DNA of 64,000 nt from the NCBI GenBank assembly GCA_002269645.1, contig NIVC01000111.1:62001-126000 (forward strand). The letters run 5' to 3'. The stretch is from Macrostomum lignano. Lineage: Eukaryota. The position numbers were made by a program, and so were the translations under genes. Shown here one piece after another: positions 1 to 64,000 of this stretch. Under the pieces are notes generated by a model. The model ran no database searches and was not told the DNA's origin. It worked only from the letters and a program-made list of their open reading frames with translations. Position 1 is the first letter of the stretch. Each line of letters begins with the position of its first letter.

Positions 1-745
1 ACTATTTAACTGACACTATTTAACTGACACTAATTGACTGACACTATTTAACTGACACTAATTGACTGACACTATTTGACTGACACTAATTGACTGACAC
101 TAATTGACTGACACTGTTTGACTGACACTAATTGACTGACACTGTTTGACTGACACTAATTGACTGACACTATTTAACTGACACTAATTGACTGACACTA
201 ATTGACTGACATTAATTGACTGACACTAATTGACTGACACTAATTGACTGACACTAATTGACTGACACTAATTGACTGACACTAATTGACTGACACTATT
301 TAACTGACACTAATTGACTGACACTAATTGACTGACACTATTTGACTGACACTAATTGACTGACACTAATTGACTGACACTGTTTGACTGACACTGTTTG
401 ACTGACACTAATTGACTGACACTATTTAACTGACACTAATTGACTGACACTGTTTGACTGACACTGTTTGACTGACACTGTTTGACTGTCACTGTTTGAC
501 TGTCACTGTTTGACAGACACTGACTGGCACTGTTTGACTGACACTGTTTGACTGACACTATTTGACTGTCACTGTTTGACTGTCACTGTTTGACTGACAC
601 TGTTTGACTGTCACTGTTTGACTGTCACTGTTTGACTGACACTAATTGACTGACACTGTTTGACTGGCACTGTTTGACTGACATTGTTTGACTGACACTG
701 TTTGACTGACACTGTGACTGACAGCTGTTCGACTGGGAGCTAGTT
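1..745. repeat. 14-bp minisatellite (ACTGACACTAATTG / ACTGACACTGTTTG variants), truncated by window start
   Basis: Direct reading of tandem 14-nt units. Confidence 0.95.
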
Positions 746-1076
746 GACTGACAGCTATTTAGGTTAACAGTTGAGGTTGGCAGTGAAAAGTCGCAGGCCC
801 GCCTCAGTACATGTGCATGCGCAGTACATTTACAGGTTGAGTGTACATTAACGTCAAGCCACACCATCTAAAAGAATATTACTAGATACAAGCTAAGCTG
901 TCGCAAACTGAAATAGATGGTTTTATGGCTGAACAGCTACAGGTACTACTATTATAGAGTAGACAGTTAAGATTGCAGTCAGTAAGCTGATACTTCATGT
1001 ATCTATCTGTATATACAATTTGTAGTTTACTTGCATCCCGCGTGAGCTGCACGCAGATCTGATTGATGACTGTGCA

Positions 1077-4000
1077 TCAGATGTGCTCGCTGAAGCAGCA
1101 GCCCTCGGCGTTGGCCAGCCTGCCGCAGCAGTCCCACACGAACAGGACATCAGCCAGACGGCCCTGGCTGCTGTGCTGCTCCACCCGCTGCCGGCCCTTC
1201 GAATGGTACTTGCAGGCGAACTTGTTGTTGTCAACCAGACGGTAGAGCTTCTGGCAGCGAAGGCACCGGGTGACTGACGTCTTTGCTGGCATCACCTGTT
1301 GCTGCTGCTGTTGTTGCTGCTGCTGCTGCTGAGCTCCGCGACTTCGCTTCTGCGTGTTTCTTGCCAAATTCAGAATCGGCAAGCTGTTGTTGATTGCAGC
1401 GGCAGAGCTTGCTGCTGCCACTGCTGCTGCTGTTGCTCCATCTGCTGCTGCTGTAGTCTTCGATGTTGTAGTTTTCATCGCTTCCAGCTGCGTTGTTGTT
1501 GGCGGATGTGGAGGCGGGAGCGGCTGACGGTACGTGAAGGCGTGCTTCATTGAGGCCACCTGAAATTTTATGTGCCATTATGGATGGCTGCCTGCCGGGG
1601 TTCTGTGAGGAATGGCCTTCATTAGCAGAATGAGACCAGTTCCACACATCTCGCATCAAGCATTCTTCTCACTTCACTCTCTCCTCTCTACTCTCTCATC
1701 TCTCCTCCCCTCTTCTCTCGGCCCTCATGAATTTTCCCTCCCACCTGTTTTTCATAAGCGGCCAGCTGCTTGGCCTTCTCCTTGGCGTCCTCCTCGGCGG
1801 TGCGAAGCGCCTTGGCCAGCGCGTGCAGATCCCGACGCAGACGAGCATTCTCGGTCAGCGAGTCGGCGAGAGGATCGGACTGAGGCTGCTCTGTCTGAGT
1901 GGCATCGTCAGTGGGGTCAGGCTGCTGAGTTGGCTGTTGAGTTGGCTGCTGGTGCCGGGGCCTCAGCGGCACAACGGCAATATCCGAGGGTTTAGCGCCG
2001 GCAAGCACGCGAACTCCCCGCTTCCAGCCGAGAATCGCGCCGGCCACGATTTGGTCCCGCTGAGTCGAATGAGGCGGCTGCTGCTGCTGCTGCTGAGCAT
2101 TGGGGATAATTTTCCCGTTGGCGTCTCCTCCGTCTGACATCGGCACCGAGCTGCTCATAGCGGAGCCGCAGGCTGAGCAGTATGCTTGAAGTGGCTTCTG
2201 GTGCTGCTGCTCACGGGTGAGCTGCTCGCACCGGTTCTGCAGCTCGCGAATGGCCTGAAATTTGAGATTTGGGAAAGTTGCAGTTCTCTGCTTCGATTCA
2301 AGTTCTTTTAGGGCACGAAAATTGGCCCAGGGGGATGTTGTGCGATTTGCAGCCATGAGAGCCAGCCGACAAGGTACAGGGAGTGTACCTGCTTGACTAT
2401 TGGAAAGTCGGGGTCGCCGTGCACCCATCCGTGTGCGATCGCTTGAAAGAAAGGGAGAGAGGCGATAGCAGAGAGGGGGAAGAGTGGGGAGAGAGGGGGA
2501 GAGAAGTGGGAGAGTGGACCGTGAGGAGAGAGGAGAGATGGGAGAGGGGAGAGGGGAGGGAGGGGAGATGGGAAAGAGGGGAGAGAGGGGAGAGAGCAGA
2601 GATGGAAGAGAGGGCAGAGGAGGAGAGGGAAGAGATGGGAGAGAGGAGATAGGGAAGAGAGGGCAGAGGAGGAGAGGGAAGAGAGGGGAGATGGGAAAGA
2701 GGGGAGAGAGGGGAGAGGGAAGAGATGGGAGAGGGAAGAGAGGGGAGAGGGAAGAGAGGGGAGAGTGGGGAGAGAGGAGAGTGGGGAGAGGGGGGGGGTG
2801 GGTAAAGAGTGGAGAGGAGAGTGGAGAGAGGGGAGTGGTAGGAGGGTGTCGCAACAGATGGAGAATTTCGCCCAAGCCCTGCAGCCCCAGCAGCCCACCT
2901 TGTATAGGTCGACCCCGCGGCCGCTCAGCCCTTCGTCACCGGTGGCGCCAGCCGCGAGCAGCCGGGCGCAGTGGCGCCTCTCCTGAGCCAGCTGGGTGAG
3001 CCGTGCCTCCAGCTTGGCATTGATGGATTTCAGCTCTCGGATGAAATTCTCATAGTGCCAGGCCAGCTCCGAAGCCGCGCTCGCCTTCTCCAGAGCCTCG
3101 GACAGCTGCTCCCGCAGTTGAGCAGTTTCAGCCGAGTCCGCTTCCGCTTCCCCTGGTTCAGATTGCACTTCCGGGTTTGCCTCCTCCTCCTCTTTCTCTT
3201 CTTCCTCTTCCCTGTAGTCCGTGAACTGTTTCTGAAGCTTGTATTCCCCATCAGCGTCGCTTCCGGTTAACTGCAGCGTCAACTTCCGGTGCCGCTCCAG
3301 CTCCTCCATGGCTTTAGACATCGAGCTCTGCGATTGGGATGGGAGCTGATTGAAGTGGCGATTTGCGTGCTGAGATAAAGGGAGGGGAGGAGAGACTGGG
3401 AGAGTGATGGGGAGAGTGATGGGGAGAGTGATGGGGAGAGTGATGGGGAAAGTGATGGGGAGAGTGATGGGGAAAGTGATGGGAAGACTGATGGGGAGAG
3501 TGATGGGGAGAGTGATGCGGAGAGTGATGGGGAAAGTGATGGGAAGACTGATGGGGAGAGTGATGGGGTGAGTGATGGGAAGAGTGATGGGAAGACTGAT
3601 GGGGAGAGTGATGGGGTGAGTGATGGGGAGAGTGATGGGGAGAGTGATGGGGAGAGTGATGGGGAGAGTGGTGGGGAGAGTGATGGAGAGAGTGATGGGG
3701 AGAGTGATGGGGAAAGTGATGGGAAGAGTGATGGGGAGAGTGATGGGGAGAGTGATGGGGTGAGTGGTGGGGAGAGTGATGGGGAGAGTGATGGGGAGAG
3801 TGATGGGGAGAGTGATGGGGAGAGTGATGGGAAGAGTGATGGGGAGAGTGATGGGGAGAGTGATGGGGAGAGTGATGGGGAGAGTGATGGGGAGAGTGAT
3901 GGGGAGAGTGATGGGGTGAGTGATGGGAAGAGTGATGGGAAGAGTGATGGGGAGAGTGATGCGGAGAGTGATGGGGAGAGTGATGGGGAGAGTGATGGGG

Positions 4001-4468
4001 AGAGTGATGGGGAGAGTGATGGGGTGAGTGATGGGAAGAGTGATGGGAAGAGTGATGGGGAGAGTGATGGGGAGAGTGATGGGGAGAGTGGTGGGGAGAG
4101 TGATGGGGAGAGTGATGGGGAGAGTGATGGGGAGAGTGATGCGGAGAGTGATGGGGAGAGTGATGGGGAGAGTGATGGGGAGAGTGATGGGGAGAGTGAT
4201 GGGGAGAGTGATGGGGAGAGTGATGGGGGACAGTGAGGGAGAATAAAGGAATGAGGGTAGAGCTCAGGGAGAATCATGCGAAGGATCCCCAGTCAAGGCT
4301 CACCCTCCAGCCGTTCCTCTCGTGCTGCAGCTGTGTCTGCAGAAAATTGCCCATCATCAGCCTGTCCAGTTCGTCCAGCTTCTTTGACAAGCTGGGATTT
4401 GAAGCCAAAAACTCGTCGGTTTTTCGACGCAAATCGCCATCGATGCTGTGCCGCTCTGAGGCCGGCAT
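1077..4468 (-). CDS. 4-exon coiled-coil protein with C-terminal Cys/His finger, ~542 aa; complement(join(1077..1559,1745..2254,2899..3369,4304..4468))
   Basis: Three GT-AG introns (1560-1744, 2255-2898, 3370-4303), all phase 0, join four ORF-track segments in frame (GWR|HANR, LYK|AIRE, EKQ|VASM). Heptad-like stretches. Last exon has CLRC..CKYH..WDCC..GC..H. Confidence 0.7.
2450..2835. repeat. GA-rich low-complexity tract (intronic)
   Basis: Almost pure purine tract inside predicted intron 2255-2898. Confidence 0.9.
3396..4230. repeat. 12-bp minisatellite (GATGGGGAGAGT)n, intronic
   Basis: Tandem units; produce the spurious SDGE/SPSL repeat ORFs. Confidence 0.95.
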
Positions 4469-4959
4469 GGCTGTTGCCAGTTCGAATTTGGCTCAACAGC
4501 AGCAACAGACCGGGGATAGCAACAGGCTCGCCTGAGTGCCTGAGCGCTTTTTTATTAACCTGCGATAAAACAAACGAGACAGAAAATGAGCGACTGGCAG
4601 AGTGGGTGCACTTGTGTCTGCCTGCTCAAGCCACTCGATGTAGCCACTCGTATGCGAGCATGCAGCTTTCTGCTCTCTTACCCGGCTCTCAACGCTCTGA
4701 GCTGCTCTCTTCTCTATCTCTCTCTCTCAAGCCGAGCAGAAATACAGTGTCAGACAGAGCGCGGATCGGCTGCGGGACTCTGCATGCTGTTGCAGAGAAT
4801 TCAATGGCTGGAGCAGCTACCCACCGCATGATTGTCATTGAGCGCCTTTGTGAGAAACAAGAATTGGCTCGAGATTTTTTAGAGTTCTTCAAGTTGTAAC
4901 TGTTTAAGCTGCGAACTGTACGGCTGAATTACGGTGGGGCCACCGGTGCGCTTGGCAGG

Positions 4960-5135
<176 letters not shown>

Positions 5136-7026
5136 AGTGTCTGTCTGACGGACACTTGGGTGACGGGCGCACACCAAGAGACAAGGGCGCACACCAAGAC
5201 ACCAAATACCGGTACCCCTCAGGGTTGCGACACCCTTCAAATAAAATTACTGCGCACGTCACTGCCAATTCAAGAACAAGAATTCATTTTCAAACGTTTG
5301 AAAGCAGATCCATATTAGCTGCCAGTCAGACCCACCGGCTATTTTACTTAATTTTAGCTTACAGGCCTTTGTATTTTATATACAGTTTCCAAGTGATAAG
5401 TTGATATCGAATATGTACTCGTAAACAATTGTCGGAAAGAATGAAAGTTAATTGAAGAAACTTCAAGGGCCAAGCAACAATCGAAATAGTTATTAAAAAT
5501 TACTTTTGGGCATCATTATTTTTTCATGCCAAACAGCTGAAATAAAAGTGAAGTAAACATAATTTACCCACTCCTTTTAAACTGATATTTATTCAATAAT
5601 TTCCTAAAATTACAAAACTGGAGAATTTCTAGTATATTAGCTTTGCTGTGGATAAATAGGTTGAGGGCTTCAGAGCATAATTATGCATAGCTAGTCAGAA
5701 ATCGACTTTACATTCACGATATTTTTCACGAGTTTAGCTGATTAGAAGTGTTAATTAACGGACGATTTTTTAAAATGGAACGACTTTGCTTGTTTCCAGA
5801 TCCAAAACGTTTTCAGGTTATCCAACAGTTGTTTCAGCTGTATTCATGCGATTTTGTTAGTTTGAATCACAGATTCGAAAATAACTAGATGGGCCACTCA
5901 GTCTAATATGCTTAGTAAAACAACTTTCTACTTTTTTAATTCAGTAGCAAAGAAGAAAAAGTAGCTATTTTTTTAAAATGGCATCTGAATTGAAATTGAA
6001 ATGACTTTTGTAAGTTTAGAAGCCCAAGCTTGCAGGCGTAAACAATTTGCTAATTGGTTCAGCAATAATGTACATTGGCCACTGAATGTACATGGCAGCT
6101 TTAGGCTGGAATTCCGAGAAAGGCAAGAAAAATTGGGGCGGGCGGACGGGGTAGTGTGGAAAAGCGCGGTTGGAGGGTTTAAGCTGGGGGGGGGGTAAGA
6201 GCCAATAAATGAGCCTTGGCTTTAAAAATACATAAAGATGGTTCTGTTTAACTTGCTACTGAACTGAAATTAGTTTACACGCAAATGTGATGAGTGGCTC
6301 ATCTAGTTATTCTATAGTATCTGTGGTGGTCTATATATAGTTTCATTGTTGCGCATTCTTGTCATTCGAATCGCCTCGTGACTCGTCGTCTGGGTCTCCT
6401 CGATTGTCCCCTCTACCGTCTTGAGCGTCTTACTGCCGACCGCTTTGTCTTTGAACGCTGATCTGCCTAAAAATATCCAAGTGACGCAGATGCCTGCCCA
6501 CTATAGTGCACGCGAAGGCGTATTCAGCATGCCAGTGAAGTATGAGACAGACTAGGCCCATGGGCTAAGGTCTGCGATGCTTCACGCCTGCCCCTATCTT
6601 CAGCAGGTCAAGGCTGGTGGGAGGTCTGCACCCTCTATTTGCCTCTGGCAGCCGCAGACCCCCCCCCCACGCTGTCTCGCAAGTCGACCCAGGGTACTCG
6701 TCCCCGCGTGTGTTCAAGGCAGTCCCTAGGGCTGCTGGACAGACTGGGCTCCGGCGCTGGCGACCCTATCCAGTGGCTTCGGCCGAATTTGGGTATGCGG
6801 GTCTGGCTCGCCAACCTGCAGGCCGTGGTACTGCTCAACGTACTCTCTAATGCCTAAGGTGTTGACCGTGCCGATGGGCTGGAAGGCCGGGGAGTAGTCC
6901 GGTCGCAAGCGGTCCCCCTCCTGGTGTCGGGCCAGCCTTGAGGGTGCTATTGGCCTACTGCCCGGTCAGGTGGAGCGGCCGGGTGGGTACCGCGCCCCTT
7001 TGAGGGTAGCCCACCAACCTTTTATC

Positions 7027-8547
7027 ATGGCCTTCGAGCCGACTATGGATAAACAAGCTATTTCTAGGGATGGGGACCCTTCTAAACCCCAACCTCAGTC
7101 CGAAGGACCGGCCGGCCCTGCTGGCAGATCCCAACCGACTGATTCAACTGTGGCAAAGGAAGGACCGGCTGGCTCTGCTGGCAGATCCGACCAGAGCTAC
7201 CAAACTCAAAATACCCTAAGACCTGCCAGCTCCGCTGGTGGATCTAAGGGAACCGCGAGCTCTGAGCCTAAAGGACCGGCCAAATCTGGCAGATCCGATG
7301 AAGCTCAGCGGGCTCGGCTTGAGCGCAAACGCGCTAAACAACGCGCCAAAAGGCAGGCCAAGAAGGGAGCTGCGGGGGCCAAAGCGGCGGCGTCCACCAT
7401 GGATGCTGAAGCGACTGGAGTCCCAAGGCAACCAGGCGGGCCGGCCGGTGGAAGCTCCAGTAGTTCAGCGGCGGCGCTCCCTGGAGCTGCTGCCGCGGCT
7501 GCTGAGGCCGAAACCACGGCGCAACAAATGGCCACTGCCAACAAGGAGGTTCCTTCGGGAGCTACCTTTGCGGCGAAGGCCAAGGCCAAAATCCCGGGAG
7601 TGATCATCCAAGGTCGCGACCAGGACTGGACCACTGATCAGCTTCAAAAAGTGTGGAGTGCTGTTGACTCCTATCTGATTGAGCTGACTGTCGAGGAGGG
7701 AATCTCCATCGGCGTTGAGCGGATGGTGCTGCGAAGCACATTCGTTCTTATTGCTCCTAGCAGCGAGGAGGACGCTCGGCGGCTGCTCCAGCGGCTACCG
7801 ACGGTCTCCTTGGATGCTGACCTTGGCGGAGCTCTTTTTCTTCGCGAGGGCCAGCGTCCAAAGACGATACCCTATGTGGTTTTCGTCCCTGCTAAGAGCA
7901 CCGCAGCTGGACCAGACGTTATTCGCCGGGTCCTACTGCGTCTGAACCCCGACCTCCCTGCTAGTGGACTGGTGTATCACCGTAAAGTCCGCAGGGGGGA
8001 GACGGGCAACTCAATTGTCCTCGGCCTTTCCAGCACTTGGGCGAGTCGGTACCCTAATGGATCCTCTTTCCAGCTGGGTGCCCTCAAGCTCAAGTTGCGC
8101 CGAGGAAAGTCTGCCAAAGGGAAGGCTACTGCCAACCCCGGCATCTCCGGCAAGAGCGGGGCGCAGTCTAAGGCCCAAGGAAAGGCGAAAGCCGATCCCA
8201 AAGCCAAAGCTGCATCTCGCCCCTCTGCTAGCAGCAGTTCGGCGACCGCGGTAACGGCTCCGGCCGAGCCCCGGGAACCAAACCTGCCAGTCGGAGAAGG
8301 AGTTGAGGACGAGGCCGGGTCTTCGGAATCCGAGCTCTCCTCGGCCACCTTGGTGGGGTCTGAAGGTAAAGATGCAGGTGAGGAAGCTTCCTCCATCCTG
8401 TCATCGGAGCCTGAGGACTCTGCTGGGGGGCCGGTGGGGGTGAGGAGGCCATGGACGTCGACCAACTCCCATCTCCCAGTCAAGCCCCAGCGGCCTGGGA
8501 CGAGGACGATCTGTTGTCCAAGTCTCCTTGATGGCCCTGGGCTCTAG
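7027..8547 (+). CDS. LINE ORF1 (gag-like nucleic-acid chaperone), ~506 aa; no CCHC knuckle seen
   Basis: Long ORF directly upstream of the endonuclease ORF. Basic Lys/Arg stretch; three EGPAG.AGRS-like repeats near the N-terminus. Confidence 0.8.
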   Translation: MAFEPTMDKQAISRDGDPSKPQPQSEGPAGPAGRSQPTDSTVAKEGPAGSAGRSDQSYQTQNTLRPASSAGGSKGTASSEPKGPAKSGRSDEAQRARLERKRAKQRAKRQAKKGAAGAKAAASTMDAEATGVPRQPGGPAGGSSSSSAAALPGAAAAAAEAETTAQQMATANKEVPSGATFAAKAKAKIPGVIIQGRDQDWTTDQLQKVWSAVDSYLIELTVEEGISIGVERMVLRSTFVLIAPSSEEDARRLLQRLPTVSLDADLGGALFLREGQRPKTIPYVVFVPAKSTAAGPDVIRRVLLRLNPDLPASGLVYHRKVRRGETGNSIVLGLSSTWASRYPNGSSFQLGALKLKLRRGKSAKGKATANPGISGKSGAQSKAQGKAKADPKAKAASRPSASSSSATAVTAPAEPREPNLPVGEGVEDEAGSSESELSSATLVGSEGKDAGEEASSILSSEPEDSAGGPVGVRRPWTSTNSHLPVKPQRPGTRTICCPSLLDGPGL

Positions 8548-8570
8548 CCAGATATTGCATTTAATACAGT

Positions 8571-11500
8571 ATGACTAAGCTCCACGCTGCCAAAGGAGCG
8601 ACATTCTGTCTGCAAATAAATTTACAGCATTGCGTATCTGCGTCAGTAAATCTGATGAAGATTGCTGAGCTGTACAGGCCAGGCCTCATCCTGATCCAGG
8701 AACCCTGGATGCGCAACGGTAAGTTGCCCAACATTCCCTCTGGCTACTCTGATTTTTATGTGTGTGGCCCGGGGAACAGCCGCCCTAGAGCGGCTATCCT
8801 CGCTGCTAGCCATCTCCAGGCTTGGCTGAGGACTGATCTCTCTGATGGAGACCTTTGCGTCATCCAATCTAATCATTTCTCTCCGCGTACGTGTCTTGTT
8901 GCCTCGGTTTATATCCCAGGCGACAGAGACCCTGCTCCGAGAGTTTACTGCGCCTTGCGCAGTACTGCGAGTCCCAGAACGCTGAGCTGTGCTTAGGGGG
9001 CGACCTCAACGCGCACCACAAGCACTGGGGCAGCAAAGATACCAACACTAGAGGAGAGGAGCTTCTGGCCCTCATCTCTAACACAAACCTCATGCTCTGC
9101 AACCGCGGCAGCACTCCTACCTTTAATAATGGCAGATGGACCGAGGTCCTCGACGCCACACTCGTTACCCCAAGACTCTTTGACAGAGTCAAGGAGTGGA
9201 GAGTCTGGTCTGAGGAGCCCTCCCTGTCTGACCACTGCTTTATCGCCTTTAACATCGCGGACACTAAAACCCCGTCTCCGATCACTTGGAGACGCAATAT
9301 CCGCAACACTGATTGGGCGGCCTACAAGGCTGCCCTTGATCTGCACCTGCAGGAACTCACGGACTTACGTCCGATTGAGACCTGCGAGGATGTGGATCAT
9401 ATGGCTGAGACGCTGACAGGTTGCATTATTGCAGCCTACGAAGCGGCTTGTCCTGCTCGCGCCTACAGAGGCAAGACCTCGGCGCCGTGGTGGAACCCGG
9501 AGCTGGGGAAACTCAGGCGGAAGGCCAAAAGCCTTCATCGCCGTGCCATGAAGACCGGAAACCCGGAGGACATGGAGCTTTTCCGGCAAGCCTCCCGCAA
9601 TTTCAAATCTGAAGTGCGCAAGGCCAAGGAATGTAAGTGGCGCCAATTCTGCAATGAATTGGATCAAGACAGACCTACTTCTAGGCTTGTCAAGGCCCTT
9701 ACAATGGACAAAATGTCCAAATTAGCCATGATCAAAAAAGATGATGGCTCTCTTACTAAAGACCCTGAAGAAGTGCTTCAGCATATGCTTAGCACATTCT
9801 TCCCGAGGGTACCTACTGCTAGACCGGAGCCCAACCATTCGATGGATGGAGCCACCCTAGCGGCGGGCATTGTCACTGAAGACCTAATCGCTCGTGCGGT
9901 CAGAACCTTCAAACCCTTCAAATCTCCTGGACCTGATGGTATCTACCCTGTTCTCCTTCGTGAAGCAGCCAAGATACCCTCGTTCCTGAGACTCACCCGC
10001 AATCTTATGCGGGCCTCTATCCAGCTGGGATACGTTCCCAAAAGCTGGACTGAAGCTCGAGTAGTCTTTATTCCCAAACCTGGGAAGGGTGACTACCAAA
10101 GCGTCAAGGCCTTCCGGCCAATTAGCTTAACGTCAGCAATGCTTAAGCTCACTGAGAGGCTTATTCTCTGGCGGCTGCTCTCCTGCGAGCTGACAGCGAT
10201 GCCCCTCAGCAATAATCAGCACGCCTTCCGTACCGGGAGGTCGACTGACAGCGCCCTGCATGCGATTGTCGAAAAGATTGAACGGGCGGTACTGGGTGAC
10301 GGTTACGCCCTGGCTCTCTTTCTTGACATTGTTGGCGCCTTCGACAACGTTATCTTTGAAGCGTTTCAGAGGGCCCTTCAAAATCGCAAAGCTCATGCTA
10401 CCCTCATACGGTGGATCATGTACATGATCTCCAACCGTACGGTCACTGCCCAACTTCTTGGGCAAACTGCCTCCACCAGAGTCTGTAAGGGTGGACCCCA
10501 AGGCGGAGTCCTCACCCCGACGCTCTGGAACCTGGTCATGGACGCTCTTCTGAGTGACTCCCGACCTGACCCCGTCTTCAAAGTCGGGTATGCTGATGAC
10601 GTCACGGCCATTGTGGCAGGACCGTCTCCCAGCACGCTCAGGGATCTGATGCAGAGCTTTATCCGCAAAGCAGAATCCTGGGCCAATGACAATGGTTTGG
10701 AACTCTCTGAGCCCAAAACCGTTGCCATTATGTTTACCAGCAGACTACGCTGGAACATACGTCCTCTGCAGCTCTACGGCAGAGATATTGCCTTCGCGCA
10801 CCAGACCAGATGTCTCGGGGTCACACTTGACCACCGGCTCAACTGGTCCTTCCACGTGAAAGCAAAAGCTAAGCGTGCCTCAGCCATCCTGGCCCAGCTC
10901 CGACGAGCACTTGGCACTTCTTGGGGTCTATCCCCAAAGCGGCTTTGGTGGATCTATACTTCCGTAGTTAGACCTGCCATTACGTACGCCTCTGTTGTCT
11001 GGGTTAGCGCTACCCAGGTCAAAAGCCATGCAGACCTGCTCAACACGATCCAAGGCAGAGCGTGTAGGCTCATCTGCAACGCCACCAGGTCCACGCCCTT
11101 TGCTGGCATGGGGGCCTTTCTTAATCTTCCGCCTCTTGACCTCTTCATCAGGGGTGAGGCGGCTAGAACGACGCGGCGTCTAATTGATGCCGGCGTCAAA
11201 TTCATTTACATGAGAGCACCTGCTAAGCGGAACCTTGTCCCGCATAGCGATCTGTGCCTCAACTTTCTCAACGAGTGTCAGGCCAATCGCGTCTTCACCG
11301 ATGGCATTGCCTCAACGCTCAACCTGAGACAGCGCTACTCCGTAGCTATCGACTCGCGCGATAACATCAATGACCATTGGAACCCTGGTGAGCTTCATTG
11401 CTACACCGACGGTTCTAAGCAGTCAGCCAACACCGGCTTTGGTGTTGGAATCTTTCTGAACGGGAGGGTCATCGCTACCCACGCTCAATACACTATGGTC

Positions 11501-12310
11501 AACTCCAGTGTTTTCCAAAATGAAGTTCTGGCCATCAGCTCCTGCACTGCAGAGCTTCTCGCCACTGGCGTTACTGGTAAGAACATCATTTTCCATTCGG
11601 ACAGCCAAGCTGCCTTGCACGCCATCAGTGGCTGCAGCACCAACTCTGCTACAGTCCTCGACTGTATCAAACTCCTCAATGTGTTGGGTTCCGCCAACAA
11701 AATTACCCTTAAGTGGGTTCCGGGGCATGTGGGGATCCGAGGAAATGAGTTGGCTGACACCCTTGCAAAAGTTGGTGCCTCCGGCTCCTCTCTCGGCCCC
11801 GAACCTCTTGTCCCGATTCCTGGCTGTGTCATCGACTCGCGCATCAAAGCGTGGATCAGGACTCAGCACCGCTCGACTTGGGCGAACCGCACGAACTGCA
11901 GGCAATCCAGAGGCGCTGTCCCTCAGCCCTCTCACCAGCTCCGGAAGCTCCTCTTGCGCCTCTCGCGCAGAGACATCCGGGCTGCCACCATGACCCTCTC
12001 TGGTCACGGCTGCTTCTCCAGGCACCAGTACCTGCAGGGCAACGCCACCAACGCCACCTGTAGTTTCTGCAACTCAGGTGACGAAACCGCTGAGCATTTC
12101 GTCAGCATCTGTCCCGCCTTCACGCGGGCCAGACTCACTTACCTCGGGCCACACACATCTATTACTGAAGCGTGCAAACCCGAAAACTTTAATCAGCTCA
12201 TGCGCTACCTTCGGGCCACCCGCAGGGCTGAACTCTCCTTTCCAGAGAGCACCATAGCTGCTGGCGACACTGGGGGACCTCCCTGGGCGGCGCCAACCCT
12301 CCGTCCATAG
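8571..12310 (+). pseudogene. LINE ORF2: APE endonuclease - reverse transcriptase - RNase H - CCHC finger; one -1 frameshift at ~8935
   Basis: QINLQH, LIQEPW, SVYIP (8571-8996 frame), then [67 protein letters not shown] (8891-12310 frame). Confidence 0.92.
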
Positions 12311-13975
12311 CGACGCGTCGGCCGTTCAGGGACTAGCGGAATGGGCGCCCGCGCCTTCCCGCTGTGTCCCCTCCGGGACAGCCCTGCAGCTAAGTCAAAG
12401 TCAAGTGCCCACTATAGTGTTCCTTGAGTTGTACTCGGTTGCCTTGAAGCGGAGAACGGAGCATGGTGCTTTGTGTTCGATTTGGACCAGTGCAAATTGT
12501 ATTTAGACATCCATTGCGCAATCGCTAGCATCAAGGAGTTTTCTATTCAAGCATATAGTTTGAAGCTTGCATTTACCTGCTAATATATAATTAGCTACCG
12601 TAAATCATGTCAGCCAGGTGCGATGGCATAGACACCTGCATTCTGATGACTGCAGCGCTTGTTAAAAGATTTTCTCCCCTAACGTTTCTATTTCATTTTT
12701 GCTACTAACTAGAAATTGGGTGCTCAAAAGAGTGAATAGAGGTCATTTCCTTTCCCAATAATAAACAAGCGACCCCCCATCTCTTGTGCACTCACATTGC
12801 TCATCCAGAGTCTTGCGCAAAGGGAGCCGGAAGCCAAGGCCAGAATCATTTGCTGCTTCGTCACTTTGAAGCCGCACAGGTGCTTCTCAAACAAAGACAC
12901 AACCGGCCCGATTTCATTAACCAGCTTTGGGCAGTCGACTATTTGGCCGTTTGCTGCTGTGACACCCAGGCAGCGAGTCTGCACAAGCTTGTCCACAGCC
13001 AGCGACTTGGCCGAAGCCACCGTCAGGGAGTTGTCGTCGCCCTCCGGACACCGAATATAGCCCAGAGATGCACCTGCCGCCTCTTCCAGCTCTGGTGTGG
13101 CAAGCTGACCCATTTTGAAGAGAGCAGCGGCTCTGAGGTAGGCTTTGCCGACCTGAGCGCTGTCTGGAATCTGGCGCTCAACGTCCGACAAAAGTTGAGT
13201 CAATCTGCCAGACCGAGACCCGACCGGAGCTTCACTCTTGATGCTTAACCAAAGCTCAGTTGCCGTCTGCATTGTGGAAGCGTATTTTGTCAGGCTGAAA
13301 TCACTGCATTCCAGTAACTCTACTGCTAGAAGGTAGTAAGAGAGAAACGAAATTAGAATCACGTTGACCTCAAATTTAGGCAGAGACTCTCTGAACGGTT
13401 TCAGGTCGCTGAGCAGGTTGTCTGCTGACTGACGGACGGCTGCTACAATCCTCGATTTTGAGTCGTGCTCTCGCTTGAAGAACACTCTGGCGTCACGCAA
13501 GAAAAAATGTCTCATGCAGGCGTCCTCGGAGTCTGAGCTCTCCATCATTGCCACGAGAATTTCCAGCGACTGCTGCACCAGCGCCAGCAGGTTGTCCGAC
13601 TTCCAGTCCTTCGCCGGTGTCTCGTCGAGCATGTAGAACAGCAAGTTTTTGCCAACGTACGTCTTCAGACCGCTCACTCTGCTGCCGATCACCCTCTTGA
13701 TGAGGAACTTGACGAGGATGAAGAACTGACCCTGCACGGTGGTGAGATGCTGCATGACGGACCTTTCCAGCAGGGTTGTGCTCACTCGAAGTCGGCTGCC
13801 CTCTAGACCGGGCGGCGCACTGCTGACGGCGTGGCACCTTGGCGACTCGCCCAGCACCTCTTCTCTGAGCGCCCTCATGATGTCATCTTACTTACTTACT
13901 ACTGACGGGGGGCGCAGGCGCCGCGAATAGGCCGCGAGGCCCCTATCGCAACCCCAAGGTAAAAGAGCACAAGGA

Positions 13976-19062
<5,087 letters not shown>

Positions 19063-19846
19063 TTAGCCAGCAGCCAACTACTTAGCAGCCACCTGCCCCG
19101 CAAAAAAGCAGCAGGGGGGATCCGTCCCCCACCAGCAGACCAAGACGAGGAAGCTAGCCGCTTCCACGCCAGGCCAGAACGAAAAGGAGGGGGAAGAGCC
19201 TCCTCGAAAAACGAAAAGCTGGCGGATGTCACAGAGTCCCTCGGTTTAAGTTGCCGTTTGCCCCCCTCATGATGTCATCGGAAATGCAAGTCCTGTATCC
19301 GGGCCGCAGCAGCTCGATGTGAGGGTAGCCGCAGCAGGAATGCGCCAAAATCAGGTCTATTGCAGGCAACATCCGCGACACTTCCAATGCGATATTCGGC
19401 GCTAAAACTGCATTTTCAGGACACATGTAGATGGTACATTTTATTTCTGTCCAATTTCCAATGCATTAGTATGAGATTTTAACGAGAATTTCCTTACTGC
19501 GAACGCGCGCCTTGACGTGTCCGTCCTCGTACTCCGCAGGCTCAGTCATCTCGCAGTCGTTGTGTTGAAATTCGGCCTGCTGGCCGTCAGCGACTTGCGG
19601 GTGAATGTGGATTTGCTGGCTCGCGTCTGTCATGATGTACGTCAGGTCGATGTCGGAATCTGGTGCGACGTCTCCATTGATGCAGCAAAGGTTGGCGCCG
19701 AAGATGTGGAAGCTTTTAGCCAGCAATCGGATCAGCTCCTCAGCTGCCATTGCGAGGCCGCTCTGCACCGCTGCGTTTGTTGAGCGAAACCCGGCAGTCG
19801 CCATGGCTGAGGACAGCGATCGCTGTGAGCTGCGAGGTCGTGCGCC

Positions 19847-19857
19847 ATATTTAAATA
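19847..19857 (-). promoter_or_regulatory. Possible TATA box of the cGLR-like gene
   Basis: TATTTAAATAT ~45 nt upstream of ATG 19804; position only. Confidence 0.3.
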
Positions 19858-20151
19858 CCTCTCGTATAGGGACTTGCGAAGTTTTTCTTTGGAACAATTT
19901 TTGTTGCCTTTTGTTGTCAAACTTTTATACATTTATAGAGCTCTAGCTTTGCTCACAAATACAGAGTTGGATTGTACAGTATTTGGAATCCAGTGCTCAA
20001 TTTCGGGTTATTTACCTGTAACTGGCAACAGTCCTATTTTTCGAGTGCTTCGCTCAAAACGCGGGCTTAATATGCAAAGGTTCCTTGCTGAGAGTGCATT
20101 AGCATATTCAGGGCCCCTGTTCGCTCTGATCAGCATTGGCCAACTTCAAAA

Positions 20152-21170
<1,019 letters not shown>

Positions 21171-21684
21171 TCTTAGTATGTCTGTACACCTGCTAGGTAA
21201 ATGTTTTTGAATAAAATCTGTTTTTCTACTGAGTTCAAATCGAATCAACGTTAGTGAGCTAATTTTCGTATTCTGCTGCCAAGATGCGTTTAAATTGAAA
21301 CATGGTGCTTCATCTAAGTACTGATATATGCAAAGGCCACATAACGACTTTAGCGGCATGAAAGTTCTACCAGCATAATATTGCTAATTCCCATCAGTAG
21401 CAGCTGGCCCCAGTGCTCAGATAGCTCAGGCAGATGAGAATTGGGAATAGACCAGGAACGGGGAGAAAAAGTGGATTTGATGGATGAGACAGCAGGATGT
21501 GCAGGCGGTGGAAAGGAAACCAGGTAGAGGAAATAAGAAGGTGGGAATGTGCGCTGAATCAATGAGGTGTGGATTCACACATGGCTCCTGTGCTACTGGA
21601 ACTCCTTGAGAGGAAATATTGATGCAGAAATATTGGAGAGAAGCTATTTTAGGCAGAGAAGCGAAGAGATTGCGGGAGCAGGGA

Positions 21685-22460
21685 AGAGGAGGGTGAGATG
21701 GAGAGGAGGGTGAGACGGAGAGGAGGGAGGGTGAGACGGAGAGAGGGTGAGACGGAGAGGAGGGTGAGACGGAGAGGAGGGTGAGACGGAGAGGAGGGTG
21801 AGACGGAGAGGAGGGTGAGACGGAGAGGAGGGTGAGACGGAGAGGAGGGTGAGACGGAGAGGAGGGTGAGACGGAGAGGAGGGTGAGACGGAGAGGAGGG
21901 TGAGACGGAGAGGAGGGTGAGACGGAGAGGAGGGTGAGACGGAGAGGAGGGTGAGACGGAGAGGAGGGTGAGACGGAGAGGAGGGTGAGACGGAGAGGAG
22001 GGTGAGACGGAGAGGAGGGAGGGTGAGACGGAGAGGAGGGTGAGACGGAGAGGAGGATGAGACGGAGAGGAGGGTGAGACGGAGAGGAGGGTGAGACGGA
22101 GAGGAGGGAGGGTGAGACGGAGAGGAGGGAGGGTGAGACGGAGAGGAGGGAGGGTGAGACGGAGAGGAGGGAGGGTGAGACGGAGAGGAGGGTGAGACGG
22201 AGAGGAGGGTGAGACGGAGAGGAGGGTGAGACGGAGAGGAGGGTGAGACGGAGAGGAGGGAGGGTGAGACGGAGAGGAGGGAGGGTGAGACGGAGAGGAG
22301 GGAGGGTGAGACGGAGAGGAGGGTGAGACGGAGAGGAGGGTGAGACGGAGAGGAGGGTGAGACGGAGAGGAGGGTGAGACGGAGAGGAGGGTGAGACGGA
22401 GAGGAGGGTGAGACGGAGAGGAGAGTGATACGGAGAGGAGGGTGAGACGAAGAAAAGGGT
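21685..22460. repeat. 17-bp minisatellite (GTGAGACGGAGAGGAGG)n with +4 variants
   Basis: Direct reading. Confidence 0.95.
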
Positions 22461-23499
22461 GAGATGGAACGCAGGGTGGGACAGAGAAGGGGTGATAAAT
22501 GAGATGCATGCAAATAGATATCTCACTCACAACTCTTACCCAGCAAGTATGGACAGGCAGTCACTTTGCCGAGGCCCTCAAATAGAATTAGCTAATTAGT
22601 GATTCCCGAGAACCAACTATCTGAAGCCTCAAACAGCGAAGCAGATGTCACTGGAGCTTCTTTTAGTCCCTCACTCAACTCTCCTGGGCTGATCCAATCG
22701 GGACTAGCTGGAGCTGTCTGAGTTGTTCCAGAAAGTCCACTCTGCATCTCTCTGTCCATTCAGAAGCCCCTAGCAATGGCTGCGTCTTCCCAGCAACCGG
22801 CGACAATTGCATCTCTGTGAGCTGAAGTCCGGCATGCGGTGCCCTGTCCCAGAGATTATTAATTAGTGGGGGCCTATGCAGGATAATGGGGAACTCGTTG
22901 TCTCCTCTGCAGTGTGTCTGCCTCTTTGCGCGCGCTCATTAATTAATTAGACGCGGCTCCTCTCGTTCGAGAACGGCTCGAAAATTCGATATCGAAGCGA
23001 GTCCGCGGTCTGGCTGCTCTGAGCCGCTGAGTAGCCTCTGAGCCTCTTCATTCTCAACTGAGCTGGGCTTGATGCAGGTGAGGAATGAGTTGCCTAGAGG
23101 GGTGCAGCAAAGTGGAAACGGCAACTCTCTCTCTCTCAGCTACAGGGGCTTCTCTCTTCCCGATCTCCTCTGCTCAGCCTGCAGCTTCCCTCAGCTCCAT
23201 GCAGCCTCTCTTCTGCATCGCCCCCAGCCTCAGCTCCTCCCCTGAATGGCCCGCGGTGCTCCAGTCTTTTTCATCCTGTCTCTCCGTCTCAACTGAACTA
23301 ACGGAGAGCCTGCATGGGAGAAGCATAAAATCCCCCCCCCCAACTCAGACAGACAGACAGGCTAGCAGTCCATGCAGCGGAGCTTCTGCCCTCCCCTCTC
23401 TACACAATAAATTTAGGAAGGAAGCAACAGCTGCGGTTGAATACAAGAGTGACACGGGGAGTGAATAGATAGAGTGATCTATAAACGTAAGGCGTGAAC

Positions 23500-23815
23500 A
23501 GCTCAGCGTGACCAGTTCAATTCAGAGTGACCAGTTCAACGGATAGTGACCAGGTCAACTCAGAGTGATAGGATCAACTCAGAGTGACCAGATAAACTCG
23601 AAGTGACCGCAGTTCAACTCAGAGTGAGTGACGAGATCAATTCAGCGTGACCAGTTCAACTCAGAGTGACCAGTTCAACTCAGAGTGACGAGATCAATTC
23701 AGCGTGACCAGTTCAACCCAGAGTGACCAGTTCAACCCAGAGTGACCAGTTCAACCCAGAGTGACCAGTTCAACCCAGAGCTAGTGACCAGTTCAACTCA
23801 GAGTGATCAGATAAA
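23500..23815. repeat. ~19-bp degenerate minisatellite (AGAGTGACCAGTTCAACTC)n
   Basis: Direct reading. Confidence 0.85.
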
Positions 23816-23859
23816 CACAGGAGTGCCCAGACTGCCTTCTAGATCCCTCCGTCAGCAAA

Positions 23860-24555
23860 ATGAGCAAATCTCGCCCAAACCGCCGGCCCCGCATTCTGTG
23901 CTACGATCAGCGCTACTTCTGCCGCATGACACTGTGGCTGGAGCTGATGGTGGGCATCATCATGACCATCCTGGGCCTCTTCATCCTGCTGCTCAGCATG
24001 GAGTCGCTCAAAGCGGGCGACTACGCCGCCGTGTACTTCTGCTCCTCCTTCATCGTGCTGGGCGTGGCCCTGCTGCTGGTGTACTACATCCACTACTACG
24101 CGCTGAAGCTCTCCGTCAAGCGGCAAGTCCAGAAGCTGGACGCCAGCATCAAGTCGGATCAGGACGCGCTGGCGGCGCTGGCCAGGCGGGGCCTGCAGTT
24201 CTCCAAGTTCGCGGCGGTCAGGCAGACGCAGTCAACGAATTCTGCCGACGCCACCGCTGAGGCGGCCGATCCCGAGGACGCCATTGTGGCTGTACACGAG
24301 GCCGTTGCGGCGGAGTCTGGAACAGCAGGAGCTGCATGTGCATCTGCGATGTCGAACGCTGACGTCGCAACATCTCCTTCATCGGCAGTGCAGAGCTGGC
24401 ATCGTCGCCAAGATTCTGTCGATAGAGACACCATTGTCAGATTTCCGCAGGCGAGTAAAGCTGCCGCGGGGGCGGCGGAAGACAGCGACGGAATGTCGAA
24501 TGTCAGCCTGGCAGATCTCAGTGCCATCTGGGAGACGCGGCAGACCACTGTTTGA
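23860..24555 (+). CDS. Small two-pass membrane protein of unknown family, 231 aa
   Basis: ATG-started ORF with strong C/G-ending codon bias. Two hydrophobic helices (LWLELMVGIIMTILGLFILLLSM; YAAVYFCSSFIVLGVALLLVYYI). Confidence 0.7.
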   Translation: MSKSRPNRRPRILCYDQRYFCRMTLWLELMVGIIMTILGLFILLLSMESLKAGDYAAVYFCSSFIVLGVALLLVYYIHYYALKLSVKRQVQKLDASIKSDQDALAALARRGLQFSKFAAVRQTQSTNSADATAEAADPEDAIVAVHEAVAAESGTAGAACASAMSNADVATSPSSAVQSWHRRQDSVDRDTIVRFPQASKAAAGAAEDSDGMSNVSLADLSAIWETRQTTV

Positions 24556-26654
24556 GTGCACAGCTGGGGCTGCTACGTGATGGTTTTAAAAACGCTTTTG
24601 TTAGTGCACTTACATTGCACTTACCCCAGCAAAAAAGTCAATTAAGTCTAGAGAGTTTTCGTTAAGCAAAAATAATTTCAAATATCAAACGCCATTAAAT
24701 TATCGCCGTTTAGCAATCAAATAATTTTTAATTACACGTAACGATATAACTAAAGCATCATTGTTTGAATTACCGCCAATCTTTACTTCCGGAATTAAGA
24801 ATGTCGTGCGGATCATTTTATTGAGCTGACCTGCCCAGAATGATCAGTTGGCTTGTAAAGTTTTAGCTATAAACGAAAGACACTAAACATGTGTATTCAG
24901 GGAATTAAAAAATGTTAAAACTTATTGTCTACGAGCCTGTAGTCGTAATAAAATTTATATCGCAGGCGAAAGCCTAATTAATATAACTGACTCTTTGAGT
25001 TATAACTTGACGCAAGTTAATCTACGTTATATAAAGAAGCCTTATATGCCACGCGATGTGCATAGCTATGTAATTTGTCCTAGCTGATCCTCGTAATAAG
25101 AATTGTTAAAATTCAAGCCTAGAATTTCTGCCAGTTGGGAAACATTTATAGCTATTCAATATATTACAGATTTTATTGCTCACGAGTTATGGTAAAAAGA
25201 AAAGTAACAATTTCAATCTTTTTTATTTAAATTTCTTCGTTTCAAATAAATCATAAGTAGTAAATATAATTACGAGTACAGATATACTGTCATAAATATA
25301 TCAAATATCAAGCTAAAAAGATTTGTCGTAAGAGCTCAAAATGTTTCTATTTTAAATTTATACCATTTGTAAACAAATGCTTGACTATAAAAACTATTTT
25401 AATTTGAAACAGAGTTATTCCCACGTAACCTGTAATAAATAAAGTATCTAGCACATAATGCGACACGTGTTTAATATCTTAATTTTCTTGTATTCTACCG
25501 GATTTGTTTATAATAGCAAGTTGAAACGTGCTGTTAAAACAAATTGTTCTAATTTAAATTTGAAATCCTGTTAACTAATAGTCCCCAATATAATGTACTG
25601 TTTAATACGAAAACGTCTACCTACGTTCATTGTATGAGTCAAAGCAGGGTAGAAAAAACTTGCTCTCCTAATTCCCCGATAATCTCCAACCCTTATTTAG
25701 AGAGTAGCTAGTTTATGGCAATGGCAAATATGCAAAATATATTACTTTTATGTGAAAAATACTTGCTGAACTATTGTCTGTCTGCAGAAGATTCATGCAA
25801 TCAGAAATTTGTTAGAAATTTTATAATTATTGCTCCTCTCAGGTACAATACATCAAAACGTACAGTGAGTGTCGTATTACATAAATACATGTATGTTGCA
25901 TACCATGCCACATGTTTTGCGGGGACTATAGCAATTTCCGCTCAGTATAATAAACGCATGTATATAGATAACCAACCAGTTATAATTGTGTTAATTCTTG
26001 TAGAATATTCTCCCCAAATAGGTCTTTTATTTGCACCTGTCTGCAATCTGCATGGGTATAATCGGTTGGTACAGTCGGAGTAAAATACCTGCATTAACGA
26101 CCTAGATCTACATGCGCAGTTTTCCTGAAAAAAATTTAATCTAAAAAAGTTTAGCGATCAGAGTCAAGAAGAGCTGCATGCGCACAGCAGGTCAGCCAGC
26201 TTATCTCCGATAAACTCAAGCCGAAAACCATGGTCAACTCCAAAGGGCCGCCCCGCTCAATTTGCGACTTAAGTGGAGCAGACATAATCTGAGAAATCCA
26301 AGCTTAGCTTCTCTTGAATTGCTGCATCAGTGCACGGATGAGCACAGTTGGGAATGCCGGGCCTGCAGCATCTCCCCGCCGGGTCCCCCTGGGGCGGCGC
26401 GCGGTGAGGATCGAAATGTGACCGGGCTGATTGATGACTCGGGTTGCTTAGCAGAGGCTTTAGCGAGAAGCAGCTGTGCGAACCAGTTGGCTGCGATCTC
26501 TGCTGAGATTTGTTGCGAGGTATTGATCGAATTTTTAGATATTGTAGCTTTTGCGAGGTTTGCTACTTTTAGTAGGAGTATCGCATATTCAGTGGTAAAT
26601 TCACAGATAATGCATCCAATTTTCATAGAAATTAAAATGGGTTTCTGTGTCGAA

Positions 26655-27715
26655 TGAGCGCAGTGAGTATCAGACAGTGTCAAATGGGTACAGTTAGTAT
26701 CAGACAGTGTCAAATGGGTACAGTTAGTGTCAGACAGTGTCAGATGGGTACAGTTAGTGTCAGACAGTGTCAGATGGGTACAGTTAGTGTCAGACAGTGT
26801 CAAATGGGTGCAGCGAGTGTCAGACAGTGTCAAATGGGTACAGTTAGTGTCAGACAGTGTCAAATGGGTACAGTTAGTGTCAGACAGTGTCAAATGGGTA
26901 CAGTTAGTGTCAGACAGTGTCAGATGGGTACAGTTAGTGTCAGACAGTGTCAAATGGGTGCAGCGAGTGTCAGACAGTGTCAAATGGGTACAGCTAGTGT
27001 CAGACAGTGTCAAATGGGTACAGTTAGTGTCAGACAGTGTCAAATGGATGCAGCGAGTGTCAGACAGTGTCAGATGGGTGCAGCGAGTGTCAGACAGTGT
27101 CAAATGGGTACAGTTAGTGTCAGACAGTGTCAAATGGGTACAGTTAGTGTCAGACAGTGTCAAATGGATGCAGCGAGTGTCAGACAGTGTCAGATGGGTG
27201 CAGCGAGTGTCAGACAGTGTCAAATGGGTACAGTTAGTGTCAAACAGTGTCAAATGGGTACAGTTAGTGTCAGACAGTGTCAGATGGGTGCAGCGAGTGT
27301 CAGACAGTGTCAAATGGGTACAGTTAGTGTCAGACAGTGTCAAATGGTACAGTTAGTGTCAGACAGTGTCAGATGTGTGCAGCGAGTGTCAGACAGTGTC
27401 AAATGGGTGCAGCGAGTGTCAGACAGTGTCAGATGGGTGCAGCGAGTGTCAGACAGTGTCAAATGGGTACAGTTAGTGTCAGACAGTGTCAAATGGGTAC
27501 AGTTAGTGTCAGACAGTGTCAGATGGGTACAGTGAGTGTCAGACAGTGTCAAATGGGTACAGTTAGTGTCAGACAGTGTCAAATGGGTACAGTTAGTGTC
27601 AGACAGTGTCAAATGGGTACAGTTAGTGTCAGACAGTGTCAAATGGGTACAGTGAGTGTCAGACAGTGTCAAATGGGTACAGACAGTTAGTGTCAGACAG
27701 TGTCAAATGGGTACA
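26655..27715. repeat. 30-bp minisatellite (GTGTCAGACAGTGTCAAATGGGTACAGTTA)n
   Basis: Direct reading. Confidence 0.96.
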
Positions 27716-28075
27716 GATTCGGTCAGAGGATGCGAAATGGGCTCCGAGAGGGTCAGATAGATGAGGGTACAAAGTGGGTATCTAGAATTTCAGCAGGTGC
27801 AGTTTCACCAGGCAGGCATATGGCAAATTACAGTACTATAAAATAATAATAACACACACAATAATATTATCTAGGAAATGAACAACACTCCGAAAAGCGG
27901 AACCCGTGCACCGGAGTTGAAAACCAGGTCAGCCTTGTCCTCAGCCTGGCATCAGATCTGGGATAAATTATGAAAATTATGAGTCGCAATTATTTTCTAT
28001 CCAATAATTGATTCTCAAAAATTGCTCTCGGCCGGAAGCGAGCCTGTGGGTTCTTTTCTGCAATTTTTGCTATTT

Positions 28076-29388
28076 TAGAGATTTGACAGACTTGGGATAG
28101 AACTGGGGAGATTTTTCAGACTTGGGGTAGAACTGGGGAGATTTGACAGACTTGGGGTAGAACTGGGAAGATTTTACTGAATTGGGGTAGAACTGGGGAG
28201 ATTTGACAGACTTGGGGTAGAACTGGGGAGATTTGACAGACTTGGGGTAGAACTGGGGAGATTTGACAGGCTGGGGTAGAACTGGGAAGATTTTACTGAA
28301 TTGGGGTAGAACTGGGGAGATTTGACAGACTTGGGGTAGAACTGGGGGGATTTGACAGACTTGGGGTAGAACTGGGGAGATTTTACAGACTTGGGATAGA
28401 ACTGGGGAGATTTGACAGACTTGGGGTAGAACTGGGGAGATTTGACAGACTTGGGGTAGAACTGGGGAGATTTGACAGGCTGGGGTAGAACTGGGAAGAT
28501 TTTACTGAATTGGGGTAGAACTGGGGAGATTTGACAGACTTGGGGTAGAACTGGGGGGATTTGACAGACTTGGGGTAGAACTGGGGAGATTTTACAGACT
28601 TGGGATAGAACTGGGGAGATTTGACAGACTTGGGGTAGAACTGGGGAGATTTGACAGACTTGGGGTAGAACTGGGGAGATTTGACAGGCTGGGGTAGAAC
28701 TGGGAAGATTTTACTGAATTGGGGTAGAACTGGGGAGATTTGACAGACTTGGGGTAGAACTGGGGAGATTTGACAGACTTGGGGTAGAACTGGGGAGATT
28801 TGACAGGCTGGGGTAGAACTGGGAAGATTTTACTGAATTGGGGTAGAACTGGGGAGATTTGACAGACTTGGGGTAGAACTGGGAAGATTTTACTGAATTG
28901 GGGTAGAACTGGGAGGATTTGACAGACTTGGGGTAGAACTGGGGGGATTTGACAGACTTGGGGTAGAACTGGGGAGATTTTACAGACTTGGGATAGAACT
29001 GGGGAGATTTGACAGACTTGGGGTAGAACTGGGAAGATTTTACTGAATTGGGGTAGAACTGGGGAGATTTGACAGACTTGGGGTAGAACTGGGGGGATTT
29101 GACAGACTTGGGGTAGAACTGGGGAGATTTGACACACTTTGGGTAGAACTGGAGATTTTTCAGACCTGGGGTAGAACTGGGAAGATTTGACAGACTTGGG
29201 GTAGAACTGGGGAGATTTGACAGACTTGGGGTAGAACTGGGGAGATTTGACAGACTTGGGGTAGAACTGGGGAGATTTGACAGACTTGGGGTAGAACTGG
29301 GGAGATTTGACAGACTTGGGGTAGAACTGGGGAGATTTTACTGAATTGGGGTAGAATTGGGGAGATTTGACAGACTTGGGGTAGAACT
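28076..29388. repeat. 30-bp minisatellite (GACAGACTTGGGGTAGAACTGGGGAGATTT)n
   Basis: Direct reading. Confidence 0.96.
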
Positions 29389-29910
29389 TTAAAGCAAACA
29401 CAGATGCCATACTAAATACTAATAATTATTTGAGAACAGTGCAAGCGGGCCTGCTCAAAGGAAATCCTATAATTGGTTTATTCTGCATCGGAGAAAAAAT
29501 GAAATTGTTTTTTATATAGATAAATGCCTGGCAAACGGCTCCGCGCTGCAGCTATAAAATCATTACGGTCGTGCGCATATAAGGCTATTAACTTCTTAGC
29601 CTATAGTTTCATATTGATATGCACACATGCATACAGCATCAGCACAGCCAGCCCCAGTCACGAGCTGCTCAGTCATGCGATGCCGACGACTCCCTGTAAG
29701 ATTGCAGAGGCGGAGCTGCCATGCTGCCTATAGGTGGGGCAAAGTGATGGGGAAAGCAGGGCGGAGGGAGGCTGTAGGGAAGGAAGCACCTCGGACTGGG
29801 AAGGGAAGGCCAGTGGGGAAGGGCGGCTCAGTATTGATAAATCAGATGGGGCAGTTCAGCAGCCCGGGGGTTCCGCAGTCCTGGGATTCTCACAGCAGCA
29901 GCGCCCTGGC

Positions 29911-30828
29911 ATGAACGACCCCGAGTTCACCGAGGCCGTCTGGCACAGCGACATCTCCCAAGTCCGTCGCTACCTTCAGCTGCTCCGGCAGCCGGCCGAG
30001 GACAGCAACGCCGATCACAACGACGGGCTTCTCGGCCGCGACTCGGCCGGCGACTCGCCGCTGCACCTGTGCGTCAGGGCCAACGCCCAGCCTGAGCTGT
30101 TCGGCCTGCTGCTCAGAGCCGGCGGCTGCTGCCCCGCGACCCGGAACCAGGATGGCCACCTGGCCGAGGACCTGTTCCCGGACTCGAAGTTCGGGCCTCT
30201 CTATCACGAGGAGCTGGACAATTTTACCGCGGACCTGATTTCGGCCGGGAAGCTGGACCGCATCGAAGGCTGGATTCGCAAAGGCTGGACGGTGCCGGAC
30301 CGGCGAGAGGAGGCCTACCGGGCCGCGGTCGCCGAGGGGGCTGTCACCGAGGCTGCGCTGACCACCGCCTTCGAGCGGCTGCAACGCCTACAGGACTCGG
30401 TGGACCGGCTGCACGAGCTGCCCTGGCCCGAGTGCGGCGCGGATTCGAACCCGGGCCTGCTGGCCAGCCTGGACCAGTGCGGCCTCACTCTGCTGCACCG
30501 GGCGGCGCTCGAAGGCGACGCTGGCCGCGCTCGCCACCTGCTGGCCCTGCGGCCGCAGCTGCTGAGGGCGCCGGACTTTCTGGGCCGACCGGCCGCGTTC
30601 TACTGCGACTCGGCTGACAACGAGATGGCCGGCCTGCTGTTGCCAGGGGCAACCGAGGAGGGCGGTGGCGACGTTGACAACCCTCTGGGCTGCGCTGGCG
30701 CCACGCCCGACCAGCTGAGGTCGCGGCTGGCGGCGGGCTGCGCCAGGAGGCAGCGGCGCCTGACATCGTCTGCTGCCACCGGCTGCGATCTGGCCGCTGT
30801 CCGGGCTCTGGCCGAGCAGGCACTGTGA
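29911..30828 (+). CDS. Ankyrin-repeat protein (possibly one exon of a larger gene)
   Basis: GDSPLHLCVR..LFGLLLRAG..RNQDGHLAEDL and DQCGLTLLHRAA..PDFLGRPAAFY are ankyrin-like. GC-rich coding bias. An acceptor-like TTCTCACAG lies upstream, so gene ends are uncertain. Confidence 0.7.
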   Translation: MNDPEFTEAVWHSDISQVRRYLQLLRQPAEDSNADHNDGLLGRDSAGDSPLHLCVRANAQPELFGLLLRAGGCCPATRNQDGHLAEDLFPDSKFGPLYHEELDNFTADLISAGKLDRIEGWIRKGWTVPDRREEAYRAAVAEGAVTEAALTTAFERLQRLQDSVDRLHELPWPECGADSNPGLLASLDQCGLTLLHRAALEGDAGRARHLLALRPQLLRAPDFLGRPAAFYCDSADNEMAGLLLPGATEEGGGDVDNPLGCAGATPDQLRSRLAAGCARRQRRLTSSAATGCDLAAVRALAEQAL

Positions 30829-30829
30829 A

Positions 30830-31310
30830 TGGGGAATGTGAATAGGGAAGAGTGAGCGGGTGTCTGTGAGTAGGAGGGATTCGTGAACTAATAAATAAGG
30901 GATTGTAAATGGGGATTCGTGAACTAATAAATAAGGGATTGTGAATGGGGATTCGTGAACTAATAAATAAGGGATTGTGAATGGGGATTCGTGAATCAAT
31001 AAATAAGGGATTGTAAATAGGGATTCGTGAATTAATAAATAAGGGATTGTGAATAGGGATTCGTGAATCAATAAATAAGGGATTGTGAATAGGGATTCGT
31101 GAATCAATAAATAAGGGATTGTGAATGGGGATTCGTGAATCAATAAATAAGGGATTGTGAATGGGGTTTCGTGAATCAATAAATAAGGGATTGTGAATGG
31201 GGACTGGTGATTCAATAAATAAGGGATTGTGAATGGAGATTCGTGAATCAATAAATAAGTGATTGTAAATGGGGACTGGTGATTCAATAAATAAGGGATC
31301 GTGAATGGGG
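30830..31310. repeat. 36-bp minisatellite (GTGAATCAATAAATAAGGGATTGTGAATAGGGATTC)n
   Basis: Direct reading. Confidence 0.92.
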
Positions 31311-31596
31311 AGATCCGCGAAGATGGCTATAACAACACTTACCAATGTCAAGTTAGTCGTTGTGCAGAAATGGCCGCACAACTGCAGCAGCAGCAGACCC
31401 CATCGGCGCCCTCTGACTGTCATACATGTACTTTCAATTTGTCGATTTTTATCAATAAAACCCGCTTCGAGTTCACATTTCACAGCTAAACCTCGTTGCA
31501 GACACAATGCACTCGAGTCAGTTGTCATTGTCAATTAAGCACCAACTCTTTGCGCTTTTGTAGCTGTGCTGCTCACAGCTACAAACTTTTCTAGCA

Positions 31597-34500
31597 CCCT
31601 GAAACCCCATCCATCATCCCTGAAACCCCATCCATCATCCCTGAAACCCCATCCATCATCCCTGAAACTCCATCCATCATCCCTGAAACCCTCCCTGAAA
31701 CCCCATCCATCATCCCTGAAACCCTCCCTGAAACCCCATCCATCATCCCTGAAGCCCCATCCATCATCCCTGAAACCCTCCCTGAAACCCCATCCATCAT
31801 CCCTGAAACCCCATCCATCATCCCTGAAGCCCCATCCATCATCCCTGAAACCCCATCCATCACCCCTGAAACCCCATCCATCACCCCTGAAACCCCATCC
31901 ATCATCCCTGAAACCCCATCCATCATCCCTGAAACTCCATCCATCATCCCTGAAACCCCATCCATCACCCCTGAAACCTTATCTATCATCCCTGAAACCC
32001 TCCCTGAAACCCCATCCATCATCCCTGAAACCCTCCCTGAAACCCCATCCATCATCCCTGAAACCCCATCCATCATCCCTGAAACCCTCCCTGAAACCCC
32101 ATCCATCATCCCTGAAACCCCATCCATCATCCCTGAAGCCCCATCCATCATCCCTGAAACCCTCCCTGAAACCCCATCCATCATCCCTGAAACCCCATCC
32201 ATCATCACTGAAACCCCATCCATTATCCTTGAAACGCTCCCTGAAACCCCATCCATCATCCCTGAAACCCCCAACCGATCATCCCTGAAACCCCATCCAT
32301 CATCCCTGAAACCCCCAACCGATCATCCCTGAAACCCCCAACCGATCATCCCTGAAACCCCCAACCGATCATCCCTGAAACCCCCAACCGATCATCCCTG
32401 AAACCCCATCCATCATCCCTGAAATCCCCAACCGATCATCCCTGAAACCCCATCCATCATCCCTGAAACCCCCAACCGATCATCCCTGAAACCCCATCCA
32501 TCATCACTGAAACCCCATCCATTATCCTTGAAACGCTCCCTGAAACCCCATCCATCATCCCTGAAATCCCCAACCGATCATCCCTGAAACCCCCGCACTG
32601 ATCATCCCTGAAACCCCATCCATCATCCCTGAAACCCCCAACCGATCATCCCTGAAACCCCATCCATCATCCCTGAAATCCCCAACCGATCATCCCTGAA
32701 ACCCCATCCATCATCCCTGAAATCCCCAACCGATCATCCCTGAAACCCCATCCATCATCCCTGAAACCCCCAACCGATCATCCCTGAAACCCCATCCATC
32801 ATCACTGAAACCCCCAACCGATCATCCCTGAAACCCCATCCATCATCACTGAAACCCCATCCATTATCCTTGAAACGCTCCCTGAAACCCCATCCATCAT
32901 CCCTGAAATCCCCAACCGATCATCCCTGAAACCCCCCCACTGATCATCCCTGAAACCCCATCCATCATCCCTGAAACCTCATGTATCATCCATGAAATCC
33001 CCAACCGATCATCCCTGAAACCCCCAACCGATCATCCCTGAAACCCCATCCATCATCACTGAAACCCCATCCATTATCCTTGAAACGCTCCCTGAAACCC
33101 CATCCATCATCCCTGAAACCCCCAACCGATCATCCCTGAAACCCCATCCATCATCCCTAAAATCCCCAACCGATCATCCCTGAAACCCCATCCATCATCC
33201 CTGAAATCCCCAACCGATCATCCCTGAAACCCCATCCATCATCCCTGAAACCCCCAACCGATCATCCCTGAAACCCCATCCATCATCACTGAAACCCCCA
33301 ACCGATCATCCCTGAAACCCCATCCATCATCACTGAAATCCCATCCATTATCCTTGAAACGCTCCCTGAAACCCCATCCATCATCCCTGAAATCCCCAAC
33401 CGATCATCCCTGAAACCCCACCACTGATCATCCCTGAAACCCCATCCATCATCCCTGAAACCTCATGTATCATCCATGAAATCCCCAACCGATCATCCCT
33501 GAATCCCCCAACCGATCATCCCTGAAACCCCATCCATCATCCCTGAAATCCCCAACCGATCATCCCTGAAACCCCATCCATCATCCCTGAAATCCCCAAC
33601 CGATCATCCCTGAAACCCCATCCATCATCCCTGAAATCCCCAACCGATCATCCCTGAAACCCCATCCATCATCCCTGAAACCCCCAACCGATCATCCCTG
33701 AAACCCCATCCATCATCACTGAAACCCCCAACCGATCATCCCTGAAACCCCATCCATCATCACTGAAACCCCATCCATTATCCTTGAAACGCTCCCTGAA
33801 ACCCCATCCATCATCCCTGAAATCCCCAACCGATCATCCCTGAAACCCCCCCACTGATCATCCCTGAAACCCCATCCATCATCCCTGAAATCCCCAACCG
33901 ATCATCCCTGAAACCCCATCCATCATCCCTGAAACCCCCAACCGATCATCCCTGAAACCCCATCCATCATCACTGAAACCCCATCCATTATCCTTGAAAC
34001 GCTCCCTGAAACCCCATCCATCATCCCTGAAATCCCCAACCGATCATCCCTGAAACCCCCGCACTGATCATCCCTGAAACCCCATCCATCATCCCTGAAA
34101 CCCCCAACCGATCATCCCTGAAACCCCATCCATCATCCATAAAATCCCCAACCGATCATCCCTGAAACCCCATCCATCATCCCTGAAATCCCCAACCGAT
34201 CATCCCTGAAACCCCATCCATCATCCCTGAAACCCCCAACCGATCATCCCTGAAACCCCATCCATCATCACTGAAACCCCCAACCGATCATCCCTGAAAC
34301 CCCATCCATCATCACTGAAACCCCATCCATTATCCTTGAAACGCTCCCTGAAACCCCATCCATCATCCCTGAAATCCCCAACCGATCATCCCTGAAACCC
34401 CCCACTGATCATCCCTGAAACCCCATCCATCATCCCTGAAACCTCATGTATCATCCATGAAATCCCCAACCGATCATCCCTGAATCCCCCAACCGATCAT

Positions 34501-34933
34501 CCCTGAAACCCCATCCATCATCCCTGAAATCCCCAACCGATCATCCCTGAAACCCCATCCATCATCCCTGAAATCCCCAACCGATCATCCCTGAAACCCC
34601 ATCCATCATCCCTGAAATCCCCAACCGATCATCCCTGAAACCCCATCCATCATCCCTGAAACCCCCAACCGATCATCCCTGAAACCCCATCCATCATCAC
34701 TGAAACCCCCAACCGATCATCCCTGAAACCCCATCCATCATCACTGAAACCCCATCCATTATCCTTGAAACGCTCCCTGAAACCCCATCCATCATCCCTG
34801 AAATCCCTAACCGATCATCCCTGAAACCCCCCCACTGATCATCCCTGAAACCCCATCCATCATCCCTGAAACCCCATCCATCATCCCTGAAACCTCATGT
34901 ATCATCCCTGAAACCCCCAACCCATCATCCCTG
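31597..34933. repeat. 3.3-kb satellite of interleaved 21-bp (CCCTGAAACCCCATCCATCAT) and 23-bp (CCCTGAAACCCCCAACCGATCAT) units
   Basis: Direct reading; recurring variant CCATTATCCTTGAAACGCT. Confidence 0.96.
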
Positions 34934-35399
34934 ACAACTACCTGTCTTGGATTCAGTATTCTTGGCATAAACAGTAATAACCAAAACTCGAACACATTCA
35001 TTATAAAATACACAGTTTCAGCAGTTTAATTTATCTATTTAAAATATTTTAGCATTCGGTCACGTGCAGAATAGCTGATCAATTATTAAAATCAATTATT
35101 TAATTCTTTCTAATGGAGTGGCTCGCAGGTTGTCAAATATTCGACCAGCTCAAGCGACAGTTGCTTAATAGAAACGAAAGCGACTGCTCGATCGATAAGT
35201 GCCTTGTCTGGGCAGGGACGGCGGTGGGAAATGGCTTCGAATTTGAAATGCGACATTTTTGCTAATTGCAGGGAAGTGTAAAGAGTGCTCTCGAGTGCCG
35301 CCTGTACTTGATACCGGTGTTCTAACCTTTAACAAGGGCGAGAGGGACGCAATGGGCAATGTATGGATTTAGTTAGGTATAATGATTTAGCCATATAGG

Positions 35400-35400
<1 letters not shown>

Positions 35401-35476
<76 letters not shown>

Positions 35477-35612
35477 GCACACACACACACAGACAGACAG
35501 ACAGACAGACAGACAGACGCGCACACACACACACACACAGACAGACAGACAGACAGACAGACACAGACAGACGCACACACACACAGACAGACAGACACAC
35601 ACACACACACAC

Positions 35613-35651
<39 letters not shown>

Positions 35652-35696
35652 CAGACAGACGCACACACACACAGACAGACAGACACACACACACAC

Positions 35697-35739
<43 letters not shown>

Positions 35740-35788
35740 CAGACAGACGCACACACACACAGACAGACAGACAGACACACACACACAC

Positions 35789-35835
<47 letters not shown>

Positions 35836-35876
35836 CAGACAGACGCACACACACACAGACAGACAGACAGACACAA
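35401..35876. repeat. (CAGA)n/(CA)n compound microsatellite
   Basis: Direct reading. Confidence 0.97.
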
Positions 35877-36715
35877 GCAGGAATCAAATCAGGCAGGCAG
35901 GCACCTGTGAGCAGGGGAGAATTGATAGAGCAGGCGGGCAGCCAAGGCCGAGAGCCACATGTCGCGAACTCAAGCGCTGCAGGCAACCCTCTCGATTTCG
36001 CACGCCCGCCTCAGCTCGCCTGCATTCCCGAAACCTTCTCAGCCTTTTTATTTCCCTTTTTCTTTCCCCTCGCCACCCCCCCCCCTGGTCCCTTTAGTCC
36101 TTCGGCAGCTCGAATTCCCCGAGGGAAAATGAGAGGCAGATTCTCTGCTGCTGTTTTGGAGACACGGCGCCCCTGAGGGGGGGGGCTGCCCGCCCAGCTG
36201 CTGCAGAGATGAGGAAGCGATGGGTCAGCAGCACTGCCTCGAGCACACGAGCCTCTCGAGAGTAATTGCGACACCTGCCTCAAAGAGACACCTAGGGGGT
36301 GGGGATCTCTCAACCTTAATTAGAAATTGTCCACACGCGAAGCTGAGCTGGAGTTTGCGAAACAGGAAAAACAGGCTGCCATTGCTGCTGCTGGAGAGGA
36401 AAAAATTAAAGAGCTGACAGGACGGGAGATTTCAACACGCGAATCCCTGGGGGAGAAAGAGGGGAGCTTGGGGACCTTCGCACCCGGATTTGTCAATGAA
36501 TGATGAATGAGGCAGACTGCGAACTGTCGCTCATCCACTGCTCGGGTTTACCTCTCCCCGGGTTTGACGAATGAGAGATGAATAAATTTATTTGATTTTC
36601 CTGCTTGGCAAGACTGACAGAAGCAGATCGCTTTGATTTATGGTTAAATGCATGTGAGAGTAGCTGTATCGGGTCGCGGGCTTGCGAAAGGTATATGGAG
36701 AGAAAAGAGAAGAGG

Positions 36716-37145
<430 letters not shown>

Positions 37146-37939
37146 CTCATTCCTGCAAGCACTCTCTCAGTCATGTCACATTTTCACTTCAGGACTAATT
37201 ATCTTCAGTCGTCAGGATTTCAAATAGAAAGGGCGGAATACGATGAGCTAGATAATGCTCACGGACATAATTCCCTGTCACACATCTCTGCTCAGTGCTT
37301 TTATCCAGCTAGATTAGATTATGTGCATGATGGGTCCAGTGCCCAGAAGCGGTATCTAGAAGCGGCCTAGGAAAGCGAAATTCGCTTATATACCTTAGTA
37401 AGTATAGGTAATGTTTTCTTCTCTAAAATACCGGTAGTATTAAGCAATCCCTTGCTAAAATGAAGTTCGATCTGCCCAGATTTGGCTATTGCCGACTTCA
37501 TTTTAATCTAATTTAGATTTTCCTTTCGTCAATTCGTCTTTTTTTCAATGAATCTCCTTCAGCTAAAAGGCTCGCAGCTTTCGGGCCCGAATGAGGATGC
37601 CTGAACCTTCGCTTAGCAACTAAGGCTGGGCTAAGCGCCAAATTTAGAAATTAAAATTCTGTGTTTCAATTTATCGAATTGATTAAAACAGACGCTCGCC
37701 ACAGATGGGGCTCGCTTTGAATTATCTGCTTTTTAGGCCTTTTCGTGAGATTGAGGCATGAAATTCCCAATTTTTGTTAAATAAGCCTTCGGTTTTCAAG
37801 TCAGCCTCTTTATTGCTAAACTGCACTAAAATTTTAACAACGTTCGCGAAAATTGAAGTTTTAGCACAATTCACAATAAATTTAGTTCACATGCACTACC
37901 CCTCCTTCACGTCTCTCCACTCCACCTCATCTGCACTTC

Positions 37940-38225
37940 AGTCTCTCTCCATCCCATCTCTCCCCTCCTCCACTCCATCTCTCCCCTCCTCCACTCCATC
38001 TCTCCCCTCCTCCACTCCATCTCTCCCCTCCTCCACTCCATCTCTCACCTCCTCCTCTCCATATCTCCCCTCCTCCACTCCATCTCTCACCTCCTCCTCT
38101 CCATCTCTCCCCTCCTCCACTCCATCTCTCACCTCCTCTACTCCATCTCTCACTTCCTCCACTCTATCTCTCCCCTCCACTCTATTTCTCACCTCCTCCA
38201 CTCGATCTCTTCCTCACTCCCCCTC
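37940..38225. repeat. 21-bp pyrimidine-rich minisatellite (CTCCACTCCATCTCTCCCCTC)n
   Basis: Direct reading. Confidence 0.9.
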
Positions 38226-38903
38226 ATCAACGAGTACCTTCATCTTTCCGCTCAAACGCAGTTCTGAAATCGAAGTTTGAACTAATCTGGATGCATAAAA
38301 TATAACAATATTTTATTGTTCCCTTACAGCCTACTCTAAGTAGCAAAACAGACATAATAGTAGTAAGACTGCAGCTAATGTTGACTAATCTATACTTCTT
38401 CCCTACAACTCCTGTACCTTCAGCGTGGCAGCTCAATGTTTTTTGCCTGACATCTGGAGTCTCGCAGCTGCTCAGCTATCCTTCCAGGATGCCAGGAAAT
38501 CGGCCAAGAAAACGTGACGTCTTTCCCCACCCCAAACTCGAAACAGAGATGGATGGCCGTGGCCACGAGAGCAGCTGAGCACAAATCGGTATTAAGGCAG
38601 CGATAAGTATGTGTGCATTTGCGCGAGCCACGGCTGTAGCATGAGCTCACGAATGGCCAACAGGATTCGAGTTCTCCTGAGCTCTGTTAAGCTTGAGTTT
38701 GCTCTCATGTGTATACGAGGCTGCTTTTTAGGAGAGGAAGGGGAGAACGAACTGGGGACGCGGGTATTTGGGGAATAAAGATGCAGCACCTGGACATGGG
38801 GACTAAATGCATTCTACACCCCCAGTCCGAGTCTAGATAAACCCAGCCATAATTAATCGATTCCCAAGGTTAATCGGAGATTAACGAACGTAGGGAACAC
38901 CTG

Positions 38904-41475
38904 ATGGACTGGCTTCGGAGACTCCGGAATCGACTGGGCTCCGCTGGCAGGTCAGTAATTCAGCGAATCTTTGATACTGCTAGCATGGGGAGTCAGCAGC
39001 AACATGCTCAAAGTAATGATGAAGGAATAGAAGATTGCGAGAGCTCAGCAGAGACGGCCGATCTGAGGCCTACGGAGGCGATGAGGCGCAGGTTGATGCT
39101 GAGAAGGCAAAGCGTCAGCGCGGAGAAGCCGGAGCCTGAGGACGGGCGAGAATGGCACGCGGTGAGATCAGATCGAGTTGTTTTCGAATAGCTCCGATTT
39201 TTAGTGGGTGAATCGTGTGCAGTCAAATTTCAGCGCAAACACAAGGTTTTTTTTTAAACTGAGGAATTCACTGTGGGAAAAACATGCTAAACTTGAATGA
39301 CATTGTGTCATGCTGTACGCTCATTATTCCACGCTTAGGAATCATTATTTTAGGCTTCTAAAAATACATTCATGAGACAATGTGTTTGTGTATATGGTTT
39401 TGTCATAGACAAAGATAAATTTTAGTCACTCGTGGCTTCGCTTACCAAGTTGGCAAAGTATCATTGTCATGAGCTTAGAAAGTATACAATGTTGTTGCCC
39501 AACTTCAATCGACTTGAAAAGTTTACAAAGTACATGCTCTGTCTCTACATCCAAGTACTTGGAAAGTGACTCGAGAGAACATTGCATACTAGCTTGAAAG
39601 TGCTTATCGAATGAACTTGAGAAACTCGGAAACTTCATAGGCTTGGCAAGTTTGGGTTGTTTTTTTTCTCAGGCAACTTCTTCTCATCATTGAAGACTGA
39701 ATAGAAAAATCCATTTGTGCCAATTTCGTCAGCGTTACTGTTTGTTGAACTGGGTTTAGGCGCTTTTGCACAGCTGCGGTGTGATAGGATAGTCATTTAG
39801 ATGGAGGGAGAATGAGCAAGAACTAAGACTGCAGAAATAATCCCCCCCTCCAAACAGCCTTTCTTTGCCAAATCAGCTGACGAACTGCGCCAACTGACGG
39901 AATCGCTGCGCAACATCATATTCCTACGGGAGCTGGAGCCGTCCGATCTGCGTCGCATTGCAACAGCGATGCGCGAGCGAACTGTCCAACCCGGTGAGTC
40001 TTTGTTGGGACACGAAAGTCGGACTTTGCTTTTCCTATAAAACTTGAAAAAGTAAGCAGGTACAAAGTACATACGCAGTGAACAACAAGTCAACAACAGC
40101 AATAGAAAGTGTGCTGCTACGCTCGTAAAAGAGTAGAACAACTTTGGAGAAATTTTAGGCCACGCCATCGGCAGAATCGATGAAACGCTGCCGGCCCTCG
40201 CCGGTAAGTTGGTTGGCCGCAGTGTCAGAAGCAGCTGCTACCGCACACTGGTTGTGGGCAGCAAGACACTTAGATGACAACAGCTCTGTGAAATTTTTAT
40301 GTTAAACTTATAGCTTGGCCCTCAGAATGGTTAGCTGTGAAGGAAAGCATCAATCTAAGACTCTATAAGCGTTCATATCGATGTACTCGTTAAGTAGAAT
40401 ACTGATTCCAAGGAAATTCCCAAACTTAAGCAATCATGCTTTTCAAAGTTGCAACAAAGAAACTTCATCCGTATCTTAACTTCTGTTCAACATTACATGA
40501 ACACAAACAGGTCTTCTTTTGAAATAGGCCTTTGAAACCCCAAATTTTTATTGAAATTATTAAAGTATGAATTATTTCATTTATTGCAATCATTACCAAA
40601 TATTTATTGGAATCATCATTCATCGTTACGAGTTTCGTACGCACTTTGAATCTCTGCTTTTTGAATTGTACGAGCTGCAAGTTAAATCTAAAGACACCTT
40701 ACAATTACCCATTGAATAATTAACATGCTTCCTTCCAAACACAGCGGAAACGGTCATACGCGAAGGTGACAACGGCGACAATTTCTATGTGATCCGGCGT
40801 GGTCACTTCGTTGTGACGGCAAAACAAGCTGATGGCACCGCAGAGGTGATCCGCCAGTTGACCGATCAAACGCAGCATGTTGGAGAAGCCGCTCATGCTC
40901 GCAACTACTTCGGCGAGCTCGCGTTGCTCTACAATCGGCCGAGATCGGCCAGCGTGATCGAAGCAGGCGGCGACGGGCAGGGCGGCAGCCTGTGGGTGCT
41001 GGACGGCTCCGCGTTCCGTCGGCTGGTGATTCGGGCCGGGCGTCAGCGCCGACTCGAGCGTCTCCGGATGCTTCGTCGGGTCCCCGCTCTGCGGGATGGA
41101 TTGTCGACCGACGAGTTGGAGCGACTGGCTGACGCGCTGACCTTGCGAGAGTTCTCCCTCGGAGAGGTGGTCTGTTCTAGAGGCGACGAAGCCGATGGAA
41201 TGTACTTTGTGCTTAGTGGAGGCGCCAGGGTAGTTGGCGATGGCGAAGTGAATTTGAGAACGCTCGGGCCTGGAGATTACTTCGGAGAGGCAGCATTGAT
41301 TGACAGAAAGCCTCGCTCTGCCACGGTTGTTGCTGTGACCAGCAGCGATGGCGAAAGCAATGGCGAAGCCGAGGCTATGGCTACGATGGCTTTCCTAGAT
41401 CGGTCAGCTTTTGAACGGCTGCTGGGTCCCTGTGTGGAGCTCATGCGCCGGGGAATGGAAAAGTACACAGACTGA
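38904..41475 (+). CDS. cAMP-dependent protein kinase regulatory subunit-like (RII-type inhibitor site), 374 aa; join(38904..39161,39858..39993,40745..41475)
   Basis: RRQSVSAE inhibitor motif; KSADELRQL hinge; VIREGDNGDNFYVI; two phosphate-binding cassettes (FGELALLYNRPRSASV, FGEAALIDRKPRSATV). Canonical GTGAG donors and CAG acceptors with matching phases (0 and 1). Confidence 0.88.
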
Positions 41476-42802
41476 TGAGCAACTGTTACAAATCACAAGT
41501 TTAAGTTTGATGAACGCCTAGAATAACGGGTTATCCAGTAAGGCGGGCGGACAAACTTTACAGACCCGATGAAAACGGTACCCAGGCCAAGAAGCGTCCC
41601 AGAGTCACTTGCGTCGCCCCAGAATCGTTCTAGACGCGTTGCAGATTACATAGGTTAAATGGGACAGAAGTGACTCTAAACGCTTCTAAAGCGACGAAAT
41701 GTCACGGTACAAGTCGCCAAAAAGTCGTCAAAGAGTCGCCCCAGAATCACTTTGAAGCGTTTCATTGTCTGCGACTCTAAAACGATTCTGGGGCGACGCA
41801 AGTGATTCTGGCGCGACTCTAGTGACTCTGGGGCGACGGTATAACGATTCTGGGGCCGTAGAGTCGTATTTGACGCGTTCCAGAGTCGCATTAGAGTCAC
41901 TAAGTTGTGTTTGAAGCGCATTTGCGTCACTTTATGAATTAGAGTCACATTTCCGGCGTTTCAGCGGCGTTTTGCAGTCGCTAAAAAGTCGCAAAAGAAG
42001 CGCTTTAGCGTCACTGTAGAATCGTTACTGCGGCACTTCTGAGGCGCTCTGGACGCGTTAGAAGCGTTATACAGTCGCTAAAAAGTCGCAAAAGAAGCGC
42101 TTTAGCGCCACTATAGAATCGTTAGTGCGTCGCATCTGAGGCGCTTCGGACGCGTTACAGAGTCGTTACTACTACCGGCCTTGAACAGACTGCTGGATCC
42201 TCATTTCTGGTGCATAGAAAGTGCATGCTCTTCAGCTAGAAACCCAGTACGCTGCAAACTTAGCGAAATAATGCAAAATTCGGAAAAGAACGAATTTCTT
42301 TTGAAAATTTTCATGTGTTTTCGACAGGCGTCACAAGTCTGCCATTTATTGTTGAATATTGGCCGCCAGTTTATTGTTATATTATTACAACAAAAATAGT
42401 GACAAAAGGGTATTACTCGTAGTATTATTAGTGGCAGTGTTAGTAACAGTAGTAATAACTATTAAGTGGAAGTACAGAATGATCACGAATATTACAGTTG
42501 AGTGATGATAAGTTTATTATTAGTATTACATTTATTATTATTATCAAAAATAGTGATTGAATTATTGAGATTATTAACAATAGAAATCATTAAATTATTA
42601 TCAAACATAAGTGAAACATCGACAATCAAAATGATTTATACATATACAATAGACAACGAATTCTCGCAGCTACGCTTTCATACAAGGAGAGTGGATAAGA
42701 GTAGCAGATTTATCGTATCGTTCTACGAGTACGCTCGTACAATACAATAGTCTTGTGCTATCAAAGTATTGCAACCTTTACAAGTACTTACAAGGCTACA
42801 AG

Positions 42803-42960
42803 CAGGGGCGTAGGGAGGGGGGAATGGGGGGATGTATATCCCCCTCCGAAGAGCCTGATGAAAACTTTTTTGTTGCCCTTTGTTGCTATACATGCTACCA
42901 TGTGAGCACTTTTACCTTGGTGTATCCCCCCCCGTAGGAAATTCCTGGCTACGCCCCCTG
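42803..42960. mobile_element. Short non-autonomous hAT-like MITE
   Basis: Ends CAGGGGCGTAG / CTACGCCCCCTG; flanking 8-mers GCTACAAG and ACTAAAAG match at 6/8. Confidence 0.55.
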
Positions 42961-43620
42961 ACTAAAAGATCGAAGATGGGGAGGAGGGCCTCGAAGACAA
43001 GCCACGCAGTGGCTGGCCGGCAGAGCTGGACGGCGGTGCATTTGAGCTGCTGCTTGAAAGGGACACCCGGCAGACCACGGGTGAGCTGGCCGCGCAGCTG
43101 GCTGTGCATCATTCCACTGTTGCTGACCACCTTGACCGTCTGAACAAGAAGCCAAAGCTGGGGATGCTGGGTGCTCCACCAGCTGACCTCCATTAACAGG
43201 TTGATTCCGATGCAAAGCCAGAGTGAGAGACCAAGGCTGAGCTGCACCCCAAGAAGGTCATGCTTTCAGTATTCTGGGACACGAAAGGAATCATAACGTG
43301 GGAGCTGCTGTTGAAGAACATTAGCATCAATGCCACTTTCCACCAGGAGCAGCTTGAGCGCCTGCATCAGAAGCTGGCTGAGGTGCGCCCTGAACGTCGC
43401 CGGGTCATATTGCTGCACGACAACGCACCTGCGCACAAGGCACAGTCGACCCGTCAGAAGCTGCTCGAGTTGGGCTGGAAGATTCTTTCCCACCGTACAG
43501 CACCCACCGATTATCACCTGTTTGCCGCCCTCAGCCGGCAAAAAGTTAAATAATGAGGACGACCTGAAGACCCACCTGACAAACTTCTTCGAGGGCCAAC
43601 AATGCCCGGAGCTCTATAAC
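42961..43620 (+). pseudogene. Degenerate mariner transposase
   Basis: GLEDKPRSG.P, WVLHQLT, KKVMLSVFWD.KG, LLHDNAPAHKA, APTDYHLF; deletions and frameshifts. Confidence 0.85.
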
Positions 43621-43829
43621 CATGTCAATGTAAATTGATAACCCCGTCGAGGGCTGAGCAATAAGTTTCCGGATGTGCATAGTTGAGAGGCGGCTGACAA
43701 AATCTGACACCATAGGAGTCAAGTACATTATATAAGTACAATTTTTGTAAAGTTTCAAACACACTGGTCATGTATAGGCTGTGCAGCACCCAAACCAAGC
43801 TAGCATACCCACCCTATCTATCAAATTCG

Positions 43830-43960
43830 CAGTGGAGCTCAATAGGATTCATTGTAAAGCAATGATTTATTACGATTTTAAAAGTGGTTTGCGGCAGCAA
43901 GAAAGTCTTGAGCGATTGCGAGGAGCTTTTGGGGATGAAGCACCTTCTAGATGTAACTGT
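43830..43960 (+). pseudogene. Second mariner fragment (N-terminal HTH)
   Basis: MIYYDFKSGL.QQESLERLRGAFGDEAPS. Confidence 0.7.
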
Positions 43961-44129
43961 TTTTTTCTCTGTCTGGGCACATCCGGAAACTTATTGCTCA
44001 GCCCTCGTACAGAAAACTTTTACATTGAATGAACTAGTGACAAATGTGAAAAAAAAATCCCTACAAGCTGACGTTCCCGCAAACTGCAATGCCTGTTTAA
44101 TTATTGATTAGTTTAATATTTGTCTTATG

Positions 44130-46340
44130 TCAGTTCCCCTGATCAGCTTCCGGGTCGTCTGGCTCCTCTTGGGCACGTTGGTCGGTGGATCGCTTGGCTT
44201 TCATCAGCTCACTGCGCAACCGCCGAAACGCCAACTGCAGTCGCGAAGGAGGGACGTGGGCCTTCACAATTCGTACAAGAAATGATTGTACTACGTCCAG
44301 GGTCCTCTCCGCTACACAATCCCTTGACCGGCCTGTCAACGACTTTGTACGCAAGTCCTCCTCGCTGAAAACAGCACGGAGAAGCGCTCTGAGCACGAGC
44401 ATCTCGGTATGCTCGCTTTTTCGCTCCCCGTGTGTCTCCACCGCGGACATAAGCGTCGAGTAGCTGCGAGCCTTGACCTGTAGTAGAAGGGGTAGAATTT
44501 TGAGCTGCAGAGCGATATTGGACTTTGAAATTGCAATTGCATCCACGAATCCATTTTTGCTACCTTGAACGGGTGCCCCGGCATGAGCGGAACCATTTCG
44601 GCCTCCGGTGCTTCTTCTACATGCTGCTGCACGCTGCTGAATGCAGCGCCAGCTGCTGCTGAAGATGCAGCGGCAGCGGCAACGGGCATTGCAGAGGCGG
44701 CGGCAACGGGAATTAAAGTGGCGGCGGTAACGGCGGTTGCAGCAGCGGATGTGGCAGCGACAGTGGCAACGGCACCTGACGGCGTTTCCTCGGCCATCAG
44801 CTCCGCCATCAGATCGCCTGTCTCGCCAGGTCGCGAGACGCCAGCGCCGTCACTGTGCCACTGTGTCAGCGTTCCGACTGCGGCAGCTTTTATTGCGTCA
44901 GCGAATTGGCAGATGCTACTGAACTGCCGCATCACTCCGTCATTCGTACGGGCACGGTCCTGCTGGGCCTGTGCAAGTGGTGGTATTTGATGATGAGGTG
45001 TGGTTTTAAGAATTGGAACGAGTATGTACTCGTAGTTTCACTTCTAGTGCATCAGAAGGGCCGTGCCTCACCTCTATTAGTGCCGCCTGCATTTTGTCCA
45101 GCTCGCGCTCCATGCTCCCAACCTTGAGGAGCAGCTCCCCATTTTCTCTGGCCAACCGGTCAACCGTCAGATCTCGGGCTGCCAGATCTGTCTGCAGCTG
45201 ACCCACGGTCAGCTGGAGAGCCTGCAGCGAGGCCGCAGTTTCATGCAACTTTGCGTCCCGCACGGCGCACTGCGAGCACGTGTCTGGCACTACAGGAGAA
45301 TGTAAGGGTGGGAGTTTTTTAAACATTCTCTCTCTGGCTTTGGCTTCCCGTTTGTCAGCTGGACCCCAGAATAAAATTGCAGGATACCGACAGCTGTTAG
45401 CGGACGGCTTCCTTGCCCAGAAGACGGAGACTTCATCCCATCTGTGATGCCCGTTAGTTGGTGGTGGGTCACAGAAACAAACAGTGCCATCCATTGCACG
45501 AAAGCTGCCTGCTTCTTTAAACTGTACCACCCACCAGGACGACCCACCTAATGCGACGGCAGACGCAGCGGATGGGGTGGCAGCAGCGCCGGTGGCAGCA
45601 GAGGTCGCGCCGGTGGCAGCGGAGCCGGTGGCAGCAGCGCCGGTGGCAGCAGAGGTCGCGCCGGTGGCAGCGGAGCCGGTGGCAGCAGCGCCGGTGGCAG
45701 CAGAGGTCGCGCCGGTGGCAGCGCAGCCGGTGGCAGCAGAGGTCGTGCCGGTGGCAGCAGCGCCGGTGGCAGCAGAGGTCGCGCCGGTGGCAGCGGAGCC
45801 GGTGGCAGCAGAGGTCGCGCCGGTGGCAGCGGAGCCGGTGGCAGCAGAGGTCGCGCCGGTGGCAGCGGAGCCGGTGGCAGCAGCGCCGGTGGCAGCAGAG
45901 GTCGCGCCGGTGGCAGCGCAGCCGGTGGCAGCAGAGGTCGTGCCGGTGGCAGCAGCGCCGGTGGCAGCAGAGGTCGCGCCGGTGGCAGCGGAGCCGGTGG
46001 CAGCAGCGCCGGTGGCAGCAGAGGTCGCGCCGGTGGCAGCGGAGCCGGTGGCAGCAGAGGTCGCGCCGGTGGCAGCGGAGCCGGTGGCAGCAGAGGTCGT
46101 GCCGGTGGCAGCGGAGGCAGTTGGCAGTCGCTTCGGCCGATGCGACCGGCCATCGGTTCGGTTGTGCACCGTGGCTGAGCAGCGGCCGCACAAAAACATT
46201 GAAGTCAGTGGGCATTTGGAGCACCGCACCTCCGCCAGGCTGGTACATGAAGCACAGCTCCTAGCGTCTTGAGCAGCTCGCGTCGGGAGGCTGCCCGACT
46301 TATCGGCTGTGCGGCGGCGAGTCTGGCGACCGGATGACAT
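44130..46340 (-). CDS. CACTA accessory gene: B-box-type zinc finger - Ala/Thr/Gly repeat - coiled coil - BEN-like domain, ~673 aa; complement(join(44130..44477,44564..44968,45072..46340))
   Basis: CASC..CSKC..LCGRCSATVH..H; two phase-0 GT-AG introns join three ORF segments; C-terminal LRALLRAVFSEEDLRTKSLTG fits the BEN consensus. Confidence 0.72.
45575..46115. repeat. In-frame coding minisatellite of 15- and 21-bp units (CCGGTGGCAGC core)
   Basis: Encodes ATGSA/ATGAA/ATGATSA; all unit lengths are multiples of 3. Confidence 0.9.
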
Positions 46341-46790
46341 TTCGCTGAAAAAATTTTAGTGGGGTCCGTTCCGTTTCAAATTCCATATGGGTTCTCATAC
46401 ATTTGAAGGAGTAACGCAGTTTGCTGAATTCACTTATAAAAGTGTATGTACACTCGTATATATTTTCGGGAGGTGAAGAAGCAGGCGGAAAAGCAATCTT
46501 GCCGAGCAGATAGCTAACAGTTGACGTGGGAAACTTGAACATATAAAGTAAATGTTACGTAATACCTGGCCATCCCTAACGGCATAGCATTGTAAACTCA
46601 TAAGTTCGAAGCTTCGCATGCTCAAAATTTACGAGCAGAGCTGACGTTCAATTTCGAAGCTTTTGTCATGTCCCCTCTTAAGTCCCTCTTTCCAGGCCTG
46701 GCCCTGGCGCCGTGTGCAACGGCTGACATTTTTGTTTCATCTGCTTGTATTGTCTACTGCTTTAAACGAATAATTTAATCAATAGTTCGT

Positions 46791-49484
46791 TCACGAGTAT
46801 GACACTTGGGTATGCGGCATGACAGCGATATGGGTATCGTTGAAGGCACACGTGCCGATGATTTCGGCCGCATGGAGGACGACATCTGCATCGTCAGGAA
46901 AGACGTCAAACGGATGACAGGCGAGCCTCCGAACGTGGCAGTAAGTGCAGCCGGCTTCTTTAGGATCTGCAATGCCTGCCAAAAGAAAAAGCGGCTGCAG
47001 CGGTGCATCGGCTAACGGCAGTGGGCTGACTTGAAACGCTGCCGTGTCATTGGCCTGCCTGATCTCTTTTACTCGCGCAAAAAGCAGAGTTCGCGAGTTC
47101 GCCGGACGAAAAGCTGCAACAAAGCAGGAGACTGTTCTCCGCAGTCGGAGCCTCGCGGAGTACGTCTCCACATAAAAGCCGCTTGGCAGCAACGCCCGCT
47201 GAAAGCAACCTGGCCGATTGCGTACTGGACGGGACAATTGCAAACCACCAGCGTAACGCGTGCCGCCCCCTTGATGACCGGGATGGCCGGCCAAGATGAG
47301 CTGCAAACGCGTCTCACTGCAGGCCGTCTCGACAGCGATGGCGTTGCTCAATTCAGCGGCCAGGTTGCGTCGGCCATGCAGTCTAGCCAGCAGCCGGCCG
47401 TGCTGCGACTCAAATAATCCAGTCGAGAGCCTGTGCACTGGGCCAAATGCTGCTGCAAACGATGGCAAATGCTGACAAACCTTGGGATGGAGAAGAAGGG
47501 GGATGTTTCACACAGCAGTAATTAACGTTGTTGTGCTTGCAATGGAGCAGTTTTAAGTGACTTGTTACAAATTTAACTACATGGTGCACGTTATAGGTCA
47601 GAGCCCGTCTTGAGTACAACGGCTCCAGACGGTGCGCGAAATGTCGCAATGAAGTGCGTGCGCGTTCCACTTCGTACAGTGGCGCGTCGTCCAGCGTAAG
47701 CCAGAAGAAAGACGAAGACAGCAAGTTGAAATGCTGTGCGTACGTCTCCGGCAGAATGTCTGGGAACACAATCGGGCCGTACAGCAGCAACCACGCTTCC
47801 AGCTCGTGACCCCTGAGATGGCCAAGGTCTCGCAAACTCCGTGGTGCTCTCTGTACCGCGCCCCTCGGAATTCGGATCGAGGCAGTCAGAGCGTCAACGA
47901 GTTGAACGGATCCTCGTAGATCCGGGTTGACTGAATTTTGGCAAAAGTGTTTAGTCTGATAGCAAGTAAAAAATTAAACCTTTTTTCCGACTAAATGGCA
48001 ACATTCAGCCACGAACCTGCACTCGAGTCCGGCTTGGGTGAGCCAAACAGCTGCGTGAGCGTCCACTTGACGGGGCCCTCGCACAACTGATGCAAATAGC
48101 ACGGTGGGGTTGCTGTAAAAGTGTGGGGCCTTTTACTGTGAGCTTAGCAGTCCAACTTAAGCTTAACAATCTCAGCTAGGAACTTATTCGTTACCCCAAA
48201 TGTAGTCGAACCCAGATAATTCACTCAGAGGGGACAACGCCTTAACGCCGAGGTTACCATCTCGCAACTCGACGCCGACGCGCGCAAGGTGTACAGTATC
48301 ACGCAGACACCGCACCTGAGGCTGCTGACAGCCACGCTCTGTAGCTAGGGCGACATCAGCTGCTGCCACGTCCGGTGGATAGAAGCGCGCCTGTCCTTCA
48401 CCAACGGGAGCAGTACGGATGTAACATTTGTCACACCCGTGGACAGCGTTAAAGCGCTTAACGCCGATTGTCTCAGCCCGCTGTGGCGCGTCCATCATGA
48501 ACATCAGTGGATGAAAACGGATGACACCGGCCTGAGTCGCATCAGGGCCGCATCCTCTTCTGCATGCAACTCCATCCAGACTCAGCTTATTAAGCTGCTG
48601 TACTACCATTGGGAGATAAGCTGTAGAATTAAGCTTCTGTCTGCCGCACCAGTAGCCGCAGGTCACCACGCTGTTGGCTTTCAGGCGGTCCGGTATCTCC
48701 ACCACGGACAGGTACACAGGACAGATTTCCATAACGGAATGGCGGAATGCCTGTTGCAAATAAAATGAAGCTTCGAATTGTCCGACTGTAATTAATTTGT
48801 CGCATCGTTTAACCATCCAGAACATGGGACAAAACTGCAACAAAGATGGCCCCCTTACTCGTACTTACCGGAAATCCGTCAATGCAAACAACGTAACTCA
48901 GGTCCTGTCGGGAGTCCAGAGAAATGGAACTCTTAAATTTGCAGTACCCTTCAGAAGAGCCGAGTCCAAGAAAACCAGGCTCGCACTTCTGGTCTGCGGG
49001 GAATACGACTTTCTGAAGCAATCCTTCCGCTTCTATCTGCAACTGAAGCTGCTTACGGACGTCCATCTGCCAGTACGTGCAGATTTTGTCCGGCGTCAGT
49101 GCAGCTGTGCAGTTTTCACAGACAGTGTCAGCTGTATCCACTCGAGCGAGGCACTTCAGGCAGAAATTGATACATTTGGGTTTCCGTCGACGCACCCCTA
49201 AGGCCTGGCGCAACAGATGCTTCGACGTAGGGATGCACCCACCAGCAGGCAGAGTCTCGTCAATCAGAGCCAGGACAGCACGGACGACGCTACCATTTAA
49301 ACCGTACCTGGTAGATGGATAGATAGATAGATAGATAGACAGATAGATAGACAGCACGGATGACACTACCATTTAAACCGCACCTGGTCACAATTTTCTG
49401 CATTGCAACAGCAAAGCTCCCGTACGTATGTCCACTTCCTGGGCACACGGGATCATGCAGTCTCGGATGAGCTTCGTCATCGGA

Positions 49485-49523
<39 letters not shown>

Positions 49524-49976
49524 ATTATGGAGGTTTCCGTCGGACAAGGGTGCAGCCTCCTCGATATTTACGTCATCCTTGACGTCACCCCGATGGTCTC
49601 CGTCTCCATCATCATCCGACCATCCTGCCTCCTCTAACAGCACATCGGGGGAATCCGTCTGCTCAACCTCCATGTGGACAGTCGGTTCAGCAGCACCGTG
49701 GTCTCCAACGGGGACAGCAGCCGCCCCATTATGGGCGTCCTGTCGCTGTTGAGCGAGACGCTCACGACGCCTTCGTTGTCTAAGTGCGTCACCACGACGC
49801 AACCGTCCTGTTGGGTCGGCATCAGCAGCTTCGCGCTCCCTGCGCCGATAGACCTTTCGCTGGGCCGCCCTGTCAGCCATAATAGCGCTGCAGACATTTT
49901 CGGACAAGTATTTTGTGATGAGGTGCGTGTTAAATAAATAGGCTACTACTCTAATCTGCCAGTGTTCGTACAACAA
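46791..49976 (-). CDS. Multi-exon CACTA/EnSpm transposase (Transposase_21/DUF4218-like); true start probably MADRAA near 49880, 3' end uncertain
   Basis: CLKC..CENC; CIDGFP|AFRHS..CPVYL (intron 48751-48868); MDAPQRA..KRFNAVHGCDKC; YLHQLCEGPVK; PRSL..GHELEAWLLLYG; LY..TYNVH; FGPVHRLSTGLFESQHG. GT-AG introns with compatible phases. Confidence 0.85.
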
Positions 49977-50362
49977 ATACTAGCTACATTGACAGAAGGG
50001 TACGAAAATAATTGAGACGACGATACACGAGAATTCAAAAATCCAAATGCAGTCCAAAAACGTGCGTACACAGCTATCTGTATATACTTGCAATCTGACA
50101 CTGGGAACCGAGAACCACTAGTACTTTGCGATCTTATACTGGGAACTAAGAACCACTAGAACGTAGTTGAATCAGGATGTGGCACTCGTAATTGTTGCAC
50201 ATTTTTGAAGGCTAGCTTGTTTACGTGTGTACTCATACGATGTTGAAGCTTTAATTCCTGTTTAATCTACATCAGTCTAGTGGTCCTTGGTACAAACTGC
50301 CATATCACCCTGGCATCCACCGGCGTCACATACATATATACACTCATGAACGGAGGTAGCAG

Positions 50363-50620
50363 TTATTCCTCATTTGGAGTACATATTTGGAGTACGCTGT
50401 CTAGCAGGGCAGACCAGTTAATGGGATCCGGAGTTGGCTCGTCGTTGTTTGAAACAGTCTGGGCAAGGGTGAGGACCGGGTCGTTCACCTCGTCCACGTC
50501 GAAATCAGAAATCCCGCTGGTTAAATCCGAGGCTGTTAGAACGTCATCCAACAGAGCAGACCAATTTATGTCACCACTCATTTCAATTTGCCAGCTGTAA
50601 GTCAAATATGCAGGTGACAA
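50363..50620 (-). CDS. Short acidic ORF/exon inside the transposon, function unknown
   Basis: Asp-rich, with INWSALLD twice; acceptor-like TTACAG at 50595-50600. Confidence 0.35.
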   Translation of the reverse strand: MSPAYLTYSWQIEMSGDINWSALLDDVLTASDLTSGISDFDVDEVNDPVLTLAQTVSNNDEPTPDPINWSALLDSVLQICTPNEE

Positions 50621-50864
50621 ACATGTACAATAGCGTCAACGTTCGCTACATATCGCTACACAAGGCTACACGACATACACCATACCAACCTCAGCAGGAC
50701 CTCAACAAGATCTAAGCTGGGAACAGCCTAAACAGACGCTGCATCTACACATGCGCACTTTTACGTGTACTTGCAGTAGAATGTCATTTAACCACACAAA
50801 AACTACACGACGATGGACGCCAACATACAAATTGTGTTTTAAACGTACATGTACAAGTAGTTCG

Positions 50865-51365
50865 TTAACCCCGCTGTGGCATGCGCACTGGTGCAGGAGG
50901 GGGTGGGGAGGGGGGCGGAGACGGTGGAGGATTGCGACGATGCGGGAGCAGGGGCATTCTAAAAAAATCTTCGCCCAGTTCATCATCTTCTTCTTCCTCT
51001 CGATCCTCTTCTTCTGCTGCAGCTTGTCGCTGCCTTTGAAGCTCCAGCACCTCCTGCTGCCTCCGCACGCCTATCTGCTGGTACTCTAGTAGCTGTTGCT
51101 GTCGCTGCAACAGCCGCTGTTGCTCCTCGAGCAGCCGCTCTAATGCAGCAAGCCTGTCTTGCTGCTGCTGCATGCTGGGGTTCTCTACATTTAGTGGCTG
51201 TAGTAACTGCTGCTGCTGATGAAGGTTGACCTGCAGCTGCTCAACTACCAGCCGCTGTCGCTCCCCAAACTCTTCCCGCAGGTCCTCCAGATAAGGTATC
51301 ACAACCTCCGGTGCCTCGTCCTCCATCACGTCCTCCTCTTCCTCCAGTTCATTACGTGGATCCAT
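50865..51365 (-). CDS. Acidic/Gln-rich coiled-coil ORF with Pro-rich tail, 166 aa, inside the transposon
   Basis: ATG start, GC-rich codon usage, E/Q-rich helical composition. Confidence 0.5.
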   Translation of the reverse strand: MDPRNELEEEEDVMEDEAPEVVIPYLEDLREEFGERQRLVVEQLQVNLHQQQQLLQPLNVENPSMQQQQDRLAALERLLEEQQRLLQRQQQLLEYQQIGVRRQQEVLELQRQRQAAAEEEDREEEEDDELGEDFFRMPLLPHRRNPPPSPPPSPPPPAPVRMPQRG

Positions 51366-51612
51366 GGGTACCTATATAGCTGCAAAAAGCAGCTGCACAG
51401 TAGTATTGTTGTCCTGATTACATGTCCCCCACAAGAGGCTATACCAGACCATTATTTATCAACTATTTGCAATCTAGCTGAGGAACTTCTCTCACTTCCC
51501 TAGTTAAATTGGTGTAGACGAATCAAGCAGCGGAATTACATGTACACATGCAACGAAGCCTTCGTACGTAGGATAAAATGAACAACGCAAGAAAAAAGTA
51601 ACACCGATCAGG

Positions 51613-51794
51613 ATTAAAAAGCACCTCAAGTGCTGGCAGTTGCCAAACTGGCTAACTGTAGGTATAAAACATTTTGGAGCAAACAGCTCATTTCTAAGTT
51701 TGCATTAAAAAGCACCTCAAGTGCTGGCAGTTGCCAAACTGGCTAACTGTAGGTATAAAACATTTTGGAGCAAACAGCTCATTTCTAAGTTTGC
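51613..51794. repeat. 91-bp tandem duplication (2 copies)
   Basis: ATTAAAAAGCACCTC...TAAGTTTGC begins at 51613 and again at 51704. Confidence 0.92.
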
Positions 51795-53133
51795 GTTTAG
51801 TTTCTCTTGACATAAAAATTCTTCTTACATCACACTGAAATTCAAACGGTACTACACTCTTCACCTCCGTGTAATATACATGTTCACCTACAGTCTACAA
51901 GTACATTTTAAAACGCACCAGAAAATCACAACAGATCAGACACCTAAAATAATTGCTAACGGAATGACAATGTATTTGGGAAGCAAATAGAAGTTATTAA
52001 TCTTCTCTGCAACACGCTTCCTGCACCGTACAAACCGTAGTCCAGTTAATTGAATGTAGGCGTCGGCATTCGACCAGTGACAGTTGGAACAGACCCCGCC
52101 GCTGAACAATAGCTGCAAAAGTGAGCAAAAAGGCTTTTTAGAAAGCAATATACACTCCGTTTTAGCCTACTGAACTCTAATTGCACTAACTAGCCTACTG
52201 AGTTAGTAGAAAGTTTAGCGCTAGTACAACGATTCTTAGACGATTTTTTCGCGACTCTTTTACGCTTCTACAACTCACGTGACGCGCTTGTGATGCAAGA
52301 GTCACTTCTCCGTCGCATTTGACGCGTTTGAGTCGTTAAAAAGTCACAAGAGTCGCCCCAGACGCGCTAGAGTCACTAGAGAGTTGTTTGCAACGACTTT
52401 TTAGCGACTCTTGTCACGGTATCGTTTTCAACGGGAGAGCTACTGATTCCACGTAGTTTGATAAAAGCCCCATCTACACTCAACTGTGTAAAAGACTACC
52501 AAGTATATTTTAATGAATTTTGGGAGGGATAGTTCTGTCCGATTTGGTATAGTACGGGCTGAGGGCGTTTTATTGAGTTGGAATTGTCTCAGAGCAGCCC
52601 CTTTGGCCCCTTTTTGAATTAACTGTTGAGTTTTGTAGCTGTTCTGCTTCGTGCATCTTATAATTTGCGTCATACAAACTGTGCAGTTCGAAATACAAGC
52701 ATTAAATTCGAAAAAAAAACTACGAGCGTACTTCAATCCTGTTGCGTGCTGCTAACAACATTTTTCGATAGCAGCTTTTTTTTCAAACCAGCTAGAACGA
52801 GTTAAATATTAGAAGCAGTAAAAGTTTTTAGTGTCGTTCTATCTGAATGAAGTTTGCTATATAGTTTGAGTTGTGCACTCGGAGAGCTAAGCAGCGATAT
52901 TCTCAATCGCCACTTTCGCTCTGTACTCATCAGCTTGTCACGAAAAGAGCATTAGAATCTTGTTACAGCTACAGCTATTAAACTTAATGATGTATTTCCG
53001 GTTGCAAGTCGCTGAGCGTGTATTAAAAACAAGCATTGAAACCCTGTGCAATGGCCAGATAAAAGTTTCCAGTGTAATTCCTATTATTTAAACACTCAGG
53101 AACTATAGCTCTGCAAAGTGAAGACTTACAGCC

Positions 53134-56100
53134 ATGCAGCGTATTAGCTTCTCATTCGCTATGGCAACCGTAATCCTGCTAATGGCCTGTTGCTATGGCA
53201 TCGCCATGGCGGCTAGAAACAATCGGAATTGCGACAACATTAGTGAGTATAGTGCTTCGATGTATTTTCTCATTGAAACTTCACAATATAGAACTGTGGA
53301 TAGATGTTCACTATGGCTTTTAAGACCCGAAAAATAACTGGGACTAAACTAGATCCAAGGAAGATACCGCGTGGTATCAGGACGTAGCATTTTTAAAAAT
53401 GCTACAAAATTATTAGAAGGCCCGCTAGTTGGCATTGCAGCTAAACTTTAAATAATCTTAACTCTGGATCTGTTGCACTTAAAATGAGTTTTTTGCCAGG
53501 TTTTTTTTAACTATTGTAGATATAGGGCAATATTAAATGTAATGTGACGAAGTTAGATCGATTGTGAACGATGTCGATGCAGCGTGACGCGCTGAGCGCA
53601 TGCTGAGAGTTTATTTAATATATTAACAATGAAAATAATCTTAACATTCTTAACATTAAAGATAGCAACGAGCGTAGCGTATTAATTGCTAGCGTATAGC
53701 GTAGCAATGAGACGGTGTGAAGGAAGGAGATCGAGAGGGAGCAAGCGCGCGTAAAATAGATTCGAATACATTTTATATACTGCTAGGTATTTCTATGAAT
53801 TATACGGTATAACAAAAAATGCGTTAACGCTAAATAAGAAAGTAAAATTTAAATATAATGTAGAAATAGATTATGAATATTATGCTGTATGATACAAAAT
53901 AAGAAAGAAAGGTAAAATAAAGAAAGTGACAGCTCACACTTACATTACGCTATGAAAATTTTTTTGTCACATTGTATTTTTTTCATGCGCCGGTGAAGAA
54001 AGTTAATAAATACCGTGCACCCGCATTCAAAATATTTCGCTTTTTGCCCGGCCTGTTAGGCTTTCTGTTCTCCCGGGTCTTAATTTATCCGGGGGACACC
54101 GCAAAGCAAAATTATTGTCACTTTGCGATAACCTACCCAGGATAATCCAAGGCGCAACAAAATCGGGCTTTAAAATATCCTGGGTTTTAAATTGTCCGAG
54201 GTGAATAAAGATTGGTGGTCAAGTTATTTACCTGATAAAACGCATGTAAATGGGGCAGGACATCATTTCGAGAGAATGGGGCTGACTCAGAGGCCAGGGA
54301 ATACCTGCACCTTAGAGAGGGGAGGGGCAGATGAGGTGCAGTCTAAAAATAAATCGATAATGGACTGGCGTCACATTGCTAGCACTACCAGCGTACGTGC
54401 AATGGAGATCAGTGTACGAGCTAATAGCCCACAAAGGAAAGTGTTGCGCAAATTACAAGTATATTACACGTAACTTTTAAGATATATAGAGTTTATTTCT
54501 TGTCGAAGTTCTACGTTTAGGAAAATTTATCTCTCGATGGCTAAAGTATCGCTGAACCAAGTGTTTTTTATGTTTTGAACGAGTATGTTGAGCTGCCGGA
54601 AAATTCCAGTACGAAAGAGAGAGATAATGTAAAACGAAAAATCAGAGAAAAGAGCAAAAACTTCACGCTTCATTCAGCGGATGGCCTATTTTTGATTGAT
54701 CGAATTACATGTAGATTGGTGAATCAAGTAACAGTTTTTCGGCTGACAATGTATAGTATCAATAGCTTTAATTTTGCTTCTGTTTGGAGTGTGTGAAATG
54801 CAAAATAGTGATTGAAAATACACTCGGTTAAATAAGCATGACGCAGATGTTTGCCAGTTGAAAAAGTAGCAAAAAGTTTTTTTTTACTTTGCTATTCCTA
54901 ACCCCGGATATCAGTAGCCGGAAGTCCTAAAGCAAACCTCTGTCTCCGCAGACTGACCCCTCTCTTTCAACCTACAGTCGGATGTCCGAAGACAACTTCC
55001 CCTTCTTGTGATCTCCGGGCCGGATAGCAGAGTCAGTGCCGTAGGATGTCCGGGAGAGACATCTCAAAGTGCCCAGACAATGCAAAGCAGCTCAAGATAT
55101 CCGGGTAAGAGAAAACAAAGCAGGCTTTTTGCTTGGCAGTATCCGGGCGGATATCGTAAGTGCGTTCGGATATCCGGGCCAGACAAAAAACCCCGGAAAG
55201 TCTAAAGTGTAACACCGGCCCCCGCTCGTGCTCGCTCGGCGGATCGATCGGCCCATTACAAGTAGCATTCAGAATACTGAGCCGATTGAACCTTAGTGGG
55301 GTGTTCGTATATTTAATTGTAAGATTGAGTTGAAGTGTGAACCGATATTTCCGTTGATAAGGGCGCAGGAGGCCCGCGACTATTCTGTAATTTCATGGCT
55401 AACTTTGGAAGGAATAATTAAGACTAGCTCTGTAACTTTTGTGCACTTAAGTATTAATATTTTAATTGCGCCGATCTAAATCTGTAATTACATATAATAA
55501 TAAGCAATTTTTAGTAGATAAATGTAATAGTTAACTTTTCCAACCTTCAATTCATATATACTTGATTAAGTGCCCTTCTCAGTCAATTTATTTAAAGCTT
55601 TGATTGTTGCCAGCGAAACTATATATGTACCTTTCCGACAATTTTATTTGGGAGACAAGTATTGGGGAGGAATCGCAATTTAAGATATCAAAGAGTACAC
55701 ATTTTGGCATCTATTCAAACCATCTCAGGGTAACGTCCGATCGACTGGTGGAAACAGTAGTAGCCTTGGGCCATTATGTTGTATCGCTAACACAGGGATA
55801 AGTTAATTGGGATAATTGTCACCGTCAGGGTTGTCTATAAATTCAGAAATTTTAAGAGGTCTGAGACGTTTAGCCGATATAACAGTAATTTGTATCAAAA
55901 CCTTAGTCATCGCTAGCTATGAGTTCGGATACTCCTTGCCCTTTGTGAGGTAACAGACAGTGAGTCATCGTGAACCATGGCAAGACATTTTGCCGTATTA
56001 GTTAAAGTTTGAGTGAAAACAAATTGCCTTTTTATTATCGGGGTTTGTTTGAATGATAAGTGAATTGTGGGACCGAATTAATTTGAATTCATTTCTTAGA

Positions 56101-57221
56101 AACTCTGGAGTTAGTGCAGGGATCGTTATACTCACTGCAGTAGGAATAGACGCCTTTTACATTTGGTAACAATGGTGGGATTTGAAATTCCTATTCTCCT
56201 ACCGAGTTAGAAACAATTGTACAATTGTTCTCTTTTGGATGACGTAATTAGCTAGTTCAGCCTTATATCTACATGTAGGAATGACAGGGGATGTACAGTA
56301 AGTAACTGCTATACGCAATATTTCTGGCAGTCGAAAAGAAATAAATAAGCTGCGATGAATTTCGAATATGGTTTCCGTTGAACTAGCTACCGTTTTCTTG
56401 ACAAAGTAGCAAACCAGAAAAGCATACATGCAGTTTGGAAGCTTTAAAAATTGTAATCTGTTCAGTGCTGAATAGGCTGCAAAAAGCTATATAGTCTGCA
56501 CAAAATCAGCGGGGCAATATTTCCGAAATCTTGGCACACCGGTGCAACACATAGACTCCCAATATTTAAAGTATTTATTTTGCTGTTCAAACGAGCTACA
56601 ATACCACTGCTTTATATTTTGTATTTAAACTCGCCTCAGAACCTCTATATTATCATTAAAAAACTTGTGAAATAGGAAAAGTATGCCCAATACAACGGTG
56701 AATTCGTTTAGTGAACCTTGACTAGATCATAGCTAACTTGCCTTGTTTTAACTCGTTTTTTTACTAATTTATTGGCAGGAGCCGATGATGAAAATGGAGA
56801 GAGCGTCATCTGCGGCAGGGTGACATTCGTGAACGATGGTGACACGCTGCGCCTCTCTCCGGACGGCCGCAGAAATTCGGCGTCTCTGCGCATCCGCCTG
56901 CTAGAGATTGACGCGCCGGAACTGAACCAACGGCACGGCGCTGAGGCGCGCGACGCCCTGCGATACATGGCACCAACCGGCTCGCGCGTCTGCATCTTAG
57001 TAGACAACGAGGACATCTACGGCAGACTGCTGGGCCGAGTCTGCCGCGGCGGCGCCGACTTAAATCTGCGCCTGTTGGAGGATGGGCACGTCTGGTGCTA
57101 TCGGGGCCGCTGTCGCTCGGCCTACAGGACGGCAGAATTGCAGGCGCGTTCTAGTAGGCGCGGACTTTGGTCGGATCCGACAGCGCAGGCACCCTGGCTG
57201 TTCAGAAAGCAGAAAGGATAG
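53134..57221 (+). CDS. Secreted single-domain staphylococcal-nuclease (thermonuclease) homologue, 183 aa; join(53134..53242,56779..57221)
   Basis: Exon 1 is signal-peptide-like and ends at a phase-1 GTGAGT donor. TACTAAT branch and CAG acceptor at 56776-56778 are also phase 1. Exon 2 has DGDT, RIRLLEIDAPE, DIYGRLLG, LNLRLLEDG, AE..AR..RRGLWS..PW.FRK. Confidence 0.82.
55208..56186 (+). mobile_element. LTR-like sequence (TGT...ACA, ~954 bp) followed by a tRNA-Leu-like primer-binding site (56164-56186)
   Basis: The PBS reverse complement TTCAAAT-CCCAC-CATTGTTA-CCA has tRNA 3'-end geometry. Collinear blocks are shared with 58870-59575. Confidence 0.55.
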
Positions 57222-58049
57222 GCTGGCAAGCATTACGCTGGTGCCTGCGCCTGCCCTGCCTGACCACACCAGACGCTGGTGTGGTCAAACTAATACGATG
57301 TACTATTCAGAGTAAGATAGTCAAAGAAGAACAATGAGAACGGACTGACTGCAAAGCTGCCGGAATTAAAAGCTTCTTTATATTGCAAACTAATTAAAAG
57401 CACTGAATTAATACATAGTTATGGAAGATAACACCGGATCTATAAAGTTTGCTGGCGCAATTTTACTATTAAAAATTATCCACCTCTTCACGTTACCTAA
57501 AAAACGCACAAGAATTTAATGATATACGATTAGACTAGATGCTACTATTAGAATACCCATAAGAAATAACACCAATTTTTTGTTCCTGCAAGCTTAATAC
57601 GAGCTAAAATAAGGAGTCCTCATGCCACCATCCCCAGTTCTGAGCTAACCGTCCCGCGTCCGAGTAAGAAGATAACAGAGTCAGGTAGGAAACCGCGCAC
57701 CTGTTAATATAGAGTTTAGAAGGTTTTCCAACGACCGGCTGGGACTTTTCGCCCAACTGGGCATCAATTTAATTTAAGGTGGTGTGACCGATACGTAGGG
57801 GCACGATACAAGCGTAGCAAAAAAACAAAAAACGTTCAAAATCGGCAATCAAATTAAAACACGATTAGATTGAAAATGATACCATGCAAAAAGAGTGTAA
57901 ATTTTTTTTTTCAATTGCAGGAGCATTGTCAACAGAGAGAGCTTGAGAATAATTACAGTGGAACGCTCTGTAGCCTGAGCTAAACACGCAACTGAGAACA
58001 GAAATATTAATTCTCTAGAAATACATTTTACGAGTACAAAGGGGCGCTT

Positions 58050-58790
58050 TCGCATGATAGTTTCCTCCTACGTGGTTATCAACGAGCGGTGTTGCAAAGG
58101 TTTCCGGACTGTGTTCACGAGCAGTGCTACTCGCAAACAGAGGAAGTCGCTGGCCATCAAATTCGGTTGCCTCAAATTCCACCACTACCTTAGCCGCTGC
58201 CCAAAATTCAAGGTTATACCACCGGACCACAAGCCGCTGGTCAGCATGCACAGCCCCACCGCGGATCGAGCGCCTGACACTTGGCTGCAGTACAAGCTAG
58301 GGGCAGACAACTCAGCAGATTTCTGGGACCGATCGGAGGTCATATGCTGCTAGTGTGCACAAACTACTTTTTACGCTTTTCACTGACTAGTAGATAATTT
58401 CGGGGGCGAAAGCAGCAGCCCAGGTCATCCGAAGCCTCCGAAAGTTGTTCAGGACGCCAGCCGGTTAAGATCACCACCGACAACGGCCCGCTGTTCTTGT
58501 CCGCAGAGTTCAACGCCTACTTGCGCAGTCAGGGCATCCAACATCATCAGAATGCACCGCTGCATCCCCAAGCCAATGGACTCACTCGTGCAGCGATGCA
58601 TCCGAGGCCTCAATAAGACACTCAGAGGGCAGCGACTGGCAGGCGGCACTGGACGATTAACTGGCGAAAACCGCGCCCATGAGACCTCCAACCACCAGAT
58701 CACCGAAGGAAACCTCGTCCTCCGCCAGCTCACTAACCGCAGCAAGACCCAACCCCTTTTTTCGAGGCCTCGCCTAAACATTACGAGTAC
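58050..58790 (+). pseudogene. Degenerate Ty3/Gypsy pol fragments (RNase H-like and integrase core)
   Basis: SLAIKFGCLKFHHYL..DHKPLV; KITTDNGPLFLSAEFNAYLRSQGIQH..PLHPQANG; frameshifted. Confidence 0.8.
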
Positions 58791-58869
58791 TAGCTCTAAC
58801 AGACTGTGTTGGTGAGGACACAGGAAGCCGAGCTTATATTTTTGTCTTTGTTAATTATTTGGTGTTAAG

Positions 58870-59730
58870 TCCTTATTAATATTTACTGCTGGTGCGCTAG
58901 TTAATTTATCGCTCAATAATTACATTCGTCTATTTATTATTATTTCGAAGTCTCAATTTAACTCATTAAGTTCAACTAATCAAATCTTTCTTTGAGGAAC
59001 GGCTTGTCTCAGTCAATTTAATCATAGCTTCGATTGGTGGCAGCGAACTACCTTTCGTGATTTATCTAGCTTGGGGTTTAATTATCGATTTAAGAGGGAA
59101 CTTAATTTATCAAGAAATTATCGGTCGCACTCTATCAGACCATCTCAGGGTATCGCTCTTCGGCTGGTGCAGTATAAGCAGTATAGCCTTAGGCCATATT
59201 ATCGCAGCTACCGTTAATCAAAGTTATTTGGGACCTTTGTCAGCGGAAATAGGGAAACCAGTCACTCCGCCCGTTAAGAGTTCGCGGACATTGAGCCCAT
59301 TTAATGCGCGCCAGACGCTTAGTCATTACCGGCTAAAAGTCCAAGTGATTCATAGTCTGCAGTCAGAAAAAGACCTAGAGAGACAGAGAGCCCAGCGGAA
59401 ATATAGGAGTCTAGCGAGACAGAGCCCAAGGAATTTATAGGGCGCGTGAGACAATAAGCCCAGCTCGGCTTAGCGCTAGATTTCCGATCCGCAAGAGACT
59501 ACTCGTGAGTAGCAGAGTTAGAACTAGGATTAATAATTGACACCGTCAAGTCTTAAAAATTTTAGGTCCGTTACATTTGGTGTTATTAGCGATGGGATTC
59601 GATATCCAAGCGTGAACCTTTTAATAAATTTCTGACCTTTTACATTTAGTGGAATCAGCGTTTGGATTAACGTGAAGTTTCAGCAGCGACTCCCAGACCT
59701 TTTACATTTGGTTCACAGCGGTGGAATTTA
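58870..59730 (+). mobile_element. Second diverged LTR-like copy ending at 59575, followed by three LTR-end/PBS-like units
   Basis: TCTCAGTCAATTTA (55577/59007) and ACCATCTCAGGGTA (55719/59139) are shared; TTACATTT(G/A)GT occurs three times at ~65-bp spacing. Confidence 0.5.
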
Positions 59731-61609
59731 GTCAGTAACACCGTCACGCATAATTAAGTTAAGACCCTTGTACACTATTATTCATCGCTGAAATGAGAAC
59801 CAACTTTTCAGCCTGTCGGGAACTGAATTTTACTAAAGCAACTTCGGTGAACATCTTTAGTTATTACGAGGCTCTTAGAAAGCTTTTGATGTTTGTCGCA
59901 ATGGCGGCCGTCAGCGCGTGGAACATCACTGACGAGCTCAGGTTGAATCGAATTTTGAGCGACCCTGCGACAGAGCTGTCCGTAGATCTGAAGAAAATAA
60001 TGGGTCTGGTCGGCTAGATGCAAAACCCAAACCGCCAAATGCGATCCGCTGTTACCGGTGCTGTCACCATCGTAGTTATGGCGGGCAACACAATTTTACT
60101 TGTTTCTAACTTCAATTGATTCGGTGATGGACCTTCCAATGCAGCTCGATAATTTGAGGTAATATTCGTAGACCAATTAAAGCTCTTCAACTTCACTGCA
60201 TTTTCTCACTACTTAGTTTAGAGATTATCTCAAAAGTGCCTCCAGAAGTAATGTTATTCCGTATCGATAAATCTGTCATGCTTTGTCCAATACTGGACAC
60301 AATCTCACATAAAATTCCATTATAACTCGTATAGCTACCTTTGCTACCTGATCATTTTCTCTCAACATGCTATTGCAGGGTAAATACGGATACAGTATAG
60401 CGCGTACAAACAAGTAATATCCTGTTTGAAAGTAATAGTTTTGAGTTCATTAATTTGCCCTAAGTGCAGCAGTATGTTGCCTGACGAGCTGTTATTCTGA
60501 GAAAGCGATTTAAGACCGGTGCTTACAATATGGGGTTGCACAATCTTGCCAACAGACACTCGCAGAGGCAGGAGCGGATAGCGGATCTGCGGAACAAAGA
60601 CGCTGCATAAAAGACCAATTTGCTTTTTAAATTTTTCTTGCACAGAAATGCTGCAAAAAATGAAGCTGATATCTATATTAGCTATTCGTTAGCTGCATGC
60701 TGTCTAGCTAACGAAGTTGGTCCGGTCATTAGCGACCGTGCGGCGTCCAAAATAATACTGCAGCTGACGTCAAGCCAGTCTGGATGTCGCTGGCGACAAA
60801 AGTACTGTCGTTGTAAGCTAGGGGCCTAGCCTCTTGTAAAAACTTGCTAGGCATAGATGTAGATATTTGTATTATTTCCATTTAACACCCTTTATTGTAT
60901 TCTTCACATGAGCAAGATTGGATGTGAAATTTTAGCGACAAAGTTGCATTTCTGCTTTAATGGTCCTGGAGGGATATGTCTATAGCGTTCCATGTAGCAT
61001 GTGGGCAGTCAATATTATGTTTTAGCAGTCTGACAAGAAACACGGAAATATATCACTGCAGAATGGTTTTGCTATTTTTAGTATATTGGATTTTCGTTAT
61101 AGCCCTAATAATTTAAAAAATACCTTTTAAGGCCATTTAGACCATTGAAAATTTAGGCCATTTACCAGTCAGTAAAGCGATATCACCCAACCATTTACCC
61201 TAACAGCACACATTTAGAGCAGTTAAGCATAGTATCAATGCTGTAGTGTTTAAGCAATCCAATGCGCTTTACAAGTCGATTTACAAGTCGACAAGTGAAA
61301 ATTATCTTCTCTACTACCGTTTGTACGTCGTATTAGACTAAAGGGTAAATATATTTTCCTTACTCACAGAAGGCTAACACCACACGCTTCCTAGTGACCC
61401 AAAAAATCCAAAGCACATTACCTACTTGCACTGCAACAGCAATTGCGTTTATGAGCTTAGTACTTATAATTGTAGAAGTTTCGGGTTAACCCCATCAGGT
61501 TTGTCATTGACCCTTCAAATCAATAAACAATTCAGGGTTGAAGGCTTTCTTATACATACTATTTGATTATTATTTCACCTGATGAAAGTGAACCACTCCT
61601 ATTTCAAGT

Positions 61610-63150
61610 CAAAAGTCTCTGACCAGCTCGAAACAATTGACGTTGTAGTCCGATCCGTGACACTGTAAATTCCTGATGCAACGGTGAGACGATGTTCAAG
61701 GATGATATGCACAACTACACTACAACGATATTTTAACCAGGTCTGAAACAGTTGACGTTGTCGTCGGATCCGTAACATAGCGAATTCCTGATGCAACGGT
61801 GAAATGCTGTTTAAGGCTGATATGCAGGACTACACTTCAGAGAAAGATATTGTAACCAGATCAGAATTAATTTAAGTTGTCGGATCCGTGACAATGCAGA
61901 TTCCTAGTGCAACGGTGAGATTTTCAAGGCTGATTTGCAGGACTACACTCCATGCAGAGAAAGATATTGTAACCAGATCTGAAACAGTTGACGTTGATGC
62001 AGTGGTCAGATCCGTGACAGGGCATATTCCTAATGCAACGGTGAGATGTTCGATCAAGACTGATACACAGGACTATATTCCAGAGAAGAATGTTGTAACT
62101 AGATCTGAAACAGTTGACGTTGTGGTCGGATCCGTGACATTGCAAATTTCTGATGCAACAGTGAGACGATGTTCAAGGATGATATGCACAACTACACTAC
62201 AACGATATTTTAACCAGGTCTGAAACAGTTGACGTTGTCGTCGGATCCGTAACATAGCGAATTCCTGATGCAACGGTGAAATGCTGTTTAAGGCTGATAT
62301 GCAGGACTACACTTCAGAGAAAGATATTGTAACCAGATCAGAATTAATTTAAGTTGTCGGATCCGTGACAATGCAGATTCCTAGTGCAACGGTGAGATTT
62401 TCAAGGCTGATTTGCAGGACTACACTCCATGCAGAGAAAGATATTGTAACCAGATCTGAAACAGTTGACGTTGATGCAGTGGTCAGATCCGTGACAGGGC
62501 ATATTCCTAATGCAACGGTAAGATGTTCGATCAAGACTGATACACAGGACTATATTCCAGAGAAGGATGTCGTAACTAGATCTGAAACAGTTGACGTTGT
62601 GGTCGGATCCGTGACATTGCAAATTTCTGATGCAACGGTGAGACGATGTTCAAGGATGATATGCACAACTACACTACAACGATATTTTAACCAGGTCTGA
62701 AACAGTTGACGTTGTCGTCGGATCCGTAACATAGCGAATTCCTGATGCAACGGTGAAATGCTGTTTAAGGCTGATATGCAGGACTACACTTCAGAGAAAG
62801 ATATTGTAACCAGATCAGAATTAATTTAAGTTGTCGGATCCGTGACAATGCAGATTCCTAGTGCAACGGTGAGATTTTCAAGGCTGATTTGCAGGACTAC
62901 ACTCCATGCAGAGAAAGATATTGTAACCAGATCTGAAACAGTTGACGTTGATGCAGTGGTCAGATCCGTGACAGGGCATATTCCTAATGCAACGGTGAGA
63001 TGTTCGATCAAGACTGATACACAGGACTATATTCCAGAGAAGGATGTTGTAACTAGATCTGAAACAGTTGACGTTGTGGTCGGATCCGTGACATTGCAAA
63101 TTTCTGATGCAATGGTGAGATGTTCAAGGGTGATATGCAGGACTAGACTC
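61610..63150. repeat. 477-bp tandem repeat (~3.2 copies), each made of four diverged ~119-bp monomers
   Basis: Near-identical ORFs recur at 61888, 62365 and 62842; GAAACAGTTGACGTTG..GATCCGTGACA recurs every ~115-126 bp. Confidence 0.93.
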
Positions 63151-64000
63151 CAGAGAAGGATTGTAGCTAGTGACTTATATTTGTCGTGTCACTATACATG
63201 TATGTTTTTTAAGAAACGTGCATTTGAGAAATTTCTATGGATCACGTATACAAGTACAGTAGTTTATACGACTGTACAGTTACAAAGTCATAAAAGTCTA
63301 CTAATATTGCCCCACTATTCTGAAAATTTCGAATAGTGGGCTAAATAAGAGTATGGAAACGGTCTAGAAACTGATAAACAGAAACAATATTTATATAGCA
63401 ATAAGAACTCAAATTGATACTGTGCTGATAATCCACCCAGACTAAATGTCTTACTTACTAATTCTACTACAACGTACGCTTCTCTCGCTGCCGAGCATAG
63501 TTAGTTTGCATGGTTATACCGATTATTGAGGTCTCTGTTCGTTCATTTACATAAAGATACAACAATAGACGCAAGATATAGCTAGAAAGCAGGCTTAGAG
63601 CGGATAACTGTGGGAATCGGATCTGATCTAGTGGCTATACATTCCCGACACAATAATTAAGGTTGAGAGCTGTCCGCACGGTCGACACTGAGACAGAAAT
63701 CTTTGTGGTTTTTGCATCCATTCCAAGAGATCAGTCAACGTGGCCGCTACCTGGATATCAATACGGAAAGTGTGTTGTTGTTTTAAAAGGCAATAAAATT
63801 GAAAACGCGTGACGAAAATAGGGCATGGGGGACACTCGGACGGACGAGATCCCCGTACCCAGTCCTACTTTATGTGCTCGTACATGTACACGTATACCAG
63901 GCCAGTGGCTCCGTTCTGATGCAGTTTCGGAAGGCAGACGCCATACAAGTGGTGTTATTACTGTCTACTCTGGCTACAAGACAGCTACTACAGTCGTTTT

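What the first reader, a model, noticed from the sequence alone, without database searches (positions are those of the whole stretch)
53134..57221. Intron-containing, secreted, bacterial-type micrococcal nuclease in an animal genome
Seen: an orphan 36-codon signal-peptide-like exon (MQRISFSFAMATVILLMACCYGIAMAA) splices in phase across a 3.5-kb intron to a compact SNase domain. All classical catalytic/Ca2+ residues are present (equivalents of S. aureus D21, R35, D40, E43, R87). Known: animals typically carry this fold in the multi-domain cytoplasmic Tudor-SN. Stand-alone active SNases are typical of bacteria, with some in fungi and plants. Inference: a horizontally acquired, domesticated extracellular Ca-dependent nuclease, possibly for mucus, gut or antimicrobial use or for degrading extracellular DNA.
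Basis: partly seen in the sequence, partly recalled or inferred. Interest (0 to 1): 0.85.

Follow-up and report, generated by a model that had tools for sequence, protein, structure and literature searches.

The report
Bacterial-type secreted nuclease gene in flatworm
The flatworm Macrostomum lignano carries a real, spliced gene for a small secreted DNA/RNA-cutting enzyme of a type otherwise found mainly in bacteria. It belongs to a small flatworm gene family that most likely came from one old gene transfer from a bacterium or phage.

Summary
Exon 1 (53134-53242), a 3,536-bp phase-1 GT..AG intron and exon 2 (56779-57221) encode a 183-aa protein. It is identical to GenBank PAA90379.1 of Macrostomum lignano, whose annotation was built only from RNA-seq.

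The protein has a signal-peptide-like N-terminus followed by one staphylococcal-nuclease (SNase) domain:
- Pfam E = 1.3e-14.
- AlphaFold pLDDT 91.5, TM about 0.78 to S. aureus nuclease.
- All Ca2+-binding and catalytic residues are present.

It is not contamination. Three 98.7-99.6% identical copies lie on 120-700 kb contigs with the same intron, next to LINEs and animal genes, and dN/dS is about 0.1.

M. lignano has at least two more SNase subfamilies at 41-43% identity. They share the two-exon plan, the same phase-1 intron position and five family-specific cysteines. The acquisition, signal exon and intron are therefore older than the family's divergence.

Apart from these paralogues, every relative whose source or genomic context I could check was bacterial or phage-like (40-50% identity). 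No other eukaryote appeared among the named hits.

Horizontal transfer is well supported but not proven. Secretion, enzyme activity and biological role are inferred. The result is a new member of a known kind and of moderate interest.

The parts
53134..53242 (+). Exon 1: start codon, signal-peptide-like segment and linker (aa 1-36 plus the first base of Arg37)
   Evidence: The exon is identical to the first exon of GenBank PAA90379.1. It differs by one synonymous base in the two other genomic copies.
53134..53211 (+). Predicted signal peptide, aa 1-26. The n-region is MQR, the h-region is ISFSFAMATVILLMACCYGI, and the c-region is AMA followed by A27.
   Evidence: The hydropathy scan gives a 9-residue mean up to 2.7 over residues 6-20. 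Small residues sit at -3 and -1. SignalP was not available, so cleavage versus a signal anchor is undecided.
53243..56778 (+). Phase-1 spliceosomal intron, 3,536 nt, GTGAGT...CAG, 38% GC
   Evidence: The same splice sites occur in both other copies, and the intron is 97.7-99.1% identical between copies. It has no Pfam-matching ORFs, no Rfam or tRNA hits and no repeat shared with the rest of the window.
56779..57221 (+). Exon 2: the rest of the linker plus the whole SNase domain, with the TAG stop at 57219-57221
56799..57218 (+). SNase (staphylococcal/micrococcal nuclease) OB-fold domain, aa 44-183
   Evidence: Pfam PF00565, E = 1.3e-14. The domain envelope is 44-183. The AlphaFold model has pLDDT 91.5. 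Foldseek gives TM 0.77-0.79 to S. aureus nuclease Delta+PHS structures.
56835..56846 (+). D56-G57-D58-T59 motif. D58 corresponds to S. aureus D21, a Ca2+ ligand.
   Evidence: The motif is invariant in the 18- and 120-sequence alignments. The codons were read.
56895..56921 (+). R76 (= R35) through I80-D81-A82-P83-E84. D81 corresponds to D40, a Ca2+ ligand, and E84 to E43, the general base.
   Evidence: The codons were read.
57018..57026 (+). Y117-G118-R119, corresponding to S. aureus Y85-G86-R87. R87 stabilises the phosphate and transition state.
57365..57398 (+). Two ATTAAA hexamers, at 57365 and 57393, 144-172 nt after the stop. They are candidate poly(A) signals.
   Evidence: Pattern scan only. 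This is weak evidence.

Best explanation
This is a functional Macrostomum lignano gene for a small extracytoplasmic, Ca2+-dependent, sugar-non-specific nuclease of the staphylococcal (micrococcal) nuclease family.

Proposed mechanism:
- Exon 1 supplies a eukaryotic ER signal sequence.
- Exon 2 supplies one SNase OB-fold domain.
- D58 and D81, together with the backbone at position 82, would bind Ca2+.
- E84 would activate water.
- R76 and R119 would hold the scissile phosphate.
- DNA and RNA would be cut to 3'-phosphorylated products, as in S. aureus nuclease A.

Proposed history: the domain derives from a bacterial or phage thermonuclease (YncB-like) gene taken up by an ancestor of M. lignano. 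It then gained a signal-peptide exon, a phase-1 intron and a set of conserved cysteines that are likely disulfides. Finally it duplicated into at least three diverged subfamilies.

Shown here: the gene structure, family membership, intact active-site residues, host integration, purifying selection, the paralogue family and the prokaryotic character of the checked relatives.

Inferred: secretion, enzymatic activity, the direction and timing of transfer, and the biological role. My best guess for the role is digestion or clearance of extracellular nucleic acid from prey diatoms, microbes or biofilm.
For: - Gene model and transcription. The protein is identical to PAA90379.1. The Mlig_3_7 annotation was built only from RNA-seq, using StringTie and TACO, with no ab initio prediction (PMC5730564).
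- Fold and active site. Pfam SNase 55 bits. S. aureus nuclease E about 2e-9. AlphaFold pLDDT 91.5 and pTM 0.80. Foldseek TM 0.77-0.79. D56, G57, D58, T59, R76, D81, P83, E84, Y117 and R119 are conserved.
- Host integration. Three copies sit on contigs of 353, 701 and 120 kb with identical splice sites. Exons are 98.7-99.6% identical and the intron 97.7-99.1%. Neighbours include two LINEs, a Mab-21-like ORF and cNMP-binding and ankyrin exons. GC3 of 0.69 lies inside the range of other ORFs in the window, 0.55-0.82.
- Selection. Across the three copies there are 5 synonymous and 2 non-synonymous differences, giving pN/pS of 0.08-0.13.
- Family. Paralogues P0124 and P0126 are 41-43% identical. 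They have the same two-exon plan, with a phase-1 intron exactly four codons after a linker Cys and a GTGAGT donor. Five cysteines are invariant in the family (C48, C108, C125, C143, C148). Cys is rare (0-4%) among 419 non-flatworm domains at the four of these positions that could be scored. The flatworm sequences are monophyletic in neighbour-joining trees, with 75% Scoredist bootstrap support.
- Prokaryotic ancestry. The other best hits are 40-50% identical thermonucleases. The ones checked lie on gene-dense proteobacterial contigs or a phage-like contig. Named hits are Neisseria, Methylomonas, Pusillimonas and Pseudoduganella. The flatworm proteins share the bacterial C-terminal GLWSDP...PWxFR motif and the short loop after E84, neither of which S. 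aureus nuclease has.
Against: - No enzymatic, localisation or expression data were available. The gene identifiers were absent from three supplementary data sets.
- The hydrophobic N-terminal stretch is about 20 residues, which is long for a cleaved signal peptide. It could instead be a signal anchor, giving a membrane-tethered ectonuclease. SignalP could not be run.
- Monophyly of the flatworm family has only 18% bootstrap support with Kimura distances. It was not recovered in a cruder 427-sequence tree.
- No fungal (LCL3), plant (CAN) or Tudor-SN sequences were in the trees. Most of the 150 best representatives carry no taxon label. Transcriptomes of other Macrostomum species and other flatworms could not be searched. 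Vertical descent with massive loss is therefore not formally excluded.
Confidence: 0.78

Rival explanations
1. Bacterial contamination or a chimeric assembly: exon 2 is a piece of bacterial DNA wrongly joined into a flatworm contig, and the 'intron' is an artefact.
For: Exon 2 is 62% GC, set in about 40% GC surroundings. Its closest non-flatworm relatives are bacterial.
Against: - Three independent loci on 120-700 kb contigs carry the same exon-intron-exon arrangement, with 96-99% identical flanks.
- The exon-2 frame has no usable start codon of its own.
- The best bacterial identity is only about 50%, so it is not a recent contaminant.
- Other host ORFs in the window are equally GC-rich.
- Diverged paralogues share the intron position.
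- The annotated model comes from RNA-seq.
Confidence: 0.01
2. Vertical inheritance: an ancient eukaryotic stand-alone SNase, like fungal LCL3 or plant CAN, was retained in Macrostomum and lost from most other animals. On this view there was no horizontal transfer.
For: - Stand-alone SNase proteins do exist in plants (PMC3505149) and, from my own knowledge, in fungi.
- The flatworm family is old enough to have diverged to 41-43% identity and has fully eukaryotic gene architecture.
- Eukaryotic SNases were not included in my trees.
- Other flatworm transcriptomes could not be searched.
Against: - In an exhaustive HMMER scan of 1.84 billion representatives, the checked top hits other than M. lignano paralogues are bacterial or phage.
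- In two name-bearing searches, no eukaryote other than M. lignano appears in the best 120.
- Identity to bacterial proteins is 40-50%, and the bacterial-type C-terminal PWxFR motif is shared.
- The homology to bacterial proteins starts right at the intron, which fits a captured domain fused to a host-derived leader.
Confidence: 0.12
3. The gene is genuine but the protein is not a secreted nuclease. Either it is a membrane-anchored (type II) ectonuclease, or it is a nucleic-acid-binding protein that has lost catalysis, as the SN domains of Tudor-SN largely have.
For: - The hydrophobic segment is about 20 residues with a 3-residue n-region, and AlphaFold models one long helix over residues 6-30.
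- From my own knowledge, S. aureus Nuc2 is a signal-anchored SNase, so there is a precedent.
- No activity data exist.
Against: - All catalytic and Ca2+-binding residues are retained in all three subfamilies. That would be unexpected for a mere binding module.
- The paralogues have shorter, typical signal-peptide h-regions of 10-16 residues.
- An AXA motif sits at the predicted cleavage site.
- Conserved cysteines suit an oxidising, extracellular environment.
Confidence: 0.09

Closest known systems
Bacterial thermonuclease / YncB-like SNase family proteins (for example the 'thermonuclease family protein' of Neisseria leonii, Methylomonas koyamae and Pusillimonas, and metagenomic 'endonuclease YncB')
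   Same: - A single SNase domain of about 135 residues behind an N-terminal export signal.
- 40-50% identity.
- The same DGDT / R / IDAPE / YGR catalytic constellation.
- The same short loop after the catalytic Glu.
- The same C-terminal GLWSDP...PWxFR motif.
   Different: - The flatworm gene has a spliceosomal phase-1 intron between leader and domain.
- It has a eukaryotic-type leader.
- It has five family-specific cysteines. Cys is rare (0-4%) in the non-flatworm domains at the four positions that could be scored.
- It sits in animal chromatin next to LINEs.
Staphylococcus aureus nuclease A (micrococcal nuclease, Nuc)
   Same: The fold matches at TM 0.77-0.79. The Ca2+ ligands and catalytic residues D21, R35, D40, E43 and R87 are all conserved. 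It is also a secreted enzyme.
   Different: Identity is only about 24-27%. The flatworm protein lacks the loop at residues 44-49, so it resembles the engineered Delta+PHS deletion. It has the extra PWxFR tail and cysteines. It falls below the NCBIfam NucI cut-off, at 19 bits against 250.
Plant CAN1/CAN2 staphylococcal-like Ca2+-dependent nucleases
   Same: They are eukaryotic, have a single SNase domain and are Ca2+-dependent DNase/RNases. They are thought to be of bacterial origin (PMC3505149).
   Different: The CANs are tethered to the plasma membrane by N-myristoylation and palmitoylation, and they carry extra motifs. The flatworm protein starts MQRISF, so it has no Gly2, and it has a hydrophobic signal sequence instead. 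No sequence comparison with the CANs was made here.
Tudor-SN / SND1, the usual animal carrier of the SNase fold
   Same: It contains SNase-like OB-fold domains.
   Different: From established knowledge and PMC3505149, Tudor-SN is a large cytoplasmic protein with four or five tandem SN domains plus a Tudor domain. The flatworm protein is 183 aa with one SN domain, a leader peptide and the full catalytic set.
Phage-encoded SNase (P0138 on the phage-like contig L021)
   Same: It is the closest single non-flatworm sequence, at 50% identity. It shares the GHAWxYRGxC stretch and groups as sister in the Scoredist tree.
   Different: It is 129 aa with no leader. It lies among DNA polymerase A, helicase, NrdG-like and AAA ATPase genes that all run on one strand. 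The sister relationship has weak support.

Membership tests
SNase / staphylococcal nuclease homologue (Pfam PF00565) | The sequence matches the family HMM above the curated gathering score. | tested here: met
   55 bits against a cut-off of 21, E = 1.3e-14, covering profile positions 1-107 of 107.
SNase / staphylococcal nuclease homologue (Pfam PF00565) | OB-fold beta-barrel plus three helices, as in S. aureus nuclease. | tested here: met
   The AlphaFold2 model has pLDDT 91.5 and pTM 0.80. The top 50 Foldseek PDB hits are all S. aureus nuclease, with TM 0.75-0.79 normalised to the target and probability 1.00.
SNase / staphylococcal nuclease homologue (Pfam PF00565) | Ca2+ ligands: D21, D40 and the T41 backbone. 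| tested here: met
   D58 and D81 are present. Position 82 is Ala, as in nearly all bacterial relatives, and the ligand there is a backbone carbonyl.
SNase / staphylococcal nuclease homologue (Pfam PF00565) | Catalytic residues: E43 as general base, and R35 and R87 as phosphate clamps. | tested here: met
   E84, R76 and R119 are present. They are invariant or at least 90% conserved in 120 homologues and invariant in the flatworm paralogues.
SNase / staphylococcal nuclease homologue (Pfam PF00565) | Ca2+-dependent hydrolysis of DNA and RNA to 3'-phosphate products. | not testable with these tools
   This needs a recombinant enzyme assay.
Secreted protein (classical ER signal peptide) | An N-terminal n/h/c region with small residues at -3 and -1. 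| tested here: inconclusive
   The sequence is MQR + a 20-residue hydrophobic core + AMA|A. The features fit, but the h-region is long, no SignalP run was possible, and a signal anchor is not excluded.
Horizontally acquired gene of prokaryotic origin in an animal | Physically integrated in host chromosomes: introns, host neighbours and several loci. | tested here: met
Horizontally acquired gene of prokaryotic origin in an animal | The closest relatives outside the species are prokaryotic or phage, and the gene is nested among them. | tested here: met
   Outside M. lignano, the checked best hits in exhaustive and indexed searches are on bacterial or phage contigs or carry bacterial names. Most hits are unlabelled metagenome sequences, and tree support is moderate.
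Horizontally acquired gene of prokaryotic origin in an animal | Absent from related animals (patchy distribution). | tested here: inconclusive
   No other eukaryote appears among the named hits. Unannotated Macrostomum and other flatworm genomes and transcriptomes are not in the protein collections searched.
Horizontally acquired gene of prokaryotic origin in an animal | Expressed and under selection. | tested here: met
   pN/pS is 0.08-0.13, with 5 synonymous and 2 non-synonymous differences. The deposited model comes from an annotation built only from RNA-seq. Reads were not inspected directly.
Tudor-SN (SND1) | Four or five tandem SN domains plus a Tudor domain, about 900 aa, cytoplasmic. 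| tested here: not met
   The protein is 183 aa with a single SNase hit, no Tudor domain and an N-terminal hydrophobic leader.
Plant CAN-type membrane SNases | An N-terminal myristoylation/palmitoylation motif (Met-Gly...Cys). | tested here: not met
   The N-terminus is MQRISF, with no Gly2. The CAN features are taken from PMC3505149.
NCBIfam equivalogs EcnA (NF047969) and NucI (NF047694) | A score above the curated equivalog cut-off. | tested here: not met
   36 bits against 180, and 19 bits against 250.

The most novel reading that the evidence does not exclude
An ancestor of Macrostomum captured a bacterial or phage thermonuclease and fused it to a host signal-peptide exon. The gene then expanded into a disulfide-stabilised family of secreted nucleases that gives the worm an extracellular DNA/RNA-degrading capacity. 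Possible uses are digesting prey (diatom) and microbial nucleic acids in the gut, dissolving eDNA-based biofilms on its epidermis or adhesive pads, or acting in seminal fluid. This would be a lineage-specific physiological innovation by horizontal transfer in a flatworm model where transgenesis is established.
Probability: 0.3. Interest if true: 0.65.

Novelty: new member of a known kind. Interest (0 to 1): 0.5.

Why it matters
The SNase fold is normally known in animals only from the multi-domain cytoplasmic protein Tudor-SN. Here a compact, bacterial-type SNase that looks catalytically complete and has a secretion leader is fixed in a flatworm genome. It has an intron, conserved cysteines and at least three diverged paralogue groups.

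This is a clean, checkable example of prokaryote-to-animal gene transfer followed by domestication: a leader exon, an intron, likely disulfides and duplication. M. lignano has transgenesis and an annotated genome (PMC5730564), so the predictions can be tested directly.

It does not open a new class of biology. Horizontal transfer of single secreted enzymes into invertebrates is a known phenomenon, and the enzyme family is among the best studied of all.

Tried and rejected
The single-protein scans found only 32-43% identical hits across several bacterial phyla in GTDB species genomes and 37-40% hits in IMG/VR. No specific donor could be named.
- First tree. A 427-domain neighbour-joining tree on an automatic alignment did not recover flatworm monophyly. 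A better alignment of 117 sequences did, with method-dependent support.
- Literature. I found no paper on horizontal transfer in Macrostomum involving this gene, on SNases in animals, or naming the gene identifiers.
- Expression. The gene identifiers are absent from the supplementary tables of three M. lignano transcriptomic papers.
- NCBIfam. Only sub-threshold matches to EcnA and NucI.
- Other features in the region. The intron and the antisense strand of exon 2 hold no Pfam-matching ORF. The window has no Rfam family or tRNA. The intron is not a repeat found elsewhere in the window or in the paralogue loci.
- Rejected explanations. I rejected contamination, a pseudogene and a Tudor-SN fragment.
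Full report
**Observation.**
- An ATG at 53134 opens a 109-nt exon that ends at 53242, before a consensus donor (TTA|GTGAGT).
- A 3,536-nt AT-rich intron (38% GC) ends in TTGGCAG| at 56778.
- Exon 2 runs from 56779 to the TAG at 57219-57221.
- The junction is phase 1 (A + GA = Arg37), and the 552-nt CDS encodes 183 residues.
- The exon-2 frame is closed just upstream of 56772. Its first in-frame Met (M99) lies downstream of the catalytic residues, so exon 2 cannot be expressed as an active protein without an upstream exon.

**Identity of the window and of the gene.** The spliced protein is 100% identical over its full length to GenBank PAA90379.1, 'hypothetical protein BOX15_Mlig018861g1'. UniRef names it 'TNase-like domain-containing protein'. 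It comes from the free-living flatworm Macrostomum lignano, on a 353,632-bp contig. The Mlig_3_7 annotation was generated only from RNA-seq, using STAR mapping, StringTie and TACO, with boundaries set from trans-splicing and poly(A) reads (PMC5730564). I could not inspect reads myself.

**What the protein is.**
- Pfam assigns residues 74-169 to SNase (PF00565): 55 bits against a cut-off of 21, E = 1.3e-14.
- The best PDB sequence matches are S. aureus thermonuclease variants, E about 2e-9.
- An AlphaFold2 model built on 120 homologues is confident (pLDDT 91.5, pTM 0.80).
- All of its 50 best Foldseek matches in the PDB are S. aureus nuclease, with TM 0.75-0.79 normalised to the target.
- Aligned with S. 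aureus nuclease A and bacterial relatives, every functional position is kept: D56-G57-D58-T59 (D58 = D21), R76 (= R35), D81 (= D40), P83-E84 (E84 = E43) and Y117-G118-R119 (= Y85-G86-R87).
- Like its bacterial relatives and unlike S. aureus Nuc, it lacks the loop after E43 and ends in GLWSDP...PWxFR.

The N-terminus has one positive charge (MQR), a 20-residue hydrophobic core and AMA|A at -3/-1. This fits a signal peptide. The core is long enough that an uncleaved signal anchor cannot be excluded.

**Not contamination, not a pseudogene.**
- Two further copies (PAA87530.1 and PAA64899.1) lie on contigs of 701,524 and 119,612 bp.
- All three copies have the same donor and acceptor. Exons are 98.7-99.6% identical and introns 97.7-99.1%. 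About 0.7 kb upstream and 6.8 kb downstream are also collinear. This matches the known redundancy of this assembly of a hidden polyploid.
- The seven exon differences are five synonymous and two conservative replacements (V110I and R163H). pN/pS is 0.08-0.13, and pS (0.03-0.04) is close to the intron divergence. By my own binomial estimate, five or more of seven changes being synonymous has P of about 0.01 under neutrality.
- The window also holds two full-length non-LTR retrotransposons (endonuclease, RT and RNase H), a Mab-21-like ORF, cNMP-binding and ankyrin exons, and many micro- and minisatellites.
- Exon 2 is GC-rich (62%, GC3 0.71). Other host ORFs in the window are similar, with GC3 of 0.55-0.82.

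**A gene family, not an orphan.** An exhaustive HMMER scan of 1.84 billion representative proteins found 16,128 relatives at E of 1e-3 or better. After the query itself, three of the four best hits are other M. lignano proteins:
- P0124, from the Mlig008456 / Mlig013652 group, at 43% identity.
- P0126, P0278, P0127 and P0279, from the Mlig022653 group, at 41-43% identity.

All are about 200 aa with hydrophobic leaders. All retain the catalytic residues and share five invariant cysteines (C48, C108, C125, C143, C148) plus one in the linker. Four of these five positions could be scored in the 427-domain alignment. There, only 0-4% of the 419 non-flatworm domains have Cys.

Exact two-exon reconstruction of the paralogue loci shows the same architecture. 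Exon 1 carries the leader plus a linker Cys. A phase-1 intron follows exactly four codons after that Cys, with a GTGAGT donor. One exon carries the whole domain. Intron lengths are 734, 3,319 and 3,522-3,536 nt.

The shared intron position and cysteine signature argue that the leader exon, the intron and the cysteines were in place before the subfamilies diverged. In neighbour-joining trees of 117 domains, the flatworm sequences form one clade. Bootstrap support is 75% with Scoredist distances and 18% with Kimura distances. The B+C subfamilies get 84-95%. A cruder 427-sequence tree did not recover the clade.

**Where it came from.** Apart from the paralogues, every hit that I could place is prokaryotic or viral.
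- P0049 lies between LysR, TctC, Rieske oxygenase and ABC-transporter genes.
- P0309 lies among SurA, MCP and RsmJ genes.
- P0301 lies next to the Isc cluster.
- Named hits are Neisseria, Methylomonas, Pusillimonas and Pseudoduganella thermonucleases.
- The two- to four-domain proteins that score highly are labelled 'endonuclease YncB' in metagenomes or carry lipoprotein-type leaders.
- The single closest sequence, P0138 (50% identity, 129 aa, no leader), sits on a one-strand, ORFan-rich contig with DNA polymerase A, a helicase, an NrdG-like protein and an AAA ATPase. This looks like a phage.

A profile of the flatworm family searched against 5.8 billion proteins, including nr and UniRef, returned no other eukaryote in the best 120. 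The score drops from 300 bits or more (flatworm) to 132 bits or fewer for single-domain bacterial proteins.

Similarity to bacterial proteins begins right after the intron. This is what one expects if a prokaryotic domain was captured and given a host-type leader.

Horizontal acquisition from a bacterium or phage is therefore the best-supported history. It has three limits:
- Most hits are unlabelled.
- No fungal, plant or Tudor-SN sequences were in the trees.
- Genomes and transcriptomes of other Macrostomum species and other flatworms were not searchable here.

**Mechanism proposed.**
- Shown: the gene structure, the fold, the active-site residues, integration in the host genome, purifying selection and the family.
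- Inferred: co-translational entry into the ER via exon 1; cleavage near A26/A27, or retention as a type II anchor; disulfide stabilisation through the conserved cysteines; and Ca2+-dependent endo-/exonucleolytic cleavage of DNA and RNA outside the cell by the classical SNase mechanism.
- Unknown: the tissue and the purpose. Digestion of nucleic acids from diatom prey and microbes, or clearance of extracellular DNA, seem most plausible to me.

**Comparison with known systems.** The protein works like, and passes the sequence and structure tests for, the SNase family. Within that family it is closest to bacterial YncB-like thermonucleases. It does not belong to three related groups:
- It is not Tudor-SN, because it has a single domain, a leader and no Tudor domain.
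- It lacks the lipidation motif that defines plant CAN nucleases.
- It is below threshold for the NCBIfam equivalogs EcnA and NucI.

**Novelty.** The sequence is already in GenBank and UniProt with an automatic name. I found no paper that describes it, its family or its probable horizontal origin, and no expression data. I rate it a new member of a known kind. It is a solid and testable case of a domesticated prokaryotic enzyme in a model flatworm, and of moderate interest.

Noticed in passing
L018/L019 6001-7337, L020 6001-9967 (M. lignano contigs NIVC01004013.1, NIVC01000568.1, NIVC01000025.1): There are at least two further M. lignano SNase subfamilies, 41-43% identical to the window gene. 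They have the same leader exon, phase-1 intron and domain exon, and the same cysteines. An older gene prediction (UniRef A0A1I8GL13, 1,918 aa) fuses one of them to a GPCR-like gene.
   Followed up: yes
L021 1-12246 (Logan SRR26065815 contig), SNase gene at 8001-8390: The closest single non-flatworm relative (P0138, 50% identity, no leader) is on a phage-like contig. All genes run on one strand and include DNA polymerase A, a helicase, an NrdG-like radical-SAM protein, an AAA ATPase and many ORFans. This hints that the donor could have been a phage rather than a bacterium.
   Followed up: partly
window 6970-12310 (+) and 13976-18912 (-): Two apparently full-length non-LTR retrotransposons lie in opposite orientation. 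Their ORF2s are 1,139 and 1,272 aa with endonuclease, RT and RNase H domains, and each has an upstream ORF1-like ORF. They flank a 384-aa ORF with a Mab-21 C-terminal domain (12724-13878, minus strand).
   Followed up: partly
window 1-760, 3398-4228, 20152-21168, 21685-22495, 26647-27716, 28078-29388, 30876-31311, 31597-34934, 35403-35873, 36718-37144: The first 38 kb has a very high density of micro- and minisatellites, with periods of 4, 12, 14, 17, 21/44, 30 and 36 bp. One is a 3.3-kb array of a 21/44-bp unit with extreme strand skew (GC skew about -0.73). These arrays create many long spurious ORFs.
   Followed up: no
window 61630-63139: A 477-bp unit is repeated 3.2 times at 98% identity. 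It is itself built from roughly 115-bp subrepeats. The region is conserved in the two other copies of the locus.
   Followed up: no
window 40789-41475 (+): An exon-like ORF encodes two cyclic-nucleotide-binding domains (Pfam cNMP_binding, E = 3e-26). It is probably part of a larger multi-exon host gene that was not reconstructed.
   Followed up: no
window 53124-53133: The sequence ACTTACAG|CC lies immediately before the ATG, so an AG sits 2 nt upstream of the start codon. About 39% of M. lignano genes are SL trans-spliced (PMC5730564), so this could be a trans-splice acceptor. This was not tested.
   Followed up: no
window 52436-53133 versus L001/L002: Collinearity between the three copies of the locus stops about 700 bp upstream of the ATG, while 6.8 kb downstream is conserved. 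The upstream region of the window copy therefore differs by an insertion, deletion or rearrangement, which could affect its promoter.
   Followed up: no
window 51613-51794: A perfect (100%) tandem duplication of a 91-bp unit.
   Followed up: no
window 45006-46340 (-): A 444-aa ORF has a Cys-rich, zinc-finger-like N-terminus and a long (SAATGATSAATG)n repeat encoded by a 36/123-bp minisatellite. It has no Pfam match.
   Followed up: no
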